Part shown: one piece after another, positions 1 to 64,000 of the stretch
How the letters are laid out: every line of letters starts with the position of its first letter
Position numbering within the stretch: position 1 is the first letter of the stretch
NCBI GenBank assembly: GCA_003220795.1
Contig: QHTK01000047.1
Location: 222 to 64,221, forward strand
Source: Gemmatimonadota bacterium
GTDB lineage: Bacteria > Gemmatimonadota > Gemmatimonadetes > Gemmatimonadales > GWC2-71-9
Length of the DNA: 64,000 bases
Direction of reading: 5' to 3'
The notes under the pieces: model-generated
Databases searched by the model: none
What the model saw: only the letters and a program-made list of their open reading frames with translations
Told to the model about the DNA's origin: nothing
Made by a program: the position numbers and the translations under genes

Positions 1-1442
1 AGCGCGAGACCGATGATCAGCCAGACGGCGAAGCGCACCCAGGTCTCGAGCGGCAGCCCGATCATCACGAACAGGCACAGCGCCGCCCCCGTGAGCGCCA
101 CGATCCACACGAACGGCACGCGGAACGGCCGGGGGCGCTCGCGGTCGGTGTAGCGCAGCACCAGCACACCGGCGCACACGAGGACGAAGGCGAACAGCGT
201 GCCGATGTTGGTGAGGTTGTACGTTTCGCCCGCGTCCCCGATCAGCGACCACAGTCCCACGAAGACGCCCGTGATCAGGGTCGTGATGTGCGGCACGCGC
301 GTCCTGGCGTGAACTCGCGCCGCCCAGGGCGGCAGCAGGCCGTCCCGCCCCATCGCGAAGAAGATGCGCGGCTGCCCGTACTGGAAGACGAGCAGCACGG
401 CCGACATCGAGATGATCGCGCCCAGGGCGACAATCCAGCCCACCGTCGTGAACCCCGCGCTGTTCAGCGCCTTGGACAGCGGATCGGCGACGCCGAGCTC
501 CGTGTACGGCACCATCCCGGTGAGCACGGCGCCCACGATCATGTAGATCACGGTGCAGATGGCGAGGCCGCCCAGGATGCCGATCGGCAGATTGCGCTGC
601 GGGTTCTTCGTCTCCTCGGCCGCCGTCGAGATCGCATCGAATCCGATGTAGGCGAAGAACACGATGGCCGCCCCCTGATGCACGCCGCGGAAGCCGTTGG
701 GGGCGAACGGGTGATAGTTCGCGGCATTGATGTGCGTGAGCCCCGCCACGACGAACAGCCCCAGCACCAGCAGCTTGATCGTCACCATGATGTTGTTCGC
801 CGTGGCGCTCTCGCGCACCCCCAGCATGAGGAGCCAGGTGATCAACGCGACGATCACGAACGCGGGGACGTTCACGAGCAGCGGGATCCCGGCCACGTGG
901 GGCGCGCTCTGGAGCAGGCCGTGCAGTGCCGGATCGGGGGAGAGGAGTGCCGTGCGGTACCCCGTTGTCAGCCAGACGGGCAAATGGAGGTCGAAGCTGC
1001 GGAGCAGCGAGGTGAAGTAATCACCCCAGGAGATGGCGACGGCCACGTTGCCGACCGCGTACTCGAGGATCAGGTCCCATCCGATGATCCACGCGACAAT
1101 CTCGCCGAGCGTCGCGTACGAGTAGGCGTAGGCGCTGCCCGCCTGGGGGATCATGGCCGCCAACTCCGCGTAGCACAGCCCGGCCAGCGCGCACGCCACG
1201 CCCAGGAACAGGAAGGACAGCACGAGCGCCGGCCCGGCGCCGCTGCGCACCAGATGGCCGGCGGCGTCGTACTGCCCCGCCGCCGCCGTCCCGATCGCCC
1301 CGAAGATCCCGGCGCCGATCACCGCGCCGATCCCCAGCATGACGAGATCGCCGGCGCCCAACGCGCGCTTCAGCGCGTACGGGCTCTCGCCTTCGACCAA
1401 CAGCTCCGCAATCGGCTTGCGGGCGAAGAGCTGCCTAGACAA
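1..1442 (-). CDS. APC-superfamily amino acid permease (3' end lies beyond the left edge)
   Basis: It is absent from the ORF track because it runs off the window edge. My reverse translation from 1442 reads (TTG)SRQLFARKPIAELLVEGESPYALKRALGAGDLVMLGIGAVIGAGIFGAIG..., the classic APC N-terminus/TM1 pattern, and continues in frame to position 1. The proposed TTG start overlaps the hppA stop by 8 nt and is uncertain. Confidence 0.75.
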   Translation of the reverse strand, partial: MSRQLFARKPIAELLVEGESPYALKRALGAGDLVMLGIGAVIGAGIFGAIGTAAAGQYDAAGHLVRSGAGPALVLSFLFLGVACALAGLCYAELAAMIPQAGSAYAYSYATLGEIVAWIIGWDLILEYAVGNVAVAISWGDYFTSLLRSFDLHLPVWLTTGYRTALLSPDPALHGLLQSAPHVAGIPLLVNVPAFVIVALITWLLMLGVRESATANNIMVTIKLLVLGLFVVAGLTHINAANYHPFAPNGFRGVHQGAAIVFFAYIGFDAISTAAEETKNPQRNLPIGILGGLAICTVIYMIVGAVLTGMVPYTELGVADPLSKALNSAGFTTVGWIVALGAIISMSAVLLVFQYGQPRIFFAMGRDGLLPPWAARVHARTRVPHITTLITGVFVGLWSLIGDAGETYNLTNIGTLFAFVLVCAGVLVLRYTDRERPRPFRVPFVWIVALTGAALCLFVMIGLPLETWVRFAVWLIIGLA

Positions 1443-3570
1443 ACAAGGGCGCCAGCACGAGCGTCACCGTACTCAGCAGTTTGATGAGCACGTGCAGCGA
1501 CGGCCCCGCGGTGTCTTTGAAGGGATCGCCGACCGTGTCGCCTACCACGGCCGCCTTGTGGGGCGGGCTGCCTTTGCCGCCGTACTCGCCGGTCTCGATG
1601 AACTTCTTGGCGTTGTCCCAGGCGCCGCCGCCGTTGTTGAGCAGGGTCGCCATCAGAATGCCGCCGATCGTCCCGACCATCAGGAACGCGGCCACGGTCT
1701 CGGCCCCGACGTGGAACAGCACCTTGAAGACGAGGCCGACGGCGATCGGCATGCCGACGGCGAGCAGCCCGGGCGCGACCATCGCCTTCAGGGCGCCCAC
1801 GGTGACGATGTCCACGGCCCGGCCATAGTCGGGACGGGACGTGCCCTTCAGGATCCCGGGGTCGGCCTGGAATTGGCGGCGCACTTCCTTGATCACGCTC
1901 ACGGCCGCTTTGGTCACGGCGCTGATGGCGAGCGCCGAGAACCAGAACACCAGCATCGCGCCGAGCAAACCACCCACGAACACCTCAGGCTTCGAGATGT
2001 CGACGGCTTTGAGCGGAGAGCCGAGGGCGGCGACCTCGTCCAGGTACGCCGAGAACAGCAGGAACGCCGCGAGCGCCGCGGAGCCGATGGCGTAGCCCTT
2101 GGTGAGCGCTTTGGTCGTGTTGCCGACGGCATCGAGCCGATCGGTGCGCCTCCGGATGTTCTCGGGTTGATGCGACATCTCGATGATGCCGCCCGCGTTG
2201 TCCGTGATGGGCCCGAAGGTGTCCATCGCCAAGATGTAGGCGGCGGTGCCGAGCATCCCCATCGTGGCCACCGCGGTGCCGAACAGCCCCGAATGGGCCA
2301 GCCCGCTCGAGGCACCGAGCTTGTAGGAGGCGATGATCGCGGCCGAGATCGTGAACGTCGGCAGCGCCGTGCACTCGAGCGCCACGGCGAACCCCGCGAT
2401 GATGTTGGTCGCCGGGCCCGTCACGGAGGCGGCGGCGATGGACTTCACGGGGCGGTAGCGGTATTCGGTGTAATACTGGGTGATATAGACGAAGGCGATG
2501 GAGGTGGCGATCCCGATCACGCCGCACAGGGCGAAGTGCCACCACGCGGCGGGGTGTCCCGCCGGATTGAGCAGCCAGTACGTCCCCCCCGCGAACCCCA
2601 AGGCGGCGAGCACGGCGGTCCACATATAGCCGCGATTGAGCGCGTGCATCGGGTCCTCGTCTTCGCGGGCTTTCACCACCAGGACACCGATGATCGACGC
2701 GACGAGTCCAAACGCGCGCGCCACCAGCGGAAACAGCATGAGACCCACCACCTGCTCCGGGCTAAACACGCCGGGGTTCGCCAGCGCGAGCCCCGAGCCG
2801 AGGATCATCGCGCCGATGTTCTCCGCCGCCGTGGACTCGAACAGGTCGGCACCCCGCCCCGCGCAGTCGCCCACGTTGTCGCCCACCAGGTCCGCGATCA
2901 CCGCGGGGTTGCGGGGGTCGTCTTCGGGGATCCCCGCCTCCACCTTCCCCACCAGATCGGCGCCGACGTCGGCGGCCTTGGTGTAGATGCCGCCGCCCAG
3001 CTGGGCGAACAGCGCCACGAACGACGCCCCGAAGCCGTAGCCCACGATCATGAGCGGGATCTTGGTCGGCTCGAAGTGCAGGGCGTCGAGCACGCTGTAC
3101 AGCAGGCCCACGCCGAACAGGCTCATCGCCACCACGAACAGCCCGCTCACGGCGCCGCCCCGCAACGCGATCTGCAGGGCCTTGTTCAGGCTCGAGCGCG
3201 CCGCGCTGGCGGTCCGGATGTTCGAGCGCACGGCGACGTACATGCCCACCAAACCGGCCACGCCGGAACAGAACGCGCCGAACAGGAAGGACAGCGTCGT
3301 CGTGAGCGCGAGCGTCACCGCCGCGGGCTCGTCGGGGTGGGGTTTGCGGAAGAACGCGTACAACAGGTAGATGAGCACGCCGAGCGCGATGCTCAGAAGG
3401 CCGATCGTCCGGTATTGGCGCCGCAGGAACGCTTCGGCGCCCTCCTGGATCGCATCGGAGATCTTCCGCATGTCGGGGGTGCCATTGTCTTGGCGCAGCA
3501 CGTAGCCGCGTAGACCCCAGGCAACGGCCAGGGCGAGGATGGAAAGCCCCAGGACGAGAGCAATCAGCAT
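1435..3570 (-). CDS. hppA: membrane-bound proton-translocating pyrophosphatase, predicted K+-independent type
   Basis: The 711-aa polytopic ORF carries the hallmark motifs GGGIYTKAADVGADLVGKVE, DNVGDCAGRGADLFES and GDTVGDPFKDTAGPSLHVLIKLL. The GNTTKA motif has Lys rather than Ala, which is the known determinant of K+ independence. Confidence 0.95.
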   Translation of the reverse strand: MLIALVLGLSILALAVAWGLRGYVLRQDNGTPDMRKISDAIQEGAEAFLRRQYRTIGLLSIALGVLIYLLYAFFRKPHPDEPAAVTLALTTTLSFLFGAFCSGVAGLVGMYVAVRSNIRTASAARSSLNKALQIALRGGAVSGLFVVAMSLFGVGLLYSVLDALHFEPTKIPLMIVGYGFGASFVALFAQLGGGIYTKAADVGADLVGKVEAGIPEDDPRNPAVIADLVGDNVGDCAGRGADLFESTAAENIGAMILGSGLALANPGVFSPEQVVGLMLFPLVARAFGLVASIIGVLVVKAREDEDPMHALNRGYMWTAVLAALGFAGGTYWLLNPAGHPAAWWHFALCGVIGIATSIAFVYITQYYTEYRYRPVKSIAAASVTGPATNIIAGFAVALECTALPTFTISAAIIASYKLGASSGLAHSGLFGTAVATMGMLGTAAYILAMDTFGPITDNAGGIIEMSHQPENIRRRTDRLDAVGNTTKALTKGYAIGSAALAAFLLFSAYLDEVAALGSPLKAVDISKPEVFVGGLLGAMLVFWFSALAISAVTKAAVSVIKEVRRQFQADPGILKGTSRPDYGRAVDIVTVGALKAMVAPGLLAVGMPIAVGLVFKVLFHVGAETVAAFLMVGTIGGILMATLLNNGGGAWDNAKKFIETGEYGGKGSPPHKAAVVGDTVGDPFKDTAGPSLHVLIKLLSTVTLVLAPLFV

Positions 3571-3609
3571 AGTGAGTTGTGGCTCCTTGGAGCCCGCCCA
3601 TGGAGCGGG

Positions 3610-4422
3610 CTAGTGACCGATACGCAGGGGGACCGGTACGATGCTCGCCACGTTCCGCCCGTCCCGCGTGCGGGCCGGGTAGAACTGGTACGCCATCATG
3701 CGCTGCTGGAACTCCCGGCTGTAGGCCGCGTCCGCCATCGGGGGATCGATCTCGACCCGAGTGACGCGCCCGTCGGCCGCAACCCAAAACTTCACGACGT
3801 AGGTGCGACCCGCAACGGAGCCGGGCACCCTGGCCAGCGGCGGCAGAATCGCCGTCCGCGGCGAGGCGACGAAAATGTAACCGCCTTCGCCTCCCGTTCC
3901 AGGCCCGGGGGCGGCCCCGGTCCCGCCCCCCGCCCCGCCCCCCTGACTCCCGCCGGCGCCCGGCCCCGCCCCCGACGTGGCGGCTCCGGCCGCCGGCCCG
4001 GCGAGCGGCGGCGCGCGCGGCAGCTCGAGCGGCGGCAGATCGAGTTTCAAGGGCGGGAGGGCCCGAAGATCGGAGACGGCAACCGCCGGCACGGCGGGTA
4101 CGTCCACGGCCGTCGGCCCGGCAGCGGGCAGGGTGAAGAAGTTGATCTGAGGCCGTCCCGCCCTCTCCTCCCCTCCCCCTCCGCGCCCCAGCGCGCCCGG
4201 GAGGCGCTGCAGCAGCTCGCGGCCGCGCACGATGAGAAGGACGATGATGAGGCCGTGCGCCACTACGGAGACGACGGCCCCCGTCCCCAGCCGCCTCCGA
4301 CCGAGGGGGAGACGCAGTCCGGGGAGCGCCGGGCGCTCGGTCGGGGTCGGGGGTGCAGTCACGAAGGATAGATACCCCGACAGGCGAGGAGGGGCGCACA
4401 CAAACGCGTAGGGGCGCAGCAT
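3610..4422 (-). CDS. TonB-family energy transducer (TM anchor, Gly/Pro/Ala-rich linker, TonB_C domain)
   Basis: It has a single TM (GAVVSVVAHGLIIVLLIV), a low-complexity linker and a C-terminal YVVKFWVAADGRVTRVEIDPP...FYPARTRDGRNVASIVPVPLRI. It lies directly downstream of exbB-exbD-exbD. The start is uncertain (ATG 4422 or GTG 4362). Confidence 0.75.
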   Translation of the reverse strand: MLRPYAFVCAPPRLSGYLSFVTAPPTPTERPALPGLRLPLGRRRLGTGAVVSVVAHGLIIVLLIVRGRELLQRLPGALGRGGGGEERAGRPQINFFTLPAAGPTAVDVPAVPAVAVSDLRALPPLKLDLPPLELPRAPPLAGPAAGAATSGAGPGAGGSQGGGAGGGTGAAPGPGTGGEGGYIFVASPRTAILPPLARVPGSVAGRTYVVKFWVAADGRVTRVEIDPPMADAAYSREFQQRMMAYQFYPARTRDGRNVASIVPVPLRIGH

Positions 4423-4459
4423 GCTGCGCCCCTACCGCATACCCCGGGCGCCATCCCGG

Positions 4460-4879
4460 CTACTGCTTGCCCTGCTCCGTCGGCGTAAAGCCGATCACCT
4501 GCACGCCCGCGCCGTGCGCAATATCCATCGCCTGCATCACCTCACCGTACTTCCGATTGGGTGCCGCCTTGACGAACAGCAGCTTCGCGGGGCGCGGGTC
4601 GAACACCTGGTGGAACGCCTGGTCGAGCTGGGTCAGCGCGTAGGGCTGCCCGTTGATCGCGTACGACCCGTCTGCTTTGAGCTCGAGTACGATCTGGCTG
4701 GACGGCTTCTCCTTCGCCTTCTGCTGCTGCTTGGGCGGCACCTGGACGTCGAACGCCTTGCGCGACATCGGCTGCGTGATCATGAAGATGATCAGCAGCA
4801 CCAGCAGCACATCGATCAGCGGCGTGACGTTGATGTCCGAGCTCAGTCCGTCGCCACCGCCCGTGGACCCCATCGCCAT
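4460..4879 (-). CDS. exbD: ExbD/TolR biopolymer transport protein
   Basis: The 139-aa ORF has the INVTPLIDVLLVLLIIFM N-terminal TM signature and a periplasmic domain typical of ExbD. Confidence 0.9.
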   Translation of the reverse strand: MAMGSTGGGDGLSSDINVTPLIDVLLVLLIIFMITQPMSRKAFDVQVPPKQQQKAKEKPSSQIVLELKADGSYAINGQPYALTQLDQAFHQVFDPRPAKLLFVKAAPNRKYGEVMQAMDIAHGAGVQVIGFTPTEQGKQ

Positions 4880-4882
4880 GGG

Positions 4883-5344
4883 TCAGCCCCCTTCCTTCTT
4901 CTTGGTGAGCGACTGCTTCTGCTCGGTGATCGCGGCCACCACGCGCGCGCCAGCCTGGCGTGCGATCTCGATCGCCTGCTGCACGCGGCCGAATTCGATG
5001 TTTTGATCGGCTTTGAAAAACAGGATTTTGTCCTTGGTGCGGTTGGCGTAGATGTTCTCCAACCGGGCCGGTAGGTCTTCGTCCTTTATCTGCCTCGGCC
5101 CCTCGCCCAGGTCGAGGAAGAACTTGCCATCGCGGTCGATGCCGAGCCGCACCTCGTCGGGGCCTTCGGGCCGGAGCTCCGGGTTCTCCGAACGCGGGAT
5201 CGTGGCCTGGAAGCCCGCGGCGATGATGGGGGTCACGATCATGAAGATGATCAGGAGCACCAGCATCACGTCGATCAGCGGCGTGACGTTGATGTCGGCC
5301 TTGACCGCCGACTTGGCGCTGGCGCTAGTGACTGATAGGGCCAC
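4883..5344 (-). CDS. exbD: ExbD/TolR biopolymer transport protein (second paralog)
   Basis: The 153-aa ORF has the INVTPLIDVMLVLLIIFM signature. It overlaps the exbB stop by 20 nt. Confidence 0.9.
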   Translation of the reverse strand: MALSVTSASAKSAVKADINVTPLIDVMLVLLIIFMIVTPIIAAGFQATIPRSENPELRPEGPDEVRLGIDRDGKFFLDLGEGPRQIKDEDLPARLENIYANRTKDKILFFKADQNIEFGRVQQAIEIARQAGARVVAAITEQKQSLTKKKEGG

Positions 5345-6074
5345 TGGACTGGGACGCCTTCTGCGTCTGGAATTCCTTGGTGAAGATCGAGCGGCCGAAC
5401 TCCGAGCCGACGCTCTTGATCAGGTAGTCGATCAGCTCCTTGGACGTGTATGTCATCTCCACCGACAGGAAGTCGATCTTGGTGCTGAAGTAGTTGTACA
5501 GCCACACGGCGGGAATGGCAACGATGAGGCCGAACGCCGTCGTGATGAGCGCTTCCGCGATACCGGACGACACCGAGGCGAGTGAGCCGCCGCCGCCCGA
5601 CGCCGCCATGCCCGTGAAGGCGTTCACGATCCCCATCACGGTGCCGAGCAGTCCCACGAACGGGGCAGTCGAACCGGTCGTCGCGAGAATGCCCAGACCG
5701 CGCTTCAGCTCGGCCGCGACGATCAGCATCTCGCGCTCCACGGCGCGCTCCACCGAGTTGATGTCGGCCGCGGTGATCGTGGCGCGGTCGCGCAGCAGCG
5801 GCTTCACTTCCGAGAGCGCCTCGCCCACCACCCGGGCCACGTGACTACGCTTCTGCTTCTCGGCCAGCTTGATCGCGCCGTCGAGCTGCTCCTCCTGGAG
5901 GAAGCGCGAGAACTCGGGCGCGAACTTCTGTGTCTCCTTCTGGGAACGCCACAGCTGCCACAGTTTCTGGAACGAGCTGGTCCACGAGATCAACGACATC
6001 AGGAACAACACGACGACGATGAACTTCGCGAACGGGCCCATCGACACAAACAGATCGTAGAGCGAGAGGCTCAT
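5325..6074 (-). CDS. exbB: MotA/TolQ/ExbB proton-channel protein
   Basis: The 249-aa ORF has three TMs and the GSTAPFVGLLGTVMGIVNAF and IAEALITTAFGLIVAIPA motifs. Confidence 0.9.
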   Translation of the reverse strand: MSLSLYDLFVSMGPFAKFIVVVLFLMSLISWTSSFQKLWQLWRSQKETQKFAPEFSRFLQEEQLDGAIKLAEKQKRSHVARVVGEALSEVKPLLRDRATITAADINSVERAVEREMLIVAAELKRGLGILATTGSTAPFVGLLGTVMGIVNAFTGMAASGGGGSLASVSSGIAEALITTAFGLIVAIPAVWLYNYFSTKIDFLSVEMTYTSKELIDYLIKSVGSEFGRSIFTKEFQTQKASQSSGPISH

Positions 6075-6112
6075 GTCCTAGAGGCTCCTTCGGGCCTTGA
6101 GCGGGTGCGGGC

Positions 6113-6793
6113 CTAACGGCCAGTGATCTTGAAGTCGATCGGGATATTGATCAGCACGCGCACCGCCCGCCCGTGCACCCGGGCCGGACGGAACAGCGCT
6201 TTGAGCACGTACGTCTTGGCCGGCTGATCGAAGCCGGGGTTGGGGCTCGCAATGACCTTGAGCGACGGCGGCTCGGCCCGGCCGGTCGTGTCGATGATCG
6301 CCTGGACCATGACCCGCCCCTGTATCCCCGCCTGTCGCAGCAGCTCGGGGTACTGCGGTTGCGGACCGGAGAGGACGGACGGCTTCTCCTCGACGATCGC
6401 TTCCATGAACACTTCATTGCCCGTCGGCACGATCCCGGTCCCGATGCCGCCTTCCACGCCCGTACCGGAGTAGTCCTTGGGATCGAATTTCTCCTGCAGG
6501 TTCACCGGCGGGATGTTGGTCGGGATGACGTCGGGGGCGACGACCGTCTGAAACCCCTTGAGCGGCACATCGAGCTGCACCGGCTGCTGCTCCGGCGGCT
6601 TTTGCTGCTGCTGCTGGTCGAGGAACACCATCGCGGTGTCCACCTTGACCGAGTGGTCGGTCTGGCCGGCGTTGAGTGTCGCGTACACCGCGCCCGCGAT
6701 CACGGCCGTATGGACCGTCAGCGAAACGAAGCCGACGCTGAAGGCCTTTTTTCCCGTCTTCTTGCGCTTGGACTCAATCAAGACGTCGAACAC
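6113..6793 (-). CDS. TonB-family energy transducer
   Basis: It has a TonB_C C-terminus (YPELLRQAGIQGRVMVQAIIDTTGRAE...RPARVHGRAVRVLINIPIDF), a poly-Q/Pro linker and one TM. The preferred start is GTG at 6793 (VFDVLIESKRKK, preceded by GGAGGA) rather than the ORF-track start at 6832. Confidence 0.85.
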   Translation of the reverse strand: MFDVLIESKRKKTGKKAFSVGFVSLTVHTAVIAGAVYATLNAGQTDHSVKVDTAMVFLDQQQQQKPPEQQPVQLDVPLKGFQTVVAPDVIPTNIPPVNLQEKFDPKDYSGTGVEGGIGTGIVPTGNEVFMEAIVEEKPSVLSGPQPQYPELLRQAGIQGRVMVQAIIDTTGRAEPPSLKVIASPNPGFDQPAKTYVLKALFRPARVHGRAVRVLINIPIDFKITGR

Positions 6794-6985
6794 GACTATC
6801 CTCCGGTGCCCGGTACGTATGTAATACTGCACTTTCGTCTTGGCCCGCTAGTGGAGCGCGCATTACAAAACGATGACAGCCGCGTGAGACGTTGGCGTCG
6901 GTCCGGAGCGCCTCGCAGCGCGTCTTGAGCAGGTGTGGTCCCGCTTCCGCACCCGCCCGGGCTCCTGACCGTCCGGGCTCCTGGC

Positions 6986-7777
6986 TCACCGCGCGAGCAC
7001 CCGATAGGTGTACCGAATCAGCCCAGTGCCCTCCGCTTCAAAGTCGAAGCGCAGCTGCACCCGCGTGCGCACCGGCACGCCCTTGGCGAAGCCGGGTCGG
7101 AAGCGAGCTTGCGGCAGCGCTCGCTCGATTTGCTCCACTACGCCGACGGCGGTGCTGGACTGGAGGCGCACGGTTTCCGGCTCAACCAGGCCGTCTTGAT
7201 CCACGACCGCCTGCAGCGCGACGAATACGTGGGCCCGCCGGGCCGGGAGCACGACGCCGTCCAGAACCATCTGGTAGGGGAAGAGGACGAACTGGGGCGG
7301 GACGACGCTGTCGGCGCACTTCGTGAGGCAGTCATACAGCGGCGCGACTGCCGGGCGGACCACCGTCCGCACCGCCGTCGAATCGCCGACACTCACCGCG
7401 GCTCGCGCCTCGCCGGCCAGGCGGGCGATCTCCGGGTCGAATCCGTCCAGGCCGGCCACATCCAAGCCGGGGTCGAGGGAGAAGGCCTCGCGGAACGCCT
7501 CCGAGGCAGCCGAGTCGCTCGCCGAATAGAAGTTCACGATGCCGAGCAGCACCCAGGCTTGGACGCGCGCGGCTGGCGAGCGGGCGGGGGCGTCGGTCAC
7601 GCGCCGGAGCAGCACCGCGGCGCTGTCGAGTTGTCTCGCGCGCAATTGGGCACGGGCCTGCGTGATCAGCTCGGCGGACGCCGGCGCGCCGCTATCGGCC
7701 TGCGCGTGCACAACCGCCGGACCGAAGCAGAGCGGCGTCACTACCCAGACGGCTCGCGACAGCTGAAGACGCCGCAT
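6986..7777 (-). CDS. secreted protein with helical-repeat region and TonB_C-like C-terminal domain
   Basis: It has a signal peptide (MRRLQLSRAVWVVTPLCFGPAVVHAQ) and a C-terminal ~90 aa (VPPQFV...VDQDGLVEPETVRL...ARFRPGFAKGVPVRTRVQLRFDF) that resembles TonB_C. It has no TM anchor or Pro-rich linker. I take the start at the second Met (7777). Confidence 0.6.
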   Translation of the reverse strand: MRRLQLSRAVWVVTPLCFGPAVVHAQADSGAPASAELITQARAQLRARQLDSAAVLLRRVTDAPARSPAARVQAWVLLGIVNFYSASDSAASEAFREAFSLDPGLDVAGLDGFDPEIARLAGEARAAVSVGDSTAVRTVVRPAVAPLYDCLTKCADSVVPPQFVLFPYQMVLDGVVLPARRAHVFVALQAVVDQDGLVEPETVRLQSSTAVGVVEQIERALPQARFRPGFAKGVPVRTRVQLRFDFEAEGTGLIRYTYRVLAR

Positions 7778-7822
7778 GGGACCTCCCTCATCGGGTCGGC
7801 AACGAAGGTGCAAAACGTATGC

Positions 7823-8485
7823 CTACTGGACCGTCGTGAGCGCGAAATCAATCGGCAAGCGCACCAGGACTCGCACCGGCCGGCCATGCACGCGCGCGGG
7901 CCGAAACAGCGCGCGGAGCACGTAATCACGCGCCGAGACGGCGAACCCGGGATCAGGACTGGCGACGATCGAGACGGAGCGCGGCTCCACGCGGCCGAGG
8001 GTGTCGACGACGACCTCCAGGACCACGCGGCCTGCGACGCCCGCTCGTCGCAGCGCCTCCGGGTAGCGAGGTGTGGGCCCCGCAAGAAGCATCGGGCGCT
8101 CGTCGACTACCTCGCTGCTCAGCGGTCCCGCTTCCTCACCGGATGCGCTGCCGACCACCACACCGGGATGTAGCCACTGCGTGGGATCGAACGTCCCGCC
8201 GCGATCGATCGGTGGGAGGCCGATTGGACTGTCGGTGGCGAGGTCCAAAACAGGCGGCAGCGGATCGGTGACCCCATTCGGTACCGCCGGCGACCGGTCA
8301 TGAGCCGGCTCCGCTGGCCAGGGCAGCAAGACGGGCGGCGACTCAGCACCGGTCGCTACCTGGGGTCGCAGCGTCGCCCACACGGCGACGGCGCCGATCA
8401 CCACGTGCGCCGCGAGCACCACCGCGCCGCTCGAGAGCACCTGGCGCGCGCCGCCACGGCGCCCTGCGTTGAGCTTCTCGAACAT
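7823..8485 (-). CDS. TonB-family energy transducer
   Basis: It has the TonB_C pattern YPEALRRAGVAGRVVLEVVVDTLGRVE...RPARVHGRPVRVLVRLPIDF and one TM (VVLAAHVVIGAVAVW). The start at ATG 8485 (MFEKLNAGRRG) is preceded by GGAGGAG. Confidence 0.8.
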   Translation of the reverse strand: MFEKLNAGRRGGARQVLSSGAVVLAAHVVIGAVAVWATLRPQVATGAESPPVLLPWPAEPAHDRSPAVPNGVTDPLPPVLDLATDSPIGLPPIDRGGTFDPTQWLHPGVVVGSASGEEAGPLSSEVVDERPMLLAGPTPRYPEALRRAGVAGRVVLEVVVDTLGRVEPRSVSIVASPDPGFAVSARDYVLRALFRPARVHGRPVRVLVRLPIDFALTTVQ

Positions 8486-8574
8486 GGAGTCTCCTCCAGA
8501 AGAGGTCTCCATGACGGTATCGCGTCAGGCTTGCGCGGGCTTAAGGAGATCGTGACAAGGTGATGATGGCCGGA

Positions 8575-10020
8575 TTATCCCGCGGCTTCCTTCGGCAGGG
8601 TCACGGTGAACGTGGTTCCCCGTCCCGGCCGGCTCTGGACCTCAATCGTGCCGCCGTGCGCTTCGGCGATCCACTTGCAGATGGCGAGGCCGAGCCCCGC
8701 TCCCGGACGCTCGCCGGTACGCGTGCGCGCCGAATCCGCCCGCCAGAAACGATCGAAGATGTGAGGCAAGTCGCCCGCCGCGATGCCGATGCCGGTATCG
8801 GCGACGGTCAGGGTGACGCGTCCGTCCGACTGCCCCAGCTGCATCCGGACGCTGCCGCCCGACGGCGTGTACTTCACCGCGTTGGTGACGAGGTTCAAGA
8901 TCAGCTGGCGGATCCGGCTCGCGTCTACGGGCACGATCACCGGCTCGGGTGGCGTCGCGAGCTCCATTTGCACTCCCGCCTGCTCGGCGAGCAGTTCGCC
9001 CGTCTCCCGCGCTTCTTCGACGATCTCCCGCAGGTCCACGGGCTCGCGGTGCAGCGGCGCGATGCCCTCGTCCGCCCGGGCGAGGGTGAGCAACGCGTCC
9101 ACGAGTTCCGTCATGCGTTTGATCTCCTGGAGCGTCTCTTCGAGCGTGGCGAGGGTGTCCTGGGGGAGCCCCGGGGTCGTGATGGCGCGTTCCACGCCGC
9201 CCCGCAACACGGTAAGCGGCGTCTTCAGCTCGTGGCTCGCGTCCGCCGTGAAGCGTCGCAGGGCCGCGAAGCTCCGTTCGAGTCGGGTCATCATCTGGTT
9301 GAGCGTCTCGGCGAGGCGCCCGAGCTCGTCCTTGACCATCGGCTCGGCGAGTCGGCGGTGCAGGCTGCGACCGTCGGTGATCTCCCGGACTTCACTGATG
9401 ATCCGGTCCACCGGCTCGAGCGCGCCGCGCGCGATCCAGGAGCCGACGAGGATGGCGGCGATCAGCCCGATCGGCACGATCAGGAGCAGTGTCGAGAGCA
9501 GCTGCGCGACCGCCAGCTCGGCGGTGCGCACGTCGGCGGCGACGAGCAGCGAGCCGAAGCGCGGCCCGGCGCCGCTCACGATGTGCGCCACATAGCGGAG
9601 CTCGGGTCCGTCGGGCTCGAGCCGCACCGTGCCGGCGGGACGCCCCGAGAGGGGCGGTGTCATCAGCTTGCGCAGCTGGACGACCTGCTGGTACGTGAGC
9701 GACGCGTTGGACGACGAATACAGGATCTCGCCGTCCTGGGCGGTGATCAGCAAGTAGTCGGGGACCGCCTCCAGTACGGCCTTGATGTCCGCCACGAGCG
9801 CCGGCTTGCGCGTCGAATCGTAGGTGACGAGCACGCCGCGCGCCCGGTAGCTCTCTCCCAGAATCGCGGCGGTCAGGTCCGCCTCGGAGCGGATACGCTG
9901 GTCCAGATCGTCGTACGAGGCCCGGCGGCGCGCCACGTACAGCACGATCGCGAACGCGGTGAGCGTGAGCACCAGCGCGGCCGAATACCACACCGTGAGA
10001 CGACCGCGGATCGTCTGCAT
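8575..10020 (-). CDS. sensor histidine kinase (two TMs, HAMP, HisKA, HATPase_c), heavy-metal-sensor-like
   Basis: It has an H-box (FTADASHELKTPLT), an N-box (LILNLVTNAVKYTP) and G-boxes (DTGIGI, GAGLGLAI). The N-terminal RLTVWYSAALVL is typical of the CusS/CopS class. It starts 1 nt after the response-regulator stop. Confidence 0.9.
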   Translation of the reverse strand: MQTIRGRLTVWYSAALVLTLTAFAIVLYVARRRASYDDLDQRIRSEADLTAAILGESYRARGVLVTYDSTRKPALVADIKAVLEAVPDYLLITAQDGEILYSSSNASLTYQQVVQLRKLMTPPLSGRPAGTVRLEPDGPELRYVAHIVSGAGPRFGSLLVAADVRTAELAVAQLLSTLLLIVPIGLIAAILVGSWIARGALEPVDRIISEVREITDGRSLHRRLAEPMVKDELGRLAETLNQMMTRLERSFAALRRFTADASHELKTPLTVLRGGVERAITTPGLPQDTLATLEETLQEIKRMTELVDALLTLARADEGIAPLHREPVDLREIVEEARETGELLAEQAGVQMELATPPEPVIVPVDASRIRQLILNLVTNAVKYTPSGGSVRMQLGQSDGRVTLTVADTGIGIAAGDLPHIFDRFWRADSARTRTGERPGAGLGLAICKWIAEAHGGTIEVQSRPGRGTTFTVTLPKEAAG

Positions 10021-10021
10021 C

Positions 10022-10690
10022 TCACGCCTTCACGACGTAGCCCACGCCACGCACGGTGTGAATCAGCTTCGGCTCCCCGGCGTGATCGATCTTCTTGCGC
10101 AGCCGGGTGATCACGACGTCCACGATGTTGGTCCCGGGGTCGAAGTGGTAGTCCCAGGCGTACTCCGTGATCAGGGTCCGCGGCATGACGCGGCCCGCAT
10201 GCCGCATGAGGTACTCGAGCACGGCGTATTCCTTGGGCGTCAAGTCGATCAGCTTGCCGCCGCGCCGCACCTCCCGGCTCCCCGTGTCGAGGCTCAGGTC
10301 CGCGACTCTGAGCACCGGCGGCGCGATGGCCTTGGGTCGCCGCCCCAACGCCTCGACCCGCGCGACCAGCTCCTCGAGCGAAAACGGCTTCGTGACGTAG
10401 TCGTCCGCGCCCATCCGGAGGGCCTGCACCTTGAAGTCGACCGCGTCCTGGGCGGTCAACACCAGCACCGGTACGCCGTTCCCCCGGTCGCGCAGGGTGC
10501 GCAGCACGTCGAGCCCCGACGTCGTCGGCAGCCGGAGGTCCAGCACCAGCAGATCGTAGTGCCCGCTGGCCGTGAGCCGCAGCGCGTCGCCGCCGTCCCC
10601 GACGAGCTCGACGTGCGAGCCCGCCTCGGCCAGCCCCCGCTTCACGTACTGCCCGACCGTCTTGTCGTCTTCGATGACGAGGATCTTCAT
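10022..10690 (-). CDS. OmpR/PhoB-family response regulator (CusR/CopR-like)
   Basis: It has a receiver domain (MKILVIEDD...LLVLDLRLP...DDYVTKPF) and a winged helix with DPGTNIVDVVITRLRKKID...IHTVRGVGYV. Confidence 0.95.
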   Translation of the reverse strand: MKILVIEDDKTVGQYVKRGLAEAGSHVELVGDGGDALRLTASGHYDLLVLDLRLPTTSGLDVLRTLRDRGNGVPVLVLTAQDAVDFKVQALRMGADDYVTKPFSLEELVARVEALGRRPKAIAPPVLRVADLSLDTGSREVRRGGKLIDLTPKEYAVLEYLMRHAGRVMPRTLITEYAWDYHFDPGTNIVDVVITRLRKKIDHAGEPKLIHTVRGVGYVVKA

Positions 10691-12243
10691 TCGACCGGGA
10701 GGTACACCTTGAAATTTGAGCCCACGCCGACCTGCGATTCGACCTCGATCCGTCCCCGGTGCTCCGCGATGATGCCGTAGCAGATCGACAGGCCCAGACC
10801 GGTGCCGCGTCCCTGAGGTTTGGTAGTGAAGAAGGGCTCGAAGATCTTCGGCAGGTCCTCCTGTTTGATGCCGATGCCGGTGTCGACGAACTCGAGCAGC
10901 ACCTCGTCCCGGCGCTCCGGGTTGATGCGGCTCCGCACGGTAAGCGTGCCCCGCGAATCCATCGCGTCCATGGCGTTCAGCATCAGCGCCATGAAGCTTT
11001 GAATGAGCTTCTCCTGATCCGCGAGCACCGCCGGCAGCCCCGGCGCGAGCTCCCGCGCCACGGTCAGCCGCTTGAAGCGCGTGTGATGCTTGAGCAGGAA
11101 CAGCGTCTGCTCCACGACCGCGTTCACGTCGACCTGCCGCTTGTCCCCCGACCGCGGCCGCGAGAAGTCGAGCAGGCTGTCGACGATGCGGCGGCAGCGC
11201 TGCACCTCCGCATCGACGATCTTGAGGTACTCCTGGTGCGCCTGGCGCTCCGCCGGCGCGAGCTCCTCACTGCGCAACGCCAGCGCTTCGCAGCAAGCGA
11301 GAATCGTGGCGAGCGGGTTGTTAATCTCGTGCATGACGCCGGCCGCGAGCTGCCCCACGGCCGCCAGCTTCTCGGTCTCGGACAGGCGCTGTTGGGCCTG
11401 GCGCCACTCGGTGATGTCTTCGCCGATGGTGATCACGTGGGAGATGTGCTGACCATCCTGCCGCATCGGGATCTTGGTGATGCGGTAGTGACGCGTCTCG
11501 CCGCTCGCCGCCGACTCCATCTCCACCTGCTGGATCTCGCCGGTGTCGAACACGCGGTCGAATTCGCGCTTCAGCAGATCGCGCGGCTGCCGGTCGAGCA
11601 CCTCAAAGACCTCGCGCCCCACGGCATCCTCGCGCGAGACGCCTTGCGTGCCGGTCTCGCGCTTGCGGTTCCAGGCGCGGATGCGATAGCCGCGGTCGAT
11701 CACGTACAACCCGACGGGGAGCGAGTCGATGATCTGAGCCGCGAAGCTCCGCTGCGCCTCCATTTCGTGCGTGCGGAGCGCCACCTCGGACGCGAGGTCC
11801 TGCGACAGCTCGGTCGCAGCGATCATCGGCGCAAGGATGCGCGCCACCACGACCACGACGTCGTGCGCTACGCCTTCATAGCGACCGGTGGGGATGACGA
11901 CTTCGAGCGCGCCGAGCGGCTCGTCCTCGTGGATGAGCGGCAGCCGCAGCACCGAGCCCCCGGCCGTGCCCTCGCGCTGCACGCCCTGGCGTACCCAATC
12001 GGCGACCGGTGGCGAGTACCCTGGCAACTCCGCCTCGTCGCCCGGTGTGGTGACGGGCGCGTACCGCGTGCCGTCGGGGGTGCGCAGCCATAAGCGGCAG
12101 CGACGCAGGTTCAGGCCCCGGCGCAATGCCCCGACGACGCCGCGCAGGGCGACCCCCGACGCCGACCCCGCCTGCAGGACCGACGCGACTTCGGCGATGA
12201 CCCGGATGCCCGGGTGCTCGGTGTCGAGCTGCGGCGCGACCAT
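10687..12243 (-). CDS. GAF-PAS sensor histidine kinase (cytoplasmic)
   Basis: It has no TM. The N-terminal region is GAF-like, followed by a PAS region (GLYVIDRGYRIRAWN), an H-box (AGVMHEINNPLA) and G-boxes (DTGIGI, GTGLGLSI). Its stop overlaps the regulator start (ATGA). Confidence 0.9.
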   Translation of the reverse strand: MVAPQLDTEHPGIRVIAEVASVLQAGSASGVALRGVVGALRRGLNLRRCRLWLRTPDGTRYAPVTTPGDEAELPGYSPPVADWVRQGVQREGTAGGSVLRLPLIHEDEPLGALEVVIPTGRYEGVAHDVVVVVARILAPMIAATELSQDLASEVALRTHEMEAQRSFAAQIIDSLPVGLYVIDRGYRIRAWNRKRETGTQGVSREDAVGREVFEVLDRQPRDLLKREFDRVFDTGEIQQVEMESAASGETRHYRITKIPMRQDGQHISHVITIGEDITEWRQAQQRLSETEKLAAVGQLAAGVMHEINNPLATILACCEALALRSEELAPAERQAHQEYLKIVDAEVQRCRRIVDSLLDFSRPRSGDKRQVDVNAVVEQTLFLLKHHTRFKRLTVARELAPGLPAVLADQEKLIQSFMALMLNAMDAMDSRGTLTVRSRINPERRDEVLLEFVDTGIGIKQEDLPKIFEPFFTTKPQGRGTGLGLSICYGIIAEHRGRIEVESQVGVGSNFKVYLPVE

Positions 12244-12254
12244 CGGCGGCTAAC

Positions 12255-12833
12255 CTAGGGATGCGACTCCCGGCGCGCCAGCGGCGCCTCGAAGCGGATG
12301 CCCAAAAACGCCCGCACCTCATTCACCTGGCCGAAGAAAAACGTCGGCCCGAGCAGCAACCCGACCTGCACGCCGTCGGGGTCGCCGAACTTCAGTCCCG
12401 GGAGCACGGTGAGCGCGCCCCACGGCGATCCCTGCGGCAGCGGCGTATGCGCCCCGAGATAGCCCGTGCCTTCGACGGTGAGGTCGGCGCCGACCTCGCT
12501 CTTGCTCGTCTCGGTCCCCAGCGTGGCGAGCGACAGCATCCCGGTGTGTCCGCCGAGCGTGAGCCCGAAGACAAAACCGCGTGCGCCGCCGAGAATCGCC
12601 CCCTCGTCGATGAAAGAACCGAGCCGGGCGCTGAGCGACGCAACGTGCAGCGGGCCCGCGTGCACCGCGCGCGCATAACCCACGTCGGCCCCTTCGATCT
12701 GCCACCCCCCGCCCACCGTCGCGGCGAGACCGGCGGTCCACGCGCCGCGCGACTGGCCGCCGAGCGGCGTGGACAAAGCCAACAGGGCCCCCGACATTGT
12801 GATCATGGACAGGCGCACGTTCGTCCTCCTCAC
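12255..12833 (-). CDS. hypothetical Gly-rich secreted / possible small beta-barrel protein
   Basis: It has clean coding-like composition and alternating hydrophobic strands, but I recognise no family. The start is ambiguous (12833, 12806 or later). Confidence 0.45.
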   Translation of the reverse strand: MRRTNVRLSMITMSGALLALSTPLGGQSRGAWTAGLAATVGGGWQIEGADVGYARAVHAGPLHVASLSARLGSFIDEGAILGGARGFVFGLTLGGHTGMLSLATLGTETSKSEVGADLTVEGTGYLGAHTPLPQGSPWGALTVLPGLKFGDPDGVQVGLLLGPTFFFGQVNEVRAFLGIRFEAPLARRESHP

Positions 12834-15549
12834 CGGTTCGGTTTCAGGCGGACTGATCCGCCCGCCGCGGCGCCGGATCGCCCGATTGGCAGGCGTCGGG
12901 CGCTTGAAGTTCGACCTCGACGAGCAACGGCGCTGGTCGCTGTGGTACTATGGCGACGGACCACCCGTTCCCTTGATCCAGGCCGCAGTCGTCGCTGCGC
13001 GGGTGGGCGACCAGTGGATCACGCTCGCCGACCTGGAAGATAGCACGGTCGGAAGCCGGCGACCGCCGGGCGGCGAGTCCGTCGTGGTGCGGGGGCGCGC
13101 GGCCGGCGTGTTCCTCGAAGCCGAGTTCCTCTCCGCCAGCGAGGCGGAAGGCGGGGCGTCCCAGGCGTCGGTCTCGGTCACCATCTACCCCGACCGCTAC
13201 CTCCCCACGGTGCACGGCATCCGGTTCTTCCAGGCGCCGGAAGCCGCCGTGCTCGCCGGCGGCGCACCGCTCGTCGCGCTCGTCAACGGCTATCACTCCT
13301 GGACCGCCTGCCGGGTCGTCCCGGCGTTGCCCACGACCGAAGATGCGTTGGTGAGCCACGGCGCGCTCGGCTTGACGCGCGGCACCCGCGCGTTAGCGCT
13401 CGCCTTCGATGCCGGCGAGCCGGGCGAAGCGACCGTGCAGCTCTCGCGGGAAGGATTGGAGGCCGGGAGCGCATGGCTCCCCACCCGACCGCTCCGTCCC
13501 GAAGGCGATACGTCCCGCATGCGGATCTGCTATCAGCCGTCCGGTGACGGTCTCGACGCGCTGACGGCGCTGTTCGTGCCGTCCTCGCCGGTGGACCGCG
13601 AGCGGCTCGCGTCCGAAACGGCCCCCGCCGGATGGTGCAGCTGGTACGAGCTGTTCGGCAAGGTGAGCGAGCCGGACGTGGTCGCCAACCTCGAGTTCTG
13701 CGCTGCGAACTTCGACCGTCGGTTCTTCCGCTATATCCAGCTCGACGACGGCTATCAGAAAGCGACCGGAGACTGGGACACGAACGCGAAGTTCCCTCAC
13801 GGGCACCGTTGGCTCACGGACCAGATTCACGCCAAGGGATTCAAAGCGGGGCTGTGGGTCGCTCCGTTCGTGGTGACCGAGCGCTCCGGCGTCCCGGGCG
13901 CGCATCCCGACTGGCTGCTGCGACGCGCCGACGCCCCGATCGTGTGGGACACGCGGGACGACTGGGGCGGCAAGGTGTATTCGTTGGACGGCGCCCACCC
14001 CCAGGTGCAGCAGTGGCTGTTCGATCTGGCGCGCCGCGCCGTTCAGACGTGGGGGTACGATTACCTGAAGATCGATTTCCTGTTGTGGGCCACCGCCGGG
14101 GACACTCACTATGGCGGGTTGACGCACGCCGAGGCCTATCGCAAGGGCCTCGGCGCGATCCGCGACGGCATGGGCACCGAGGCGTTTCTGCTGGGGTGCG
14201 GCGCCCCGCTGCAGCACGCCGTCGGCTACGTAAACGGCATGCGCATCGGCACGGATGTCGACGCGAGTTGGGGCGGCATCCAGGCACCGGCCCGCGCCGC
14301 AGCGCTGCGCGGCTTCTATCACCGGGCCGTCTGGTTGAACGATCCCGATTGTCTCGTGGTGCGGCCACCCCTATCCGGGGCCGAAGCGCAGGTGTGGACC
14401 GCGATCGTGGCCCTTTCCGGGGGCGTGACCGTCCTCTCGGACAACCTCCCGAAGCTTCCGCCCGACCGGCTGTCGCTGCTGCAACGCGCGATCCCGGCGG
14501 CCCCGGTCGCGGGTCGCGCGCGGGGCACCGCCGCAGTTCAGCGCGAGGTGGCGCCCGCGATCGTCGCGGGGGACGACGTGTACCCCATCGCCGGGCCGTG
14601 GCGGCTCCGCACGGGGGATGATCCCCGCTACGCGACTCGTGAGTTCGACGAGGACACGTGGGAAACCGTCGCGGTGCCGAAGCCGTGGGAAGACGCCGGC
14701 CACCCGGACTACGACGGCTACGCATGGTACCGGACGCGCTTCTCCCTCCCGCCCCTCCCCGCCGGGCGGACGGCCTACCTGGAGCTGGGTAAGGTCGACG
14801 ACGTCGACGAGACGTTCCTGAACGGGGTGAAGCTCGGGCAGACCGGCTCTTTCCCACCGAATTACCGCAGCGAGTGGCAGGCATACCGTCACTATCGCGT
14901 CCCGGTCGACGCGCTCAACTGGGGCGGCGAGAACGTGCTCGCGGTCCGTGTCTACGACGGGGCCGGACCCGGAGGGATCTGGAGCATGCGCCGCGATGCA
15001 CCGCCCGCCCATTGGGTCGTCGCGGGAGCGCCGCGCTGGTGGACCGTCGCACTCATCAATTGGGAAGATGAGCCGCGCCAGCTCACCGTGCCGCTCGGCA
15101 CGCTCGGGATCGGCGGCGCGAAGTTCGACGCCTACGACGTGTGGCGCGATGCGCCCCTCACCCTCCCGAAGGACGTGCTCGCGGCGGCGCTCGAGCCGCA
15201 CAGCACGCTCACGGTGGCCGTGCGCGCCGCAGCCGCGCATCCGCAGGTGATCGGCACGACACGGCACATCGTGCAGGGCGCGGTGGACATCGCGGACGAG
15301 ACATGGGACGCCGGGGCGCGCACGCTCAGGGCCCGGTCGGTGAACCTGGACAGCCGGGCGTACGCGGTGACCGTGTCGGTCCCGAAGGGGATCAGGCCGG
15401 GCTCGTGCAAGGCCGACGTTCCATGTACCGTGAAGAGTCTCCAGAGCGGGCATGCGGTCCTGGAATGGGCAGCCGGTGGAGACGGGCGTGACATTCGTTG
15501 GGAACTGAGTTTCAGGTCCGTCACAGGACCGAGGAGAGTCAAAGACTAG
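12805..15549 (+). CDS. Tat-exported alpha-galactosidase-like glycoside hydrolase (clan GH-D, GH27/36-like) with C-terminal GH2-type sugar-binding jelly-roll
   Basis: It has a twin-arginine motif (MDRRTFVLL) and a catalytic core with IQLDDGYQ, KGFKAGLWVAPF, YDYLKIDFL, LLGCGAPL and WLNDPDCLVV. The C-terminal DGYAWYRTRFSLP...ETFLNGVKLG...NVLAVRVYD is a galactose-binding-like domain. The ORF-track start at 12769 is also possible. Confidence 0.85.
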   Translation: MDRRTFVLLTGSVSGGLIRPPRRRIARLAGVGRLKFDLDEQRRWSLWYYGDGPPVPLIQAAVVAARVGDQWITLADLEDSTVGSRRPPGGESVVVRGRAAGVFLEAEFLSASEAEGGASQASVSVTIYPDRYLPTVHGIRFFQAPEAAVLAGGAPLVALVNGYHSWTACRVVPALPTTEDALVSHGALGLTRGTRALALAFDAGEPGEATVQLSREGLEAGSAWLPTRPLRPEGDTSRMRICYQPSGDGLDALTALFVPSSPVDRERLASETAPAGWCSWYELFGKVSEPDVVANLEFCAANFDRRFFRYIQLDDGYQKATGDWDTNAKFPHGHRWLTDQIHAKGFKAGLWVAPFVVTERSGVPGAHPDWLLRRADAPIVWDTRDDWGGKVYSLDGAHPQVQQWLFDLARRAVQTWGYDYLKIDFLLWATAGDTHYGGLTHAEAYRKGLGAIRDGMGTEAFLLGCGAPLQHAVGYVNGMRIGTDVDASWGGIQAPARAAALRGFYHRAVWLNDPDCLVVRPPLSGAEAQVWTAIVALSGGVTVLSDNLPKLPPDRLSLLQRAIPAAPVAGRARGTAAVQREVAPAIVAGDDVYPIAGPWRLRTGDDPRYATREFDEDTWETVAVPKPWEDAGHPDYDGYAWYRTRFSLPPLPAGRTAYLELGKVDDVDETFLNGVKLGQTGSFPPNYRSEWQAYRHYRVPVDALNWGGENVLAVRVYDGAGPGGIWSMRRDAPPAHWVVAGAPRWWTVALINWEDEPRQLTVPLGTLGIGGAKFDAYDVWRDAPLTLPKDVLAAALEPHSTLTVAVRAAAAHPQVIGTTRHIVQGAVDIADETWDAGARTLRARSVNLDSRAYAVTVSVPKGIRPGSCKADVPCTVKSLQSGHAVLEWAAGGDGRDIRWELSFRSVTGPRRVKD

Positions 15550-15561
15550 ACGCGCGTCTAG
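15546..15561. repeat. 16-bp perfect palindrome CTAGACGCGCGTCTAG between convergent genes
   Basis: I read it directly from the sequence. It includes the TAG stop of the alpha-galactosidase. Its function is unknown (weak hairpin or dimeric protein site). Confidence 0.5.
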
Positions 15562-15577
15562 CCGTTGCCCCTCCTAT

Positions 15578-16396
15578 TCACTTCAGTCCCGTCAGCTCAA
15601 TCTCTCGAATGAAATACTTCTGCGCCACGAAGTACAAAACGACCAGCGGGACCACTGCGGTTACTGCGGCCGCCATCTGGTACGTCCAGTTCGCGTAGTA
15701 CAGCCCGTGAAGGCTCGCGAGCCCGACTTCGACCACGCTCATTTCGGCCGAGCGCGTCGCGACGAGCGGCCAGAGCAGGCTCTTCCATTGATCCATGAAC
15801 GCCAACACGGCGAGCGTGGCGAGCGCAGGCTTCGAGAGCGGCAGCACCACGCGCCAGAACACGGCCCATTCGCCGGCCCCGTCGAGCCGCGCGGCATCCT
15901 CCAGGTCGCGGGGGATGGTGAGGAAGAACTGCCGCAGCAGAAAGATCCCCCACACGGAGACGAGCTCGGTGGAGATCAGCCCCGCATACGTGTCCACCCA
16001 GCCGAGGGCATTGATGATCAAGAAACGCGGGACGAGGAGCACCACCACCGGCACCATGAGGACCGACAGATAGATCATGAAGACACGGTCGCGCCCCGGA
16101 AACCGCAGACGGGCGAAGGCGTACGCGGCCATGGCGCTCGTCGCGACCTGTCCCACGACGACGCCCCCGGCGAAGATGGCGGTGTTCAGAAAAAACCGCC
16201 CGAACGGCAGGGCCGTCAGGGCGATGGCGAAATTCTCCGGGTGAGGCCGTGCCGGCAGGAGTTGCGGCGGATAGCGCAGTACGTCGAACTCGTCCATCAG
16301 CGCCGTCGCGATCATATAAAGGAAAGGCGCGAGCGTGGCGGCCGCCACCAGCGCGACCAGCACGACCGAGATGATCCGGCGTGCCGCGCTACGCAT
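15578..16396 (-). CDS. carbohydrate ABC transporter permease (MalG-like)
   Basis: The 272-aa ORF has six TMs and the EAA loop DLEDAARLDGAGEWAVFWRVVLP. Confidence 0.9.
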   Translation of the reverse strand: MRSAARRIISVVLVALVAAATLAPFLYMIATALMDEFDVLRYPPQLLPARPHPENFAIALTALPFGRFFLNTAIFAGGVVVGQVATSAMAAYAFARLRFPGRDRVFMIYLSVLMVPVVVLLVPRFLIINALGWVDTYAGLISTELVSVWGIFLLRQFFLTIPRDLEDAARLDGAGEWAVFWRVVLPLSKPALATLAVLAFMDQWKSLLWPLVATRSAEMSVVEVGLASLHGLYYANWTYQMAAAVTAVVPLVVLYFVAQKYFIREIELTGLK

Positions 16397-18227
16397 AGTC
16401 TTGCCGCTTTCCCAGCAGCATGAACTGCGCTCGGGTCACGCCGAACAGCACCACGAACAGCAGCAGCGACAACGCGCTCGCGTAGCCGAACTGCAGGAAC
16501 TGCCACGCCGTCTGGTAGATGCGATACACCAGCACGTCCGTCGCGTGCAGCGGGCCGCCGTCGGTGAGCACATACATGTAGGTGAATACCTGGAACGAGC
16601 CGATGAGCCCCGTCACGAGCACGAACAGCGTCACAGGCCGGAGCAGCGGTAGGGTGATCCGGCGGAAGCGCTGCCACGCGCTGGCCCCGTCGACCCGGGC
16701 GGCGTCGAGATACGCCTGCGGGACGCCCTGCAGCCCAGCCAGGAACACGGTCATCTGGTAGCCGAGCTGTACCCACACCGACACGATCATCACGGCAACG
16801 AGCGCCGTGCGAGGGCTGCCCAGCCAATCCACCGGTCTCAGCCCCAGCGACGACCAGAGGTAGTTGATCAGGCCGAAGTCGGGGTGATACATCCACTCCC
16901 AGACGAGCGCGATGGCCACCACTGACGAGACGTAGGGCAGCAAGAACACCGTCCGCGCCAACCGTACGGCCCACGACTGCCGGTTCAACACCAGGGCCGC
17001 GCCCAGCGACAGGATCATCGACACGGGCACGGACAGCGCATACACCACCGTGTGGCGCAGCGAGACCCACACCAGCGGATCGTGAACCACCCCCTCGAAG
17101 TTTGCGAGCCCGACGAACGGCCGCGCCGGGTCGACGAGGGTCCAGCGATGCACCGACAGGTACAGGACGAAGAGGATCGGCGCGAAGGAGAAGACGCCGA
17201 GATGGAGCGCTGAGGGGGCGAGAAAGCCCCACGCCGCCACCGTCTCGCGCAGCTGCCGGGGGCGAGCCGCCGCGTGTTCGCCCCACGCGGCGAACGCGAC
17301 GGCGAGTGGCCCGAGCAGGGCCAACCCGACGGTCACCGCCAGCCAGCCTGCCATCCAGCCCTCCCCCTCTTCCGGCGCGGCGCGCAGCTCGGCCCACCGG
17401 CCTGGGGCGAGGCGCACTGCGACTGCTGCCCGCGGCGTCCCGGCAACGATTTGCCGCCAGGGAGCACTGGCCTCGCTGTCCCCCGGCATCAGCTCGGTGC
17501 CACGAGCAATCGGGGCGAGGGCGGAAAGCGACCAGCGCAGCTCGGGCACCCGCACCACGGCCTCCTGCATCAGCAAGCGGGCGTCCCCGAGCCAGCGGTC
17601 GGTCGCGTCCCGCGCGGCCGCTCGGATGTCGCCGTACGCCGCGAGCCCGAAGACCGTCGCCGCCCCCGCGAACCACGTGACGGCCCGCCGCGACCGCCCG
17701 GCCGCACCGCCCACAGCGGCCGCCGCAAGCGCGCCGGCCACCAGGCTGGGCAGCATCGCGAGCGTACTGCGCCACGAGAGCCACGCCGTGCGCGCCGGCC
17801 AGGCCGCCACCGCGCCGACCACGTCCCACCCGTCGCGGTCGAACAGCGGCGCCAAGGCGGCGCTGCCTGTCGACTGCGCCGCCGCGTGGCGGCGCAGCCG
17901 GTCGAACAGGGCGGGCGAGAGCGGTCGCGCCGTAGCGTGCACCAGCGGAGCAGTGCCGTGAAACACCTCGAGCGGCGCCGCGAACCCCGGAAGGCCGTCG
18001 AGCGCCCGCGCTTCGATGAGCAGCCGGGACAGGTCATAGTCGGCACTCCCCCGCGCCGGGCGCGCGACGAGCGCGAGGTAACCCGCCGTCGCCGCGGCGA
18101 CCCGTCGCGCGAGCCCGCGCTCGGCCCGGCCGCTCGCCCAGCGCACGGTGACGAGCACGAGCACGCTGCTCGCCACCACCGCGATGCCGGCGCCGCTGCG
18201 CCACCGTCCCCCCGCCGGCGCGCTCAC
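16389..18227 (-). CDS. carbohydrate ABC transporter permease (MalF-like) with ~320-aa N-terminal extension
   Basis: The C-terminal ~290 aa is a canonical permease with the EAA loop YLDAARVDGASAWQRFRRITLP. A GTG start at 18227 overlaps the binding-protein stop (GTGA). The N-terminal extension has several TMs and an unrecognised domain. Confidence 0.8.
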   Translation of the reverse strand: MSAPAGGRWRSGAGIAVVASSVLVLVTVRWASGRAERGLARRVAAATAGYLALVARPARGSADYDLSRLLIEARALDGLPGFAAPLEVFHGTAPLVHATARPLSPALFDRLRRHAAAQSTGSAALAPLFDRDGWDVVGAVAAWPARTAWLSWRSTLAMLPSLVAGALAAAAVGGAAGRSRRAVTWFAGAATVFGLAAYGDIRAAARDATDRWLGDARLLMQEAVVRVPELRWSLSALAPIARGTELMPGDSEASAPWRQIVAGTPRAAVAVRLAPGRWAELRAAPEEGEGWMAGWLAVTVGLALLGPLAVAFAAWGEHAAARPRQLRETVAAWGFLAPSALHLGVFSFAPILFVLYLSVHRWTLVDPARPFVGLANFEGVVHDPLVWVSLRHTVVYALSVPVSMILSLGAALVLNRQSWAVRLARTVFLLPYVSSVVAIALVWEWMYHPDFGLINYLWSSLGLRPVDWLGSPRTALVAVMIVSVWVQLGYQMTVFLAGLQGVPQAYLDAARVDGASAWQRFRRITLPLLRPVTLFVLVTGLIGSFQVFTYMYVLTDGGPLHATDVLVYRIYQTAWQFLQFGYASALSLLLFVVLFGVTRAQFMLLGKRQDYA

Positions 18228-19504
18228 CGAATCGCCCCGAGCGCGCGATCGAGCTGGCGCGCCAGCTCGTGCGCCGCCGCCGCCGGAGCGGCGCCCGCCA
18301 GCGTGATGCGGTCCAGGAGATCGGGAAGGACAGCTTCGACCTCCCGCCAGCGCTCGATCCGCGCGCCCCACGGCATCCGCCCCACGGCTGCGGCCCGCAC
18401 GAACGCCGCTTCCCACCCAAGCGTGTCGCGGGCCACGAGCGCCTGTGCGGCGGTGGTCAGGGCCGGAAGCTCGAGCCCGGCCTCGCCCCGCGCTCCGTCC
18501 GCGAGTGAGTCCGTGAGATCCGCGGCGAGCTCGATCGAGAGCTTGCGTCGCGCGGCGATCGCCGGCACGGCGTAGCCCGAGGCGTAGATCACCGTCACGG
18601 GACGAACACCCGCGCGGTGCGGGATGCCCACGAAGCCGACGCGCAACCGGCCGCTGGCGGCGTACGGACGCAACCGGGGCACCCAGGAATGGCCCGTGGT
18701 CAGCATAGCCACGCGGCCGCTAGTAAAGAGACGAAAGTCCTCGCCGACCGACTTGACCAGGTTGTGGGTACGGGGGGCGATGCCCTGCCTCGTCATCCAG
18801 CCGGTATACCAACGGATTGCCTCGATCGTGACGGGCGCGTCGAGACACCCACCGGCGCGTCGCCCGTCGACACAGAGCACATCGCCGCCGCCTGCCCACA
18901 CCCAGGGAATCCAAATGGAGGGGCGACGGTCGAAATAGGCCCCCCACTGGTCGATCCTCCCGTCGCCGTCCGTGTCACGCGTCAGTCGCTTGGCGGCCCG
19001 CAGGAAGTCGTCCCACGTCCAGTCGTCTCTGGGATACGGAATCCCGGCCCGGTCGAACAGATCCTTGTTGTAGACGACGACCAGCGGTGTGTATCCCCTG
19101 GGCAGGGCGTACACCGCGTTACCGCGGCTGAAGACCGACAACACAGTCTGGTCGAGGCACCCGATATCCACCCCGGCGCGCGCGAGGTAGGGCGCGAGGT
19201 CCAACACGACGCCGCGGTTCACCAGCGCGGGGACGTCATTGTCGTCGAGCAGGAACACATCGGGGGGAGAGCCCGCAGCCATCGACGTGAGCAGGCGCTC
19301 GCGATACTCAGCCTGATGCGTGGCGGTGCTCTGCTGCACGACCCGAACGCCGCGATTGACGGCGACGTACGGCGCGAGCACGCGGTCCTCCAGCTTCGCC
19401 TCGAGGTAGTCGGCCCGGTTCGCCAGCACGAGCGTGACACGATCGCCCTCCGCCACCGCCCCACAGGCCCAGACCGCGAGACACGCGGCGACCGCGCGTC
19501 TCAC
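18224..19504 (-). CDS. ABC transporter extracellular sugar-binding protein (family 1)
   Basis: It shows the typical SBP_bac_1 pattern (VTLVLAN...[12 protein letters not shown]...[21 protein letters not shown]...). A GTG start at 19504 overlaps the ATPase stop (GTGA) and gives a signal peptide ([16 protein letters not shown]). The ORF-track N-terminus is Arg/Gly junk. Confidence 0.85.
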
Positions 19505-20571
19505 GCGAGCCGCTCGCCTGCCACGTCGAACAGGTGCAGGCGCCGCCGATCGAGCTTGAGGCCGACGTGATCCCCGGTCCGCAGCTCGACGAGTCCCGGG
19601 AGCCGCGCGATCAGCGGCTGCCCGCCTGCGGCCAGGTGGACCAGCGTCTCCGCCCCCAACGGCTCCACCACCACCACCTCGGCGTTGCCCATCCCCTGGT
19701 CCTCTCCGCACAGGCTCACGTGCTCGGGCCGGACGCCGAGGTGGATCTCCCCCTCGTAATGCTCGAGCGCTACCGGCACCGACAGGCTGCCGCAGTCCAC
19801 TACACCGCCCCCTTCCCGCATGCCTGTGCCGCGGCCCGCGAGCACGTTCATCCCCGGGCTCCCGATGAAGCGGGCCACGAAGACGTCGGCCGGGCGCTGG
19901 TACACCTCGGCCGGGGTGCCGAGCTGGCGGAGCCGACCTTCGTGCAGCACCGCGATCCGCTGGCCCATGGTCATCGCCTCGGCTTGATCGTGGGTGACGT
20001 ACACCATGGTCGCGCCGAGCGCGCGGTGCAGGGCGAGCAGCTCGGCGCGCAGCTCGCTGCGCAGCTTGGCGTCGAGGTTGGAGAGCGGCTCATCCAACAG
20101 GAATGCGCGAGGCGCGCGCACGATGGCGCGCCCCAGCGCCACGCGCTGGCGCTGGCCACCAGAGAGCTGCGCCGGGCGCCGGTCGAGCAGCTCGGTCAGG
20201 CCGAGCCGCTGCGCGACCTCCTGCACCCGGCGCGCGATCTCGGGCTCGGCCACGCCGCGCACCTCCAACCCGAACGCGATATTGCCTCGCGCGGTGAGGT
20301 GCGGATACAACGCGTAGTTCTGGAACACCATGGCGACATCGCGGTCGGCGGGCGGCAGATGCGTCACCTCGCGCTCGCCGATCAGGACTTCTCCCACCGT
20401 CGGCTCCTCGAGCCCGGCGATGCACCGCAGGGCGGTCGTCTTGCCGCAGCCCGACGGCCCGAGCAGCACGAGGAACTCGCCGTCCCGCACCTCCAGCGAC
20501 AGCTCCTGCAACGCGAGGCTGGCCCCGCCGTCGAACGTCTTCGTGAGGCCCCGCAAGGTGACCGACGCCAT
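19501..20571 (-). CDS. sugar ABC transporter ATP-binding protein (MalK/UgpC/MsmK-like)
   Basis: It has Walker A (GPSGCGKTT), the signature LSGGQRQRVALGRA, Walker B (FLLDEPLS) and a C-terminal TOBE-like regulatory domain. I take the start at MASVTLRGL. Confidence 0.9.
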   Translation of the reverse strand: MASVTLRGLTKTFDGGASLALQELSLEVRDGEFLVLLGPSGCGKTTALRCIAGLEEPTVGEVLIGEREVTHLPPADRDVAMVFQNYALYPHLTARGNIAFGLEVRGVAEPEIARRVQEVAQRLGLTELLDRRPAQLSGGQRQRVALGRAIVRAPRAFLLDEPLSNLDAKLRSELRAELLALHRALGATMVYVTHDQAEAMTMGQRIAVLHEGRLRQLGTPAEVYQRPADVFVARFIGSPGMNVLAGRGTGMREGGGVVDCGSLSVPVALEHYEGEIHLGVRPEHVSLCGEDQGMGNAEVVVVEPLGAETLVHLAAGGQPLIARLPGLVELRTGDHVGLKLDRRRLHLFDVAGERLA

Positions 20572-20622
20572 GCGGCTCAGCCTACTCGGGGCGGTGCCGG
20601 ATTTCAACGTCGTGACGCGGCG

Positions 20623-22884
20623 TCATCCGAAGGCGATCGTCAGCGGGTCGCCGACGTTGCCTTCCCCCGCCGCGCGGCCGTCGATCTTGACGCGGAAGCG
20701 CCCGCCGTCGATCGCGACCGCTACGCCCCGCCCGGCCACACGCACCCCCTCGAGTGCGGCGCGGCCGACGCCCAGGGGCACGGGCCAGACCGTGAGACCT
20801 CCCGCCGGGCCGTCCGGCAGCACACCCATCACGTGCGACACGATCAGGTCGTTCACCCAGGAGTGCAGGTAATCGTCGATGCCCCGGTAGACGCTCGGCC
20901 GGCCGGTGTGCGGGTGATAGTGCTCGAAGCTGTTCGGCCGTTCGGGGTCGCCGTCGAACGTCATCATGCGTGCGAACTGGCGAATCAGATGGCCCAGCTT
21001 CCCCGCCCACGTCCCCTGGTGCAGCCGCACGACCCGCGCCAGCGCATCGATGATATGCGAGTTCGTCATCGGCCACACGCGCCCGTTCCACGGACAGTTG
21101 TGACGTTTTCCCTTCCACTCGGCGTCCGGATTGAACAGTGGATCGTCCACACTCGACGAGGGGACGGGGTAGGCCGTCCAGAACTCGGCCGGCTCGAACA
21201 GATGCTGCTCGAGCCCCGCGACGTGGCGCGCGTCAGCGAGGTCGGTCCCATACGGATAGAAGCACACCGCGGCTTTCACGCTCGTGGGCCGGGCCGTCCG
21301 CGGGTTTACGTCGAAGAACATCCCCGCCGCCGGATCCCACATTTTCTCGAGGATGGCGCGCCCAGTCCGGCTCCCCGCTTCGCGCCAGCGACCGACGTCT
21401 CCCGGGCTCACCCGCCCGGCCAACCGCTCGAGCGACCGCAGCAGCCGGTAGGCGTACACGGTCACGTCCACACCCTTCAACCGGATACGGCTCTCCCAGC
21501 CGACGCGATCCGCTTCGGGATCGACCGCCTGGTAGCGGGACATGTATTCCTGACCGGTCTCGAACTGGTTGACCACGTCGATCATCCCGGTGTGATCGGC
21601 GTCGCGCGTTCGGAGCAGCCAGGCGGCGTAGCGCACCAGGCCGGGATACACCTCGGCCTCGAAGGCGGGATCGGGATGCACGGCTTCGAGCGCGTCCAAC
21701 GCGCCGCCCCAGTCGGCATGATAGAAGTCGGGCCCGCGCTGGTGGTCGACGTACACGCGCCCGGGGAGGGAGCCGTCGGGGTTTTGGTGCGCGAGGAACG
21801 TGCGCAACACGCCCCGAGCCCACGTCGGATCGGCGAGCCAGCGAAGCTCGCGCATGTGGCACTGGGCGCTGTAGGTGATCGGCATGTGGAAATGGCCGAT
21901 CCCCTCACACACGGCGGGATACCGGTAATTGCCCATTCCGCCCGCGATCGCGTTGAGGCGCAACCCGTACCAGCGGTGGCGCCAGTGGCCATCCAGATAC
22001 GGGTCGGAGCAACGGAACGTCGGCACGGAGCCCAGGAACTCGTGCCAGCGGCGCTCCGCTTCCAGGCCGGGGCGGTCGGGGGTCCGCCGCCGGGCGGGCC
22101 GGTCGCTCGGCTGATCAGAGGGGGCACTCGGCCGGGCAACCTCGAGCTCGAGCGCCACGGACGCCGAGAAGCGCACCGTGCCGCGCGGGGGGAGTCGCAG
22201 CCGCCGCTGCAGCCCCAGGTACATCACACCGCGCGGGTCGATGCCCTCGAGGTGCAGCTGGTCCCGCAGCCGGCCGCTCGGCTGCCACCGGTCGTAAAAT
22301 GGCGTGAGCTCGAAGCGCGGCGGCAACATCGCGGCGGACGGTTCGGAGCGATACGCGCCGAAGGACTGGGCGGCGGGATCGAGCGTGAGCCGGTGCGCGA
22401 CGCGGGCCCGGTGCTCCCGTTGGTCGGCGACCTCGCGCGTGAAGCGCAGCATGTGCCCCTCGGCGTGCACGTCGGCCGCCGCAAGCGAGCCCCCATCCAC
22501 GGCCGTCCACACCACGACGTCGAGGCTCGCGCGCTGCGCGGTGGGGTTGTGGATCTCCCATTCGGAGGCGAGGGCACCGCCCGGTGCGCTGCGCGTCTCG
22601 CGCGCGCGCCACGACCCCAACGCGTGCTCCAGGGTCAGCAGGGCGGGCGTCCAGCGCCGCCGCACGCAGCGCACGGGCGCCGCGCGTCCGTCGGTGAGGA
22701 AGGTGAGCGTGAAGAGCGGACGGATCACGTACTGGAAGAGATGCGCCTCGTCCCAGAACCCGGGCGCGTCGACCCACTGAGGGAACGGGGGCGCCCAGAT
22801 GAGGCCGTCGCCCGCCCCCAAGTACCACTTGTCGTCCCGCGCCCGGAAGGATGCCCGCGCGGCCGCGGAGGGGCTACGCTTCAA
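20623..22884 (-). CDS. (alpha/alpha)6-barrel glycoside hydrolase, GH63/MGH1-like (trehalase/debranching-enzyme fold)
   Basis: The 753-aa ORF has VNQFETGQEYMSRYQ and CPWNGRVWPMTNSHIIDAL motifs, characteristic of clan GH-G enzymes. The exact specificity is unknown. Confidence 0.75.
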   Translation of the reverse strand: MKRSPSAAARASFRARDDKWYLGAGDGLIWAPPFPQWVDAPGFWDEAHLFQYVIRPLFTLTFLTDGRAAPVRCVRRRWTPALLTLEHALGSWRARETRSAPGGALASEWEIHNPTAQRASLDVVVWTAVDGGSLAAADVHAEGHMLRFTREVADQREHRARVAHRLTLDPAAQSFGAYRSEPSAAMLPPRFELTPFYDRWQPSGRLRDQLHLEGIDPRGVMYLGLQRRLRLPPRGTVRFSASVALELEVARPSAPSDQPSDRPARRRTPDRPGLEAERRWHEFLGSVPTFRCSDPYLDGHWRHRWYGLRLNAIAGGMGNYRYPAVCEGIGHFHMPITYSAQCHMRELRWLADPTWARGVLRTFLAHQNPDGSLPGRVYVDHQRGPDFYHADWGGALDALEAVHPDPAFEAEVYPGLVRYAAWLLRTRDADHTGMIDVVNQFETGQEYMSRYQAVDPEADRVGWESRIRLKGVDVTVYAYRLLRSLERLAGRVSPGDVGRWREAGSRTGRAILEKMWDPAAGMFFDVNPRTARPTSVKAAVCFYPYGTDLADARHVAGLEQHLFEPAEFWTAYPVPSSSVDDPLFNPDAEWKGKRHNCPWNGRVWPMTNSHIIDALARVVRLHQGTWAGKLGHLIRQFARMMTFDGDPERPNSFEHYHPHTGRPSVYRGIDDYLHSWVNDLIVSHVMGVLPDGPAGGLTVWPVPLGVGRAALEGVRVAGRGVAVAIDGGRFRVKIDGRAAGEGNVGDPLTIAFG

Positions 22885-23149
22885 GCGCCGCGATCTGCCG
22901 CAGCAGCTCGGCGCGATCGATCAAGCTGTCGTCCACGCCTTGCCCTCCTCGATTGCACGACGGCACACTTCGGAACTCTGGGGTGATGCAGACGCGTTGC
23001 CGGGGTAATGTCACAAGCCACGCCGGGCGGGGCAACCCTGCACGCCCGGCGGGTTTGAAATCACCCCACCAGGCGTGCATGTTTTGAGGCGTTGCACGCC
23101 GTCGAAGGAGGATCCGATGCCCGGGACACTCACCCCTACGGAGAAGGTC

Positions 23150-23770
23150 ATGGCACACACCCTGCCTGCCCTGCCCTATGATTTCGCCGCGCTCGAGCCG
23201 CATATCGACACACAGACGATGCAGATCCACCACGGCAAGCATCACCAGGCGTATGTCAACAACTTGAACGCCGCGCTCGACAAGCACGCCGAGCTCCACA
23301 AGAAGACCCTCGAGGAGCTGCTCCGCGGCATCAACACCATCCCCGAGGACATCCGCACCGCGGTCCGCAACAACGCCGGCGGCCATCACAATCACTCGCT
23401 GTTCTGGACGATCATGGCGCCTGCCGGCAAGGGCGGCGGCGGCGAGCCGGCCGGCGCGCTCGCCGATGCGATCAAGAAGACGTTCGGAGATTTCACGAAG
23501 TTCAAGGAGCAGATCGCCGGCGCCGCCATATCCCGCTTCGGAAGCGGCTGGGCCTGGCTGACCGTGGCGGGAGGTAAGCTCGAGGTCTCCAGCACTGCGA
23601 ACCAGGACAGCCCGCTCATGGATGGCAAGGTGCCGGTGCTCGGGCTGGACGTGTGGGAGCACGCCTACTACTTGAAATACCAGAATCGGCGGCCCGACTA
23701 CATCGCGGCGTGGTGGAACGTGGTCAACTGGACTGAGGTTGGCAAACGCTTCGAAGCCGCGAGGCGATAG
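23150..23770 (+). CDS. sodA: Mn-type superoxide dismutase
   Basis: It has [39 protein letters not shown] (Mn-type signature) and DVWEHAYYL. The ATG at 23150 is preceded by GGAGAAGG. Confidence 0.95.
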
Positions 23771-23796
23771 ACGCTAAGCCACCCCCACCAGGCGTT

Positions 23797-24261
23797 TCAC
23801 CGGTGCGCGAAAACCGCCGTGCGGCCCGCGCGGTCGAAGGTCATGATCGCGTAACGCACCGGCAGGGGCGAGTCCATTCCCGGCGACCCGGCGGGCATGC
23901 CCGGCACGGCGACGCCCGCAAGCTCGGGGCGCTCGCGCAGCAGCCGGACGATCACATCGGCCGGCACGTGCCCCTCGATGACGTAGCCGTCGACCAGTGC
24001 CGTGTGGCAGGACGTCAGGTGCTTGGGAACGCCGTAGCGCTGCTTGATGGCCGCGAGGTTGGTCGTGTCGTGCACAACCACCTTGAACCCGGCCGCGCGC
24101 ACGTGCTCGACCCAGTTCGCGCAACAGCCGCAAGTCGCGCTCTTATAGACGGTGATCACCGGAAGCGGACCGGCCGCTCCCGAACGCGCGCTCAAGGGGC
24201 CGCCGAGCGTCACGGCGGCGACGCCAAGCGTCCCGGCCAGCCACTTGATCTTGTGGAGCAC
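23797..24261 (-). CDS. DUF411 (CopG-like) periplasmic metal-binding protein
   Basis: It has TVYKSATCGCCANWVEHVRAAGF...SCHTALVDGYVIEGHVPADVI...VPGMPAGSPGM, the conserved DUF411 pattern. A GTG start at 24261 gives a signal peptide and avoids overlap with the upstream gene. Confidence 0.8.
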   Translation of the reverse strand: MLHKIKWLAGTLGVAAVTLGGPLSARSGAAGPLPVITVYKSATCGCCANWVEHVRAAGFKVVVHDTTNLAAIKQRYGVPKHLTSCHTALVDGYVIEGHVPADVIVRLLRERPELAGVAVPGMPAGSPGMDSPLPVRYAIMTFDRAGRTAVFAHR

Positions 24262-24316
24262 GAACTGTAAGGAACCCCGAAGCCGGACGTGGGGCAAGAG
24301 GGTCAGGCTGTGCGCG

Positions 24317-25114
24317 CTAGTGCCCGAGGGGAACCTCGAAGCGGGACTTGAGGACCAGCCGGTTCCCCGACGTGGTCGTCCCAAAGCCGACGCCCATGTT
24401 CAACTCGATATCGTCGCCGAGACGCAGGTCCACACCCGGGTAGAACTGGTGCACCTGCTGGCTGCCCGGCAGCGCACTGCCGAACAGCCCGGTCTTACCG
24501 TAGTACTCGACGCTCAGCGCGACCCGCTTGCTGACCGCGATGCCGACGCGTCCGCTCGGCTCCACCTCCCACTCCCCCTCGCCGCTCGTGGTCGTGAGTG
24601 CTCGCTCGATCACGGGATTCAATTGCAGTTGCACCCGTCCGATCCGCTTCTCGAGAATCGGCCGAATCTCGAGCCCAGTCGTGGTCTCGTCATAGGCCGC
24701 CGGCGAAAACTCCAATTCGGCAGCGATCCCCAGATCCACCGGCAGCCGCCACGATTCGGGCGCCCGCACCCGCGACCGCACCCGCCACCCGGCGTACTCC
24801 ACGCCGGGGCCAGGACGGTACGCCGACAGGAGGTAGGCCGTCACCTCCCAATGATCCGTGATGCCCCGGGTCAGTTCCAGGGCGAGATGGAATTGATGCT
24901 CGCTCGGGGCGACCGGTCCCTCGAACGCGGTGGTCCCGCGGGCGATGTAACTCATGTGTGTCTCGAGCTCCCACACCTTACGCGGTGCGGTTTCGGCGCC
25001 GTACACCGCGATCTCGAAGGGATCCTGCGCGATGGCCTCGCGCAGAGGACAGACCGCCCCGAACAGCAGCACGGGCACAAGACGTCTCGCACGGGCGTTC
25101 ACCCTACATGCCAC
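24317..25114 (-). CDS. putative outer-membrane beta-barrel protein (unassigned family)
   Basis: It has a signal peptide, alternating amphipathic strands and a C-terminal SRFEVPLGH. I recognise no family. Confidence 0.5.
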   Translation of the reverse strand: MACRVNARARRLVPVLLFGAVCPLREAIAQDPFEIAVYGAETAPRKVWELETHMSYIARGTTAFEGPVAPSEHQFHLALELTRGITDHWEVTAYLLSAYRPGPGVEYAGWRVRSRVRAPESWRLPVDLGIAAELEFSPAAYDETTTGLEIRPILEKRIGRVQLQLNPVIERALTTTSGEGEWEVEPSGRVGIAVSKRVALSVEYYGKTGLFGSALPGSQQVHQFYPGVDLRLGDDIELNMGVGFGTTTSGNRLVLKSRFEVPLGH

Positions 25115-25221
25115 CTTTGTTTAGAGTGAGGTTCCTGGACTGACGAATCCCGAATCTATTTGTCGGGTTTAGGGCGGTCAAGAACCCGGCTAGCTTGACG
25201 GCAGACGAAAGGAGCAGTCTA

Positions 25222-25722
25222 GTGACGGAAACAATGAGTCGCCTCGCAGGCGGTCCGCTGGCATCGGGGACCGAGGCACCGGACTTCACGCTGCACAGCA
25301 CTCCCGACCAGGCGGTGTCGCTGCGCGACTTCCGTGGTCGGCCGGTGATTCTCGCGTTCTATCCAGCCGACTGGAGTCCCGTCTGCGGCGACCAGATGGC
25401 GCTGTACAACGAGATCCTTCCGGAGTTTCAGCGCTACAGGGCCGAGCTGCTCGGCATCTCGGTCGACGGGGCGTGGTGTCACCTGGCGTTCGCGCAGCAC
25501 CGCAGGCTCCATTTCCCGCTGCTCGCGGACTTCGAGCCGAAGGGCGCCGTGGCCCGGCGTTATGGGGTGTATCGCGACGGCGACGGCACCACCGAGCGGG
25601 CGCTGTTCGTGATCGACGGGGGCGGCATCGTACGCTGGAGCTACGTGTCGCCGATCGGCGTGAACCCGGGAGCGGACGGGATTCTCCGCGCGCTCGAGTC
25701 GCTTGCAACGGAGCGAGCGTGA
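25222..25722 (+). CDS. peroxiredoxin (AhpC/TSA / redoxin family)
   Basis: It has VILAFYPADWSPVCGDQ with the peroxidatic Cys. The GTG at 25222 lies 7 nt after AAAGGAG. The ORF-track start at 25195 is possible. Confidence 0.9.
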   Translation: MTETMSRLAGGPLASGTEAPDFTLHSTPDQAVSLRDFRGRPVILAFYPADWSPVCGDQMALYNEILPEFQRYRAELLGISVDGAWCHLAFAQHRRLHFPLLADFEPKGAVARRYGVYRDGDGTTERALFVIDGGGIVRWSYVSPIGVNPGADGILRALESLATERA

Positions 25723-26270
25723 GCGCGAAACGGGAGCGGGCAGTGCTGGTGCTGCCGGTGGGCGAGCGGGATCACGTACAGGGACCGGCGAACGCCGCAG
25801 TGACGCTCGTCGAATACGGCGACTTCGAGTGCCCGCATTGCCGTCGCGCTTACCCGATCGTGAAGGAGGTGCAGGAGCGCATGGGCGCGCGTCTCCGGTT
25901 CGTGTTCCGCAATTTTCCTCTCACCGAGCTGCACCTGCACGCGCAGCACGCCGCCGAGGCGGCGGAGGCGGCCGGGGCGCAGGGGAAGTTCTGGGAGATG
26001 CACGATCGCCTGTTCGAGCGCCAATTCGCGCTCGAGGACGAGCATCTGATCGAGTACGCCCGCGAGCTCGAGCTCGACGCCGCGCGGCTGGCACGCGAGC
26101 TGGCGGCGCACACGTACAAGGCGAAGGTGCGCGACGACTTCATGAGCGGCGTGCGCAGCGGTGTGAACGGGACGCCGACGTTTTTCATCAACAACGTGCG
26201 GCATGATCAGGCATGGGACGTCGAGGCCCTCCTCACGGCCCTCGAGGGGGTGAGCGAGGGCGTGCGGTGA
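25719..26270 (+). CDS. DsbA-family thioredoxin-fold oxidoreductase
   Basis: It has YGDFECPHCRR (a CxxC site) and GVNGTPTFFIN (cis-Pro loop region). The GTG start overlaps the peroxiredoxin stop (GTGA). The upstream part of track ORF 25473 is out-of-frame read-through. Confidence 0.85.
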   Translation: MSAKRERAVLVLPVGERDHVQGPANAAVTLVEYGDFECPHCRRAYPIVKEVQERMGARLRFVFRNFPLTELHLHAQHAAEAAEAAGAQGKFWEMHDRLFERQFALEDEHLIEYARELELDAARLARELAAHTYKAKVRDDFMSGVRSGVNGTPTFFINNVRHDQAWDVEALLTALEGVSEGVR

Positions 26271-26287
26271 CCCACTGAGCGTCGGCG

Positions 26288-27868
26288 ATGCACCAGTTCG
26301 AGATCATCCTCGCGCTGCTCGTCGCCGTCGTGCTTCTCGGGATCGCGGCGCGCCGGCTGGGCGTCCCGTCTCCGGTGTTGCTGGTGATCGGCGGTCTGGT
26401 GATCGCGCTGCTGCCGGGCCTGCCGCCCGTCGAGTTCGAGCCGCGACTCATCTTCGTCGTGTTCATCCCGCCGCTGTTGTACCGCGCGGCGCTGACCGCC
26501 TCATGGCGCGACCTGCGCGCCAACCTCCGTCCCATCACGCTGCTCGCGGTCGGTCTCGTGGTGTTCACGACGATCGTGGTCGGCGTCGCGGCGCATGCCC
26601 TCGCGCCGGGCCTGCCCTGGGCGGCGGCCTTCGCATTGGGCGCGCTCGTCTCGCCGCCCGACGCCCCGGCGGCAACCGCCTTCCTGCGTGGCCTCGTCGT
26701 GCCGCGGCGCGTCGGCACGATTCTGGAAGGGGAGAGCCTGGTCAACGACGCCGCCGCGATCGTCGCCTACCGCATGGCGGTCGCGGCGGCCGTGAGCGGC
26801 ACTTTCTCCGTTGCCACCGCGGGACCGCGCTTCGTCTGGGTCGGCACGGCGGGTATCGCGGTCGGGCTGGCCGTGGGATGGCTGATCGCGTGGCTGCGCC
26901 GGCGCATTCACGCGCCCGAGATCGAGGCGACGATCTCGCTGCTCACACCATTCGCCGCGTTTTTTCCCGCCGAGGCCGTGGGGGTGTCCGGCGTGCTGGC
27001 GGTGGTGGCCTGTGGCCTCTACCTCGCGCGGCTGGGCCCGCGTATCGTGGCACCCGACACCCGAGTGCAGACCGAGGGGATGTGGGGCGTGGTCATCTTC
27101 GTGCTCGAGGGGCTCACGTTCATCTTCGTGGGACTCGAGCTGCGCGCGGTCCTCGGAACGCTGGGCGCGTACTCCACGCGGGAGCTCGCGATCGCCGGAG
27201 TGGCGGTGAGCGTGGCGACGATCGCCGCGCGTGTCGTGTGGGTGTTTGCGGCGAGCTACGGCCCGCGCTGGCTGAGCCGCCGCTTGCGGGAGCGCGATCG
27301 GCTGGGGTCGTGGCGTCACGTGGCCCTCGTCGCGTGGGCGGGCCTGCGCGGCGCGGACTCCCTGGTGCTCGCCCTGGCGCTCCCCTTCACCACCGCCGCA
27401 GGCGCCCCGTTCCCGGGGCGCGATCTGATCATTTTCCTCACGTACATTGTGATTCTGATGACGCTCCTCGTCCAGGGCTTCTCGCTCCAGCCGTTCGTCA
27501 ACTGGCTGGGGATCTGCGACACCGGCGAGACGCAGCGGCTGGAAGAAGCCCACGCGCGCGAGCAGGCGTCCGCCGCCGCGTTGCGGCGGCTGGACGAGCT
27601 GGCGCCGGGCCTCGACGGGGAGACGCTGACCGAGCTCCGAGCGCGCTACGGCCACCGCCGCCGGCGCTTCGGCGCCCGGGTGCGCGCCGAGCGCGACGGC
27701 GCCGAGGAGGGTCTCGCCCGCGGCCGCCGCACCGCCGTCCTGGAATTGCTCGAGGCGGAGCGGCGGGCGGTGATCTCATTGCGGGACAAGGGAATGATCG
27801 GTGATCACGTGATGCGGCGGGTACAGCGCGACCTGGATCTCGAAGCGCTGCTGCTGGGATCGCGCTGA
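26288..27868 (+). CDS. Na+/H+ antiporter (CPA1/NhaP type) with cytoplasmic C-terminal helical domain
   Basis: The 526-aa ORF has about 11 TMs and the LGALVSPPDAPA and ILEGESLVNDAAAIV motifs typical of CPA1. Confidence 0.9.
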   Translation: MHQFEIILALLVAVVLLGIAARRLGVPSPVLLVIGGLVIALLPGLPPVEFEPRLIFVVFIPPLLYRAALTASWRDLRANLRPITLLAVGLVVFTTIVVGVAAHALAPGLPWAAAFALGALVSPPDAPAATAFLRGLVVPRRVGTILEGESLVNDAAAIVAYRMAVAAAVSGTFSVATAGPRFVWVGTAGIAVGLAVGWLIAWLRRRIHAPEIEATISLLTPFAAFFPAEAVGVSGVLAVVACGLYLARLGPRIVAPDTRVQTEGMWGVVIFVLEGLTFIFVGLELRAVLGTLGAYSTRELAIAGVAVSVATIAARVVWVFAASYGPRWLSRRLRERDRLGSWRHVALVAWAGLRGADSLVLALALPFTTAAGAPFPGRDLIIFLTYIVILMTLLVQGFSLQPFVNWLGICDTGETQRLEEAHAREQASAAALRRLDELAPGLDGETLTELRARYGHRRRRFGARVRAERDGAEEGLARGRRTAVLELLEAERRAVISLRDKGMIGDHVMRRVQRDLDLEALLLGSR

Positions 27869-29952
27869 TGGCGCGTCCCGCCGCACCGCCGCGCGCAGCC
27901 GACGCTTGGGCCGGTCCCGCCGCCGGTGCTGACGAACTCGACCAGCTCGTCTATCTCTCACACCTGATCGGGCGGGAGCCCGGGCTGGTGCAGCCGGGCG
28001 GTGGCAACACCTCGATCAAGCTTGGCGACGTGCTTCTCGTGAAGGCCAGCGGCACCGACCTGCGTACCATCGGGCGCGAGGGGTTCGCTCGGCTGTCCCT
28101 TGCGGAGCTGGCGGCGCTGCGGAGCGCCGAAGCGATGAGCGACGCCGACATGATGCGCTTCATGGCTCGCTGCATGGTGCCGCCCGACGGACGTGGGCCC
28201 GCACCCAGCGTCGAGACGCCGTTGCACTCACTCCTCCCTTACCGCGTCATCGCGCACACCCATGACGTGGCGACGATGAGTCTCACGAACCTGAGCGACC
28301 CGACGGCCGAGCGACTGGTCACCGAGCTGTTTCGCGGGGAGATCGTGTACGTGCCATACGTGCGCCCGGGGTTCCCGCTGGCGCGGCTGGTAGGAGGCAT
28401 GGTGGACCGGCTCCCCCGGAGCGCCGTGGGCCTCGCGCTGGCGCACCACGGCCTCGTGGTGTGGGGAGAGGACGCGCAGGAGTGCTACGCGCGCCTGGTG
28501 GGCGTCGTGAGTCGCATCGACGAATACCTCGAAACGAGGCGACGGGGCCGCGCGGTGCTGGGAGCGACGCCCCGGTCGATCCCCGACGCGGAGGTGCGCC
28601 GCCGCTGCGCGGAGCTCGTCCTCCCCGTGGTGCGCGGGATGCTCGGGTCACAGCCCGAAGGACGCGTGATCCTGCACTTCGACGACGGCGAGGATATCCT
28701 GGCGACGCTCGGCGCCGAACGGCTGCCTGGGTTGGTACGTCGCGGCATGGCGACACCCGAGCACATCCTGCGGGCCGGGCGGCTGCCCTTGTGGCTCGAC
28801 CTCGACCCGTCCGCGCCGGCAGAGCGGCTGGTCGACGCCGTCCGAACGCAGCTCGCGCAGCAGCGGTCGGAGTACGAGGCGTATCACCGACGCCACGCCG
28901 CCCCCGAGGAGCGACCGCTGGACGATTGGGCCAAGGTCGTGCTCGCTCCGGGGCTCGGCATTATCACCGCGTCCCGCGACAAACACGGCGCCGTCACGGC
29001 CAACCTGTGCTATCGGGCGGTGCTCGCGACGATCGCGAATGCGGAAGCGCTCGCAGGGTTCGAGTTCATTCCCGAGGCCGAGGTGTACGCCTTCGAGCAC
29101 TGGCCGCTCGAGCGACGGAAGATTGCAGAACAGGACGCGCGCGAGCACACCTCCCGGCTCGTCCCGCGCCAAGTCGCGGTCGTGATCGGCGGCGGCAGCG
29201 GCATCGGGCGGGCGGCGGCGCGGCGGTTCGCGGCGGAAGGGGCGCACGTCGTAGTCGCCGATCTCGACCACGCCGCCGCGGATGCCGCGGCGCGGGAGAT
29301 CGCGGCGGCGCACCCCGATCGCGCCGTCGCCATGCCGGTGGACGTCCGGGACGACGCGAGCCTGGCGCACCTCATACGGCGGACGGTGGTCGAGTTCGGA
29401 GGGCTGGACTGCCTGTTCTACACGGCGGGCCAGGCGCCGCGGTTCGCGGGAGTGACAGACATCGGACGGGAAGATCTCCAGCGGCAGCTCGACGTCCACT
29501 ACCTCGGCGCCGTCCTGGCGATCGGCGCCGCCGCGGGCGTGATGCGACGTCAGAAGACCGGGGGCTCGATCGTCGCGTCCGTCTCCAAGGCGGCGCTCGC
29601 GCCGGGTGCCGATGCGGTGGCCTACGGCGGAAGCAAGGCCGCGCTGCTGCAGGCGTTGCGCGTCGCCGCCGTCGAGCTGGGCGGGGACGGTATCCGGGTC
29701 AACGCCATCAACGCGGACCAGATCGAGACACCGATGTTCCGCCGGTTCGTCGAGGAGCGCGCCGCGAGGAGCGGCGTGTCCGTCGAGGTGCAGCTCGAGG
29801 CCTACCGCCGGCGCAACGTCATGGGCGCGTCGCTGATCCCGGCCGAGGTCGTAGCAGACATCGCCGTTTTGTTGGCGAGCGAGCGATTCCGCTTCACGAC
29901 GGGAGACATCCTCACGGTCGACGGCGGGTTGCCGGAGGCGTTCCCACGCTGA
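27868..29952 (+). CDS. bifunctional class-II aldolase / short-chain dehydrogenase (rhamnulose-1-phosphate aldolase/alcohol dehydrogenase-like)
   Basis: The 694-aa ORF has an N-terminal aldolase_II-like half (GGGNTS, HTHD) and a C-terminal SDR half (VIGGGSGIGRA, YGGSKAA). Its ATG overlaps the antiporter stop (TGATG). Confidence 0.85.
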   Translation: MARPAAPPRAADAWAGPAAGADELDQLVYLSHLIGREPGLVQPGGGNTSIKLGDVLLVKASGTDLRTIGREGFARLSLAELAALRSAEAMSDADMMRFMARCMVPPDGRGPAPSVETPLHSLLPYRVIAHTHDVATMSLTNLSDPTAERLVTELFRGEIVYVPYVRPGFPLARLVGGMVDRLPRSAVGLALAHHGLVVWGEDAQECYARLVGVVSRIDEYLETRRRGRAVLGATPRSIPDAEVRRRCAELVLPVVRGMLGSQPEGRVILHFDDGEDILATLGAERLPGLVRRGMATPEHILRAGRLPLWLDLDPSAPAERLVDAVRTQLAQQRSEYEAYHRRHAAPEERPLDDWAKVVLAPGLGIITASRDKHGAVTANLCYRAVLATIANAEALAGFEFIPEAEVYAFEHWPLERRKIAEQDAREHTSRLVPRQVAVVIGGGSGIGRAAARRFAAEGAHVVVADLDHAAADAAAREIAAAHPDRAVAMPVDVRDDASLAHLIRRTVVEFGGLDCLFYTAGQAPRFAGVTDIGREDLQRQLDVHYLGAVLAIGAAAGVMRRQKTGGSIVASVSKAALAPGADAVAYGGSKAALLQALRVAAVELGGDGIRVNAINADQIETPMFRRFVEERAARSGVSVEVQLEAYRRRNVMGASLIPAEVVADIAVLLASERFRFTTGDILTVDGGLPEAFPR

Positions 29953-31169
29953 CGCCACTTCGGGCCCTGACGCGCGACGGTTGGCTGTTATTCCTCACCC
30001 GCGTCACGCGCCTGTTCGCATACGGTTCGTTGTCCGTCGTCCTGGTGTTCTATCTGACCAGCCTTGGCCTGAGTGCGTCCCAAACCGGCCTGTTGCTGAC
30101 GCTGACGCTGGCGGGGGATACCGTCGTCTCGCTCTACCTGACCACGCGAGCCGATCGTATCGGGCGACGCCGCATGCTGATCATCGGTGCCGCTCTCATG
30201 GCCGCCGCCGGCCTGATCTTCGCGTACACGCGCGACGTCCTGTTCCTGATCCTGGCCGGAACGATCGGCGTCATCAGCCCAAGTGGCAACGAGGTTGGGC
30301 CGTTTCTGTCGATCGAGCAGGCGGCGCTCTCTCAGGTCGTTCCCGCGCGGTCCCGCACCGCCGTCTTCGCCTGGTACACGCTGGTCGGCTCGGTTGCGAC
30401 CGCCGCCGGGTCCTTGAGTGGCGGAGTGCTGGCGCAGCTCGAGAGCTACCGGGCGGTCGTGCTGCTGTATGCCGCTTTCGGGGTGCTGCTCCTTTTCCTC
30501 TTCACCCGTCTGTCGCCTGCCGCCGAAGTGCGCATGCCCGACGCGGGATCGGCGGCTGCGGCGGCCATGCAGACGCTCTTGGGCATCGGCAATTCCCGGG
30601 ACGTGGTCCTGAAGCTGTCGGGCCTGTTCGCCCTCGACTCCTTTGCCGGCGGCTTCGTGGTGCAGAGCTTCGCCGCCTACTGGTTCTATCTCCGTTTCGG
30701 CGTGGACCCGCGAACCCTCGGTGCAATCTTTTTTGGAGCGAACGTGCTTGCCGGAATGTCGGCGTTGCTCGCGTCCCGACTCGCTGCGCGCTTCGGCCTC
30801 GTGAGAACGATGGTGTTCACCCACCTGCCCTCCAACCTCCTGCTGATTCTCGTTCCACTGATGCCGAACCTGCCGCTCGCCATTCTGGTGCTGTTCGCGC
30901 GTTTCAGCATCAGCCAAATGGACGTGCCGACCCGGCAGTCCTACACGATGGCAGTGGTGGCTCCGGAAGAACGATCGGCGGCGGCGGGCATCACCGGTGT
31001 GGCGCGCACGACGGGCGCGGCAATGGCCCCCATGTTTGCTGGGTTGTTGTTCGCCCGACCCGCGCTGATCAGCGTGCCATTCTTCATCGCCGGAACGCTG
31101 AAGGTCGTCTACGACCTGCTGCTGTATCGCGGCTTCGTGGCCCGGCACCCACCGGAAGAAACCGCGTAG
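29949..31169 (+). CDS. MFS transporter
   Basis: It has twelve predicted TMs and the loop 2-3 motif TRADRIGRRRML. This is the only real part of composite track ORF 28461..31169. No ATG/GTG/TTG precedes TM1; a CTG at 29949 overlaps the upstream TGA, so the start is uncertain. Confidence 0.8.
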   Translation: MTPLRALTRDGWLLFLTRVTRLFAYGSLSVVLVFYLTSLGLSASQTGLLLTLTLAGDTVVSLYLTTRADRIGRRRMLIIGAALMAAAGLIFAYTRDVLFLILAGTIGVISPSGNEVGPFLSIEQAALSQVVPARSRTAVFAWYTLVGSVATAAGSLSGGVLAQLESYRAVVLLYAAFGVLLLFLFTRLSPAAEVRMPDAGSAAAAAMQTLLGIGNSRDVVLKLSGLFALDSFAGGFVVQSFAAYWFYLRFGVDPRTLGAIFFGANVLAGMSALLASRLAARFGLVRTMVFTHLPSNLLLILVPLMPNLPLAILVLFARFSISQMDVPTRQSYTMAVVAPEERSAAAGITGVARTTGAAMAPMFAGLLFARPALISVPFFIAGTLKVVYDLLLYRGFVARHPPEETA

Positions 31170-31182
31170 CGGAGCCCGGCCC

Positions 31183-31566
31183 CTAGGTCCCCGGGCTGGG
31201 CTCCCCCAGCAGCTCGCCCACCGCCCGCAACAGCTCACCGAGCTCGAACGGCTTCCGCAGTGTGCGCGACGCCCCGAGCAGCTCGGCGTCCTTGCGCATG
31301 TCGAGGGTCTGCGTTCGGTCTCCGCCAGAGATCACGATGATCTTCACCTGAGGAGATTCGCGGCGCAGCTGCCGGATCGTCTCGATCCCGTCCCGCTCGG
31401 GCATGAAGATGTCCGTGATGATCAGGTCGGCGGGCCGCTCCCGATGCGCGCGCAGCCCGGCGTCGCCATTGCCGACGTCTTCCACGGTGTGGCGCGCGCG
31501 CTCCAAGATGCGGCGCACCGCCCCTCTCACTTGCGCATCGTCGTCGATCACGAGGATCCGCGCCAT
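31183..31566 (-). CDS. single-domain CheY-like response regulator
   Basis: It has MARILVIDDD...LIITDIFMPERDGIE...KIIVISGG...LRKPF. It has no output domain and no adjacent kinase. Confidence 0.85.
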   Translation of the reverse strand: MARILVIDDDAQVRGAVRRILERARHTVEDVGNGDAGLRAHRERPADLIITDIFMPERDGIETIRQLRRESPQVKIIVISGGDRTQTLDMRKDAELLGASRTLRKPFELGELLRAVGELLGEPSPGT

Positions 31567-31570
31567 CGGG

Positions 31571-32038
31571 CTAGGCGCGCCGGGCTCCGACCATGCCCGC
31601 CGCGCGCTCGGCGGCGAAGCCGAGCAGCGCGCCGATGGCGAGCGCAACGCCCGCGCGAATCGCCTCGTTCACGGTGTACACGTTGAGACCGAGTGCGACG
31701 CCCGCACCTGCGAACGCGCCGGCGGTGAACGAGAGAATCGGCACGCGCGATTGCAGCACGATGGCGGACGCCGTCGCGCCGAGGATCACGGCGACGACCA
31801 CGTTGCCACCGCCGATCGCACCGCGGACGGCGTGAGCGACGAGCACCCACACCACGCCGCTCAGCGCGGCCACGATGGCCTTCTGCAGACCAGCGACGCC
31901 GCCGCCCGCCGCGAAGAAACATCCCAGGGCGACCACGCCAGCCCACAGCGACACGTGCAGCCGAGCCACGTCCGCCAGCCACGCCCACAGCGCGATCACG
32001 AGCCCCAGCATGAGCGCCCGCGCGGTCATCGTATTCAT
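31571..32038 (-). CDS. small polytopic membrane protein (possibly DUF1097-like)
   Basis: The 155-aa ORF has four or five Gly/Ala-rich TMs. The family assignment is tentative. Confidence 0.55.
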   Translation of the reverse strand: MNTMTARALMLGLVIALWAWLADVARLHVSLWAGVVALGCFFAAGGGVAGLQKAIVAALSGVVWVLVAHAVRGAIGGGNVVVAVILGATASAIVLQSRVPILSFTAGAFAGAGVALGLNVYTVNEAIRAGVALAIGALLGFAAERAAGMVGARRA

Positions 32039-32067
32039 CGGCTTCGTCTCCTCTCGAGCGACCTGAG

Positions 32068-32511
32068 CTAACCCGCGGGCCTCTCTTTGTCGCGCTCCGC
32101 CTGTGCGCGCTCCGACCGCTCGCGCTCTTCACGCACGCGTCTCACACGCTCCTGTCGCTCCCGCAACGCTGCCTCTTCCCGAGCGGCGCGAGCGGCGTCG
32201 CGATCCGATGGCTCCGGGGATGCCTGCTCGCGGGCGCGTTGCACGCGGTCCTGCCGGCCACGCCGATCAGCGTCCTGACTGGCCGCCCGCTCCACCTCGA
32301 GCGCGGCCTGCCGTTTCGAATTCATCCACCACATCACGCAAAACAGGCCAAACTGGGCGGGCAGGACAAAGATAAAGGACAGGGGGAACAACGTTTTGAT
32401 GGTGGCCGAGACCGCAATGCTCGCGAGGGCCCACTTCCAGCCGGTCATGTGCTCGTATTCGGCGGCGGCGTAGAACACGCCGGCCAGCCCGAGACCGCCT
32501 AAGAGACCCAT
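32068..32511 (-). CDS. membrane-anchored protein with Glu/Arg-rich cytoplasmic tail
   Basis: It has three N-terminal TMs followed by a ~70-aa highly charged tail (ERAASQDADRRGRQDRVQRAREQ...RERQERVRRVREERERSERAQAERDKE). I recognise no family. Confidence 0.5.
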   Translation of the reverse strand: MGLLGGLGLAGVFYAAAEYEHMTGWKWALASIAVSATIKTLFPLSFIFVLPAQFGLFCVMWWMNSKRQAALEVERAASQDADRRGRQDRVQRAREQASPEPSDRDAARAAREEAALRERQERVRRVREERERSERAQAERDKERPAG

Positions 32512-32556
32512 GCGCCCAATATGTGAAAATGAGTCCGGCCGGGCAAACCGCGCGTG

Positions 32557-33372
32557 CTACTTCGCGAGCCAGGACCGGCCGGTGGCGAGGACCGCCACCA
32601 GGGCCAACCCGAACACGATGCGGTACCAGGCGAACAGGTCGAACGAGCGGTGCGACACGAAGCGGATGAGCCACCGCACCACCACCAGCGCGCTGGCGAA
32701 CGCCACCACAAAGCCGACCGCGAGCATCAGCGCGTCTGACCCGGACAAGAGGTGCCGGTTCTCCCAGAGGTCGAGCCCGGTGGCCGCGAACATCACCGGA
32801 ATGGCGAGTAGGAACGAGAACTCCGCGGCGGCAGGGCGCGCGACGCCCGCCAGCAGCGCCCCCATGATCGTCGCCCCCGAGCGCGACACTCCGGGAATCA
32901 GCGAGCACACCTGCGCGATCCCGATCCAGAGCGCCGTCCGGTAGTCGACCTGCGTCACCGTTTCGACGCGAGGGGCGGGGCGCCAGTGCTCGATCGCAAG
33001 GATAGCAACGCCGCCGACGATCAGCGCCACGATCACCACCGCGGGCCTGAACAGGTGCGCTGTGATCCAATGGTGCGTGAGCAGCCCCACGATCGCCGCC
33101 GGCAGGAACGCGATGAACAGCGCGACGATCAAGCGACGCGACTCCGCGACGGCGATGCCATCCCGCACCACGCGAAACAATAGGCGGCGATACAGCCAGA
33201 CGACCGCCAGGATGGCGCCGAGTTGGATGATGATCTCGAAGGCGGCGGCGCGCGGGCCCACGAACCCGAGCGCGTGACCCGCCAGAATCAGATGTCCGGT
33301 CGACGAGACGGGGACAAACTCCGTCGCGCCCTCGACCAGCCCGAGGATGATGGCGGCGATGATGGTGGGCAT
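32557..33372 (-). CDS. uppP: undecaprenyl-diphosphate phosphatase
   Basis: It has GLVEGATEFVPVSSTGHLIL, IPGVSRSGATI and the overall BacA/UppP topology. Confidence 0.95.
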   Translation of the reverse strand: MPTIIAAIILGLVEGATEFVPVSSTGHLILAGHALGFVGPRAAAFEIIIQLGAILAVVWLYRRLLFRVVRDGIAVAESRRLIVALFIAFLPAAIVGLLTHHWITAHLFRPAVVIVALIVGGVAILAIEHWRPAPRVETVTQVDYRTALWIGIAQVCSLIPGVSRSGATIMGALLAGVARPAAAEFSFLLAIPVMFAATGLDLWENRHLLSGSDALMLAVGFVVAFASALVVVRWLIRFVSHRSFDLFAWYRIVFGLALVAVLATGRSWLAK

Positions 33373-33377
33373 GAGAA

Positions 33378-33450
33378 TGGAGCGGAGGGGATTCGAACCC
33401 CTGACCCCCTGGTTGCAAACCAGGTGCTCTCCCAGCTGAGCTACCGCCCC
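33378..33450 (-). tRNA. tRNA-Ala (anticodon UGC)
   Basis: The reverse complement is GGGGCGGTAGCTCAGCTGGGAGAGCACCTGGTTTGCAACCAGGGGGTCAGGGGTTCGAATCCCCTCCGCTCCA. It folds as a cloverleaf with the G3:U70 alanine identity pair, anticodon loop TTTGCAA and T-loop GGTTCGAATCC. CCA is not encoded. Confidence 0.95.
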
Positions 33451-33528
33451 GTGAGGCTAGTAAGATAGCAAACGGAGAACTGACGCACAGACGCACAGCG
33501 GTGAACAGGTGACCGTGGCCGGCCGTGC

Positions 33529-34272
33529 CTACTTGAACACGGCCCCCAGATTGGTCGTGACGCCGACGAATACAAGATGCGGCGTCTCGCGCCACAACCC
33601 GACACTCCCGCCTGCGTCCACCACGATCCACTCGGCGGGCCGAAAGGTCACGGCGCCCAGGGCGCCCCACTCCGCCGATGCTCCGGCGCCCGCCGTAAGC
33701 CCGTACAGCTCAGTCGTGAGCCCGTAGCGGCCGAGCGCGACCGCCGCGCCCACCGAGTGAAACCAACGGAGCGGCGACGCGTCGGCGCCGAGCTCCACCG
33801 GCCCGAGATTCACGTCGACATGGAGCTTCCTGGGTGCGTCCACGCTCGCCACCGCCAGCACGCTGCCTTGCGTGCGCCCCGCGCCGCGCCCCGCCGCCGC
33901 GTCGCCCGTCGGAACCGTGACGCTCGACGCCAGCGCCAGCGTGGCCCGGGGTGACACGCCGGCCGAGAGCTTGAGCGTCGCACCGACATCGCCCACACCC
34001 CCGCCCCCCGCGGTGTGGATGAATCCGGTGCCGAAGAACGCCAACTGCACCTGGCGGGCGACGCCGATCTTGAGATTGTAGTCCCAGGCGGTCGCATCGC
34101 CCGCGTCACCGCCTGCGACGCGCACGCCCTGCTCGAGCTCGGCATATCCCGGCGCCACCGCGTAGGCATGGGTCGCGAAGGTGGGACGCTCCGGGTTCGC
34201 CGCGCGCGGCGACTGGCCGCGAGCCACGTCGGCGAGGCACGACAGGAAACCGAGGGCGAGCGCCCGACGCAT
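33529..34272 (-). CDS. outer-membrane beta-barrel protein, MetA-pathway/transporter-like family
   Basis: It has a signal peptide, then ERPTFATHAYAVAPGYAELEQG, which is typical of that family, and alternating beta strands to a C-terminal GAVFK. Confidence 0.6.
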   Translation of the reverse strand: MRRALALGFLSCLADVARGQSPRAANPERPTFATHAYAVAPGYAELEQGVRVAGGDAGDATAWDYNLKIGVARQVQLAFFGTGFIHTAGGGGVGDVGATLKLSAGVSPRATLALASSVTVPTGDAAAGRGAGRTQGSVLAVASVDAPRKLHVDVNLGPVELGADASPLRWFHSVGAAVALGRYGLTTELYGLTAGAGASAEWGALGAVTFRPAEWIVVDAGGSVGLWRETPHLVFVGVTTNLGAVFK

Positions 34273-34274
34273 GC

Positions 34275-36563
34275 TCAGCGGCCACCCCCGAGCGTCTCCT
34301 CGAACAGCTTGAGAATCCGGCGGTACTCGTCCGTCCAGCTGTCGTTGCGCGTGAAGCCGTGCCGCTCCACCGGGTACAGCGCCACATCCCAGTTCTCCTT
34401 TTTCAGCTCGATCAGCCGCTGCGTCAATCGGGCCGTGTCTTGGAAATGGACGTTGTCGTCCACCATGCCATGACAGATCAGGAGTCGACCCTGCAACCCC
34501 TCAGCGAAATAGATCGGGGAGGACTGCCGGTAGGCCACGCTGTCGTCTTGCGGCTCGTTCAAGATCCGCGCCGTGTACGGGTGGTTGTAATGCGCCCAGT
34601 CGGTCACGGGCCGCAGCGCCGCGCCTGCGGCAAACACATGCGGCTGGGTGAACATTGCCATCAGCGTAATGAACCCACCGTAGCTGCCGCCGTAGATCCC
34701 GATCTTCGTCGAATCCACGCCGAGGTGCTGCACCAGCCAGCGTGCGCCGTCGACCTGGTCGTCCAAGTCCTTCCCGCCCATGTGGCGGTAGATTGCGGTG
34801 CGCCAATCGCGCCCCTGCCCGGCGCTCCCGCGGTAATCGAGATCGAGCACGGCGTAGCCCTTCGACGCGAGCAGTTGGTTGAACATGTATTCCCGGTAGT
34901 ACGACGACCACCACTTGTGCACGTTCTGGAGATAGCCGGCGCCGTGCACGAACAGCACCGCCGCGTGGTTCGCGGGCGTCGCGCTCGGGCGATACAGCCG
35001 CGCCGGCACGCGCGCACCGTCCCGCGCCGGGATCATCGCGATCTCGGGGCTGAGCCACGGGAAGCTACGCCACTCGGACGTCGTGCTCTCGGTGACTTTG
35101 CGCATCTGGCCACCGGGCTGGTTGGCCTGGAAGTACAGCTCGGGCGGATGGTTGGCCGTCGAATGCAGCACGGCCAGAAGCTTTCCGTCGGGCGCCACGA
35201 CCACATCCTGGCGGCCCTCGACCGAGGTCAGCTGGGTCTTGCGGCCGCTCGCGATGTCGAGGGCGTAGCAGTGCACCTGCGCGAAGTCACCTTCGTTGGT
35301 GTGCAGGTAGAAGGTCTTGCCGTCGGGCGCGAGCGCCACCTGCTGCACCTCCCAGGCTCCGCGCGTGAGCGCCCGCGGCGCGCCTCCGGAAGCGGACACC
35401 GTGTAGAGGTGCGCAAATCCCGTTTCCTCGCTCCCGTAATAGACGGTCTCTCCGTCCTTGAGCCACCCCGCGGTCGCACCGAGCGGCCCGTCGAGCCAGG
35501 CGTCGTCGTGCAGGTGCGCGACGACGCGTGTCGTGAGCGATGGCAGATCCACGATCGCGAGCCACGCGTCGGTGTAGGCCGTGGTCGTGACGCGGATCAG
35601 GGCATGCCGGCCGTTCGGGGAGATCCCGACACCCACGGCGTTCCGCTCGCCCGTTCCCACGGAGTCGATCCAGGTCGTCTTGCCCGTCGCGACCTCGATC
35701 AGCGCCGCGCGCTCGCGTGACTGCGCGTCGCCCACTTTGGTGCGGATCTGCTGCGTCTCCACGAACCCCGACTGGGTGACCCAGCTCGGCAACACCACCT
35801 GCCGCCCCTCGAGCGAGTCTCCTTTCGCCCGCTCCGTCACGGTCACCAGCACGAAGCGGGCGTCGGGCGCGACGTCCAGCCGCGTGGCGCTCTGACGCTC
35901 GCCGAGATAGAGCGGCTTGGCGGTATGGACGGTGTCGGTGTCGGCGCGCATCTGCTCCTCCGCCACCTGGCGCCGGATGAAATCGAACAGCTCGCGTTGC
36001 TGATCGCGCAGGAACTTCTTCTCTCCGGTGGGGTCGCTCGGCTTTTTGGGCGCCGGGCCACGACGCACGTCGCTCAGCTGGCGCAGCGCGCCGTCCTCGA
36101 GACCGAGCGCCCAGGCGTTCCCGTCGCGCGTGAAGTAAACCGTGCGTCCGTCCGCCGACCACGCCGGATCGGACTCGGGCGCCGGCGTCTGGGTGAGCCG
36201 CCGCTTCGCGCCCGTGCGCTCGACGAGCCAGACGTCGCCCTTCAGCACGACGACCTCGCGGCGTAGATCCGGTGACCACGCGCCATCCGCCATGGCGATC
36301 GTGTCCACGGTATTGCGCGGCAACCGCTCCGGCGAGGCCGCGCCCGCGACGGCCACGCGGTAGTCCCGATCCAGCGTGTCGACGCCGGGGCTGCGCCACG
36401 CGAAGTACACGTAGCGCCCGTCGGCCGAGAACCGCACATTGGACGGCGCAGTGCCGACCAGGTCCGGCCCGCGCATGATGCTCTCGACCGTGAGCCGGAA
36501 TCCCTGCCCGACGACGATGGCGGGGACCGAGAGGAGGGTGAGCACGACCACGCTGCGGCGCAT
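34275..36563 (-). CDS. S9-family serine peptidase (dipeptidyl-peptidase IV / prolyl oligopeptidase type, beta-propeller + alpha/beta hydrolase)
   Basis: It has the nucleophile motif IGIYGGSYGGF and a C-terminal catalytic region (LLICHGMVDDNVHFQD...ERHGF). The ATG at 36563 is preceded by GAGGAG and gives a signal peptide (MRRSVVVLTLLSVPAIVVGQG). The upstream 180 aa of the track ORF are junk. Confidence 0.9.
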   Translation of the reverse strand: MRRSVVVLTLLSVPAIVVGQGFRLTVESIMRGPDLVGTAPSNVRFSADGRYVYFAWRSPGVDTLDRDYRVAVAGAASPERLPRNTVDTIAMADGAWSPDLRREVVVLKGDVWLVERTGAKRRLTQTPAPESDPAWSADGRTVYFTRDGNAWALGLEDGALRQLSDVRRGPAPKKPSDPTGEKKFLRDQQRELFDFIRRQVAEEQMRADTDTVHTAKPLYLGERQSATRLDVAPDARFVLVTVTERAKGDSLEGRQVVLPSWVTQSGFVETQQIRTKVGDAQSRERAALIEVATGKTTWIDSVGTGERNAVGVGISPNGRHALIRVTTTAYTDAWLAIVDLPSLTTRVVAHLHDDAWLDGPLGATAGWLKDGETVYYGSEETGFAHLYTVSASGGAPRALTRGAWEVQQVALAPDGKTFYLHTNEGDFAQVHCYALDIASGRKTQLTSVEGRQDVVVAPDGKLLAVLHSTANHPPELYFQANQPGGQMRKVTESTTSEWRSFPWLSPEIAMIPARDGARVPARLYRPSATPANHAAVLFVHGAGYLQNVHKWWSSYYREYMFNQLLASKGYAVLDLDYRGSAGQGRDWRTAIYRHMGGKDLDDQVDGARWLVQHLGVDSTKIGIYGGSYGGFITLMAMFTQPHVFAAGAALRPVTDWAHYNHPYTARILNEPQDDSVAYRQSSPIYFAEGLQGRLLICHGMVDDNVHFQDTARLTQRLIELKKENWDVALYPVERHGFTRNDSWTDEYRRILKLFEETLGGGR

Positions 36564-37365
36564 CGGGAGACTCCTCGGGCTTGGGGCGGGGCTAATGTGC
36601 GCGGCGCTGGCCGCGTGCACCACCGGCGAGCGCCCACTGCGGCTCGGCACCACGCATACGGTCGAGCAGTCGGGGGCGCTGGCCGTGCTCGACTCGCTGG
36701 CGCACCCCGTGCCCGCCACCGTGATCGGCCCGTCGGGGCAGATCCTCGCGGCCGCCGCCCGGGGGGACCTGGACGTGGTGATCACCCATGCGCCGAGCCT
36801 CGAGCGCCGCCTCCTGGTCGAGCCCGGGCATGTGCTGCTCGCATGCCCGTTCGTGGCGAGTCGCTTCGCGATCGTGGGTCCCCCCGCCGATCCGGCGCGC
36901 GTCGCCGCCGCGCCCCGTGCGGCCGATGCGTTCCGCCGCATCGCCGCGGCGGCCGGTCCGTTCGTCTCGCGAGGCGATTCGTCGGGCACACACGTGAAGG
37001 AGCTGGCCCTATGGGACGCGGCGGGCGTGCGACCGCCTGCTGCCGGCGGGTGGTACCTCCAGGCGGGGGCCGACCAGGCGACGACCCTGCACGTGGCCGA
37101 CGAGCGCAACGCCTACGCGCTCGCCGACCTCCCGACTCTGGCGAAGCTCGGCGGCCTGCGCCTGCGCGTGGTGTTCGTGGCCGACACGACGCTCACCAAC
37201 CCCTACACGCTCTACGTCGTGCGTGAGTCCCCCCGGCGCGCAGCCGCGCAAGCGTTCGCACAATGGGCGATGGACAGCGCGCGACCGAGTATCCTCGCGC
37301 TGCGCCTCCCGGACGGAACGCCGGCGTTCGTCGCGCGGCCGGGAGGATGCACCGACCGGCTCTAG
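36538..37365 (+). CDS. periplasmic substrate-binding protein, TupA/tungstate-molybdate-binding-like (PBP2 fold)
   Basis: SRGDSSGTHVKE and NPYTLYVV resemble TupA-type oxyanion binders. A GTG at 36538 gives a lipoprotein-like signal ending LAAC. ATG 36517 or ATG 36595 are alternatives. Confidence 0.6.
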   Translation: MSTTTLRRIGRLLGLGAGLMCAALAACTTGERPLRLGTTHTVEQSGALAVLDSLAHPVPATVIGPSGQILAAAARGDLDVVITHAPSLERRLLVEPGHVLLACPFVASRFAIVGPPADPARVAAAPRAADAFRRIAAAAGPFVSRGDSSGTHVKELALWDAAGVRPPAAGGWYLQAGADQATTLHVADERNAYALADLPTLAKLGGLRLRVVFVADTTLTNPYTLYVVRESPRRAAAQAFAQWAMDSARPSILALRLPDGTPAFVARPGGCTDRL

Positions 37366-37763
37366 GGCGTGACGGTGAGAGCCCGGCTCCCTGGCTGCAG
37401 GTCCGCGTAGGACGCGTTCGCCACGTCGAGGATCGTGCCGGTGTAGCCCGTCGGCGGGCTCTTCTCGGGCACCTCGATGGTCACGAGGACACCGTTCGCC
37501 AGGTGCCCAATGACAATGACCCGCCAGCGCGTACGCGCCTGCCGCGCTGCGAACACGCGATACCCTGAGCCGGCTGCCGCCAGCACCGTGTCGATCCCTG
37601 CGGTCGTGTCGGCCCCCGCGACCTCGAGCAACATCGCCAGATCGTCCGCTCCAGCGTTGGACAGCCGCAGGGACAAAGGGCGCGACGCCAGCCCCGAGGG
37701 GCTCTCGCACCGACTCACCGTGAGGGCGAGCAAGACGCCGAGCAACGCGACGCGCCGGGTCAT
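37362..37763 (-). CDS. small secreted/lipoprotein-like hypothetical protein, translationally coupled to the M6 protease
   Basis: This is the only coding-like part of track ORF 37362..38981. Its ATG overlaps the protease TGA (ATGA). It has the signal MTRRVALLGVLLALTVSRC and ~110 aa predicted to be beta-rich. Confidence 0.6.
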   Translation of the reverse strand: MTRRVALLGVLLALTVSRCESPSGLASRPLSLRLSNAGADDLAMLLEVAGADTTAGIDTVLAAAGSGYRVFAARQARTRWRVIVIGHLANGVLVTIEVPEKSPPTGYTGTILDVANASYADLQPGSRALTVTP

Positions 37764-39826
37764 GGCCGCCGTCCCGACGGTCGAGCCGCTGCGCCAGGCG
37801 CGGCGCCGTTTCCGGTGCGTGCCAGCCAGCGGGCCACGTCGCCGATGTCGAACGTGCCATTCGCGTTGCCCTGGAGGTCGAGGTAGCGCCGCCGGTCGTC
37901 GCTCGCTGGCGCCGACCCCTGGAAGCCCAGGGCAAGAACTTGTTGCAAGGCGAGCGTCGGCTCCACGACCTGCAGCGTCAGGGAGCGGCGCGCCGTCTGC
38001 GTCCCGTCGGTCACGCTCACTCTGAACGTGAACGTACCAGTGTCGGTCGGCGCGCCGCTCACCACGCCCGTCGCCGCCAGGGCGAGGCCGGGAGGCAGCG
38101 CACCGGAATCCGGGGGAGCCCAGGTGTACGAGCCCGCGCCGCACGCCGCGGCGAGCGTCATCGAATAGGAGTAGCCCCACTGCGCGGCGCCGAGCCGCGG
38201 CGCCGTGGCGACGGCGAGCGAGTCGCCGCCCAAGCGCAGCACGAATCGCATCACGTCGTTCGGTAGGACCTGACTGATCGAATCGATCCCAACCCCCGGG
38301 CACGCACCGCTGTTGAGCGCGGTGTTGGGATTGGTGAAGAGCGTGAGCGTGGGGTTCTGCGTGACCCCCGGATACGGATCGCCCGCATCGCCTCGGTCCG
38401 CGCACCCCGCCGCCGGCGGCGTGCACAGGATGTTCGGGTTCGCATCCAGGTTGCCGCGCGCATCGGCCTGGAGCAGCTCGAGTCCGTGGGTCGGGCCGGC
38501 GTTCACGGCGTTGCCGAACTCGAAGCCATGCTGCGCGATCTGCTGGGAGTCGACGTGCCACGCGAGCAGCCCGCCTGAGCACTGCGGCGGCATCGGCGCC
38601 TGATACCACACCTGGCAGGCGTTGCGAATGAGCGCGCTGTCGGCGTCGACAGCCTGGCGATTCTCGAGCAGGAAGTACTCTCCACGTGGGTTCGCGCCGG
38701 TGGGACGCACCAGGAACGCGGTGTCGGAGGTCGGCGCTGCACCAAACGAATAGGTCCCCGACGTCGTGAGCGGCGCCAGCGTCACCCAACCGAGCTGGCT
38801 CAACGACCAAGCATCCATGCGCGCGGGGCTCGACGGCGAGGAAAAGTTCCCGGCGCCCATCAAACTCCAACGCCCGACACCCTCGGTGCTGTCGCTGGTG
38901 TCGTACAGGTCGGGCAGTCCGAAGCCATGACCGGTCTCGTGGGCCACGGTGCCGATCGGCATGATGTCGGCGCCGGTACACGAGTCCGAGCCGCCGAGCC
39001 CGCTCTGCAGGATGTAGTCCCGCACCTGCAGGAATTGGCCGGGGTGGCCCGGCAGCGCATCTTGCGTCTTATAGGCCGGAGACAGCGCACCGCGGTGCGC
39101 CCACAGATGGTTCTGCGGAGCGCTTTTCGGTCCGCACTCACCGCCGATCGTGGGTTGCATGAAAAGCATCAAACTGACCACACCGCTGGTCGGGTCGTAG
39201 CTGAACTGTGTGAAGTCCACCTGCGCATCCACGAGTGCGAGCGCTTCGCGCAGCGCCGCCTGCAGAGCGGCGTACGCCGGCCCGCTCCAGATGCCATTAC
39301 AGTTCGTCGAGCCAAACGGATTCGTCTGCTGGCAGGCGGAGCTGGTCCCGCCGGTGTAGCTCGCCTCCGGCTTGCTGAGCGTCACCCAGCCGTACGTCAC
39401 GCCCTGCACGTCGAGCAGCCCGTTGGACATCTGGCTGTAGAAGCTGTGGTAGCTGTACGGCCGCCCGAACGGCGGCGTGGTGCCGAACAACACGGCATCG
39501 TAAGCGGTCGAGGCAAACGGGGGAGGCGTCGTGCCCGCGTAGCTGAACAGCACGGCCGGCACTCGGAGCGTGCCGGAAACCGCCGCGGCGCTCGGGGTCG
39601 GCACCCCCGCGGCGAGCGGCGCGTTCAAGGCCCCGAACTGCCGCTGCGCGAGCAAGCGGGATCGCATGGCGCGCACCGCGCGGGCCTGCTGGCGCCAGAC
39701 CCCGTCGGGACCGAAATCGCGGCCGGGCGCCTCGCGGCGCGGCGGGCGCGGCTCCTGCGCGCGTGCCGCCCATGGCGCGCACCACACGAGCAAGAGCCCC
39801 AGCGACAGCAAACGATGTTGCGGCAC
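37760..39826 (-). CDS. secreted M6-family (immune inhibitor A-like) zinc metalloprotease with C-terminal Ig/cadherin-like and dockerin-like modules
   Basis: It has a signal peptide, the zinc site HETGHGFGLPDLYD, a C-terminal PPGLALAATGVVSGAPTDTGTFTFRVSVTD (putative Ig domain) and DLQGNANGTFDIGDV (dockerin/EF-hand-like). Confidence 0.85.
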   Translation of the reverse strand: MPQHRLLSLGLLLVWCAPWAARAQEPRPPRREAPGRDFGPDGVWRQQARAVRAMRSRLLAQRQFGALNAPLAAGVPTPSAAAVSGTLRVPAVLFSYAGTTPPPFASTAYDAVLFGTTPPFGRPYSYHSFYSQMSNGLLDVQGVTYGWVTLSKPEASYTGGTSSACQQTNPFGSTNCNGIWSGPAYAALQAALREALALVDAQVDFTQFSYDPTSGVVSLMLFMQPTIGGECGPKSAPQNHLWAHRGALSPAYKTQDALPGHPGQFLQVRDYILQSGLGGSDSCTGADIMPIGTVAHETGHGFGLPDLYDTSDSTEGVGRWSLMGAGNFSSPSSPARMDAWSLSQLGWVTLAPLTTSGTYSFGAAPTSDTAFLVRPTGANPRGEYFLLENRQAVDADSALIRNACQVWYQAPMPPQCSGGLLAWHVDSQQIAQHGFEFGNAVNAGPTHGLELLQADARGNLDANPNILCTPPAAGCADRGDAGDPYPGVTQNPTLTLFTNPNTALNSGACPGVGIDSISQVLPNDVMRFVLRLGGDSLAVATAPRLGAAQWGYSYSMTLAAACGAGSYTWAPPDSGALPPGLALAATGVVSGAPTDTGTFTFRVSVTDGTQTARRSLTLQVVEPTLALQQVLALGFQGSAPASDDRRRYLDLQGNANGTFDIGDVARWLARTGNGAAPGAAARPSGRRP

Positions 39827-39834
39827 AGAGTACC

Positions 39835-41232
39835 CTACCCCACAACCCCCGCGGCGGCAGTGCGCTCCCTCACACCACGCCGCGCCAGCAGCAAGCCCAG
39901 TCCCATGAAGCCGATCACGCCACCCACGACCTTCGTCTCGTAGGTCCAGGGGTGCGGTTCGTCGGCGGGCGGTACGAAGCCCAGCACGATCGAAAACGCC
40001 ACCGCCGCAAGGCCCGCGAGACCGACCAGCAACGTGGCGGCACTGCGCGTTCGCCGCAGGCGCAGGTACGCGCCGAAGAGGTACAGATAGGGAATGAAGA
40101 AGAGGATGAGCGTCGTTTGGGTCAGCGCCAGGTAGGCGTTCTTCACGGTGGCGCCGACCAGGCTCGCGACCACGAAGACCGTGGCGAGCCCGCCCTGCAC
40201 CAGCAGCCCCACGTGCGGCGTGTGCCAGCGCGGATGGATGCGACCAAAAGCGGGCGGCAGGGCGCCGTCAATCCCCGCCACGAACGGGAGGCGGGCCGAT
40301 CCCGCGAGCCATGCCCCCACACCGCCCAGGTTCCCGAGCGCCAGCAGGATCGCCACCACGCCGGCGACGGGAGCGAGCCACGGCGCGCCGAGCCGCTGCG
40401 TCAGCGCCGCCGTCGCCTGCGGCACTCCGTTCGTGATGCTCACGGTCTCCGCCGGCAGGGCCACGAGCATCGCCGCCGTACCGAGAACGTACATCGCGAC
40501 GATGCCGAAGCCCGAGATGACGATGCCGCGCCGCAGCGTCGCCGCGGCATCGTGGATCTCGTCCCCCAGCGTCGGGGCGAGCTCGAGCCCGGCGAATGCG
40601 AACGTCATGGTGGCGAACAGATTGATCGACGGCAGACCGAGCTTCGCGGGGACCAGCCCGCGGAGCGCGAACGGCGTCGCGCTGCCGTGCGCCGCGAGCG
40701 ACCACGCCGCGAGCAGCACGAAGATGAGCGCCGGCAGCCACGTGCCGTACCCGCCCAGGTTCTGGAGCCGCTTCCCGATGCGAAGGCCGACCACGTTCAT
40801 GCCGACGGCGAGCCACAGCCCCGCCAGGGACAGCGCGCCGATGAACAGATTGTCGTCGCCCAAGCGCACGAAGCGCGGCCCGCCCGCGTAGGCGGCGATC
40901 GCCGCCGTCGCGACGAGCAGCGAAGGAAAGTAGAAGAGGTTGTTGACCCAGTAGCCCCAGCCCGCCACGAAGCCGTGCAACGGCCCGAACGCCCGGCGCA
41001 CCCAGCGGTAGATGCCACCGGCACCGGGATCGATGTCGGCGAGCTCCCGCACCGCCACCGCCGACGGCAGGAAAAAGACGACCATCGCGACCAGCCACAG
41101 AGACAAGCTGGCGAGTCCGAACTGGCTCGCCGCCGTGGTCAGCCAGCGCAGCCCGACGATCGCCGTGATGTTGAACAGCACGACGTCGGAGAGCCGCAGG
41201 ACGCGGGGTAGTCGGCTAGGGGGCTCGGGCAT
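39835..41232 (-). CDS. APC-superfamily amino acid permease
   Basis: The 465-aa ORF has about 12 TMs and an N-terminal LRLSDVVLFNITAIVGLRW...GAGGIYRWV typical of the APC family. Confidence 0.85.
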   Translation of the reverse strand: MPEPPSRLPRVLRLSDVVLFNITAIVGLRWLTTAASQFGLASLSLWLVAMVVFFLPSAVAVRELADIDPGAGGIYRWVRRAFGPLHGFVAGWGYWVNNLFYFPSLLVATAAIAAYAGGPRFVRLGDDNLFIGALSLAGLWLAVGMNVVGLRIGKRLQNLGGYGTWLPALIFVLLAAWSLAAHGSATPFALRGLVPAKLGLPSINLFATMTFAFAGLELAPTLGDEIHDAAATLRRGIVISGFGIVAMYVLGTAAMLVALPAETVSITNGVPQATAALTQRLGAPWLAPVAGVVAILLALGNLGGVGAWLAGSARLPFVAGIDGALPPAFGRIHPRWHTPHVGLLVQGGLATVFVVASLVGATVKNAYLALTQTTLILFFIPYLYLFGAYLRLRRTRSAATLLVGLAGLAAVAFSIVLGFVPPADEPHPWTYETKVVGGVIGFMGLGLLLARRGVRERTAAAGVVG

Positions 41233-41923
41233 GCACCGTGGCGGTGAGCCACCCGATGCTGCTGCCCAGCACCGCGCCGCCCGCCACGTCGGTGGGGAAA
41301 TGCTTGCCGCCCGTCACGCGCAGCACGGCGACGCCCACCGCCCCGGCGTACAGCAGGATCGCATTCCGGGCGCGGTGCGGCAGCTGCTCCCGCTGGGCGA
41401 TGACGAGATACGTCGTCGCCGCGGCGAACGCGAGCGAGGCGTGCCCCGAGGGGAACGACTGGCGGTTCTCCGGCCGCGACGCCGCCGCCGCCGCATCCGC
41501 CGTGTAGAGCACCGGGCGACTGCGATGCACCAGGACCTTGAGCCACTCGGTGGTCGCCTGCGTCCAGGCGAGCGAGTTGAGGAGCACCGCCGCGTTGCCG
41601 CGCCGCTGAGCGGGATCGAGCCCGTGGAACGAGACGAACGCGGCGGCGCCGACGACGCCTCCGAGCATCAGGGTGCTCGCGGTCGCGGCGCTCGCGGAAG
41701 CGTTGTGCAGCGCCGCGCGATCGATGTTCGGAACCGAGGCCGGATCGCATGGGGCGCACGGCGGCAGACCGTGCGGCAGATTCAGGGCAACGGGGATGAG
41801 TGTGAGCGCGCCCGCGGTGCCGACCGAAGCGGCGTCCCACCAGGTCACGCGATACGGTGCCTGACCCGCTGTCGGCCGGGCGACGGCGAACAGCCAGACG
41901 AAGACGATCGCCGACCGGGACAT
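41216..41923 (-). CDS. PAP2-family lipid phosphate phosphatase (exported)
   Basis: All three acid-phosphatase motifs are present: KVLVHRSRP, SFPSGHAS and LRVTGGKHFPTDV. It has a signal peptide. Confidence 0.85.
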   Translation of the reverse strand: MSRSAIVFVWLFAVARPTAGQAPYRVTWWDAASVGTAGALTLIPVALNLPHGLPPCAPCDPASVPNIDRAALHNASASAATASTLMLGGVVGAAAFVSFHGLDPAQRRGNAAVLLNSLAWTQATTEWLKVLVHRSRPVLYTADAAAAASRPENRQSFPSGHASLAFAAATTYLVIAQREQLPHRARNAILLYAGAVGVAVLRVTGGKHFPTDVAGGAVLGSSIGWLTATVHARAP

Positions 41924-42070
41924 GCAGACTCTCGCTCGAAACGGGAGGCTTGGAAGTTACGTCGTGACGGCGACGGGTGCTAACTCACGTTCGCGCGGGA
42001 CCTTGCGGTTTTGTTGTACCGCCACTACTCTCTAGGCTGCTGTTTTCCACCCAACCAGTCTGGGGGCCCC

Positions 42071-43276
42071 GTGAGTACCGAGACCCTGCAGCACGTCGCG
42101 CTCTTCGACAAGTGCAAGAACTTCACGCGGGCCGACGAGGTGCGAGCGGCCGGGTTGTACGCGTGGTTCAAACCGATTTCGCAGTCGGAAGACACGGTCG
42201 TGGTGATCGAAGGCAAGCCGCGCATCATGATGGGCTCCAATAACTACCTCGGGCTGACGCATCACCCCGAGGTGCTTGCCGCGGCGAAAGAGGCGCTCGA
42301 CGAATTCGGCTCCGGCTGCACCGGCAGCCGGTTTCTCAACGGGACACTGGAGCTGCACTGCCGGCTCGAGGCCGAGCTGGCCGAGTTCTTCGGGAAGGAA
42401 GCATGCCTCGTCTTCTCGACCGGCTATCAGGCGAACCTCGGCCTGATCTCCGGCCTCGTGGGTCGGGGCGATGTCGTGTTCCTCGACAAGCTCGATCACG
42501 CGTCCATCGTGGACGGCGCGAAGCTGTCCCACGGCGAAACCATGCGCTTCAACCACGGGGACTTGGCCGGCCTCGAGCGCAAGCTCCAGAAAGTGCCGGT
42601 CGGGACGGGCGTCATGATCATCGTCGACGGGGTGTTCTCGATGGAGGGGGACATCGCCGACGTGCCGAACCTGCTCAAAGTCGCCCAGAAATACGGTGCC
42701 GCACTCGCGATCGACGACGCGCACGCCGTGGGGGTGCTCGGCCCCAACGGGGACGGGACCGCGGCGCATTTCGGTGTGGCCGAAGACGTGGACCTCATCG
42801 TGGGCACCTTCTCGAAGTCGCTCGCCTCGATCGGCGGGTTCGTGGCGGCTTCCGAAGACATCATCGATTATCTGCGGCACCACTCGCGGCCCCTGATGTT
42901 CACGGCGGCGCTCCCGCCGGCGAACACCGCCGGGGTGCTCGCCGCGCTGCACGTGCTACGGCGCGAGCCCGAGCGCCGGGAGCAATTGTGGGCCAACACG
43001 CATCACCTGCAAGAGGGGCTGCGCTCGCTCGGATTCGAGATCGGGCCCACCGAGACCCCGATCGTCCCCTTCCTCATCGGGGACTTCGAGAAGACGTTGA
43101 CGTTCTGGCGCAAGCTGTTCGACGCCGGCGTCTTCACGAATCCTGTGGTGCCGCCCGCCGTGCCGCCGTCGCAGAGCCGGCTGCGGACCAGCGTGATGGC
43201 GACCCACACCGCCGATCAGTTGGACTTTGCCTTGCAGACCTTCGGCCGGCTGGGAAAAGAGCTGGGGGTCATCTGA
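42071..43276 (+). CDS. PLP-dependent alpha-oxoamine synthase, serine palmitoyltransferase-like
   Basis: It has GSNNYLGL, FGSGCTGSRFLNGT, STGYQANLG, DDAHAVG, GTFSKS (PLP lysine) and RPLMFTAALPP. The GTG at 42071 follows a GGGGG stretch. The family call is firm; the Spt sub-assignment rests on gene context. Confidence 0.85.
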   Translation: MSTETLQHVALFDKCKNFTRADEVRAAGLYAWFKPISQSEDTVVVIEGKPRIMMGSNNYLGLTHHPEVLAAAKEALDEFGSGCTGSRFLNGTLELHCRLEAELAEFFGKEACLVFSTGYQANLGLISGLVGRGDVVFLDKLDHASIVDGAKLSHGETMRFNHGDLAGLERKLQKVPVGTGVMIIVDGVFSMEGDIADVPNLLKVAQKYGAALAIDDAHAVGVLGPNGDGTAAHFGVAEDVDLIVGTFSKSLASIGGFVAASEDIIDYLRHHSRPLMFTAALPPANTAGVLAALHVLRREPERREQLWANTHHLQEGLRSLGFEIGPTETPIVPFLIGDFEKTLTFWRKLFDAGVFTNPVVPPAVPPSQSRLRTSVMATHTADQLDFALQTFGRLGKELGVI

Positions 43277-44388
43277 GCGCACTGGAGATCGCGCCCGTCA
43301 CCGGCGGGCGCGATCTCGAGCGCTTCATCGCCTTTCCGTACGCGCACTATCGGGGCGACCCGCTCTGGGTCCCACAGCTGCGCATGGACGTGCGCACACT
43401 GCTCTCCCCCGCGAAGAACCCGTTCTTCCGGCACGCCCAGGTCCAGTGCTTCATCGCCCACGCCAACGGCCGGACCGTGGGGCGGATCGCCGCCATCCAG
43501 AACGACGCCCACACCCGGGAGCACGGAGATCGGGTCGGGTTTTACGGCTTCTTCGAAAGCGTGAACGACCAGACGGTGGCAACCGCGCTGTTCGACGCGG
43601 CCGTGGCCTGGCTCCGGCCCCGGGGGCTCGCGGTCCTGCGCGGGCCGATGAGCCCCTCCATCAACGACGAGTGCGGTCTGCTGGTGCAGGGATTCGATAC
43701 CCCACCTACACTGATGATGTCGCACAACCCCTCCTACTACGTCGACCTGCATCAGCGCTACGGCTTCGCGAAGGCCAAGGATCTGCTGGTATACGAGAGC
43801 ACGACCACGCGACTCCCCGAGCGGATCGTGCGGGCCGTCACCGTGATCGCGCAACGCAAGGGCATCACGCTGCGGGCCCTCAACATGAAGCGCTTCCGAG
43901 CCGAGGTCGAGCTCGTCAAGGCACTCTACAACGACGCGTGGGAGAAAAACTGGGGGTTCGTGCCGCTGACCGAGGCGGAGATCGACCATCTCGCCACGCA
44001 GCTCAAGCCCATCGTCGTCCCGGACCTCGTGTGCTTCGCCGAACGGGCGGGCAAGGTCATCGGGTTCGCGGTGGCCCTGCCCGACCTGAACGTCGCACTC
44101 CGGCACAACCCGTCGGGCCGCATGTTCCCCGGCATCCTCAAGGTCCTGTGGCATGCGCGCAAGGTGAACCGCCTTCGTATTCTGCTGCTCGGCGTGCTGC
44201 CGCAGTACCGCTCGAGCGGCGTCGACGCGCTGCTGTACCACTGGATCTGGACCAAGGGGGTCGCCCATGGGTTCACCTGGGGCGAGGGGGGCTGGATCCT
44301 CGAGGACAACGCGGCGATGAACAACGCCGCCGTACAGCTCGGCTTTCGGCCCTACCGCACCTACCGGATCTACGACAAGCCCCTGTGA
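43273..44388 (+). CDS. GNAT-like N-acyltransferase (~370 aa), candidate bacterial ceramide synthase
   Basis: This is the real C-terminal part of composite track ORF 42403..44388 (LEIAPVTGGRDLERFIAFPY ... GVLPQYRSSGVDALLY ... GWILEDNAAMNNA). It has no canonical start near its N-terminus; a CTG at 43273 overlaps the upstream TGA. Confidence 0.65.
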   Translation: MSALEIAPVTGGRDLERFIAFPYAHYRGDPLWVPQLRMDVRTLLSPAKNPFFRHAQVQCFIAHANGRTVGRIAAIQNDAHTREHGDRVGFYGFFESVNDQTVATALFDAAVAWLRPRGLAVLRGPMSPSINDECGLLVQGFDTPPTLMMSHNPSYYVDLHQRYGFAKAKDLLVYESTTTRLPERIVRAVTVIAQRKGITLRALNMKRFRAEVELVKALYNDAWEKNWGFVPLTEAEIDHLATQLKPIVVPDLVCFAERAGKVIGFAVALPDLNVALRHNPSGRMFPGILKVLWHARKVNRLRILLLGVLPQYRSSGVDALLYHWIWTKGVAHGFTWGEGGWILEDNAAMNNAAVQLGFRPYRTYRIYDKPL

Positions 44389-45353
44389 AGGCGTTCGTCA
44401 CCGGCGGGACGGGGTTCGTCGGCGCCCACCTCGTGCAGACGCTGCTGGCGCGGGGCGCGGAGGTGCGCTGCCTCGTACGCAACCCCGCCAAGGCCCTGGC
44501 CCTCGGCTGGCGGGACGTGCGCCTCGTCCGCGGCGATCTGGACGACGCCGCCGCGCTGGCGGAGGGCTGCGCGGGAGCGGAGCTGGTGTTTCACCTCGCC
44601 GGCCGCATCAGCGCCCGCGATGTGCGGGAGTTCATGAGCGCGAACCGCGACGGCACGGCCAGCGTGCTCGAGGCCGCCTCGCTCCAGCCGCCCCAGCGCT
44701 TCGTGCTCGTCTCATCGCTCGCCGCCGGCGGCCCCACCACGCCGGGACATCCGATCGACGAGGAGCGCCGCCCCGCGCCGGTGACGCCCTACGGCCAGAG
44801 CAAGCTCGCGGCGGAGATCGTGGTCCGGGCGATGCCGTTCCCCTGGACCATCGTGCGCCCCCCGGCCGTGTATGGCGAGCGGGATCGCGAGACCCTCAAG
44901 GTGTTCAAGTTGGCACGCCGGGGACTCGTGCCCGTGTTCGGTGACGGATCCCAGGAGCTGTCGGTCGTCTACGCAGGAGACCTGGCGGCTGCACTGGTGG
45001 CCGCGGCAACCTCCCCCGGAGCGGCGCGTAAGGTATACTACGCGGCGCATCCCGCGGTCACGACGAGCGCCGCACTGGTACGAGCTGTGGGCCGCGCGGT
45101 GGGACGTGAGCCGCGCCTCCTACCGCTGCCGGCGCCGGTCGCGCGCGTGATGCTCTGGGCCATCGGATCGCTCGCTCACCTCGCAGGCCGGGCGACGGTG
45201 CTGTCGGCCGACAAGGCGGCCGAGTTTCTGGCTCCCGCCTGGACCTGCCGACCGGACGCGCTGATGCGGGACACGGGATGGTCCGCCGCTACCGATCTGA
45301 ACGCCGGGTTGCAACGCACGGCGGACTGGTACCGGAGGGAGGGGTGGCTGTGA
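44385..45353 (+). CDS. NAD(P)-dependent epimerase/dehydratase-type extended SDR, candidate ketoceramide reductase
   Basis: It has the Rossmann motif VTGGTGFVGAHL and a catalytic YGQSK. The GTG overlaps the upstream stop (GTGA). Confidence 0.85.
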   Translation: MKAFVTGGTGFVGAHLVQTLLARGAEVRCLVRNPAKALALGWRDVRLVRGDLDDAAALAEGCAGAELVFHLAGRISARDVREFMSANRDGTASVLEAASLQPPQRFVLVSSLAAGGPTTPGHPIDEERRPAPVTPYGQSKLAAEIVVRAMPFPWTIVRPPAVYGERDRETLKVFKLARRGLVPVFGDGSQELSVVYAGDLAAALVAAATSPGAARKVYYAAHPAVTTSAALVRAVGRAVGREPRLLPLPAPVARVMLWAIGSLAHLAGRATVLSADKAAEFLAPAWTCRPDALMRDTGWSAATDLNAGLQRTADWYRREGWL

Positions 45354-46306
45354 GCGACACGTCACACGACGCCACGACGGCGCGCCCCAAGGATACCTGG
45401 GCGACGTGGCGCCGTGCCGTCGTGCGGCGCTTCACCGCCGTCGATCTCGTCACCCTGTTGTACGTAGCGGTCGCCACCGTCGCCGTCCTGGCGTTCACCG
45501 CCGACGACCGCACGGGCTGGGACTGGCTGCTGCTGGCGCATGCACTGCTGGTCGCGCTCGTGCTGCTCGCCCCGCGGGCGCGCGAGGCGGGGCGCGTCGG
45601 ACGGTTCCTCGGCGACTGGTACCCTATGCTGTTGCTCGGCGGCCTGTACGCCGAAGTGGGCGTGCTCAACGTCGACGTCGGCTACCAGCACGACGTTACG
45701 ATTCAGCGCCTCGAGTTGTGGGTGTTCGGCTCGCAGGTGTCGTACCGCTGGATCCGCGAGTGGCCCAACCCGGTGTTCTCGTGGATCATGCACATCTGCT
45801 ACATCGCCTACTACGCGATCTTGTGCGCCTCGCCGCTCGGCCTGTGGCTCAGCGGGCGGCGCGACGCCGCGCGGCGCACGATCTTCGCCGTGATGATCAC
45901 GTTCTATCTCTGCTACGTCGTGTTCCTCTTCTTTCCCGTGGCCGGGCCGCGCTACGCCTTCGACCTCGCGCACAACGCCGCCACCGAGATCTGGCCGGCG
46001 CGCGCCACCCAGTGGCTGCTCGACCGCGGGGACTCCTGGGGCGCGGCCTTCCCGTCGTCGCATGTGGCCGCCGCCGTGGTCGCCACGATCTGCGCGCTGC
46101 GCTACTGGCGGCCCCTCGGGCTCGCGCTCGTGCCGCTGACGCTCGGGCTGGTCCTGTCGGTGGTGTACGGGCAGTTCCACTACGCGGTGGACGCCGTGTC
46201 GGGCCTGTTCGTGGCCGGCGCCGTACTCGCGTCGCAGTACGTGTACGGCGCGGAGCCGGAGAAGGTCGGTGCCTCGCTGCCCGCCGGGAGCTGGGAGCGG
46301 GCCTGA
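45350..46306 (+). CDS. polytopic PAP2_C-type protein, sphingomyelin / inositol-phosphorylceramide synthase-like head-group transferase
   Basis: It has about six TMs, FPSSHVAAA and QFHYAVDAVSGLFVAG (the H/H/D motifs of the SMS/AUR1 branch), and lacks the KxxxxxxRP motif of true phosphatases. The GTG overlaps the upstream stop (GTGA). Confidence 0.7.
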   Translation: MSDTSHDATTARPKDTWATWRRAVVRRFTAVDLVTLLYVAVATVAVLAFTADDRTGWDWLLLAHALLVALVLLAPRAREAGRVGRFLGDWYPMLLLGGLYAEVGVLNVDVGYQHDVTIQRLELWVFGSQVSYRWIREWPNPVFSWIMHICYIAYYAILCASPLGLWLSGRRDAARRTIFAVMITFYLCYVVFLFFPVAGPRYAFDLAHNAATEIWPARATQWLLDRGDSWGAAFPSSHVAAAVVATICALRYWRPLGLALVPLTLGLVLSVVYGQFHYAVDAVSGLFVAGAVLASQYVYGAEPEKVGASLPAGSWERA

Positions 46307-46314
46307 GTCGCGTT

Positions 46315-46387
46315 GGCTGCCCGGTATCGGGGTTCCACGGAGCGACTGTGTGCTTGTCGCGTAGTGGAACCCCGATACCGGGCAGCC
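46315..46387. terminator. perfect 24-bp inverted repeat with 25-nt loop between convergent operons (bidirectional terminator candidate)
   Basis: GGCTGCCCGGTATCGGGGTTCCAC (46315-46338) pairs with GTGGAACCCCGATACCGGGCAGCC (46364-46387). There is no U-tract on either side. The right arm abuts the stop at 46388. Confidence 0.65.
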
Positions 46388-46990
46388 TCAACGACTGACG
46401 CTCGCGGCTCGCGAAGCGACCGTGTCGAGGTCTCCCCCGAGGGCGTCCATGCGGCGTTGGAACTGGAGATCGATCAGCAGCAACCCGACGACGTACGCCG
46501 CCAGATTCACCACAAACACGATCGTGAAGATCCGCGGGTACGGCAGCCAGATTCCGAAATAGAGCGCGAACCGCTTGACCCCCGGGTCGAGCCCCGAGCG
46601 ATCCGTGATACTCGTCATGAGCAGAATCGCGACCAGCGCGAGCAGAACGAGCTTGACCGGAACGATCCCGGCCGCGGCGAACCCCGCGAAGATGACCGCT
46701 TCGGACGCCCGGTCGAGGCGTGTGTCGAGCCGCCGCCCCGCGTCGGAGGCGAGCCCGAACTCACGGGCGATCCCGCCGTCGATCCCGTCCAAAACCTGCC
46801 CCAACGCCATCAGGCCGAGGCCCCAACCCAGGCGACCGGCGGCGACGCTCGCGCCCGCGACGACGCTCACCCCGAAGGCCGCCCAGGTCACCTGCGCGGG
46901 CGACAGACCGAGTCTCAGGTGCGCGAACCGCAGCAGCGGGCGGATCGCCCGGTCTAATGCCTTGCCCAGTACAGGAGCAAATTCGTACAT
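46388..46990 (-). CDS. CDP-alcohol phosphatidyltransferase-family protein (minimal, ~200 aa)
   Basis: The signature [26 protein letters not shown] fits DGxxARx8Gx3Dx3D. The ATG at 46990 (MYEFAPVL) overlaps the upstream gene by 37 nt. Confidence 0.8.
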
Positions 46991-47391
46991 AGCAGGACGG
47001 CGAAGAGGACCCCTTCCTTCACCTTGTCGGGAATCCCCGTGAGCCACCCGCGGGTCACCCAGGGGGAGTAGGGGTACAGCGGCATCTTCTCGAAGCGGAC
47101 ACTGTAGTCCATGGCCACGTGGATCGCGAAGAACACCAGCGGGATGACGGTTCCGAGTAACCAGCACAGCGGCGTGATCCAGAGCAGCGCCACCGGCTCC
47201 TGCAACGACGAGCGCCAGTAGTAGCCGCGCTTGTCCACGAGCCCCACCGCCCGCAGGTAGAAAGGCGCCTTCACCGCATGGTCGACATCCACCCCGATCC
47301 CGAAGGCGTACGCGAGGGCGGCGTCGCGTCCGTGTAACTCCATCGCCTGCACGCCGAGCGTGGTGGCGAGGATGTGCGTGAAGACGGTCAC
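46954..47391 (-). CDS. small membrane protein, DUF457/YdjM-like metal-dependent hydrolase fold (tentative)
   Basis: A GTG at 47391 overlaps the upstream stop (GTGA). It has [13 protein letters not shown]...GVDVDHAV...HVAMD, a His/Asp pattern like the YdjM family. Confidence 0.5.
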
Positions 47392-48389
47392 GGCGCGGTG
47401 GCGCCCTCCCCGGCCGGCTGCCGTCCCGCCAGCCAGACGAGCGCGAGCCCGACGCCGATCCACGCCATGTCGCGCAGCCGGCTCACGATGGCGGTATAGA
47501 CGCCCAGCGCGGGATCGAGGCCCAGGAGCTGAAAGAAGAGGTACAGCGAGCCCTCCTTCGTGCCGACTTCGAAGGGCACGAAGAAGATCGTGTTCTGAAT
47601 CAGCGAGGTGAGCCCGCCGATGGCATACGCCTGAAAGTAGGTCATGTGCAGGCCCACGCCGAGACCGATCAGTACATACTCGAGCATGAAGATCGAGCGA
47701 CTGAGATACTCGAGGAGGAGCGCCTGAAAAAATCGCCCCGGTCGCCTGTGATAGAACTCCGTGATCTGCACGTCCATCTGGGCTAGCGTGGCCCGCAGAG
47801 ACTCGAGGCGCCGCGCCAGGCGGTGGAGCAAGGGGAGGCGGTGGATCAGGTCGAGCGCGCGCTCCAGCACGCCACGGCGGTGTCCCGTTAGCAGCAGCCA
47901 GCACAGAAGCGCCAGCACCACGAAGGCGACGGCCAACCCGGCGAGCAGCGCCGCGTGAGGGGGCAGGAGGAGAGCCCCGAGCACGATCGCCGTCAGGAAG
48001 CTCAGCAGCATGCCGAGCGTGTGCAGCATCTGATAGATCACGACCGAACCGGCCGCGCGCCGCACCCCGAGCCAGCGCGCCGCCGCCGCGATCTTGAACG
48101 GCTCACCCCCCACGTTGACCATCGGCGTGACGAAGTTGAGCGAGAATCCGGCGACGGTGATCGCGTACGCGCGCCAGAACGGCGGGCGAATCGGCTCGTC
48201 GGCCATGATCAGCCACCACGCCGACGTGTTGCAGGCGTAGACCACGCCGTACAGGATGAGGATCGGAACGAAGATCCATCCCGTGTGCTCCGCGTCGGCG
48301 AGCAGCCGCGCCACACCGATACGCGCCACCAGGTAGGCGAAGATCGCCGAGCCACAGACGAACAGCAGCGCTTGCAGCTTGCGGCTCAC
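47388..48389 (-). CDS. UPF0104 / lysyl-PG-synthase-TM (MprF flippase-like) domain membrane protein
   Basis: It has about eight TMs and [19 protein letters not shown], the conserved TPxxxGGEPxK motif. The GTG at 48389 overlaps the upstream stop (GTGA). Confidence 0.75.
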
Positions 48390-49411
48390 GCGTTTTCCGG
48401 GATGGCGACCCTGCAGCCGGTGTTGGCGGCCTGGTAAGCATGCTCGACCACGACCGCGACGCGGCGGATGTCCTCGAGGTAAGGGGCGGCGGCGTGGACC
48501 GGATCGCCCCGGTCGAGGGAGGCGATGAACGACGCGAAGAGGCCGGCGAACCAGCGGTGGTACGCCGCCTTGTCGAGCTCGGCCGAGAAATCGTGTCGCT
48601 CGAGCCTGCCCCCGCGCTCGAGCCGCAGCTCGCCGCCGACCCACTCGATGGCGCCGTGCTCGCCCGCGAAGCGGATGCGATTCTCGCGCTGGCGCGCAGC
48701 CCAGGTGAAGAACATCGTGACCAGCCGCTCGGGGTACTCGAAGTGCACCGACGCGGTGTCCTCGACCTCGTAGGCGCGGTGGCGCAGGCGGCCGGTCCAG
48801 GCGCTCACCGCGGCGGGCAGCCCCGCGACGTCGAGCATCTGGTAAATGAGATGGGTGCCGTGGTCGAGCAGCACGCCGCCCCGCCCCGCCGCGCTCGTCC
48901 CGCGCCACGGCGTCCCGCCGGCTTCACGGCCGGGGTCAGCGGTAAGCCGATAGACCGCGAGCTCGGCGAGGTGCCAGCGCCCGATCGCACCCTCGCGCAA
49001 CCATTCCTTCACTTTGACCCACACGGGGTTGAACCGGTACTGGTGACACGGCATCACGATCCGGCCGTGCGCGCGCGCCGCGGCGGCGATACGGTCCGCT
49101 TCGACCCGCGTGAGCGCGACCGGCTTCTCACAGACGACGTGGTAGCCTCGCTCGAGGCCCCAGAGGGTGAGGTCGAGATGCGAGGCCGTCGGCGTACAGA
49201 TGTCGATGAAGTCGAGTGGCCCTACCCGGGCGAGCTGCTCGGGGTGCGAGAGCAGCGGGATGCCGTCGACCGGCGGCACGTCGACGGCGCTGTCCACGAC
49301 GGCGACGATGTCGATGCGCGCACGCACGCCGGCCCCCGTCCGCAGGGCGGGGAGATGCGACTGCCGCGCCGTGCCGCCCGCCCCGATGACGGCACCCCGG
49401 TACCGCTGCAC
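48386..49411 (-). CDS. Gfo/Idh/MocA-family NAD(P)-dependent oxidoreductase
   Basis: It has the N-terminal Rossmann GAVIGAGGTARQSHLPAL, CEKPVALT and a C-terminal alpha/beta domain. The GTG at 49411 lies 1 nt after the upstream stop. Confidence 0.85.
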   Translation of the reverse strand: MQRYRGAVIGAGGTARQSHLPALRTGAGVRARIDIVAVVDSAVDVPPVDGIPLLSHPEQLARVGPLDFIDICTPTASHLDLTLWGLERGYHVVCEKPVALTRVEADRIAAAARAHGRIVMPCHQYRFNPVWVKVKEWLREGAIGRWHLAELAVYRLTADPGREAGGTPWRGTSAAGRGGVLLDHGTHLIYQMLDVAGLPAAVSAWTGRLRHRAYEVEDTASVHFEYPERLVTMFFTWAARQRENRIRFAGEHGAIEWVGGELRLERGGRLERHDFSAELDKAAYHRWFAGLFASFIASLDRGDPVHAAAPYLEDIRRVAVVVEHAYQAANTGCRVAIPENA

Positions 49412-49412
49412 G

Positions 49413-50327
49413 TCAGGTGAAGCGGGCGTAGGCATTGCGCTCGTGCTCGAGCGCGTCGCTGAGCGCCGTGGCGTTCCATTCATGCATCAGCAGCAGTACC
49501 ACGAGGAGCAGACTCATCGGCACCGCCTCGGCCCACAGGAACGCCGAGATGTGGCCCGCCACCGCCGCCGCGCCGAGCAGCAGGAAACGGATGTTCTGGC
49601 CCAGCCAGCTGCACAGCGGCAGCAGCACCTCCTGACGCTCGCGGTACTCCTCCCGGAAGGCCGGGGGCACGCTGCGCCCTCCGGCTCCGCCGGCCCGCAG
49701 CAGCCGCAGCAGCTTGACCGAGCGGGGGAACAGCTGCGACTGCCGCACGACGTAGTCCCGGTACACGCGCGCGCCGAAGCGCTCCAGCACCGTGCCTGCG
49801 GATCCGGCCTCCAGATCTTCGGGGAGATCGAGCTCTCCTGCCTTGCCCGTGCCCAAATCGAGGAAGGCATTGCGGATGAAATCCACCGCGGCGCTCTGGT
49901 AGGTGTGGGCGAGACCGGCGAGCGCGACCAGCAATACGCCCGCCCACCACACACCGCCGTGCATCAGCCGGTACATCAGGTGGAAGTACAGATTGACGAA
50001 TCGCAGGTTGTCGTTGATGCCGTCGAGCGCCCGGCCGAACCGAGTCGAGGTGCCGCGCAGCCGGGCGAGCTGGCCGTCCGCCGAATCGAACACGTCCGAC
50101 ACGATGAAGAGCACGAACCCGATGACGTCGATCCAGCGGTCCTGGTACACGAACAGATGGCCCGCCACCAGGCCCACCAGCAGCGACCACAGCGTGACCT
50201 GGTCGGGCGAGATGCCAGTCGAGTAGAGCGCCCGCGCGATCCGGATCCCGATGGGCCGGAAGAAGCGCAGGTCGAGCCATTCCTCGACCGCGCGACCCTT
50301 ATCCGACAAATCGTTCCGCGGCTTCAC
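49413..50327 (-). CDS. CDP-alcohol phosphatidyltransferase-family protein (304 aa)
   Basis: The signature DSADGQLARLRGTSTRFGRALDGINDN matches the family motif, and it has multiple TMs. Confidence 0.85.
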   Translation of the reverse strand: MKPRNDLSDKGRAVEEWLDLRFFRPIGIRIARALYSTGISPDQVTLWSLLVGLVAGHLFVYQDRWIDVIGFVLFIVSDVFDSADGQLARLRGTSTRFGRALDGINDNLRFVNLYFHLMYRLMHGGVWWAGVLLVALAGLAHTYQSAAVDFIRNAFLDLGTGKAGELDLPEDLEAGSAGTVLERFGARVYRDYVVRQSQLFPRSVKLLRLLRAGGAGGRSVPPAFREEYRERQEVLLPLCSWLGQNIRFLLLGAAAVAGHISAFLWAEAVPMSLLLVVLLLMHEWNATALSDALEHERNAYARFT

Positions 50328-51633
50328 CGAGTACGTCCTTCATGGTGGCGAGGGCGCCCATCGCCTGGTCCTCCTCGATGACCAGGGGCGGGTTGATTCG
50401 CACCTCGGGATTGTAGATCATCGCGAGCACGCCGCGCGACAGCAGGGTGTCGAAGATCCATCGCGTCGCTTTCTTGTCGAGCAGTTTGCGGGTCCCCGGC
50501 ACCACGAGGTCCAGGCCGATCAGCAAGCCGCGGCCGCGCACGTCCGACACGATCGGCAGCTCCGATTCCCAGCGCCGCAGCTCGGCCAGCATCTTGGCGC
50601 CGAGGCGCCGGGAGTGCTCGACCAGCCCATCCTCGATGATCGTCTCGACGGTGATGCGGGCGGCCGCCGCCGCGAGCGGATTCCCGCCATAGCTCGACGA
50701 GCTGCCGCTTGGATTGGCGAACGGCTTGGCGAACGCAAGCTCTTCGCGCGCGATGATGCCGCTCATGGGGAAGCCGCCCCCGAACCCCTTGCCGATCGTG
50801 ATCACGTCGGGAATCACGTCCTCGTGCTCGATGGCGAACATCTTCCCGGTGCGCCCGAACCCGGTGATCATCTCGTCGCAGATCAGGAGCGCGCCGAGCT
50901 CATCCGCGAGGAGACGCAATGCCCGGAGGTAGCCGGGCGGCGGCACGACATTGCCCGCCGTGCCCTGGATCGGCTCGACGATGATCGCCGCCACGTCCTT
51001 GGTGGTCTCGAGCTCCACCTTCTGCCTGAGGAACTCCACGCAGTGCCATTCGCACGACGGAAAGGTCTTGTCGAAGGCGCAGCGCGCGCACGCCGCGTAG
51101 GGTGAGAGATAGGCGCCCGGCATGAGCGGCCCGAGCGCGTGCTTGAAGCTCGCGCCGAGCACGGGGAGCACGCCGCCGGTCTTGCCGTGGAAGCCGCCCC
51201 AGAATCCCAGGACCTCGGTATGCCCGGTGCGCGACTTCGCCAGGCGGAGCGCTGCCTCCACCGCCTCCGCACCGCTCGAATAGAATTGCGTCCGGTTCAA
51301 GTCGCCGGGCGCGAGCTCCGCCAGCAGCTGGACCAGCGCCGCGCGGTGCTCGGTCGTGAAGCTGCCGACGTGAATTCGGGCGATCTGGCGCTGCAGCGCC
51401 GCCACGTAGCGGGGATGGGCGTACCCGAGGCTCGCGACGCCGACCCCCGCGAGCAGGTCGATGTAGCTGTTGCCGTCCACATCGTACAACACGGCGCCTT
51501 CGCCGCGATCGATCGAGAGCTGGCTGAATAGCGCTACGCTCTGGGTCCCGGGAGCGAGATACAGCGCCTCGCGGTCGAACAGGGCCTTCGACTTGGGGCC
51601 GGGAACCTGAATCCTGCGGATTGTATGGGTCAC
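50299..51633 (-). CDS. class-III (ornithine/GABA-type) PLP aminotransferase
   Basis: It has SGAEAVEAALRLA, EPIQGTAGNV, LICDEMITGFGRTGKMFA and TIGKGFGGGFP (PLP lysine). The GTG overlaps the upstream stop (GTGA). Confidence 0.9.
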   Translation of the reverse strand: MTHTIRRIQVPGPKSKALFDREALYLAPGTQSVALFSQLSIDRGEGAVLYDVDGNSYIDLLAGVGVASLGYAHPRYVAALQRQIARIHVGSFTTEHRAALVQLLAELAPGDLNRTQFYSSGAEAVEAALRLAKSRTGHTEVLGFWGGFHGKTGGVLPVLGASFKHALGPLMPGAYLSPYAACARCAFDKTFPSCEWHCVEFLRQKVELETTKDVAAIIVEPIQGTAGNVVPPPGYLRALRLLADELGALLICDEMITGFGRTGKMFAIEHEDVIPDVITIGKGFGGGFPMSGIIAREELAFAKPFANPSGSSSSYGGNPLAAAAARITVETIIEDGLVEHSRRLGAKMLAELRRWESELPIVSDVRGRGLLIGLDLVVPGTRKLLDKKATRWIFDTLLSRGVLAMIYNPEVRINPPLVIEEDQAMGALATMKDVLGEAAERFVG

Positions 51634-52472
51634 GCGTGTTTCCGGTGTGCGAACCGATGAGTGACATAGTCGGCAATGGCTCGCGCCGCTTCGTCACGGA
51701 ACGGCGCGAAGCTCGGCCAGTCGTTGATGTCGATGAGCACGGGGCGATCGGGCTCGGGGAACGCGACGTCGCCCCCGAACACCTCGAGCCCCAGGATCGC
51801 CGCCGCTTCGAACGCCAGCGCCTTCAGCCGATTCTCGTCGATCTTGGGCCGCTCGCCCGCCAACCCCGCGTCCGAGCCGTACCAACGGAAGAAGCGCCCG
51901 TCGGTCACCCCGTAGAACTTCACGATCGGGCCGGGCACGTGCTCCTGCAACGCGACCCAGGGGATGCCGCGCGCCGTGAACGCGTGCAGCTCGTCCGCGA
52001 TGCGCTCGCGCGAGGTCGCCACGACGTCTTCGGGACGCTCGGCGTGCACGTCGCCCCGCTTGATCCACACCTTGCGATCGTCCGGGTAAAAGGCGTCGAC
52101 TTGCTCCGGCGACAGCGGCGCCGAGCTGGCGAGGATGAGCGTGCGAGGGAACGACAGGGTGCTGTCCCCGAGCCGCTTCACCAACCGGTAGCGGTGACAG
52201 TTGAGCGCGCTCGACGGGCGGTTGACGACCACCGCTCCATCGCTCTCCAGCGGCATCAGCTGCTCCGCGGCGAGCGACCCCTGACACATGTTCAGGTACA
52301 ACGCCGCGACCGGCAGGCGTCCCTGCTCGACCTCGCGCTCGCTGGTCTTGACGGCGTTCCACCCGCTCCTGGCGAGCTCCGAGACGGTGGCGTCCAGGAT
52401 CGCGGTGTCGTTCACCCGATGTTGCATCGGCGAATACGACGGGCTGCGATAAATCGCGACCAGTTGCGTCAA
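51630..52472 (-). CDS. ATP-grasp-fold protein, inositol-phosphate-kinase (ITPK1)-like or RimK-like
   Basis: The C-terminal GLEVFGGDVAFPEPDRPVLIDINDWPSF resembles the FGxDxx...VIDINxFPG strand-loop of ITPK1-type ATP-grasp enzymes. The assignment is tentative. Confidence 0.6.
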   Translation of the reverse strand: MTQLVAIYRSPSYSPMQHRVNDTAILDATVSELARSGWNAVKTSEREVEQGRLPVAALYLNMCQGSLAAEQLMPLESDGAVVVNRPSSALNCHRYRLVKRLGDSTLSFPRTLILASSAPLSPEQVDAFYPDDRKVWIKRGDVHAERPEDVVATSRERIADELHAFTARGIPWVALQEHVPGPIVKFYGVTDGRFFRWYGSDAGLAGERPKIDENRLKALAFEAAAILGLEVFGGDVAFPEPDRPVLIDINDWPSFAPFRDEAARAIADYVTHRFAHRKHA

Positions 52473-52499
52473 GGCGGTCTCGCTCCCCGGGGTCCGGAC

Positions 52500-53213
52500 T
52501 CAGGCCTCGCGCGCGGCCAGCCACGCGTTGGCAGTTTGCAGATCTGATGGACGATCGATATCGATGATGCGCGGCACCTCGACCACTCCCACCCGCCCAC
52601 CGTCGGCGACCACGCCGGCCAGGTACCGTCGCATCTTGTGCAAGCCGCGGTCGACGGCGTCGGCCGCAGCGTCGCGGGCCCCGGCGCTCAGGCCGTAGAC
52701 GCCGCCCGTGACGCAGCGCGGGTGGAGCGGCTTGTCGCTGACGGAGCGGACGAAACCGTCTTCCCCTGTGCTCACGTACACTGGAGACTCGTCATCCACG
52801 TACGGCGTCACAGCGAGCACCATGTCGGCGCCCTCGGCCAGCTGGCGCTCCGCCCCGCTGTAGACCGCTTGCCAGTCGTGCGGTCGCATCACCGTGTCCA
52901 CCATACTGCAGAACACCGGGCCCGGCGCCACCGCGTGGAGCCCCTCGACCAGCGTGTGGAGCGACGAGGGGGTGCGGCACTCGATCACCTTAAGGGGGCG
53001 CCCAAACCGGGTTCCGTCAAGCACGCGCCGCACCATCGGGAAGTCCGCACGAACTGCACACGTGAGACTGGTGCACCCGAGGGCCTCGAACGTCTCGAGC
53101 AAGCGCACAATCTGCGGCCTCCCGGCCACCTGCACGAGGGGCTTGGGAGGCGATCCCTCTCCTGCGGTTGCGAGCCGCGAGCCTTCCCCGCCCGCGAGGA
53201 TCAAACCGTGCAC
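52500..53213 (-). CDS. nucleotidyltransferase (sugar/alcohol-phosphate NTP transferase, GlmU/LicC/IPCT-like)
   Basis: It has the N-terminal (GTG)HGLILAGGEGSRL signature and a Rossmann-like 237-aa body. Confidence 0.85.
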   Translation of the reverse strand: MHGLILAGGEGSRLATAGEGSPPKPLVQVAGRPQIVRLLETFEALGCTSLTCAVRADFPMVRRVLDGTRFGRPLKVIECRTPSSLHTLVEGLHAVAPGPVFCSMVDTVMRPHDWQAVYSGAERQLAEGADMVLAVTPYVDDESPVYVSTGEDGFVRSVSDKPLHPRCVTGGVYGLSAGARDAAADAVDRGLHKMRRYLAGVVADGGRVGVVEVPRIIDIDRPSDLQTANAWLAAREA

Positions 53214-53214
53214 G

Positions 53215-53841
53215 CTAGTCGAGGATCCTTTCGATCTCGGGGAGCCGCGCGATGCGCGCCGTGGGGTCGGGCCCCGGCGGCTGCTCCCGGTCCGGCGGCG
53301 CCAGCCAGCACGTCCGTAGCCCGAGCCCGGCGGCCCCCCCGATGTCCGCCTCGAAGTTGTCGCCCACCATCCAGGCGCGGTCCGCGGGCGCCCCGCCCAG
53401 CGCGCCCAGCGTCTCGCGGAAGATCCGGGGATCGGGTTTGGCCGCGCCTACCACGGCCGAGTCGCTGACTGCCGTGAACAGCCGGGCCAGGCCGAGCTCG
53501 TCCAGACAGGGCGCCAGGTTCCCCGTGAAATTCGAAACGATGCCAAGACGGTAGCGACGCGCGAGGCGCTCGAGCACGGGCTGGTTGCGCGTCGCGATCG
53601 CACGTGCCTGGGCATGAAACTGCTCCGCCATCCGCCCCGCATCGACCGCCGCGCGGTCGGGCACGAGCTCGAGCAACAGGCTGGTCTGCTTCTCGATCAT
53701 CTGCCGGAAGCCGAAGCGGCGGATGTCGGCCGTCCGGGCCAGTGTCTCGTCCGCCCGTTGGTAGAGCGGCTCGAACGCCGCATAGCCGAGCGCGCCGCCG
53801 GCCGCCCGGTACGCCGCGTGGAAGCGCGGGCTCCAATGCAC
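53215..53841 (-). CDS. HAD-superfamily hydrolase/phosphatase (subfamily IA-like)
   Basis: It has motif II (LGIVSNF), motif III (AKPD) and motif IV (VGDNFEADIGGA). Motif I (LFDFGGTLD) lies in frame upstream of the first canonical start, so the true 5' end is probably near 53886-53901 (see findings). Confidence 0.8.
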   Translation of the reverse strand: MHWSPRFHAAYRAAGGALGYAAFEPLYQRADETLARTADIRRFGFRQMIEKQTSLLLELVPDRAAVDAGRMAEQFHAQARAIATRNQPVLERLARRYRLGIVSNFTGNLAPCLDELGLARLFTAVSDSAVVGAAKPDPRIFRETLGALGGAPADRAWMVGDNFEADIGGAAGLGLRTCWLAPPDREQPPGPDPTARIARLPEIERILD

Positions 53842-53893
53842 GCCATCGGCATCGAGGGTCCCGCCGAAGTCGAAGAGGACGACCTCAGTGGTC

Positions 53894-54982
53894 CTAGTGA
53901 TGCCCGTGGCCCGCGCCGTGCTCGTGCATCGGCAGCTTCATCGGCATGGCGTCCGCCATCCGCATCTCGTGCCCGCCGCTCTGCCGCATGTAGTGGCGGT
54001 AATCCTGCTGATACAGCGAGTCCGAGCGGTCGGCGGGTGGCCACTCGACGCCACGGTCGGGCACGAACAGCCCGCCCACGACTCCCATCCCGCCGTCCGG
54101 GACCGCCTGGCCGGTAGGATTGTCGTAGTAGACGGTCACGCGGTAGCGGTGGTCCGGAGCGATGTGGGCGCCGAGTCGCGTCCAGCCGTACAGGCGACTG
54201 ATCGGGACGGAGTGGATGTGCCCCACCGAGTCGGCGATCGGCGCGGCCCGGTAGATGACCTGCCCCGCCGTCACGTCGACGAACTCGATCAGCCGTCCGT
54301 GGTCGTGCATGTGGCCACCCAAGCCGACGATTTTCCCCGGCACGGCCGGGCTCCCCTCGTAGGAGCGCTGCGAGCGCCCCGGCGGGAGCGCGAAGGACTT
54401 GTCCCCCACCGGGAAGGCGACGTCCATCTGCCAGGGCGACGCGCGGAACAAGGGCCAGGGCCGGCCCGTCGGCGTGAAATCCATCACGAGCCGCACCCGC
54501 GCCTCGTGGTAGGTAACCGGAGTGAGGTTCTCGACCATCGCGCTCGCGACGACGTGCTCGCCGCGGCGCAGCGGCAACCCGAACAGGAGGCCCGGCAGCC
54601 GTACGGCGCCGGTCTCGTGTCCTGCCGCGAGTAACCGGCGCGAAATCGGGAGAAACAGCTCGCGGTGGTCCGGGTCGATCAGGTTGAAGTGATGGATGAG
54701 CTCGTCGGACAGCTCGCGACCGGCGCTGTCTACCACCGCGACGCGAAACCCGTGGATGTAGCCGTCGCTCGGAATCTCGAGCGTCGCGACGGGCGGCTGC
54801 GCCAGCGCGTGGTGCGGCGTCCGGGCCGGGAGCTCCAGGGGCGCGAGATCGATCACCAACGCACCGCGCCCCGGATCGGTGAAGATGCGAGCCCCGGCGG
54901 GGTCTGGCGCACCAGGAGAGCGCCCATCGCCCGGCCCGAGTGCGAGCAGCAGGGCGACCGGCAGCAAGCGATGTCCCGTCAT
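53894..54982 (-). CDS. secreted hypothetical protein, possible PHM/DBH-like copper monooxygenase fold with His/Met-rich C-terminal tail
   Basis: It has a signal peptide. The ordered HH (ELIHHFNL) ... H (TYHEARV) ... HxH (GGHMHDHG) ... M (DGGMGVV) spacing is reminiscent of CuH/CuM sites. The tail is HEMRMADAMPMKLPMHEHGAGHGHH. The ATG overlaps the upstream stop (ATGA). Confidence 0.45.
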   Translation of the reverse strand: MTGHRLLPVALLLALGPGDGRSPGAPDPAGARIFTDPGRGALVIDLAPLELPARTPHHALAQPPVATLEIPSDGYIHGFRVAVVDSAGRELSDELIHHFNLIDPDHRELFLPISRRLLAAGHETGAVRLPGLLFGLPLRRGEHVVASAMVENLTPVTYHEARVRLVMDFTPTGRPWPLFRASPWQMDVAFPVGDKSFALPPGRSQRSYEGSPAVPGKIVGLGGHMHDHGRLIEFVDVTAGQVIYRAAPIADSVGHIHSVPISRLYGWTRLGAHIAPDHRYRVTVYYDNPTGQAVPDGGMGVVGGLFVPDRGVEWPPADRSDSLYQQDYRHYMRQSGGHEMRMADAMPMKLPMHEHGAGHGHH

Positions 54983-55902
54983 GGCGGGGAAGTGTAATAG
55001 CGGCCGCCGATCTGAGGCAACCGACCCTCCCCGAGCCCGTCGCCCGAGTGGAGGCGCTGCACGGCCGCCACCACTGCGGCGGGCCGCTCCTCATAGACGA
55101 AGTGGCCCGCGCCGGGCACGGTGTCCACCGCGAATGAGCGGAGCAGTCCCGCGAGCGTGGCCACCTCCTGCGGGCTCACGCCGGACCCGCGGCCGACGGT
55201 GCCCACGACGAGGCGCACCGGGCAGCGGATCTCCCCGAGGTGCGGCGCGAGGCGATCGCTCTCGTGCGCCCGCGCCATCGCCAGATAGGCCTTGAGCGTC
55301 CCAGCGAGGTCGCGCGCGGCCCCGGCCGTGTAGCCTTCGACGACCTGATCGGTCACCCACGTCGTGTCGCCCGATGCGGCGATCAGACCGCGCCGGACCT
55401 TGGCTCGGACCAATCGCTCGCCGCCGAACAGCTTGATCCACGGCGCGAGCTGAATCGCCCGACGGAAGCCGCGGGTCGTGGCGGCCTCGGCGGGGCCGCC
55501 GTCGAGTGACACGATACCCCGAACCAGATCGGGCCGCCGATACGCGAGCCGGTAGGCGATCGCTGCGCCGACCGAATGCGCGACGACGATCACGTCGCCC
55601 ACGCCCAGACGGTCGAGCGCGGCGGCCACTCGATCGGCCTGCGCAGTGAGCGAATAGTCAGCGTGCTCGGGCCGACCCGAGGTGCCGATGCCGAGCGGCT
55701 CGATCACAATCGTGCGATACCCCGCCTCGACGAGCCTCGGCAGTACAGTGCGGTAGCCAAACGCCGACCCGAACAACCCCGGAATGAGCACAACGGGGTC
55801 GCCCACTCCCTCGACCGTTACCCATACTGACTCGGCCGGCGCGAGGGCGATTGAGAAGGCGCGCGATGTATCCGCGAGCAGCAGCACGATGAGGAGCCAC
55901 AT
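54979..55902 (-). CDS. alpha/beta-fold hydrolase
   Basis: It has the oxyanion HG region VVLIPGLFGS, the nucleophile elbow VVAHSVGA and a C-terminal GAGHFV. Confidence 0.85.
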   Translation of the reverse strand: MWLLIVLLLADTSRAFSIALAPAESVWVTVEGVGDPVVLIPGLFGSAFGYRTVLPRLVEAGYRTIVIEPLGIGTSGRPEHADYSLTAQADRVAAALDRLGVGDVIVVAHSVGAAIAYRLAYRRPDLVRGIVSLDGGPAEAATTRGFRRAIQLAPWIKLFGGERLVRAKVRRGLIAASGDTTWVTDQVVEGYTAGAARDLAGTLKAYLAMARAHESDRLAPHLGEIRCPVRLVVGTVGRGSGVSPQEVATLAGLLRSFAVDTVPGAGHFVYEERPAAVVAAVQRLHSGDGLGEGRLPQIGGRYYTSPP

Positions 55903-55905
55903 CGG

Positions 55906-56415
55906 TCACTCCGCAGGAAGCAGACGGCGAGCGACGGTGAGCACGACGAACGCGACGGTGCCGGCGAGCAGGAGCCAGGTCGGCATGTCCACCAAGACGC
56001 CGAATCCGGCGATCAACAGCAAGCGCGGGAAGCGTCCGAACGCAACGGCCGCGAGGAACTTGGAGAGTGGGTAGCGCGAGAGCGGCGCGAGAATCCTCAC
56101 CGCAGAGTCGGGGATCGGCGAGAAGATCACGATAGCCGTCGTCCAAAAGGGCGCGCGCGAGAAGGCGTCGATACTCCACCGTACGGCTTTCCCGGCCTTC
56201 AACGCCGAGACCTTCGGCGACTCGGCCGCCCAATCGACGAGCCGGTAGTTTACCGCCTCGGCCAGCGACGCGGCCGCCGTCCCTACCAGTGCCAGCACCC
56301 ACGCCGGATAGAAGCGGGCGTAGTAGAGGAGGGTGGCTTCGAACGCCGTCGGGAGCAGCGGCGAGAGCGGGCCGTGCACGAACAGCGCGACCAGAAAGAA
56401 AGTCCCGAGCTTCAT
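55906..56415 (-). CDS. DedA/VTT (SNARE-associated) family membrane protein
   Basis: FSPIPDSAVRILAPLSRYPLSKFLAAVAFGRFPR resembles the VTT-domain re-entrant loop. The ATG at 56415 overlaps the upstream stop (ATGA). Confidence 0.65.
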   Translation of the reverse strand: MKLGTFFLVALFVHGPLSPLLPTAFEATLLYYARFYPAWVLALVGTAAASLAEAVNYRLVDWAAESPKVSALKAGKAVRWSIDAFSRAPFWTTAIVIFSPIPDSAVRILAPLSRYPLSKFLAAVAFGRFPRLLLIAGFGVLVDMPTWLLLAGTVAFVVLTVARRLLPAE

Positions 56416-56870
56416 GCGAGCAGTTCCGCATAGCGCCACACCACGACTGCGAACACCGCGCCTTCGAGGATCCATGCCCATGGCTGCCGGTAGTAGCCTG
56501 CATACATTGAGCGGCCCCAATAGCCGGTGTTCTTCCATAGGTCGAGGGAAAAGCGGCGTTCGCTGAACGGCAACAGCAGCGGGATGCCGGTGTCGGTCGG
56601 CAGATCCGCCACGACATGCAGCACGATGCTCGCGAGCGCGAGCAGGCCGAGCCACGGACCGAACAGGACGGTGGCCAGCGCCCCGACAGCTGCGCAGAAC
56701 GGCAGGCTGTGACTCCAGGTACCGTGGAACTCCGGGGCAGCCCACCCGACCCGGATCAGAAGCGAGTCCGCGTTGGGAAGGAATTGGGCGGCGGTGACCA
56801 CGGCGAAGGTCTCTGGCCGCGGATCGATCGAGGCGATCGCCAGGGCGATGCCGAAGTGGCCGAATTGCAT
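56412..56870 (-). CDS. DUF457/YdjM-like membrane-bound metal-dependent hydrolase
   Basis: FHGTWSHSLPF, LHVVADLPTD and IPLLLPFSERRF match the conserved His/Asp and LLxPFS features of this family. It is the first gene of the minus-strand operon. Confidence 0.65.
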   Translation of the reverse strand: MQFGHFGIALAIASIDPRPETFAVVTAAQFLPNADSLLIRVGWAAPEFHGTWSHSLPFCAAVGALATVLFGPWLGLLALASIVLHVVADLPTDTGIPLLLPFSERRFSLDLWKNTGYWGRSMYAGYYRQPWAWILEGAVFAVVVWRYAELLA

Positions 56871-56925
56871 CGTGTCTCCCGGAAGGGATCCGGGGACACG
56901 TTGGGCTCAGTGTGTCAAGCCCTTT

Positions 56926-58824
56926 TCAAGTGGAGCGATTCTCGCGGTACCGCTTGGCCTGCCCCGGGGTGACCATTTCCTGAAGCAGGATGCTACGAAC
57001 GATCGGCGCGGTGAAGACATAGCCGCGCGCGTCGGCCGCGAGCCAGCGCTCCCACTCGAGCAGATCGAGCGCCGGCTCGACGGCGGTTCGCTCGAGCCGG
57101 GTCGCCGTGGCGAGCTGCCCGACGTCCACCCGCTCCCCCAACGCGGCGGCGGCACCGAGCAGCTGTTGGGCCGCTGCAGGAAGCTGGCGGAACCGTAAGC
57201 AGACCACGCCCACCACTGCGGGGGGCAGGTCGTTCGGAAGCGAGTCGACGAGCGTGCGCTGGGGCGACGGCCACGCCGGCGCGTCGGGCGCGAGCTTGTA
57301 GCCACTCGCCACCGCCTCGAGCATCGCCACGGCGAGCAGCGGAAGGCCCGCGGTATCGTTCTCCAGCCGCCGGGCGAGCCGGTCGGCATCCGGCGCCGCA
57401 TAGGCCGGCAGCGCCCAGGCAACGAGCGCGCGGAGGGCGACGGGGTCGAGCCGGCCCAGCCTGATCACTTCGCCTTCCAGCTCGCGCCCTACGCGCGCCC
57501 GCAACTCGTCGAGCCGGCCGCTCTCGGGCGCGCCCCGCGCGAGACCGAACAGCAGCAGGACGGGCCGGCGCGTGGCATCGCGGGCCAGCCCGGGCAGCGA
57601 CTCGAGCGTGGCGGCATCGATCCACTGAGCGTCGTCGAGGGTGAGGAGCACCGGTCGCTCATGGGCGGCGGCGACCACTGCGTCGCGCACCGCCTCCCCC
57701 ACCGGCAGTGCCGCGTCCACGCGCCGGAAGCGGACCGCTAGGTCGGGAGCGAGGCTCCCCAGAGCCGCAAGCGCGTCGGGGGGGGCGCCCGCGATCCCGG
57801 GGGCGTCGGCCAGACCGGCGGCGAGCAGCCCCGCGACAGCGCTCCAGTCCTTCCTCTGATCGACGGCGACGGCCCTGGCTGCCGCCACCGTCGCGTCGTC
57901 GAGACGAGCCCGAGCGACGAGTTCCTCGATGAGCCGGCTCTTCCCCTCGCCGGGCTCACCCTCGACGATGATCACCTGCCCCCGCCCGCTCTTGGCCCGC
58001 TCCCACGCCGCCGCCAGCGCCGCGAGCTCGGAGCCCCGTCCGCACAGCAGCGGGCGCGGCCGCGCGGCCGGCGGCGCCGCGAGCACCCGGCGGCCCACGC
58101 GCGCCTCGCGGATCCGATCGATCAGTCGCACGGTCTCGGGGCCGGGCGCGGTCCCGACCTGATCGGCCAGCACGCCCGCGACGTCGTCGGCCACGCGCAG
58201 CGCGGCCGCCCGGTCGCCCGCGAGCGCCAGGGCGCGCATCGCCGCCCGGGCCGCCGGCTCGGACGCGCGATCGACGTCGCGTGCCCGCAACGCGGCCGTT
58301 GCCGCCGCCGCCGGGTCGCCCCGCGCCAGCAACCCGTCGGCGTATCGTATCAGCGCGTCGACGCTCTGCGCGCGCCACCGGACCCGCTCGCCACCGAGCC
58401 AGTCTTCGAACTGACTGGCGTCGGGAATCGAGAGCCCTTCGAGAAAGTCGCCCTCGACGAGTGCGGCCGCGCCTGGCCAGTCGCCGCGCGCGTACAACTC
58501 CGCGAAGCGGTCGCAATCGAGCGTCACGCCGTCCGCGCCGAGGCCGATCTGGTCGACGTCCGCCTGCACCTGGTCGTCTCCCAGGGCGCGCCGGAAGACG
58601 CGCAGTGCCTCGCTCAACGAGTGGCGCGCCTGCTTCTCGTCGCGGTCGCTCCAGAGCAATCCTACGAGGTGCTCGCGGGTGCGCCGCCGCCGCGGGCTGC
58701 GTGCGAGGTACACGAGCAGCGCGACGTGCTTGCGCCACAGGAGCTCGGGCGGCGCGTCGGCGCCGGCCACCGTCACCTGCACCGGGCCGAGCACGCGGCA
58801 GTAGACGCCTGCGGGTCGAGACAT
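56926..58824 (-). CDS. SARP/AfsR-type regulator: winged-helix + BTAD + P-loop STAND ATPase + helical C-terminal region
   Basis: It has an N-terminal YCRVLGPVQV...LLVYLARSPRRRRTREHLVGLLW (OmpR-type wHTH), a BTAD helical region and Walker A (GEPGEGKS). I take the start at MSRPAGV (58824). Confidence 0.8.
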   Translation of the reverse strand: MSRPAGVYCRVLGPVQVTVAGADAPPELLWRKHVALLVYLARSPRRRRTREHLVGLLWSDRDEKQARHSLSEALRVFRRALGDDQVQADVDQIGLGADGVTLDCDRFAELYARGDWPGAAALVEGDFLEGLSIPDASQFEDWLGGERVRWRAQSVDALIRYADGLLARGDPAAAATAALRARDVDRASEPAARAAMRALALAGDRAAALRVADDVAGVLADQVGTAPGPETVRLIDRIREARVGRRVLAAPPAARPRPLLCGRGSELAALAAAWERAKSGRGQVIIVEGEPGEGKSRLIEELVARARLDDATVAAARAVAVDQRKDWSAVAGLLAAGLADAPGIAGAPPDALAALGSLAPDLAVRFRRVDAALPVGEAVRDAVVAAAHERPVLLTLDDAQWIDAATLESLPGLARDATRRPVLLLFGLARGAPESGRLDELRARVGRELEGEVIRLGRLDPVALRALVAWALPAYAAPDADRLARRLENDTAGLPLLAVAMLEAVASGYKLAPDAPAWPSPQRTLVDSLPNDLPPAVVGVVCLRFRQLPAAAQQLLGAAAALGERVDVGQLATATRLERTAVEPALDLLEWERWLAADARGYVFTAPIVRSILLQEMVTPGQAKRYRENRST

Positions 58825-58886
58825 GGCGCCGGGGATTATCGGGCGCAGTGCGGTACAGAGCAAGCGCCGGTAGATTCAGCACGCGT

Positions 58887-61631
58887 ATGGAGCCGCCCGC
58901 ACTGGAAGACGTGCAGCGCGCCATCGGCGATCGCTACGAGCTGCTCGGCCCGGTGGGCGCCGGGGGGATGGGATTCGTCTACAGCGCGCGGCACGTGACG
59001 TTGGGGCACGTGGTCGCCGTCAAGGTCCTGCCGCTCGAGGTGGCGGCCAGCGAAATGCGCCGGCGACGCTTTCAGCAGGAAGCCGCGCTCGCCGCATCCC
59101 TCGCTCACCCGCACATCGTGCCGGTGTACGATTTTGGCGTGCGCGACGGGATCACGTTCCTCATCATGCCGTTCGTGCGCGGGCCCACGCTGGAGCGCGC
59201 GCTCGCGCAGGAGCGGCCGTCGCTCGACACCGCGCTGCGCGTGGCACGGGAGATCGGCGGGGCGCTCGACCATGCCCACGAGCGCGGCGTCGTGCACCGC
59301 GACGTGAAGCCGTCCAACATCCTCATCGACCACGACTCGGGTCGCGCGCTGCTCACCGACTTCGGGGTGGCGCACGTCGTGCGCATTGCGACCTCGCCGC
59401 TGACGGCGCCCGGGGTCCCTATCGGCACTCCCGATTACATGGCGCCCGAACAGGCCGCCGGGGAGGAGCGGCTCGACGGCCGGGCCGACCTGTATTCCCT
59501 CGCCGTCGTGACGTTCGAGACGTTGACGGGAACGCGACCGGCCCAGGGGAGCGATCGCGCCACACTCGCGCGGGCGCTGCGCGGCGCCCGTCCGGAGCTG
59601 CCCCCCCCCGTGGCCGCCGCCCTGGTAGCCCCGCTCGCTCCGCAGCCCGACCAGCGGCCTCGGACGGTGGCGGCGTGGCTGGCCGCCGTAGATCGGGCAC
59701 GCGCCCGCCCGTGGCGCCGCTGGGGCGCCGCCGGTGTCGCGGCGGTCGCCGTGCTCGCCGGCGGGGCCTGGTCTCTGTGCCGGACCCACGTGTTGGGAAT
59801 CTGCCGGCCCGCGTCGGCCGCCACCGTCGCCGTGATGCCGTTCGACAAACTCGGCGGAGCGAGCCTGCCCGACCGGCAACTGATGGAGGTATTCGCGCGC
59901 CGGCTGTCCGCCGCGCCCAACGTCGTGGTGCTGTCCGGCGCGCGCGTGTACAGCGAGGCGGTGCGACGCTACGGGCCGGGCCCGCTCAGCGACCCCGAGG
60001 CCGATTCGCTCGCCCAGTACTTCGACGCCAGGTACTTCGTCCAGCCGAGCCTGGTGTTCACGGGACCGCGCGTCAGACTCACCGCCCGGCTGTACCGCCG
60101 CACCGCCCGTGGCGCCATCGGCACAGGCGACCTCACCGGCTCCGTGGATTCCCTGGCCGACATGATGACGCCCGTGGGAGAGCAGGCGTTGCGTCCGATC
60201 CTCGGGCGCGAGGGGGGCCTCGGATCGGGGCGCACGTGTCCCGTGGGTTTCGCGGCGTGTACCGCCTACCTCAAGGGCGACGAGGCGTTTCGGCGGGGTG
60301 ACTACGAGCGTGCCGCGACACTGTACAACGAAGTCATCGCCGCGGCCTCGGATTTCGCCCCCGCGTACTTCGGCCGCCTGCTGGTGGTGGCCCAGACCAA
60401 TCCCACAGAGAGGACGTTACGGGAGGCGATCAGCGGCGCGCGCCTGCACGCCAGCGGCCTGGAGCGCGCTGACAGCTTGCTCCTCGCCGGCTACGTCCAT
60501 TTGCTGCAGCGGGGCGACGGACTCCGCGCGCTCGAAGACTTCGAGCGCGCCGCACGGACCGCGCCGGACCAGCCGTACGTGCATTTCGTGCTCGGCGAGT
60601 TCTACCTCTTCCTCGGCGCCCTGTTCGACCAACGGCTGGCGAGCGCCAAGACGGCGTTCGACAGCGTGCTCGCCCTCGACCCGAAGTTCGCTCCGGCGAT
60701 CGCGAACAGCATTTCGCTCGCGCACCTCGCCGGGGACGATGAGGAAGTGCGGCACTTGATCGACCTCTACCGGACGATCGACACGACGTCCGTCGTCGCG
60801 GAGCTGATCGGGATCGGCGACACCGCGATCTTCCGGCCGACGGACGCGCTGCGGCTTCTCAATGCGGCGACGCTGGAGCGGCGCCGCTTCCCCGTGCTCG
60901 AGTTCCTCGCGATGCAAGCCGCACAGTTCGCGACGCCGGCCGACAGTGCGCTGCAGCGCGTGGTGACACAGCGGGTCATGCGCGCGCTCGAGCGCCGCGC
61001 CGCCACCGACTACGAGCGGGCCCTGGCGCTGCGGTGGGCCGTCGCCGCGCACCTCTTCGCCGGCCGGGCGGACAGTGCTCGGGCGCGGCTCGCCCGCGCG
61101 GCGCCCGGGAGCGCGGCGCGCGAGGGCGATTCCTGGATCGCGCTAGCCCACGTCACGGGGCTCGAACCGTTGGGCGATTGGCGGCGCGCCCTCGATCGGC
61201 TCGAGACTTGGGTTACGTCCCCCACCGGAAACCAGGACGCGACCGCGCATTGGATTCTGGCGCGCGCGGCTCGAGACTCGGGCGCGCACGCGACCGCGCT
61301 GCGCCGCCTGGCGCGCCCGGACAGCGCCCCGCTCCCGGTCAGCCTGAGTCTCGACCTCGAGGCACGGGCCAGCCTGGCGACCTCCGATACGGCTGGTGCC
61401 CTCGAGCGGTGGGATCGCGCCACCCGTCGCTACGCGGTACTGAGCGCACCATTCGATCTCGTGGCATCCCTGTGGCCGCTGCGACTCGACCATGCTCGCG
61501 TGGCTGCCGCGCGCGGCGACACCGCAGGCGCGCGACGGGCGTGCGAGAGTTTCGATGCGCTCGTGGGATACGTCGATCAGGTCGCGCTGCCGCAGCTCGA
61601 GCGGGCATGCCGCCTGCACCGGCTCCGGTGA
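58887..61631 (+). CDS. Ser/Thr protein kinase with TM segment, TolB-N-like module and TPR-like C-terminal region
   Basis: It has the Hanks motifs GAGGMGFVY, AVKVL, HRDVKPSNIL, DFGVA and GTPDYMAPE. A TM (AAGVAAVAVLAGGAW) is followed by VAVMPFDKLGG and helical repeats. The upstream 200 aa of track ORF 58281 are junk. Confidence 0.9.
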   Translation: MEPPALEDVQRAIGDRYELLGPVGAGGMGFVYSARHVTLGHVVAVKVLPLEVAASEMRRRRFQQEAALAASLAHPHIVPVYDFGVRDGITFLIMPFVRGPTLERALAQERPSLDTALRVAREIGGALDHAHERGVVHRDVKPSNILIDHDSGRALLTDFGVAHVVRIATSPLTAPGVPIGTPDYMAPEQAAGEERLDGRADLYSLAVVTFETLTGTRPAQGSDRATLARALRGARPELPPPVAAALVAPLAPQPDQRPRTVAAWLAAVDRARARPWRRWGAAGVAAVAVLAGGAWSLCRTHVLGICRPASAATVAVMPFDKLGGASLPDRQLMEVFARRLSAAPNVVVLSGARVYSEAVRRYGPGPLSDPEADSLAQYFDARYFVQPSLVFTGPRVRLTARLYRRTARGAIGTGDLTGSVDSLADMMTPVGEQALRPILGREGGLGSGRTCPVGFAACTAYLKGDEAFRRGDYERAATLYNEVIAAASDFAPAYFGRLLVVAQTNPTERTLREAISGARLHASGLERADSLLLAGYVHLLQRGDGLRALEDFERAARTAPDQPYVHFVLGEFYLFLGALFDQRLASAKTAFDSVLALDPKFAPAIANSISLAHLAGDDEEVRHLIDLYRTIDTTSVVAELIGIGDTAIFRPTDALRLLNAATLERRRFPVLEFLAMQAAQFATPADSALQRVVTQRVMRALERRAATDYERALALRWAVAAHLFAGRADSARARLARAAPGSAAREGDSWIALAHVTGLEPLGDWRRALDRLETWVTSPTGNQDATAHWILARAARDSGAHATALRRLARPDSAPLPVSLSLDLEARASLATSDTAGALERWDRATRRYAVLSAPFDLVASLWPLRLDHARVAAARGDTAGARRACESFDALVGYVDQVALPQLERACRLHRLR

Positions 61632-61638
61632 GACCGCT

Positions 61639-62241
61639 TCAGGGAGGCTCCACGCGGTAGACGGGATGGATTTCCCACAGGGCCCGCAACGACGAGTTAC
61701 AGCGCCCGTGCTTCGGATCGATCGTGTCGCGCCGGCGCCCCCCCGCCCGGTGATGGCCGTCGAAGAACGCGGCGCCCACGAGCTGCACTTCGACGGGCTT
61801 GGCCAGCACGCCGCCTTTCGACCGCCGCCAGTCGGCGACGAGCCGCCTCAGGTCCGCCCGCGCCTGCCGGTACGCGCTCCCCAGCTTCCCCTGCGGGATC
61901 TCGGCCACGATGCAGGAATCGGCGGGGCCGTCCGGTCGATCGGTCAGCTCGATGTGCCAGTCGCCGTCGTCCTTGGAGGTCTCGAGACGGCGGACCCAGC
62001 CGCGTACTCGATAGACGAGCAGCTCGCGCGCGGCGCGCGGCGCGCAGGCATCCCGGGCCCTGAGCGCCGGCACATCCCAGCTCTGCAGCATCTCCGGTAT
62101 CGACGCGGGCTGCGGCGTGAGTGCGGCGAGCGTCGTGTCGATCTTCGCGCTCCAGCGGTAACGCGGCTCGGCGCAGCGCTGTCGCTGGGGCGGCGATTCG
62201 GACCACAGTCCGACGACGGTCAGGACGGCGACGCGCCACAT
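61639..62241 (-). CDS. hypothetical exported protein
   Basis: The ATG at 62241 gives a signal-like N-terminus (MWRVAVLTVVGLW). The composition is coding-like (DDGDWHIELTD...IVAEIPQG). I recognise no family. Confidence 0.45.
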   Translation of the reverse strand: MWRVAVLTVVGLWSESPPQRQRCAEPRYRWSAKIDTTLAALTPQPASIPEMLQSWDVPALRARDACAPRAARELLVYRVRGWVRRLETSKDDGDWHIELTDRPDGPADSCIVAEIPQGKLGSAYRQARADLRRLVADWRRSKGGVLAKPVEVQLVGAAFFDGHHRAGGRRRDTIDPKHGRCNSSLRALWEIHPVYRVEPP

Positions 62242-62249
62242 TCGGCCGG

Positions 62250-64000
62250 CTACGCGGGCCCTCCCGCCGCAAGGTGCATCAGCTCTTCCTGCGCGCTCGC
62301 GCGGGCGTCGCCGGCGGCGCGGCGATAGTAGCCGCCGTCCGGACCCAGCTCCCACGCCGTCGGGTCCGCCAGCTCCAGCTCGAGGATACGCTCCAGCCGG
62401 GCGCCGCAGCGGGGATCCAAGATCGGGGTCGCTACCTCGACGCGCCGGCGCAGGTTGCGGGGTCGCCAGTCGGCCGACCCGATGTAGTACTCGGACTCAC
62501 CGCCGTTGGCGAACGAGAAGATGCGCCCATGCTCGAGAAAGCGCCCCAAAATGCTGATGACGCGAATCCGGTCCGAGAGCCCGGGCACCCCGGGGCGTAA
62601 ACAGCAGATGCCGCGGACCACGAGATCGATCTCCACCCCCGCCTGGGCGGCCCGATACAGGGCGCCGATCACGTCGGCGTCCGCCAGGCCGTTGAGCTTG
62701 GCACGGATCCGGCCGCCCCGTCCCGCGCGGGCGTGCTCCGCCTCGCGGTCGATGAGGGCGAGGACCCGCCCGAGCATCTGCTCGGGCGCCACGAGCAGCC
62801 GGCGGAAGGTCACTCGAGGAGGCCGCGACGACCCGCTCAACTCGTTGAACAGGTCGTTCAAGTCGGCGCCCAGCTCGGGGTGTGCCGTGAGCAATCCGAG
62901 GTCCGTGTAGACCGCCGCAGTCGCGGCGTTGTAGTTCCCCGTCCCGACGTGGGCGTAACTCCGGAGCGCGCCGCCTTCGCGCCGCACCACGAGACCGATC
63001 TTCGCGTGCGTCTTCACGTCCACCAGGCCGTACACCACGTGGATGCCGGCGCGCTCCAGCTTCTTGGCCCAGTCCACGTTGCGCTCTTCGTCGAAGCGCG
63101 CCTTCAGCTCGACGAACACAAAGACCTCTTTTCCCGCCGCCGCCGCCCGCACCAGGGCATCGGCGATCCGGGAGCGGCCGCCGGGTCGGTACAGCGTCAG
63201 CTTGATCGCCGCCACGTCCGGGTCGTCGGCCGCTTCGTCGAAGAAGCGCTCCACCACGTCCGGAAACGAATCGTACGGGTGGTGCACCAGCACGTCGCGC
63301 TCGGCCACGACCTCGAATACCGACTGCGTCGGCTCGAGTACGCGCCGTCCGGAGTAGCGCGGATATTGGAGCTCTCCCCGGGGCAGGTCCGCGATCTCGC
63401 GGAGCGCCAGCGGGTCGAGCGGGCCCACCACGTCGAACAGATCGGCGTGGCCGAGCGTGCTGATGTGCGCCGCATCTTCGAACTGCAGCTCCCGCAGCAG
63501 GAGGCCGCGCACGTCGGGACGCATCCCCCGCTCTACTTCGACCCGCACGGCGAGCCCGTACGGCCGCCGCTTCGCTTCCTCCTCGATGACGTGCAGCAGA
63601 TTCTCGGCGTGCCGCTCGTCCAGGTCGAGATCCCCACCGCGGGTGACGCGAAACGTGTACGCCGCCTCGATCGTGCGGCCCCGGTAAACGAGGTCCAGAC
63701 ACCCGCGGACCACCTCCTCGAGCGGCACCAGTCCACCGTCGTCGGGCAAGGGCACGAGCCGCGGCAAGTCGTCCGGCAGCTTCACGTACGCGAAGTGGAC
63801 CGGCCCGGTCGCGGAGTCGCGCACCAGGGCGGCCAGCGAGAGCCGCAGGTTGGCCATGACCGGGAAGGGGTAGCCCGGCGCTCGCGTGATCGCCTGCGGC
63901 GTCAGCAGCGGAAACACCTGTTCCGTGAAATAGTCGCGCACCCGTGCCCGCTCCGGCTCGCTCAAACCGCTCCAACCCCGCACGCGGATGCCCTGGGCCC
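62250..64000 (-). CDS. ppk: polyphosphate kinase 1 (5' end beyond right edge)
   Basis: It has FTEQVFPLLTP, the two PLD-like C-terminal domains (VKTHAKIGLVVRRE and FLEHGRIFSF) and YIGSADWRPRNL. The reading frame continues past 63983 to the window edge. Confidence 0.9.
   Translation of the reverse strand, partial: AQGIRVRGWSGLSEPERARVRDYFTEQVFPLLTPQAITRAPGYPFPVMANLRLSLAALVRDSATGPVHFAYVKLPDDLPRLVPLPDDGGLVPLEEVVRGCLDLVYRGRTIEAAYTFRVTRGGDLDLDERHAENLLHVIEEEAKRRPYGLAVRVEVERGMRPDVRGLLLRELQFEDAAHISTLGHADLFDVVGPLDPLALREIADLPRGELQYPRYSGRRVLEPTQSVFEVVAERDVLVHHPYDSFPDVVERFFDEAADDPDVAAIKLTLYRPGGRSRIADALVRAAAAGKEVFVFVELKARFDEERNVDWAKKLERAGIHVVYGLVDVKTHAKIGLVVRREGGALRSYAHVGTGNYNAATAAVYTDLGLLTAHPELGADLNDLFNELSGSSRPPRVTFRRLLVAPEQMLGRVLALIDREAEHARAGRGGRIRAKLNGLADADVIGALYRAAQAGVEIDLVVRGICCLRPGVPGLSDRIRVISILGRFLEHGRIFSFANGGESEYYIGSADWRPRNLRRRVEVATPILDPRCGARLERILELELADPTAWELGPDGGYYRRAAGDARASAQEELMHLAAGGPA

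Follow-up and report, generated by a model that had tools for sequence, protein, structure and literature searches.

The four genes at positions 42071-46306 of the window, the 64,000-nucleotide stretch of Gemmatimonadota DNA analysed here, are predicted to direct the synthesis of a phosphosphingolipid, following the bacterial ceramide route of Caulobacter and Bacteroides fragilis with one additional head-group step. We assign this reading a probability of roughly 0.78. What the analysis shows directly is how the genes are built, the families and folds to which they belong, their catalytic motifs and their conserved synteny; every enzymatic activity, the order of the second and third steps and the head group are inferred. 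The four open reading frames are tightly packed and co-directional, and carry the motifs that a first-pass annotation had attributed to them. They are most likely co-transcribed and belong to a soil Gemmatimonadales genome:

42071..43276, plus strand: gene 1, predicted serine palmitoyltransferase (Spt), a PLP-dependent alpha-oxoamine synthase (AOS); 401 aa, GTG start
43282..44388, plus strand: gene 2, predicted bCerS-type tandem-GNAT N-acyltransferase; 368 aa, likely CTG start
44385..45353, plus strand: gene 3, CerR-like extended SDR, putative 3-keto(dihydro)ceramide reductase; 322 aa
45350..46306, plus strand: gene 4, polytopic PAP2_3 (Aur1/IPC-synthase-type) protein, presumed ceramide phospho-head-group transferase; 318 aa

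Three overlapping stop/start junctions had been proposed within this group. Two of them stand, namely the GTGA overlaps at 44385 (genes 2 and 3) and at 45350 (genes 3 and 4). The latter is preceded by ggagggagggg, and gene 4 is predicted to be translationally coupled to cerR through this overlap and the Shine-Dalgarno-like sequence. The third, at 43273, is doubtful as the start of gene 2. The letters CTGA are present there, and one homologue (P0025) begins at the equivalent position, but close homologues open with MEIAPV at the codon corresponding to 43282, which is CTG in the window, GTG in a strain variant (L001) and ATG or GTG in relatives. Gene 2 probably starts at this non-canonical CTG rather than in the CTGA overlap, which would leave a 5-nt spacer after gene 1.

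By homology, gene 1 encodes a Bacteroidota-type serine palmitoyltransferase, with its GTFSKS motif beginning at residue 245. Spt was the top match in both NCBIfam and the PDB, with a lead of more than 100 bits. The NCBIfam SerpalmtaseCFB profile scored 534 bits, below the Spt equivalog cut-off of 640, compared with 411 for bioF and 399 for Kbl, and the best PDB matches were the Sphingobacterium multivorum Spt structures 3a2b and 8guh (437 bits, about 49% identity). In a neighbour-joining tree, gene 1 shared a clade with the characterised S. multivorum Spt (100% bootstrap), and this clade split from Escherichia coli Kbl (98%) and from BioF.

The gene 2 product is modelled as a soluble tandem-GNAT protein (AF2 pLDDT 94.6). 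It shares 44% identity with a Roseomonas protein and 36% with a Klebsiella plasmid protein, both encoded in Caulobacter-type sphingolipid clusters, in keeping with the proposed relationship to bCerS. The Klebsiella gene adjoins genes for a fatty acyl-AMP ligase, an epimerase, an ACP and an AOS (an aasR-cerR-acpR-spt neighbourhood). The Roseomonas gene sits between lptF/lptG paralogues and a nucleotidyltransferase gene (lptF2/G2-cerS-cpgD), in agreement with the arrangement in Caulobacter, CC_1156/1155 - cerS CC_1154 - CC_1152 (PMC11324152). AOS-GNAT and GNAT-epimerase fusion proteins are also known. Gene 3 carries GGTGFVG at residue 7 and YGQSK at residue 136, matches Pfam Epimerase at 126 bits and has NDUFA9 proteins among its PDB relatives. 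Its relationship to the epimerase-type reductase of the same Klebsiella cluster (30% identity, E 1.7e-27) agrees with its description as CerR-like. The sequence comparisons suggested in the first-pass annotation thus bore out its three core family assignments.

Gene 4 had been described as a polytopic PAP2_C protein with PSSH and HYAVD motifs and no K(x6)RP. The superfamily, the polytopic character and the motifs (PSSH at 235-238, HYAVD at 277-281, and no K(x6)RP, or C1, motif in the protein) hold, but the family does not: Pfam PAP2_3 (PF14378) scored 69 bits, over its cut-off, and PAP2_C 18 bits, under its cut-off of 27. On this basis we place gene 4 in the Aur1/PAP2_3 branch rather than the SMS/PAP2_C branch. 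H238, H277 and D281 were invariant among 35 homologues, and the 39-residue spacing between the histidines and the HxxxD motif are as in Aur1 H255/H294/D298. A profile search found no PDB sequence relatives, and the structural model is of only moderate confidence (pLDDT 66, TM about 0.5); its top three Foldseek matches were the IPC synthase 9vj4, Aur1 9ivc and SMSr 8ijq, two of them ceramide-bound.

The gene order is conserved well beyond this genome. In 80 species-level genomes retrieved via gene 2, Spt adjoined the gene 2 homologue in 72 loci and was a neighbour in every locus where this could be checked. Among the 51 Gemmatimonadota loci, 46 had Spt immediately upstream in the same orientation (the remaining five ran off the contig), 47 had the SDR downstream and 43 had PAP2_3 downstream, with four more off contig. 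All four genes were present in 3/3 Eisenbacteria loci, and the four-gene order is typical of these two groups. In Bacteroidota and Ignavibacteria the Spt-GNAT pair recurs, accompanied by a divergent SDR, and PAP2_3 adjoined the cluster in none of the 17 loci examined. An overlapping AOS-GNAT-epimerase order was found on a plasmid of Streptomyces sp. NBC_01001 and, with different spacing, on plasmid 1 of Rubrobacter radiotolerans, whose GNAT proteins are 38-41% identical to gene 2. Such a tight operon is therefore no novelty, and clustering of Spt, bCerS and CerR has also been published (PMC11334938). The window adds a further instance of an established route, in a phylum for which we found no report of sphingolipids in the literature searched.

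The operon is flanked by the following features, those of the nine-gene operon being family assignments listed in transcription order:

41216..41923, minus strand: canonical PAP2 lipid-phosphate phosphatase (Pfam PAP2), divergently transcribed; 235 aa
46306..46396, no strand: long hairpin between convergent operons, with inverted-repeat arms of 41 nt
46388..53841, minus strand: convergent nine-gene operon, comprising
53215-53841, minus strand: HAD phosphatase
52500-53213, minus strand: NTP transferase
51630-52472, minus strand: weak ATP-grasp-like protein
50299-51633, minus strand: class-III aminotransferase
49413-50327, minus strand: CDP-alcohol transferase
48386-49435, minus strand: Gfo/Idh/MocA oxidoreductase
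47388-48389, minus strand: LPG_synthase_TM/flippase-like protein
46954-47391, minus strand: 145-aa membrane protein
46388-46990, minus strand: CDP-alcohol transferase

The upstream PAP2 protein has complete motifs (C1 KVLVHRSRP, C2 PSGH, C3 R..HFPTD) and is weakly related to undecaprenyl-diphosphatase and PgpB. Its position upstream of spt is conserved across 12 Gemmatimonadota genomes and about 40 metagenome contigs, and we regard it as an associated neighbour of uncertain role. The hairpin (-70.6 kcal/mol, z = -10.8) is likely a bidirectional terminator. PAP2_3 adjoined the nine-gene operon in every listed contig (at least 12 kb) that reached beyond the CDP-alcohol transferase CDPOH200, and this operon was missing from more distant Gemmatimonadota that retain the four genes. 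Its products possibly supply or modify the head group of the same pathway. The combination of an NTP transferase, two CDP-alcohol transferases, an oxidoreductase, an aminotransferase and a HAD protein hints at an inositol-derived head group; no inositol-phosphate synthase (MIPS) gene was present among the window ORFs scanned.

In the proposed pathway, Spt, through the PLP lysine in GTFSKS, would condense L-serine and an acyl-CoA to 3-ketodihydrosphingosine (3-KDS), a step expected to need neither an ACP nor an acyl-ACP synthetase in this lineage. The tandem-GNAT protein would then N-acylate this product with a second acyl-CoA, giving 3-keto-dihydroceramide, and the SDR would use NAD(P)H to reduce the 3-keto group, giving dihydroceramide. 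Finally, the PAP2_3 protein would use its triad H238/H277/D281 in two moves: the phospho-alcohol of a donor glycerophospholipid would first be loaded on the C3-motif histidine, with loss of diacylglycerol, and would then be handed to the C1 hydroxyl of the ceramide. Phosphatidylinositol is slightly favoured as the donor, with PE and PG as realistic alternatives. The lack of ACP and acyl-ACP synthetase genes, pointed out in the first-pass annotation, is unremarkable: according to PMC9386255, bacteria other than the alpha-, beta- and gamma-Proteobacteria are expected to lack them.

Other readings of gene 1 would change the product. If it were BioF or Kbl of biotin or threonine metabolism, the cluster would be coincidental; the bioF and Kbl HMMs do score 400-410 bits, as with any alpha-oxoamine synthase, and a BioA-fold aminotransferase (50299-51633) lies 4 kb away. 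That aminotransferase reached only 228 bits, far short of the 405 required for BioA, and bioB, bioD and tdh are absent within 10 kb of the operon, much as had been claimed. Gene 1 also falls outside both branches at 98-100% bootstrap, and the GNAT and SDR synteny is kept across phyla, so this reading is effectively refuted by tree, gene context and synteny. It is very unlikely that the operon yields a related lipid outside the sphingolipids, such as a capnine-type sulfonolipid built from cysteate or a different N-acyl amino-ketone lipid. Cysteate-C-fatty acyltransferases also belong to the alpha-oxoamine synthases and share their fold (28eh, 247 bits); they are present in the FCB group, from which the nearest relatives come, and the sequence gives no confident reading of substrate specificity; the Spt matches nevertheless lie about 190 bits higher, and the clade with full bootstrap support holds a biochemically characterised Spt.

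With Spt retained for gene 1, the same products could arise in a eukaryote-like order, the SDR reducing 3-ketosphinganine to sphinganine before the GNAT protein acylates it. This is the order put forward for Caulobacter by Olea-Ozuna et al. (PMC11324152), and PMC9278070 describes a separate 3-KDS reductase, BT_0972, in B. thetaiotaomicron. Moreover, the Rossmann motif of the window SDR starts at residue 7, leaving no obvious signal peptide, so the enzyme may share the compartment of Spt. We consider this order somewhat unlikely, as the genes run spt-GNAT-SDR and knockouts of the homologous reductases in B. fragilis and Caulobacter build up keto-ceramide, not 3-KDS. In B. fragilis, 3-KDS accumulates in the cerS knockout and keto-dihydroceramide in the cerR knockout (bioRxiv 10.1101/2023.05.23.541633), and Caulobacter localisation data agree with acylation before reduction (PMC11087976). 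It is unlikely, too, that genes 1-3 make ceramide while gene 4 is a phosphatase acting on ceramide-1-phosphate, long-chain-base phosphate, or a polyprenyl or PIP-type phosphate. Bacterial PAP2 proteins are mostly phosphatases, LpxE and PgpB appear lower among the fold matches, and gene 4 scored a negligible 14 bits (cut-off 480) on NF052609, the model of the sole characterised bacterial IPC synthase. Against this, gene 4 lacks the phosphate-binding C1 motif, as do Aur1 and SMS, whereas the genuine PAP2 protein next door retains the motif; among Pfam families, PAP2_3 fits gene 4 best; and each of its three leading fold matches is a sphingolipid phosphotransferase. We therefore presume gene 4 to be a ceramide phospho-head-group transferase.

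The pathway of Caulobacter crescentus uses Spt CCNA_01220, bCerS CCNA_01212 and CerR CCNA_01222 (Stankeviciute 2022; Olea-Ozuna 2021, 2024). The window shares these three enzyme families, and presumably the chemistry, with the GNAT and SDR homology seen via the Roseomonas and Klebsiella cluster proteins. It differs in having a single tight operon without a dedicated ACP or acyl-ACP synthetase, an Spt of Bacteroidota type, and a PAP2_3 gene in place of the ceramide kinase and Cpg enzymes, so that the head-group chemistry would differ. Although the nearest characterised Spt comes from the Bacteroidota, the pathway genes clustered here are dispersed in gut Bacteroides (PMC11334938), where the B. 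fragilis enzymes are CerS BF9343_4218 and CerR BF9343_4240.

For gene 4, the bacterial counterpart is BT_1522 of Bacteroides thetaiotaomicron, an AUR1 homologue and phosphoinositol-dihydroceramide synthase (PMC9246714, PMC8791184). Both are Aur1-like bacterial PAP2 proteins, BT_1522 placing a phospho-head group on dihydroceramide, and both loci include CDP-alcohol phosphatidyltransferase and LPG-synthase-like genes. Gene 4 is nevertheless very distant from BT_1522 and lies within the spt operon, not in an inositol cluster, and has no MIPS gene nearby. It resembles Saccharomyces cerevisiae Aur1 (9ivc, 9vj4) and human SMSr (8ijq) in fold and in an H-H-D triad drawn from the C2 and C3 motifs, with Aur1's histidine spacing, but is bacterial, shorter and only about 15% identical in sequence; no Kei1-like partner was identified, and SMS belongs to PAP2_C. 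Finally, the Actinomycetota operons have an identical AOS-GNAT-epimerase order, with a condensation-domain protein (Streptomyces) or an LTA-synthase-family protein (Rubrobacter) in the place of PAP2_3, suggesting that the tailoring enzyme in the fourth position varies from lineage to lineage.

The four plus-strand ORFs and the motifs quoted for them in the first-pass annotation are present in the window, which has a G+C content of ~70%. The features of the region to which the analysis refers are the following.

Features of the operon and its surroundings
33378–33450, minus strand: tRNA, the sole Rfam match in the window
41216–41923, minus strand: PAP2 gene, divergent from spt
42071–43276, plus strand: gene 1, predicted serine palmitoyltransferase (Spt)
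43282–44388, plus strand: gene 2, predicted GNAT ceramide synthase (bCerS)-type acyltransferase
44385–45353, plus strand: gene 3, extended SDR resembling the reductase CerR
45350–46306, plus strand: gene 4, PAP2_3 protein
46306–46396: near-perfect inverted repeat between gene 4 and the convergent operon (41-nt arms, −70.6 kcal/mol, z = −10.8)
46388–53841, minus strand: tightly packed nine-gene operon, convergent to genes 1–4
52500–53213, minus strand: MobA-like NTP transferase of the nine-gene operon (237-aa ORF, GTG start, VHGLILAGGEGSRL..., PF12804 46.8 bits)
53894–56745, minus strand: three genes, for a 362-aa protein (hyp362), an alpha/beta hydrolase and a VTT/DedA-domain membrane protein

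The Spt protein of the window is also encoded on WNEX01000020.1 (GCA_009771465.1) and several scaffolds from soil metagenomes, with 1–8 nt differences from the window across the 4,236-nt operon. All named relatives of the window proteins belong to MAGs labelled 'Gemmatimonadales bacterium'. Regarding the stop/start overlaps proposed to couple the genes, the GTGA junctions at 44385 and 45350 are both real; the CTGA at 43273 is doubtful as the start of gene 2, with close homologues beginning MEIAPV at the position equivalent to 43282. There, the homologous protein P0005 starts with ATG and P0020 with V, and six contigs, that of the window among them, have CTG at this codon, whereas the strain variant L001 has GTG (window 43273–43290; L001 11203–11220). 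One homologue, P0025, starts at the position equivalent to 43273. Judging from these alignments, gene 2 most likely begins at 43282 with a non-canonical, weak CTG codon, 5 nt past the stop of gene 1. When CTG is not accepted as a start, gene callers shorten the protein from 368 to 334 aa, and a conserved N-terminal block is lost. At the other end of the operon, the hairpin at 46306–46396, which has no T tract, is likely to be a bidirectional terminator and marks the 3' end of the gene 1–4 transcription unit. No sigma-70-like promoter was found in 41800–46500.

Gene 1 carries the GTFSKS PLP-lysine motif from residue 245 and has the class I/II aminotransferase fold (PF00155, 202 bits). Among NCBIfam models, the Bacteroidota-type Spt model SerpalmtaseCFB ranks top with 534 bits, short of its equivalog cut-off of 640 and more than 100 bits over the beta-proteobacterial Spt model, bioF and Kbl. 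The same order was obtained against PDB sequences, where the Spt of Sphingobacterium multivorum scores 437 bits (~49% identity) and other Spts 323 and 319 bits, followed by Thermus BioF/Kbl (305 bits), E. coli Kbl (280 bits), cysteate acyltransferase (247 bits), BioF (at most 229 bits), ALAS (215 bits) and CqsA (138 bits). In a neighbour-joining tree (383 columns, 200 bootstraps, with a thin outgroup sampling of one BioF and one Kbl), gene 1 shares a clade of 100% bootstrap support with S. multivorum Spt and Spt-like genes from Bacteroidota, Ignavibacteria, Zixibacteria and Eisenbacteria. The complete Spt clade, to which the Spt of S. wittichii also belongs, is separated from BioF and, at 98%, from E. 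coli Kbl. The tree with these two outgroups agrees with the HMM ranking. The phylogeny thus upholds the proposal that the synthase is an Spt, and the PDB scores and the tree together rule out a role as BioF or Kbl. A sulfonolipid synthase, the other alpha-oxoamine synthase considered, is very unlikely from the scores (247 bits for cysteate acyltransferase against 437 for Spt) and from the tree. The sequence evidence supports gene 1 as a bacterial Spt, predicted to condense L-serine with a long-chain acyl thioester.

The ~370-aa product of gene 2 lacks hydrophobic segments and is therefore expected to be soluble. It gives only a weak GNAT match (PF00583, 28 bits); no other curated family and no NCBIfam model matched, and no relative was found among PDB sequences. 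This is a large family (1,665 clusters at 50% identity with E < 1e-30), and the homologue searches with genes 2 and 4 yielded no more than close relatives from Gemmatimonadales, whose names are uninformative. An AlphaFold (AF2) model built from 38 diverse homologues (pLDDT 94.6) has a tandem-GNAT fold resembling MAB_4324, the mycothiol synthase MshD and FemX, and the modelled fold is that of a two-domain N-acyltransferase scaffold. We anchored the bCerS family by the genomic position of homologues in Caulobacter-type clusters, the link to Proteobacteria coming from tblastn against plasmids. The homologue on a Klebsiella michiganensis plasmid (36.3% identity, E 7e-66) adjoins genes for a fatty acyl-AMP ligase, an NAD-dependent epimerase, an ACP and a class I/II aminotransferase, which is the arrangement of Caulobacter CC_1165–CC_1162, identified as aasR-cerR-acpR-spt (PMC11324152). 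On the Roseomonas plasmid pRo-1, the homologue (43.7% identity) lies between LptF/LptG paralogues and a CpgD-like nucleotidyltransferase, with an acylglycerol-kinase-family gene and a CDP-alcohol transferase nearby. This layout mirrors that of Caulobacter, in which CC_1156/1155 are LptF2/G2, CC_1154 is cerS, CC_1152 is CpgD and CC_1160 is the ceramide kinase (PMC11324152). With 36.3–43.7% identity to GNATs of Caulobacter-type clusters, the relationship to bCerS expected at first pass is likely, and gene 2 is supported, at the level of sequence and gene context, as a predicted bCerS-type N-acyltransferase. Public data also contain predicted fusions of the alpha-oxoamine synthase with the GNAT protein (P0258 and P0359; 780 aa and a 648-aa fragment), a predicted 467-aa fusion of the GNAT protein with an epimerase (P0346) and a predicted duplicated GNAT of 784 aa (P0241); these may be real fusions or artefacts of gene calling.

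The Klebsiella element (NZ_CP106839.1, 115876–122422) is a conjugative enterobacterial IncFIB plasmid and carries a full Caulobacter-type ceramide set of acyl-AMP ligase, epimerase, ACP, Spt and GNAT genes, along with a diacylglycerol kinase gene. The GNAT query had matches on three Escherichia plasmids as well.

Gene 3 encodes an extended SDR with GGTGFVG and YGQSK motifs, of the TGxxGxxG/YxxxK type (PF01370, 126 bits), and its PDB relatives include NDUFA9 proteins, at 50–55 bits. In the Klebsiella cluster, its counterpart is the epimerase whose gene separates those for the acyl-AMP ligase and the ACP. Identity between the two is modest (30% over 311 aa, E 1.7e-27); this similarity to a Caulobacter-type cluster reductase supports gene 3 as CerR-like. 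CerR is periplasmic and peripherally associated with the inner membrane (PMC11087976); in gene 3, the Rossmann motif starts as early as residue 7, leaving no room for a classical signal peptide. A hopanoid-related role was considered for the region, given that HpnA is the best NCBIfam match of gene 3 and that the flippase-like gene of the convergent operon matches HpnL. The idea was rejected, as both scores are far below the cut-offs (122 bits against 368 for HpnA, 70 against 196 for HpnL) and there is no cyclase or squalene-synthesis gene.

A genome scan seeded with gene 2 (14-sequence alignment) yielded 80 species-level loci, none of them from Proteobacteria, which were then searched with all window proteins. 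Spt is adjacent to the gene 2 homologue in 72 of the 80, and most of the others are contigs that end early. In Gemmatimonadota (51 loci), Spt lies upstream on the same strand in 46, the other 5 being at contig ends; the SDR is downstream in 47, and a PAP2_3 gene follows it in 43, with 4 more running off the contig. All 3 Eisenbacteria loci have Spt upstream, the SDR downstream and PAP2_3 after the SDR. In Bacteroidota (8 loci) and Ignavibacteria (9 loci), the Spt–GNAT pair is retained, Spt being upstream in 7 and 8 loci, respectively. In these 17 loci, no SDR lies downstream and no PAP2_3 gene lies next to the cluster; the SDR is found elsewhere in the locus in 5 and 7 of them, usually upstream and divergent. 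The order of alpha-oxoamine synthase, GNAT and reductase genes is also that of a Streptomyces plasmid (L173), with overlapping junctions, and of plasmid 1 of Rubrobacter radiotolerans (L174, 14230–19822), although the fourth gene encodes a condensation-domain protein in the former and an LTA-synthase-family protein in the latter; these are alternative tailoring enzymes of the fourth slot. The recurrence of the three genes across phyla with a differing fourth gene indicates that the three-gene core is old and widely shared, which fits the literature, and that the fourth slot is lineage-specific. Genes for ACP and acyl-ACP synthetase are restricted to alpha-, beta- and gamma-Proteobacteria (PMC9386255), and on that basis their absence from the operon is expected. 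Four loci (L113, L134, L139 and L142) have an extra SDR–PAP2_3–SDR paralogue module in the same island, upstream of the hyp362 homologue; in these soil contigs, its products share 33–41% identity with those of genes 3 and 4.

Gene 4 had been proposed to belong to PAP2_C, the sphingomyelin synthase family, an assignment that had to be revised: PF14360 scores 18 bits, below its cut-off of 27, while PF14378 (PAP2_3), which we take to be the Pfam family of Aur1 and Ipt1, scores 69.4 bits against the same cut-off. As stated at first pass, the K(x6)RP sequence (C1 motif) is absent. H238 (in PSSH), H277 and D281 (both in HYAVD) are invariant among 35 homologues, and the H-to-H spacing of 39 with HxxxD is that of Aur1, for which the triad H255/H294/D298 was defined experimentally, in contrast to the spacing of 43 in TbSLS1 and SMSr (PMC13133130). 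The divergent PAP2 gene at 41216–41923, whose position is kept in many Gemmatimonadales, has all three motifs (C1 KVLVHRSRP, C2 PSGH and C3) and a signal-like N-terminus. The two genes are an internal contrast of phosphatase-type and transferase-type proteins, and the divergent one could be a PIP-type or a ceramide-phosphate phosphatase.

Sequence and profile searches of PDB sequences with gene 4 gave only noise and no relative. The AlphaFold model is of moderate confidence (pLDDT 66, pTM 0.69); with this model, the first two Foldseek matches in the PDB are a ceramide-bound IPC synthase (9vj4) and Aur1–Kei1 (9ivc), with E values of 3e-3 and 1e-2 and TM of 0.5–0.57. Human SMSr with ceramide (8ijq) ranks third, with TM of 0.34–0.39, and the phosphatases LpxE and PgpB stand below these three sphingolipid enzymes. 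The sole NCBIfam match is NF052609, the phosphoinositol dihydroceramide synthase model of the type of BT_1522, the AUR1 homologue of Bacteroides thetaiotaomicron, at 14.2 bits against a cut-off of 480, a score that places gene 4 outside the BT_1522 equivalog group. We conclude that gene 4 is predicted to work like an Aur1/SMS-type phosphotransferase. Taken together, the bioinformatic evidence supports the prediction that genes 1–4 are an operon of the known bacterial ceramide-synthesis type with a divergent Aur1-like head-group transferase.

The convergent operon encodes a HAD phosphatase, the NTP transferase (mis-called in the public annotation as a 178-aa hypothetical protein), a weak ATP-grasp-like protein, a class-III aminotransferase, a 304-aa CDP-alcohol phosphatidyltransferase, a Gfo/Idh/MocA oxidoreductase, an LPG_synthase_TM/flippase-like protein with an MprF-type flippase domain, a 145-aa membrane protein and a 200-aa CDP-alcohol phosphatidyltransferase. 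Both CDP-alcohol transferases retain the catalytic motif, and their top matches, which are weak (44–58 bits), are archaetidylinositol-phosphate (AIP)/PIP synthases. [quoted passage not shown] This gene content invites the idea that the whole 15-kb island (41.2–56.7 kb) serves one pathway, whose product would be a phosphosphingolipid with a new head group. The NTP transferase would then activate an inositol-type polyol as a CDP-alcohol, which the Gfo/Idh/MocA enzyme would oxidize and the class-III aminotransferase transaminate, and the ATP-grasp-like protein might add further decoration. The two CDP-alcohol phosphotransferases and the HAD phosphatase would attach the product, the MprF-type domain would flip it and the Aur1-like gene 4 product would transfer the head group to ceramide. 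Among the matches listed that are at least 12 kb long and reach past the gene of the 200-aa transferase, every contig has PAP2_3 beside the nine-gene operon, in a search that covered close relatives of at least 73% identity. The nine-gene operon is missing from many, more distant Gemmatimonadota that retain gene 4, and gene 4 therefore cannot depend on it. In Gemmatimonadota without the nine-gene operon, the gene for hyp362, a protein with a signal-like N-terminus and no family match, directly follows gene 4, so the nine-gene operon looks inserted between the two. We consider a single pathway spanning the island unlikely; if it were true, an amino-cyclitol phosphoceramide would be made in an abundant, uncultured soil lineage.

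Gemmatimonadota rank with the most abundant phyla of soil. Reports of sphingolipids from this phylum were sought in the literature and none was found, and the supplements of the Black Sea paper mention neither Gemmatimonadota nor CCNA_01212. The operon predicts ceramide-based phospholipids in most Gemmatimonadota and in Eisenbacteria, which would bear on their envelope biology and on the reading of soil lipid biomarkers. To our knowledge, BT_1522 is the only characterized bacterial PAP2-fold enzyme that adds a phospho-head group to ceramide. Gene 4 is a very divergent, operon-linked and directly clonable candidate for this transfer, and it could reveal the donor specificity of the large uncharacterized PAP2_3 branch. 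The core finding extends published surveys and overturns nothing. With respect to known systems, an NTP transferase, a CDP-alcohol transferase, a HAD protein and an LPG-synthase-like protein make up the proposed 'alternative' inositol-lipid cluster of Bacteroides vulgatus and Prevotella (PMC9246714). The nine-gene operon resembles the CDP-inositol cluster of B. vulgatus, with the addition of an oxidize-and-aminate pair, and the placing of an AUR1 homologue beside CDP-alcohol transferase and LPG-synthase-like genes is reminiscent of BT_1521–BT_1523 (PMC9246714).

Follow-up and report, generated by a model that had tools for sequence, protein, structure and literature searches.

A conserved gene cluster proposed to make an inositol-derived lipid head group lies beside ceramide genes in Gemmatimonadota

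A putative 'alternative inositol lipid cluster', located beside a gene for myo-inositol-phosphate synthase (MIPS), was described by Heaver et al. 2022 and tied to species making inositol phosphodihydroceramide (PMC9246714). We analysed a 64-kb window (64,000 nucleotides) of a contig of a soil Gemmatimonadota bacterium, QHTK01000047.1, in which 13 minus-strand genes (46388-56870, numbered g1 to g13 in the direction of transcription) converge on a ceramide operon. Part of this locus corresponds to the described cluster, as a Bacteroidota locus encoding a nucleotidyltransferase, a g7-family protein, a CDP-alcohol phosphotransferase, an LPG_synthase_TM protein, a HAD phosphatase and MIPS (L058) reproduces both its gene list and its MIPS adjacency. 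The original prediction had recognised no precedent for the gene combination; one exists, though putative, for this sub-core, so that the combination is not entirely new. Its interpretation as a lipid head-group locus is supported by the sequence comparisons, which also narrow the alcohol that it left unnamed to an inositol derivative. Our preferred reading, to which we give somewhat better than even chances, is a Kennedy-type pathway in which a CDP-activated inositol derivative, probably an inosamine, would be transferred onto ceramide and then flipped.

All 13 genes are present in the predicted order, and in their coding frames third-position GC is 0.8-0.95. The predicted 4-nt ATGA or GTGA overlaps (at 56412, where g2 meets g1 by ATGA, and at 54979, 51630, 48386 and 47388) and the spacers of 27 nt and 52 nt are exact; larger overlaps had gone undescribed and comprise 29 nt between g8 and g9 and 23 nt between g9 and g10, both kept in the relative L001, and 37 nt between g12 and g13. 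The start of g13 was placed at ATG 46990 (200 aa), a start at 46957 being rejected as no start codon occurs there, and that of g10 at 49435 in preference to 49483 by homology to L001. An ORF of 266 aa (49480-50280) is spurious, being a wrong-frame shadow of g9. Relatives at 62-93 % identity share the gene order, and the order of the core holds across phyla, placing the arrangement far beyond chance. On the same strand, 55 nt upstream of g1, lies a SARP/AfsR-like regulator gene (56926-58863; Pfam Trans_reg_C, BTAD and AAA_16), which is likely to encode a pathway regulator or to be the first gene of the unit; the regulator likewise directly precedes the cluster in L004, L005, L010, L012 and L013. 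The 81-nt spacer between the convergent operons contains a perfect 24-bp inverted repeat (46315-46387; RNA fold -70.5 kcal/mol, z -11.1), unique in the window and likely to form a bidirectional transcript-end hairpin.

Seven of the 13 genes form a conserved unit whose order, g5-g6-g7-g8-g9-g10-g11, is kept in eight phylum-level groups (at least seven phyla): Gemmatimonadota, Ignavibacteria, Verrucomicrobiota, Myxococcota, Desulfobacterota, Methylomirabilota/Rokubacteria, Elusimicrobiota and one Bacteroidota bin. The MAG labels of L033, L055 and L078 are doubtful. The prediction of a single set stands for these seven; the other genes fall outside the conserved unit, g12-g13 as a pair of their own and g1-g4 as lineage-specific extras. 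In most Bacteroidota copies the aminotransferase and oxidoreductase genes (g8 and g10) are missing, and this sub-core is found next to MIPS in some Ignavibacteria as well as in Bacteroidota (L048, L051, L058, L068, L071, L072 and L081). MIPS also flanks loci with the aminotransferase and oxidoreductase in eight Ignavibacteria, one Methylomirabilales, one Gemmatimonadales and one Bacteroidota bin. A MIPS gene was not found within the 64-kb window, so the inositol supply is here assumed. Natural (Rosetta-stone) fusions join the nucleotidyltransferase to g7 in six representative clusters, the HAD phosphatase to both (P0208), and g7 to the CDP-alcohol phosphotransferase, which ties these four activities together and supports the CDP-alcohol activation originally predicted.

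Most of the predicted domain assignments were confirmed by Pfam, while every enzyme of the locus scores below the curated cut-offs of the specific NCBIfam families. Transmembrane segments are absent from g5, g6, g7, g8 and g10; g9, g11, g12 and g13 are membrane proteins. A soluble HAD-IA phosphatase is encoded by g5 (53215-53841; Pfam HAD 2.5e-13, NCBIfam), present in 73 of the 83 fetched loci with tblastn matches at 30 % coverage counted, and a MobA-like nucleotidyltransferase by g6 (52500-53213; Pfam PF12804 NTP_transf_3, 4.8e-12), the N-terminus of which weakly matches IPCT/DIPPS in NCBIfam. The core marker g7 (51630-52472) belongs to an unclassified family of 890 clusters at 50 % identity. 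It has no Pfam match, and its ATP-grasp assignment comes only from the family profile (A1) against PDB, with matches to PsnB (E 1e-6), ITPK4 (1.8e-6), RimK-like proteins (2e-4) and ITPK1 (6e-4). Family members show weak Pfam matches to ATPgrasp_ST, Ins134_P3_kin, RimK and TTL, and a C-terminal D-x-N...PSF motif aligns with plant ITPK4; a single-sequence AF2 model (pLDDT 41) was too low for use. From these similarities we propose that g7 is an ITPK-like cyclitol or cyclitol-phosphate kinase.

The amino variant of the core is defined by g8 and g10, which are both present or both absent in all long-enough loci except L059. The class-III (GABA-AT-like) PLP aminotransferase g8 (50299-51633; Pfam Aminotran_3, 3.8e-93) surpasses every other cluster gene in conservation, with 50-60 % identity between phyla, and lies without exception directly downstream of g7, between it and the phosphotransferase or oxidoreductase; the structures closest to it are those of GABA and putrescine aminotransferases. 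The Gfo/Idh/MocA NAD(P) oxidoreductase g10 (48386-49435; Pfam GFO_IDH_MocA) has sub-threshold NCBIfam matches that include inositol 2-dehydrogenase, and its PDB matches are sugar and cyclitol dehydrogenases. The 300-aa CDP-alcohol phosphotransferase g9 (49413-50327; Pfam PF01066 CDP-OH_P_transf, 2.7e-12) shows 73-93 % identity to its counterparts in over 100 clusters from soil Gemmatimonadota; its best NCBIfam matches, all below cut-off, are archaetidylinositol-P synthase, PIPS and DIPPS, and its best PDB matches AF2299 and PIPS. An LPG_synthase_TM/UPF0104 flippase-like membrane protein, g11 (47388-48389; Pfam 6.4e-26), scores 42.8 bits against the TIGR00374 flippase-like domain (cut-off 43.2) and is kept in most loci, Verrucomicrobiota excepted.

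Downstream of the core, g13 (46388-46990) encodes a PIP-synthase-like CDP-alcohol phosphotransferase (Pfam CDP-OH_P_transf, 1.1e-10) with best NCBIfam matches to archaetidylinositol-P synthase and PIPS, both below cut-off. It is always the partner of g12 (46954-47391), and the pair is kept in Gemmatimonadales and in the Ignavibacteria loci L067 and L073. The 145-aa membrane protein g12 carries invariant His/Asp residues and, speculatively, could be a membrane metallo-phosphatase; the predicted DUF457 likeness is weak, as g12 has no Pfam match, two of seven homologues match YdjM weakly (E>=1.5e-4) and hhalign against g1 was negative. At the other end, a YdjM/DUF457 small membrane protein, g1 (56412-56870; Pfam PF04307, E 1e-14), is confined to close Gemmatimonadales, and the closest relative (L004) lacks g1-g3. 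The DedA/VTT-domain membrane protein g2 (55906-56415; Pfam PF09335, E 3e-12) is followed by an alpha/beta hydrolase, g3 (54979-55902; Pfam Abhydrolase_6/_1, E 1.6e-21), whose hydrophobic N-terminal segment suggests an exported or membrane-anchored accessory protein. The adjoining g4 (53894-54982), restricted to Gemmatimonadales and fused to g3 in one protein (P0350), has no sequence match in Pfam, NCBIfam or PDB; by predicted fold only (AF2 model, pLDDT 78; Foldseek top 20 all PHM/DBH, E 6.5e-10) it appears to be an exported PHM/DBH-like two-domain copper monooxygenase, with H57, H98, H224, H226 and M299 invariant.

The convergent plus-strand operon begins with a serine palmitoyltransferase-like alpha-oxoamine synthase (Spt; 42071-43276), which scores 534 bits against the NCBIfam Spt (CFB type) model (cut-off 640), above BioF (411) and Kbl (399). 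It is followed by a GNAT-type N-acyltransferase (bCerS-like; 43282-44388; weak Pfam Acetyltransf_1, 28.2 bits, cut-off 20.7), probably starting at a CTG codon, whose gene accompanies Spt in three phyla, and by a CerR-like NAD-dependent epimerase/dehydratase-family reductase (44385-45353) with sub-threshold NCBIfam matches to HpnA/OleD-type SDRs and an L001 counterpart matching Pfam Epimerase. The last gene encodes a PAP2_3 membrane protein (45344-46306; Pfam PF14378, 5.6e-19; start uncertain, 45278 or 45344) with six TM-like segments, conserved in L001-L014 and a candidate IPC-synthase-type head-group transferase. The suggested synteny of the two operons was found in relatives, with Spt and/or the bCerS-like gene in the fetched flank of 16 of 42 Gemmatimonadota, 8 of 10 Verrucomicrobiota and one Bacteroidales locus. 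Ceramide genes (Spt, bCerS-like and CerR-like) lie within 10 kb of the core in three phyla, and in L020 and L055 they run co-directionally with the head-group genes in one string. Spt was not found within 10 kb of the core in Ignavibacteria, Myxococcota and Desulfobacterota loci, so that a glycerolipid may serve as acceptor in those groups.

In the proposed pathway the five soluble enzymes would ready the donor from inositol phosphate supplied by a MIPS encoded elsewhere in the genome. As an inositol or inositol-phosphate dehydrogenase, g10 would oxidise one ring hydroxyl, and g8 would convert the resulting keto-inositol to an inosamine, ketone to amine. It counts against this reading that the scyllo-inosose aminotransferases known so far are DegT/StsC-family enzymes, unlike the class-III g8. 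The phosphate position would be set by g5, as an inositol or (amino)inositol phosphate phosphatase, together with g7 as a proposed kinase, and g6 would act as a CTP:(amino)inositol-phosphate cytidylyltransferase yielding the CDP-alcohol. From this g9 would transfer the phospho-head group to ceramide from the convergent operon, and g11 would carry the product across the inner membrane. Together g13, g12 and the PAP2_3 protein probably provide a second route to inositol phosphoceramide via phosphatidylinositol, similar to that of Bacteroides thetaiotaomicron, while g1-g4 may serve envelope tailoring or handling.

The locus might instead yield plain inositol phosphoceramide or phosphatidylinositol, in line with the proposal for Bacteroides vulgatus; g8 and g10 would then have another task, such as epimerising a cyclitol (myo to scyllo), salvaging precursors or forming an unrelated amine. 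The Bacteroidota and Ignavibacteria loci in which the sub-core stands alone next to MIPS fit this, as do the Bacteroidota species with such clusters reported to make plain inositol phosphoceramide (PI-DHC) (PMC9246714). We consider it unlikely, since the conservation of g8, its fixed position and its co-occurrence with g10 indicate an integral pathway step and not a bystander. As g7 falls in no one ATP-grasp subfamily, it might also be a ligase that acylates or aminoacylates the head group, for instance on the g8 amine to give an N-acyl or aminoacyl cyclitol. Its top profile match, PsnB, is an ester- or amide-forming ligase, RimK-type glutamate ligases align across the whole domain, and seven family members weakly match Pfam RimK and four TTL. 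Such a role seems improbable given the ITPK4-like motif and the repeated fusion to the nucleotidyltransferase, expected of a kinase and cytidylyltransferase; a kinase also fits better because g7 is equally conserved in the aminotransferase-less Bacteroidota clusters, where the reported product is unmodified PI-DHC (PMC9246714).

A non-cyclitol amino-polyol head group, for example an aminopentanetetrol-type or serinol-type phosphate, could arise if a sugar phosphate were oxidised and transaminated, as happens in the NtdABC route to kanosamine, and then CDP-activated. The kanosamine enzyme set likewise combines a Gfo/Idh/MocA oxidoreductase, an aminotransferase and a HAD protein, terminal aldehydes or amines are the usual substrates of class-III aminotransferases, in keeping with the nearest g8 structures, and aminopentanetetrol phospholipids occur in bacteria and archaea. 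With MIPS a recurrent neighbour in four phyla, g9 and g13 both grouping with inositol-phosphate-type phosphotransferases, and no pentose- or triose-specific enzyme conserved in the neighbourhood, we hold this to be very doubtful. Most improbable is a soluble phosphodiester, for instance an osmolyte or thermoprotectant of the di-myo-inositol-phosphate-like or amino-DIP kind. The nucleotidyltransferase, CDP-alcohol phosphotransferase and phosphatase also follow IPCT/DIPPS/phosphatase logic, but the matches of g6, g9 and g13 to the bifunctional IPCT/DIPPS model reach just 21-38 bits (cut-off 580) and the hosts are mesophiles of soil and gut. The conserved flippase-like gene, the MlaEFD genes for lipid transport that Ignavibacteria carry within the cluster, the co-operonic Spt, bCerS-like and CerR-like genes and the Bacteroidota match (PMC9246714) favour a lipid, as originally predicted.

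The head group made by the amino variant is most likely inositol-derived and probably amino-substituted. In the literature that was searched, no lipid with an inosamine head group was found; such a phospholipid head group would be previously undescribed.

Frame-specific GC3 and the ORF listing show unbroken minus-strand coding from 56870 to 46388, in line with the original prediction of a 13-gene operon on this strand (numbered here from g1, the first gene, to g13, the last). The window comes from an uncultured soil member of the Gemmatimonadota; it has a G+C content of ~70 % and its proteins are closest to those of MAGs of soil Gemmatimonadota/Gemmatimonadales, the best related locus among the best 80 of at least 597 matches being L004 (Gemmatimonadetes bacterium AG28; 89–97 % protein identity). 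Ten of the 13 predicted gene labels, all on the minus strand, were recovered outright by Pfam/NCBIfam: g1 (YdjM/DUF457), g2 (DedA/VTT), g3 (alpha/beta hydrolase), g5 (HAD), g6 (MobA-like nucleotidyltransferase), g8 (class-III aminotransferase), g9 and g13 (CDP-alcohol phosphotransferases), g10 (Gfo/Idh/MocA) and g11 (LPG_synthase_TM/UPF0104). The labels of g7 and g4 held at the level of profile or fold, while ‘DUF457-like’ for g12 is weak: the window protein has no PF04307 match, two of seven homologues match at E values of at least 1.5e-4, and alignment of g12 with the g1 family gave an hhalign probability of 0.2. Exact agreement with the original description was found for the five overlaps of 4 nt and for the spacers of 27 and 52 nt. 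The g9 gene is a 304-codon frame (49413-50327) that shares 29 nt with g8 and 23 nt with g10, both overlaps being kept in the relative L001, and g13 starts at 46990 with a 37-nt overlap with g12. The products of g5, g6, g7, g8 and g10 are soluble with no TM segments. PDB searches with g6, g8 and g10 returned generic family members only, with no substrate information, and a promoter/terminator consensus scan yielded no promoters and one terminator-like site, inside a gene.

We utilized the g7 alignment as a pathway marker in a genome scan, and the best 80 of at least 597 genomic matches constituted the loci examined. Comparison of the window proteins with these loci by tblastn defined a core consisting of g5, g6, g7, g8, g9, g10 and g11. 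A synteny look-up (P0017) gave near-identical contexts only; the cross-phylum contexts come from the g7-alignment scan. Close relatives (62–93 % identity) keep the arrangement including the convergent ceramide operon, though the accessory end varies. Among the best 80 of at least 597 matches the core is common to Gemmatimonadota, Ignavibacteria, Myxococcota, Desulfobacterota (including the isolate Desulfoferrobacter suflitae DRH4), Rokubacteria/Methylomirabilales, Elusimicrobiota and one Bacteroidota bin, and is also present, without the LPG_synthase_TM gene, in Verrucomicrobiota. Within this same set the g8 aminotransferase is the most conserved core member (50–60 % identity across phyla) and directly follows g7 in every locus mapped, g8 and g10 are present or absent together with the single exception of L059, and g12-g13 form a separate pair found in Gemmatimonadales and two Ignavibacteria loci. 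A sub-core without the aminotransferase and oxidoreductase occurs in 8 of 9 Bacteroidota and two Ignavibacteria loci of these best 80 matches. Most of the loci are MAG contigs and a few taxon labels are implausible: L033, L055 and L078, filed under Hyphomicrobiales, Bifidobacterium and [Ruminococcus] lactaris, are in content and identities like Gemmatimonadota, Verrucomicrobiota and Bacteroidota respectively and are probably mis-binned contigs.

An apparent absence of g9 from Myxococcota, Desulfobacterota and Rokubacteria was an artefact of the 50 % coverage threshold, longer g9-like phosphotransferases of 375–430 aa being present there. Longer g9-related CDP-alcohol phosphotransferases (ORFs of 375–500 codons) were seen in Verrucomicrobiota, Desulfobacterota, Myxococcota and Methylomirabilales, sometimes two per locus; they include L055 19536-20804, L083 17889-19178, L062 7255-8565 and 13200-14327, and L080 12979-14481 and 16574-18067. 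The phosphotransferase has diversified more than the soluble enzymes. Of the clusters that the all-against-all ORF comparison marked as ‘conserved’, many were set aside as shadows that real genes cast, in this high-GC DNA, on the antisense strand or in an alternate frame.

The plus-strand operon converging on the 13 genes begins with the gene for an Spt-like alpha-oxoamine synthase; among the NCBIfam models Spt (CFB) scores highest with it (534 bits, cut-off 640), ahead of BioF and Kbl. Adjoining it, and assigned by domain family, are genes for a GNAT-type N-acyltransferase in the bCerS position (Acetyltransf_1, 28.2 bits, cut-off 20.7) and an epimerase-family reductase in the CerR position (epimerase-family matches); the operon ends in a gene for a six-TM PAP2_3 protein (Pfam and TM prediction). 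Around the expected start of the bCerS-like gene (43273-43290) there is no ATG, GTG or TTG; the L001 orthologue starts at a GTG, and the codon aligned with it here is a CTG at 43282, 6 nt after the Spt stop, which suggests a non-canonical CTG start. The 81-nt gap between the convergent operons is filled by a perfect 24-bp inverted repeat (46315-46387; GGCTGCCCGGTATCGGGGTTCCAC and its complement) that abuts the g13 stop codon, has no T-run and is unique in the window; the predicted hairpin has a folding energy of -70.5 kcal/mol (z -11). Genes in the minus-strand region 37760-41923 are divergent from Spt; their products are a PAP2 phosphatase whose N-terminus is signal-like, a GadC-like antiporter for amino acids/amines, and an M6 peptidase that is secreted and carries a He_PIG domain. 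The phosphatase, which could be a lipid-phosphate (PIP-type) phosphatase, and the antiporter are kept beside the Spt operon in L001-L003. Further away, an undecaprenyl-diphosphatase BacA (32557-33456) and a polyphosphate kinase 1 truncated by the window end (62250-63983) appear unrelated to the head-group locus.

The proposal that the 13-gene cluster and the Spt operon form one lipid locus called for their synteny in relatives, and this we found in three phyla. Spt and/or bCerS-like genes lie in the fetched flank of 16 of 42 Gemmatimonadota loci, one Bacteroidales locus and 8 of 10 Verrucomicrobiota loci, including all six of the latter with at least 15 kb (best 80 of at least 597 matches). 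The Spt/bCerS/CerR trio recurs in the Gemmatimonadota and Verrucomicrobiota loci, and Spt plus bCerS in the Bacteroidales locus. Two loci carry both gene sets on one strand: L020 reads Spt, bCerS, CerR, HAD, nucleotidyltransferase, g7, aminotransferase, CDP-alcohol phosphotransferase, Gfo/Idh/MocA and LPG_synthase_TM, and L055 reads CDP-alcohol phosphotransferase, HAD, nucleotidyltransferase, g7, aminotransferase, Gfo/Idh/MocA, bCerS and CerR. This linkage makes ceramide the likely acceptor in the window. Among the best 80 of at least 597 matches no Spt was found within 10 kb in the Ignavibacteria, Myxococcota and Desulfobacterota loci, so that a glycerolipid acceptor is likely in these lineages. 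In L043 (7447-9967) and other Ignavibacteria, genes for MlaE, an MlaF-like ABC ATPase and MlaD lie between the nucleotidyltransferase and ATP-grasp genes, a further pointer to a membrane lipid; the insertion ties the module to the transport of phospholipids, retrograde or anterograde. A hopanoid-associated function was considered and rejected, the HpnL and HpnA matches being far below cut-off. A phosphonate head group was likewise discarded: there is no PEP mutase, and the PbfA match reflects general class-III similarity.

The simplest reading of the head-group alcohol is that it is inositol-derived. In the Bacteroidota locus L058 the order is nucleotidyltransferase, g7, CDP-alcohol phosphotransferase, LPG_synthase_TM, HAD and MIPS (myo-inositol-phosphate synthase; Pfam 3.8e-108). 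Probing with the L058 MIPS placed MIPS next to 11 loci that have the aminotransferase and oxidoreductase (eight Ignavibacteria, one Methylomirabilales, one Gemmatimonadales and one Bacteroidota bin; best 80 of at least 597 matches), and gave no tblastn match in the 64-kb window. For both g9 and g13 inositol-phosphate-type enzymes are the best-scoring families, yet neither is a member: against two equivalog models of the PIP synthase/archaetidylinositol-phosphate synthase group (cut-offs 180 and 170) g9 scores 58.3 and 39.2 and g13 scores 50.7 and 42.8. The Bacteroidales MAG locus L074 (1161-15400) holds Spt, two tandem bCerS-like genes, an extra CDP-alcohol phosphotransferase, the sub-core, MIPS and DUF4833 within 15 kb, and is the most compact sphingolipid and inositol locus among the best 80 of at least 597 matches. 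By analogy with aminocyclitol and kanosamine pathways, where dehydrogenase/aminotransferase pairs turn CHOH into CHNH2, the g10/g8 pair would convert a ring CHOH into CHNH2. Such pairs operate in the formation of scyllo-inosamine (streptomycin and rhizopine pathways) and in the NtdC/NtdA/NtdB route to kanosamine, which share with the window a Gfo/Idh/MocA dehydrogenase and a PLP aminotransferase (with a HAD phosphatase in Ntd) acting on a cyclitol or sugar phosphate. Their aminotransferases are however DegT/StsC-type rather than class III, and their products are antibiotics or signals rather than lipid head groups.

The original assignment of g7 to the ATP-grasp enzymes was borne out by a profile of 61 family members (A1), which matches ATP-grasp enzymes in the PDB: PsnB (1e-6), ITPK4 (1.8e-6), RimK-type ligases (~2e-4, the match to RimK-like enzymes spanning residues 68-273) and ITPK1 (6e-4). 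The single sequence had no Pfam, NCBIfam or PDB sequence match and its single-sequence AF2 model was unusable (pLDDT 41). Invariant in the family are K138, K185, D248 and N250, corresponding to conserved Lys residues and the Mg-binding D/E-x-N. The ITPK family PF05770 gave no match in the window protein and was weakly matched by 8 of the 61 members (best E 0.0022), the resemblance to ITPK being confined to the C-terminal part. The family is large (890 clusters at 50 % identity) and has no name, its Bacteroidota members being annotated only ‘hypothetical’ or ‘ATP-grasp domain-containing’. Fusions of g7 occur with the nucleotidyltransferase (six representatives), with HAD plus nucleotidyltransferase, and with the CDP-alcohol phosphotransferase; since these four are fused in nature they are expected to act together. 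We favour a kinase role for g7, judging from its fusion to the cytidylyltransferase, from the alignment of its D-x-N...PSF motif with ITPK4, and from its equal retention in the clusters of Bacteroidota, for which the product reported is inositol phosphoceramide without modification; this role is the least certain of the pathway.

Of the described systems, those closest to the window are two inositol lipid routes of Bacteroidota (one characterised, one putative) and Caulobacter CpgA-D. The putative ‘alternative inositol lipid cluster’ of Bacteroides vulgatus and Prevotella encodes, next to MIPS, an NTP transferase together with a CDP-alcohol phosphatidyltransferase and a HAD hydrolase, with a lysyl-PG-synthase-like neighbour, the functions being putative in that paper; its carriers produce inositol phosphodihydroceramide while lacking the B. 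thetaiotaomicron genes, and the HAD protein was proposed to be the IPC synthase (Heaver et al. 2022, PMC9246714). The window resembles it in encoding the NTP transferase (g6), CDP-alcohol phosphotransferase (g9) and HAD (g5) together, in its sphingolipid context and in the proposed CDP-inositol logic. Window g5, g6, g9 and g11 have homologues (27–37 % identity) arranged in the same order in Bacteroidota L058, L072 and L074, and L058 matches the published cluster in gene list and MIPS adjacency. The Bacteroidota cluster differs in having no aminotransferase or oxidoreductase, and the window in having no adjoining MIPS. The window HAD is a soluble HAD-IA protein, for which a small-molecule phosphatase fits better than an IPC synthase. 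The terms ‘ATP-grasp’, ‘BVU_RS13100’ and ‘BVU_RS13110’ are absent from the searched text of PMC9246714; L058 does have a g7 homologue between its NTP transferase and phosphotransferase genes. The claim that the gene combination matches no described pathway thus stands in part: the aminotransferase/oxidoreductase module is unreported in the literature searched, while the sub-core is the gene list of Heaver et al.

In the second route, characterised genetically, BT_1522-BT_1526 of B. thetaiotaomicron encode an AUR1-like IPC synthase, a PIP synthase, a PIP phosphatase and MIPS (PMC9246714). The PIPS-like g13 and the PAP2_3 protein of the window could play the BT_1523 and BT_1522 roles, but g13 reaches 26.8 bits with the BT_1523 equivalog model (cut-off 350), neither a PgpA-type PIP phosphatase nor MIPS was found in the window, and the g12-g13 pairing has no BT counterpart. 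Caulobacter crescentus CpgA-D form ceramide (di)phosphoglycerate, with the IPCT-like cytidylyltransferase CpgD making CDP-glycerate (PMC12275187). What this pathway would share with the window is a bacterial sphingolipid head group made by way of a dedicated IPCT-like cytidylyltransferase, with genes adjoining Spt/bCerS/CerR; unlike the window, the alcohol is phosphoglycerate, a ceramide kinase is present, and there is no such CDP-alcohol phosphotransferase, aminotransferase, Gfo/Idh/MocA enzyme or ATP-grasp. The IPCT/DIPPS system of hyperthermophiles has a similar logic, in which CTP and inositol-1-phosphate give CDP-inositol, followed by a CDP-alcohol phosphotransferase and then a phosphatase, but a bifunctional enzyme makes a soluble product there whereas the window has separate genes in a membrane-lipid context; window proteins score 20.9, 38 and 26 bits against NF041135 (IPCT/DIPPS; cut-off 580). 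As the window falls below the PIPS, BT_1523 equivalog and IPCT/DIPPS cut-offs and has no adjacent MIPS, it would work like these systems and not be a member of them. The literature searched contained no report on inosamine lipids, sphingolipid genes of Gemmatimonadota (a phylum abundant in soil) or Desulfoferrobacter lipids, and nothing on the aminotransferase/oxidoreductase module, its ATP-grasp or follow-ups of the alternative pathway.

The genes preceding the core, g1-g4, look like lineage-specific envelope tailoring genes, g1, g2 and g4 being restricted to close Gemmatimonadales among the best 80 of at least 597 matches. In L001-L003 (1746-5315) an epimerase, PAP2_3, a second epimerase and an Rce1-like CPBP protease are inserted between g3 and g4, and L004 (5509-8578) passes from the regulator straight to g4, with g1-g3 absent. 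The g3 and g4 proteins are both exported. The copper-monooxygenase-like label of g4 is upheld by predicted fold only, a two-domain beta-sandwich of PHM/DBH type: g4 has no named sequence relative in Pfam (including Cu2_monooxygen), NCBIfam or the PDB sequence search, and a 7-sequence profile found no match in the PDB. An AF2 model from 37 homologues (pLDDT 78, pTM 0.73) gave top 20 Foldseek matches that are all peptidylglycine alpha-hydroxylating monooxygenase/dopamine beta-hydroxylase (E 6.5e-10, probability 1.0, TM 0.44-0.54). H57, H98, H224, H226 and M299 are invariant in the family and H97 and H58 occur in at least 90 %, a HH...HxH...M pattern of candidate copper ligands (PHM/DBH type: HH...H CuH, HxH...M CuM). 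In the metagenomic protein P0350 (579 aa) the g3 hydrolase and the g4 PHM-like protein are a single protein, either a true fusion or read-through of the g3/g4 ATGA overlap. Upstream of g1 on the minus strand (region 56926-61631) is a Trans_reg_C/BTAD/AAA_16 (SARP-like) regulator, its 5′ end overlapped by a divergent plus-strand ORF of 1116 codons that encodes TPR repeats and a Ser/Thr protein kinase domain. The two genes stay beside the cluster in L004, L005, L010, L012 and L013, which may mean that kinase/SARP control extends to the lipid locus.

Functional assignments throughout are based on homology, fusions and gene neighbourhood. In the scheme that would employ every core gene, soluble g5, g6, g7, g8 and g10 would build the donor: MIPS would supply Ins-3-P, g7 would add the phosphate that g6 cytidylylates, and g10 and g8 would put in the amine while the cyclitol is either free or phosphorylated. 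The g9 enzyme would then transfer the phospho-cyclitol to the lipid, with the HAD protein (g5) stripping the leftover phosphate, or HAD and g7 might act in sequence to move a phosphate; g11 would flip the lipid last. The PIPS-like g13, g12 and the PAP2_3 protein may constitute a second route resembling BT_1523/BT_1522. We tentatively propose, at somewhat short of an even chance, that the product is a previously undescribed class of membrane lipid with a phospho-aminocyclitol (inosamine) head group, carried on ceramide in Gemmatimonadota and Verrucomicrobiota; on this proposal a glycerolipid probably carries the head group in the other lineages.

The mapping of bacterial sphingolipids and inositol lipids has only just begun, and their head-group enzymes are largely unknown beyond Bacteroides and Caulobacter. 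The module offers cloneable candidates for the putative ‘alternative’ inositol lipid route of gut Bacteroidota/Prevotella and for a large uncharacterised ATP-grasp family, as well as candidates for a possible lipid of amino-cyclitol type, which might be going unnoticed among the unassigned features of environmental lipidomics. If the proposal is true, a zwitterionic inositol analogue would be a widespread lipid of bacteria from soil and sediment, spanning no fewer than seven phyla, and the missing step of the Bacteroidota ‘alternative’ pathway would be performed by a new ITPK-like ATP-grasp kinase family. A nitrogen-bearing inositol head group would alter membrane charge and could be a biomarker.

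Follow-up and report, generated by a model that had tools for sequence, protein, structure and literature searches.

The window, a 64,000-nucleotide stretch of a Gemmatimonadota genome, carries a class-III aminotransferase gene (AT3), a CDP-alcohol phosphotransferase gene (CDP1) and a Gfo/Idh/MocA dehydrogenase gene (GFO) head to tail on the minus strand within 48386–51633, in an order conserved far beyond chance. We give a probability of about one half to the reading that the module containing them makes an inosamine-phosphate head group, carried on a sphingolipid or phospholipid; in this genome, the lipid bearing amino-inositol phosphate would probably be a sphingolipid. Gene identities, catalytic motifs, synteny, fusions, phyletic pattern and the AT3 active site are the observations from which we infer a substrate, an order of steps and a product. 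If true, an amino-inositol phosphate lipid is a lipid class so far undescribed. To our knowledge, the head groups of bacterial sphingolipids are phosphoglycerate, phosphoethanolamine, phosphoinositol and sugars, and none is an amino-cyclitol.

A conserved seven-gene module

The preliminary description placed the three genes side by side in one operon. All three are real and their adjacency holds across relatives; they are the middle of a seven-gene, minus-strand module. In order, it encodes a HAD-IA hydrolase with an atypical motif I, D-F-G-G-T-L (53215..53901; PF00702, PF13419), a MobA-like nucleotidyltransferase, presumed to be a CTP:alcohol-phosphate cytidylyltransferase (52500..53213; PF12804, E 4.8e-12, and PF00483), an ATP-grasp protein of 280 aa (51630..52472), AT3, of PLP fold type I and a module-specific subfamily (50299..51633), CDP1, 304 aa with a C-terminal extension (49413..50327; PF01066, E 2.7e-12), the NAD(P)-dependent GFO (48386..49483; PF01408, E 4e-16, PF22725, E 1.6e-22, and PF02894) and, last, a flippase-like membrane protein of the LPG_synthase_TM/HpnL-like type (47388..48389; PF03706, E 1.7e-25; 68 bits against TIGR03476 HpnL, cut-off 195). 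The genes for AT3, CDP1 and GFO overlap or abut. CDP1 begins at a GTG (50327) 29 nt within the AT3 gene, the likeliest true start of GFO is a GTG at 49411, two bases past the upstream stop codon, which gives 341 aa, and reading of the upstream sequence places HAD motif I before the first canonical start codon. An ATG ORF at 49480–50280, considered as the CDP-alcohol gene, was rejected: it overlaps in a different frame and has no family match.

The seven-gene order is fixed in all 19 loci taken from the phylum's sampled genomes and in 73 out of another 80; seven are truncated at contig boundaries and no locus shows an alternative order, so that the order was seen in all 92 related Gemmatimonadales loci of sufficient length. 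The module is conserved in soil Gemmatimonadales and extends to three or more further bacterial phyla; the same set of enzymes was seen in L051 (an Elusimicrobiota MAG), L132 (a Planctomycetota MAG) and L137 (a metagenome contig of 297 kb). Elsewhere its domains are fused as nucleotidyltransferase-ATP-grasp (in Planctomycetota, Thermoanaerobaculia and Elusimicrobiota proteins), HAD-nucleotidyltransferase-ATP-grasp, ATP-grasp-HAD, ATP-grasp-CDP-transferase, HAD-CDP-transferase and HAD-flippase-like proteins. These fusions among the non-amination enzymes, in which the ATP-grasp protein is joined to the nucleotidyltransferase, HAD and CDP-alcohol transferase of other lineages, indicate that those enzymes serve one process.

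Downstream on the same strand lie TMx, a small membrane protein without a Pfam match (46954..47448), and a second, minimal CDP-alcohol phosphotransferase with an intact motif, CDP2 (46388..46975; PF01066, E 4.1e-10). The two occur together in about 60% of related loci and TMx is always paired with CDP2. Convergent to the module, on the plus strand, is a ceramide operon (42071..46306) whose products are by Pfam Spt-like, GNAT (bCerS-like), epimerase/SDR (CerR-like) and PAP2_3/PAP2_C (Aur1/SMS-like). Upstream, an accessory minus-strand block (53894..56745) found in only some related loci encodes an exported protein with no assigned family (53894–54982) and, by Pfam, an alpha/beta hydrolase (54979–55902) and a DedA/VTT protein (55906–56745).

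The aminotransferase and its dehydrogenase partner

The class-III assignment of AT3, made in the preliminary description, is borne out by PF00202 (E 3.8e-93). The same description held that its reading would fail if the aminotransferase clustered tightly with housekeeping ArgD/GabT and the dehydrogenase with sugar-catabolic enzymes, or if neither acted on polyols or cyclitols. AT3 does not group with ArgD or GabT: it forms its own clade with 100/100 support, scores under every curated NCBIfam cut-off (262 bits against 410 for argD and 270 against 507 for GabT) and has orthologues in 24/151 genomes of the phylum (not found in 127/151), where it always adjoins GFO. Comparison of the active site with GabT and ArgD shows that the substrate-carboxylate Arg141 and the switch Glu211 are replaced in every module copy; the AT3 signature in GabT numbering is K141, T211, M241, I242 and S297, with the PLP lysine (K268), the aspartate (D239) and the arginine that holds the donor's alpha-carboxylate (Arg398) kept. 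A paralogue in the same genome retains the GabT signature, in contrast to AT3.

GFO carries a Rossmann motif together with EKP and D-x3-H motifs, whose catalytic Lys, Asp and His are conserved in orthologues of four lineages, although copies from other phyla share just 28–31% identity with the window GFO, which counts against our reading. Its top NCBIfam and PDB matches are sugar/cyclitol ring dehydrogenases, all far under curated cut-offs. The nearest named relatives, levoglucosan dehydrogenase, UDP-GlcNAc 3-dehydrogenase and DgpA (hexose/glycoside 3-dehydrogenases), oxidise hydroxyl groups on hexose or inositol rings. The score against IolG, 49.7 bits for a cut-off of 355, also counts against our reading. 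In two genomes that are 99% and 100% complete (G104 and G111), AT3 and GFO are adjacent and CDP1 and the ATP-grasp protein were not found, which indicates that the pair works on a soluble substrate. This co-travel, even where lipid genes were not found, supports GFO and AT3 as an oxidation-amination couple.

Such couples are known from aminocyclitol and amino-sugar pathways, including StrI/StsC (scyllo-inosamine) and NtdC/NtdA/NtdB and RifL/RifK/RifM (kanosamine). As described, they resemble the module in combining a Gfo/Idh/MocA dehydrogenase, which generates a ring ketone, with a PLP aminotransferase that turns this ketone into an amine, and in the HAD phosphatases, kinases and nucleotidyltransferases that accompany the pair. 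However, StsC, NtdA and RifK are described as DegT/AHBA-synthase-type whereas AT3 is class III, and those pathways yield antibiotics or free amino sugars rather than the lipid head group that we propose. Class-III aminotransferases usually use aldehydes or omega-amines rather than ring ketones, which also speaks against our reading; ValM of the validamycin pathway is a class-III enzyme that acts on a cyclitol ketone phosphate.

Links to inositol and membrane lipid

The earlier suggestion of an amino-polyol or inosamine-type phosphate head group gains support from comparative context, which points to inositol and membrane lipid. The gene for inositol-phosphate synthase (MIPS) is adjacent in four related loci, of Elusimicrobiota (L051), Bacteroidales type (L136), Gemmatimonadales (L092) and the 297-kb contig (L137), and stands next to AT3/GFO-bearing modules in three lineages. 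Against this, MIPS is unlinked to the module in the window and in 79/80 Gemmatimonadales loci, and the source genome also encodes a canonical PIP-synthase-MIPS pair. The presence of MIPS does not discriminate, because 142/151 genomes of the phylum have it whether or not they bear the module.

A putative 'alternative inositol lipid cluster' was described in Bacteroides (Phocaeicola) vulgatus and Prevotella, hosts that produce inositol sphingolipids, the function of the cluster itself being unconfirmed (Heaver et al., 2022; PMC9246714). Both systems have a nucleotidyltransferase, a CDP-alcohol phosphotransferase of extended architecture and a HAD hydrolase, often with an LPG-synthase-like membrane protein close by in the Bacteroidales case, and the four non-amination enzymes of the module, with MIPS, correspond to the B. 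vulgatus-type cluster. That cluster is tied to MIPS and sphingolipid-making hosts, whereas MIPS of the window genome sits on a separate contig, and the Bacteroidales-type cluster in L136 lacks both the aminotransferase and the Gfo-family dehydrogenase of the module. The ATP-grasp domain, unmentioned in that study (PMC9246714), is here found fused to HAD in Bacteroidales-type proteins.

CDP1 has a complete catalytic motif (D-x2-D-G-x2-A-R-x8-G-x3-D-x3-D) and its alignment with the corresponding transferase in a Bacteroidales MIPS cluster spans both proteins in full (29% identity, E 3e-29). Its top NCBIfam matches, AIP synthase, PIP synthase and DIPPS, use inositol phosphate, and those of CDP2 are AIP and PIP synthase, all sub-cut-off; the nucleotidyltransferase weakly matches the IPCT part of IPCT/DIPPS. 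The ATP-grasp protein has no Pfam family. Its AlphaFold model (pLDDT 89.6) matches RimK (Z 21.6), LysX/ArgX (20.6), Ddl (20.4) and ITPK1 (18.2), a predicted fold that fits a kinase or a ligase and fails to separate the two. All 93 HAD matches keep the D-x-G motif, as do fusion proteins from other phyla, but the second Asp usual in HAD phosphatases is missing, which makes the phosphorylation steps proposed below uncertain.

The link to lipid is drawn from the neighborhood. The ceramide operon adjoins the module here and in about half of related loci, runs in the same direction as the module in L100, L104 and L106, and has counterparts in the Caulobacter ceramide pathway (Spt, bCerS, CerR) and the eukaryotic IPC synthase Aur1; by analogy, it could provide the ceramide as well as an enzyme that transfers the head group. 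All 22 sampled genomes with the full module have Spt orthologues, MlaEFD genes lie within the module in L137 and MMPL in L138, and every module has the flippase-like gene.

A model consistent with these data starts from myo-inositol phosphate, which the MIPS encoded on the other contig would supply. GFO, with NAD(P)+, would oxidise a single hydroxyl on the ring of inositol or inositol phosphate, and AT3 would transaminate the resulting ketone to an inosamine-type compound. The ATP-grasp protein and HAD would adjust the phosphorylation state, the nucleotidyltransferase would form the CDP-activated alcohol, and CDP1 would move phospho-amino-inositol onto a lipid alcohol, diacylglycerol or ceramide. 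The Aur1-like PAP2 enzyme may then shift the head group to ceramide, and the flippase-like protein would carry the lipid to the outer leaflet. In this chemistry the substrate, the ring position and the placing of amination before or after lipid attachment are all what we infer.

Alternative products

A CDP-activated amino head group of non-inositol origin, transferred to lipid in the same way, is unlikely, though the most probable of the alternatives. GFO and AT3 could convert a hexose phosphate to a kanosamine-like 3-amino-3-deoxy-hexose phosphate, as suggested by the hexose/glycoside 3-dehydrogenases among the best named relatives of GFO, by the parallel of dehydrogenase, aminotransferase and HAD with the Ntd and Rif trios and by a weak match of HAD to an AHBA-synthesis-associated family (E 8e-8); known kanosamine aminotransferases, however, are DegT-type. 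Alternatively, AT3 could aminate an aldehyde, the preferred substrate of class-III enzymes, to an amino-alditol of the aminopentanetetrol type. Aminopentanetetrol phospholipids are real, and we know of no described biosynthetic route to them. The rarity of MIPS linkage in Gemmatimonadales fits either option, but MIPS adjoins AT3/GFO-bearing modules in three lineages, the non-amination core is common to the Bacteroidales inositol-lipid cluster and both CDP-alcohol transferases score best against inositol-phosphate-using enzymes, which argue for inositol.

It is rather improbable that GFO and AT3 do not form an oxidation-amination pair, GFO merely epimerising or oxidising inositol (for example, myo to scyllo) and AT3 being a racemase or lyase or supplying an amine or amino acid for an ATP-grasp ligase. 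Among the solved structures nearest AT3 are racemases of class-III fold (Ala/Ser racemase, a broad-specificity racemase and Ile 2-epimerase), and the ATP-grasp model is slightly nearer carboxylate-amine ligases (RimK, LysX, Ddl; Z 20–22) than inositol-phosphate kinases (Z 17–18). Yet AT3 retains Arg398 and stays beside GFO in the two genomes described above, where no ATP-grasp protein was found. Conversely, the Bacteroidales-type cluster and L138 have the ATP-grasp protein but not AT3, indicating that the ATP-grasp step is independent of any AT3 product.

Still less probable is a soluble phosphodiester, an amino-bearing compatible solute of the di-myo-inositol-phosphate (DIP) type. The DIP pathway of hyperthermophiles (MIPS, IPCT, DIPPS and a phosphatase) shares the enzyme logic of the module: inositol phosphate is activated with CTP and transferred by a CDP-alcohol phosphotransferase, itself a membrane protein in the case of DIPPS, after which a phosphatase acts. 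CDP1 and the nucleotidyltransferase match the IPCT/DIPPS model weakly, with 38 and 21 bits for a cut-off of 580, and are unfused, and the pathway to DIP, a soluble solute, has neither amination nor an ATP-grasp protein. The context of the module is that of a lipid, with its invariable flippase-like gene, HAD-flippase-like fusions, MlaEFD and MMPL genes within related modules, Spt in every sampled full-module genome and a co-directional array with Spt, bCerS and CerR. Finally, automatic annotation of AT3 orthologues as "4-aminobutyrate aminotransferase" or "aspartate aminotransferase family protein" would fit a housekeeping ArgD/GabT enzyme beside a sugar-catabolic dehydrogenase with no joint function, a highly implausible arrangement that is contradicted by the sub-cut-off scores of AT3, its separate clade, its restricted distribution, always next to GFO, and an active site that departs from the GabT signature of its same-genome paralogue.

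Gene order of the module

A conserved module of seven minus-strand genes in the window probably aminates an inositol head group. The preliminary description singled out three of these genes, which Pfam matches and reading of the open reading frames confirm as real minus-strand genes arranged head to tail at 48386-51633: a class-III aminotransferase (AT3, 50299-51633, PF00202, E 3.8e-93), a CDP-alcohol phosphotransferase (CDP1, 49413-50327, PF01066, E 2.7e-12) and a Gfo/Idh/MocA dehydrogenase (GFO, 48386-49483, PF01408, PF22725 and PF02894). Upstream of AT3, on the same strand, are a HAD-IA hydrolase (53215-53901), a MobA-like nucleotidyltransferase (52500-53213) and a 280-aa protein that matches no Pfam family and is assigned to ATP-grasp by its model (51630-52472); downstream of GFO is a flippase-like LPG_synthase_TM protein (47388-48389, minus strand). 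Because the G+C content of the window is about 70%, many spurious ORFs overlap real genes. An ATG ORF at 49480-50280 was rejected as the CDP-transferase, having no family match; the real gene is the overlapping frame of CDP1, which starts with GTG at 50327, 29 nt within AT3. The likeliest start of GFO is a GTG at 49411, two bases past the CDP1 stop, giving 341 aa, the same length as its orthologues. HAD motif I, V-L-F-D-F-G-G-T-L-D, is encoded at 53842-53901 (minus strand), before any ATG, GTG or TTG (the first being the GTG at 53841), and the only plausible start of this gene is an ATC at 53901 that overlaps the TAG with which the preceding gene stops.

CDP1 was used to search 150 genomes of the phylum, 21 of which have full-length orthologues, and the order HAD, nucleotidyltransferase, ATP-grasp, AT3, CDP1, GFO, flippase-like was identical in 19/19 extracted loci. 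When the ATP-grasp alignment was scanned against prokaryotes, each species represented by one genome, it returned at least 589 relatives. Among them the 80 best are all from MAGs, 78 of them with Gemmatimonadetes- or Gemmatimonadota-type names, one labelled 'uncultured bacterium' and one a Candidatus Eisenbacteria MAG; AT3, CDP1 and GFO follow the window's order in 73 of these 80 best loci, the other 7 being ended by contig edges and none rearranged. The window's organism is an uncultured MAG, and the NCBI names of AT3 orthologues with 82-89% identity confirm that it is one of the Gemmatimonadales. Such MAGs filled both the AT3 homologue search and the ATP-grasp related-loci search, and other phyla were reached by a profile search of cluster representatives. 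At 46388-47448 in the window, a 164-aa membrane protein of no known family is encoded, always paired with a second, minimal CDP-alcohol transferase; this pair occurs in about 60% of related loci, on either flank of the module (L092, L093, L129).

Related modules and the inositol reading

With the ATP-grasp alignment the profile search retrieved 417 clusters whose E was no higher than 1e-30. The domain was found fused as nucleotidyltransferase-ATP-grasp, HAD-nucleotidyltransferase-ATP-grasp, ATP-grasp-HAD and ATP-grasp-CDP-alcohol transferase, and further fusions join HAD to the CDP-transferase or to the flippase-like protein. In other phyla the order AT3, GFO, CDP-transferase is found. Inositol-phosphate synthase (MIPS) is encoded beside the module in four loci. 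An Elusimicrobiota MAG (L051) carries genes for the flippase-like protein, HAD-nucleotidyltransferase-ATP-grasp, AT3, GFO, CDP-transferase, an unknown protein and MIPS; a 297-kb metagenome contig (L137) carries nucleotidyltransferase, MlaE, MlaF, MlaD, ATP-grasp, AT3, CDP-transferase, GFO, flippase-like, HAD and MIPS; in a Gemmatimonadales locus (L092) MIPS lies immediately past the flippase-like gene; and a Bacteroidales-type contig (L136) encodes ATP-grasp-HAD, MIPS, a CarbopepD_reg_2/DUF5686 protein, nucleotidyltransferase and CDP-transferase, with neither AT3 nor GFO in the cluster. A Planctomycetota MAG (L132) has the same enzymes with no MIPS within view. The contigs bearing proteins P0127 and P0150 were too short for gene context. 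A variant at L138:2551-11913 consists of GFO, a 472-aa protein of no known family, an MMPL transporter and then HAD, nucleotidyltransferase, ATP-grasp, CDP-transferase and flippase-like, with no class-III aminotransferase in the module.

In the window's own genome MIPS is instead on another contig (C31), directly downstream of a 232-aa PIP-synthase-like CDP-alcohol transferase (L139:8052-10078; 156.9 bits against a cut-off of 170), and the canonical phosphatidylinositol route is probably encoded in this genome too. MIPS is nearly universal in the phylum (142/151 genomes); inositol phosphate is therefore available, yet this favours no reading over another, and MIPS co-occurrence was dropped as a test of the inositol link.

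The nearest known system is no more than a proposal: an 'alternative inositol lipid cluster' was put forward for B. vulgatus and Prevotella, makers of inositol sphingolipids, with the pathway unconfirmed (PMC9246714). Like that cluster, the window's operon brings together a nucleotidyltransferase, a CDP-alcohol transferase and a HAD hydrolase, and the L136 arrangement is the same gene set; unlike it, the module is not directly beside MIPS. CDP1 and the L136 CDP-transferase align over their whole lengths (29% identity, E 3e-29). By this gene-set match and alignment, the window's module is the four-enzyme core of that cluster plus the AT3-GFO couple. Named relatives of the L136 fusion protein come from Bacteroidaceae, Prevotella and Paramuribaculum. 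In Bacteroidales-type MIPS clusters (L136:9001-17226; P0246, P0285-P0321) the protein labelled 'HAD hydrolase' is about 510-570 aa long, a fusion in which the same ATP-grasp family makes up the N-terminal half; this domain is not mentioned for the alternative cluster in Heaver et al. 2022 (PMC9246714).

CDP1 has the complete motif D-x2-D-G-x2-A-R-x8-G-x3-D-x3-D (DSADGQLAR, 8 residues, GRALDGIND; residues 81-109) and scores 47.8 bits against PF01066 (cut-off 22); it stays below the equivalog cut-offs for PIP synthase (NF045883, 39.2 vs 170), AIP synthase (NF040950, 58.3 vs 180) and IPCT-DIPPS (NF041135, 38 vs 580). The AlphaFold model of the 280-aa protein (pLDDT 89.6) has an ATP-grasp fold, confirmed by each of Foldseek, VIA-align and Atlas; ligase-like and inositol-phosphate-kinase-like structures are both among the matches, RimK, LysX and Ddl score slightly higher against the model (Z 20-22) than ITPK1 and PPIP5K2 do (Z 17-18), the model's Atlas neighbours bear both ligase and kinase labels, and the protein's sequence matched no solved structure. 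Motif I of a usual HAD phosphatase is D-x-D. In 93/93 related matches the HAD protein has D-F/Y-G-G-T-L, with Gly in place of the second Asp, a D-x-G form shared by fusion proteins of Elusimicrobiota, Bacteroidales and Prevotella, and because of this replacement it may be other than an ordinary phosphatase.

The most likely mechanism, to which we give a probability of about one half, is attachment of an amino-inositol phosphate head group to diacylglycerol or ceramide. GFO would oxidise inositol or inositol phosphate at a ring hydroxyl, giving a ketone, and AT3 would convert the ketone to an amine; the ATP-grasp protein and HAD would adjust the phosphate pattern, the nucleotidyltransferase would form the CDP-alcohol, CDP1 would transfer phospho-amino-inositol to diacylglycerol or ceramide, a PAP2 enzyme might hand the head group on to ceramide, and the flippase-like protein would export the lipid. 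A version employing every enzyme, which is pure conjecture, would be a Kennedy-type mirror of the PIP-synthase route: an ATP-grasp kinase would make a bisphosphate from Ins-3-P, CDP-inositol-phosphate and then lipid-P-inositol-P would follow, and HAD would strip the extra phosphate from the latter.

That the head group is a non-inositol amino sugar or amino-alditol seems unlikely to us. In kanosamine-type sets (NtdABC/RifKLM) a HAD phosphatase and a 3-dehydrogenase of the Gfo family accompany an aminotransferase of DegT/AHBA-synthase type; the window's aminotransferase is of class III (PF00202), not DegT, and in the module's HAD motif I has no Asp+2.

Few bacteria make inositol lipids or sphingolipids, which matter for the integrity of the envelope and for interactions with host or environment. 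If an inositol head group is aminated here, this would be a new bacterial lipid class. We tentatively suggest, with somewhat less than even confidence, an undescribed class in at least four phyla with an inosamine-phosphate head group, a zwitterionic analogue of phosphatidylinositol or inositol-phosphoceramide, which in soil Gemmatimonadales would be a sphingolipid, made by a Kennedy-type CDP-inositol route needing the overlooked ATP-grasp protein and D-x-G HAD. Both proteins would then also fill gaps in the alternative inositol-lipid pathway of gut Bacteroidetes, itself unproven, and the module would be a genetic handle on its CDP-inositol route; the lipid might be used as a biomarker for the abundant uncultured soil Gemmatimonadales, and class-III aminotransferases would extend to cyclitol ketones in primary lipid metabolism. 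Literature searches on Gemmatimonadetes sphingolipids, inosamine lipids and later work on the alternative inositol pathway found nothing relevant, and we found no paper on an inosamine lipid or characterising the module; a search on aminopentanetetrol gave occurrence reports only. The window contributes a link between the module and a ceramide operon, AT3-GFO pairs that stand alone, a signature of the AT3 active site and a HAD motif of atypical form.

The AT3-GFO couple and the probable membrane link

GFO scores 60.2 bits against PF01408 (cut-off 24) and 80.3 against PF22725 (cut-off 27). It has a Rossmann motif, GAGGTA, at residue 34, and nine orthologues from several lineages share its CEKP (residue 118) and D-H-G-T-H (about residue 207); we take the EKP lysine and the D-x3-H pair to be catalytic. 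Against myo-inositol 2-dehydrogenase (IolG, TIGR04380) it reaches 49.7 bits vs 355, with only the N-terminal half aligned, a low score that weakens the view that GFO is IolG, not that it acts on a cyclitol. We give little credence to the possibility that AT3 and GFO are not a couple working on the head group. In genomes G104 (99% complete) and G111 (100%), both of a sister family, the genes for threonine synthase, AT3 and GFO directly follow one another in that order (L049:8564-12875, L050:8405-12637), no CDP1 or ATP-grasp homologue was found anywhere in either genome, and in the ML tree these AT3 copies nest within the Gemmatimonadales module clade. This adjacency without CDP1 or ATP-grasp argues for joint action, AT3 and GFO apparently forming a couple that acts on a soluble substrate, and the stand-alone pair is consistent with oxidation and then transamination ahead of lipid attachment.

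A soluble product, a solute of DIP type, is still harder to credit. The flippase-like gene is always last in the module, and related modules contain MlaEFD (L137) or MMPL (L138) genes. At L137:6506-9023, in a module with MIPS, the phospholipid-transport genes mlaE, mlaF and mlaD lie between the nucleotidyltransferase and ATP-grasp genes.

The module is convergent with a plus-strand operon (42071-46306) for Spt-like, GNAT, epimerase/SDR and PAP2_3/PAP2_C proteins, which we call the ceramide operon. This operon adjoins the module in about half of 99 loci and forms one co-directional array with it in L100, L104 and L106. Spt orthologues occur in 87/151 genomes and in 22/22 with the full module, and none at E 1e-100 or better was found in the two genomes with AT3-GFO only; since the genomes are interrelated, these counts are descriptive, not a statistical test. 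A hopanoid acceptor is unsupported here because squalene-hopene cyclase (PF13243) was not found in the window's 92%-complete genome. An exported 362-aa protein of no known family (53894-54982) accompanies Spt, not the head-group module, in several loci, and may therefore belong to the ceramide side; the order of this protein, Spt, GNAT and epimerase recurs in L100, L104, L106, L109, L110 and L114. In loci L059 and L077 a further set of epimerase, PAP2 and epimerase genes lies upstream of the exported protein, besides the convergent ceramide operon.

Identity and active site of the aminotransferase

AT3 is a clear class-III enzyme (PF00202, 312.8 bits, cut-off 30.5) that falls below every curated NCBIfam equivalog cut-off, including ArgD (TIGR00707, 261.8 vs 410) and GabT (TIGR00700, 269.7 vs 506.65), its best family being PRK05769 (369 vs 552). 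Orthologues at E 1e-195 or better occur in 24/151 genomes of the phylum, with no match between 1e-110 and 1e-195, and the window's genome has several further class-III paralogues. The preliminary description had asked whether the aminotransferase clusters with housekeeping ArgD or GabT; by these scores, by the 24/151 distribution and by the ML tree, where the module copies form a 100/100-supported clade on a long stem apart from the E. coli enzymes and the paralogues, it does not. 3-Ketosphinganine was rejected as its substrate because AT3-GFO pairs occur in genomes where no Spt orthologue was found.

The class-III signature comprises a PLP-binding Lys, an Asp contacting the pyridine nitrogen and an Arg binding the alpha-carboxylate. 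Aligned with E. coli GabT, ArgD, PatA and BioA from NC_000913.3, AT3 retains K268 (the PLP lysine), D239 and R398 in GabT numbering. The active-site comparison with GabT and ArgD that had also been proposed revealed the loss of Arg141, Glu211 and Gln242, the substitutions being Arg141->Lys, Glu211->Thr, Val241->Met, Gln242->Ile/Leu and Thr297->Ser. That AT3 and GFO are housekeeping enzymes has a negligible chance, ArgD or GabT being ruled out for AT3 by sub-cut-off scores, patchy occurrence, active-site residues and a separate clade. Arg141 binds the distal carboxylate of the substrate and Glu211 acts as a switch gating Arg398; as both are replaced, the amine or carbonyl partner of AT3 very probably has no carboxylate. 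The substitutions are present in 9/9 AT3-clade copies compared, module and stand-alone, Elusimicrobiota and Planctomycetota among them, and R, E and Q stand at positions 141, 211 and 242 in E. coli GabT, in ArgD and in a 40%-identical paralogue on contig C45.
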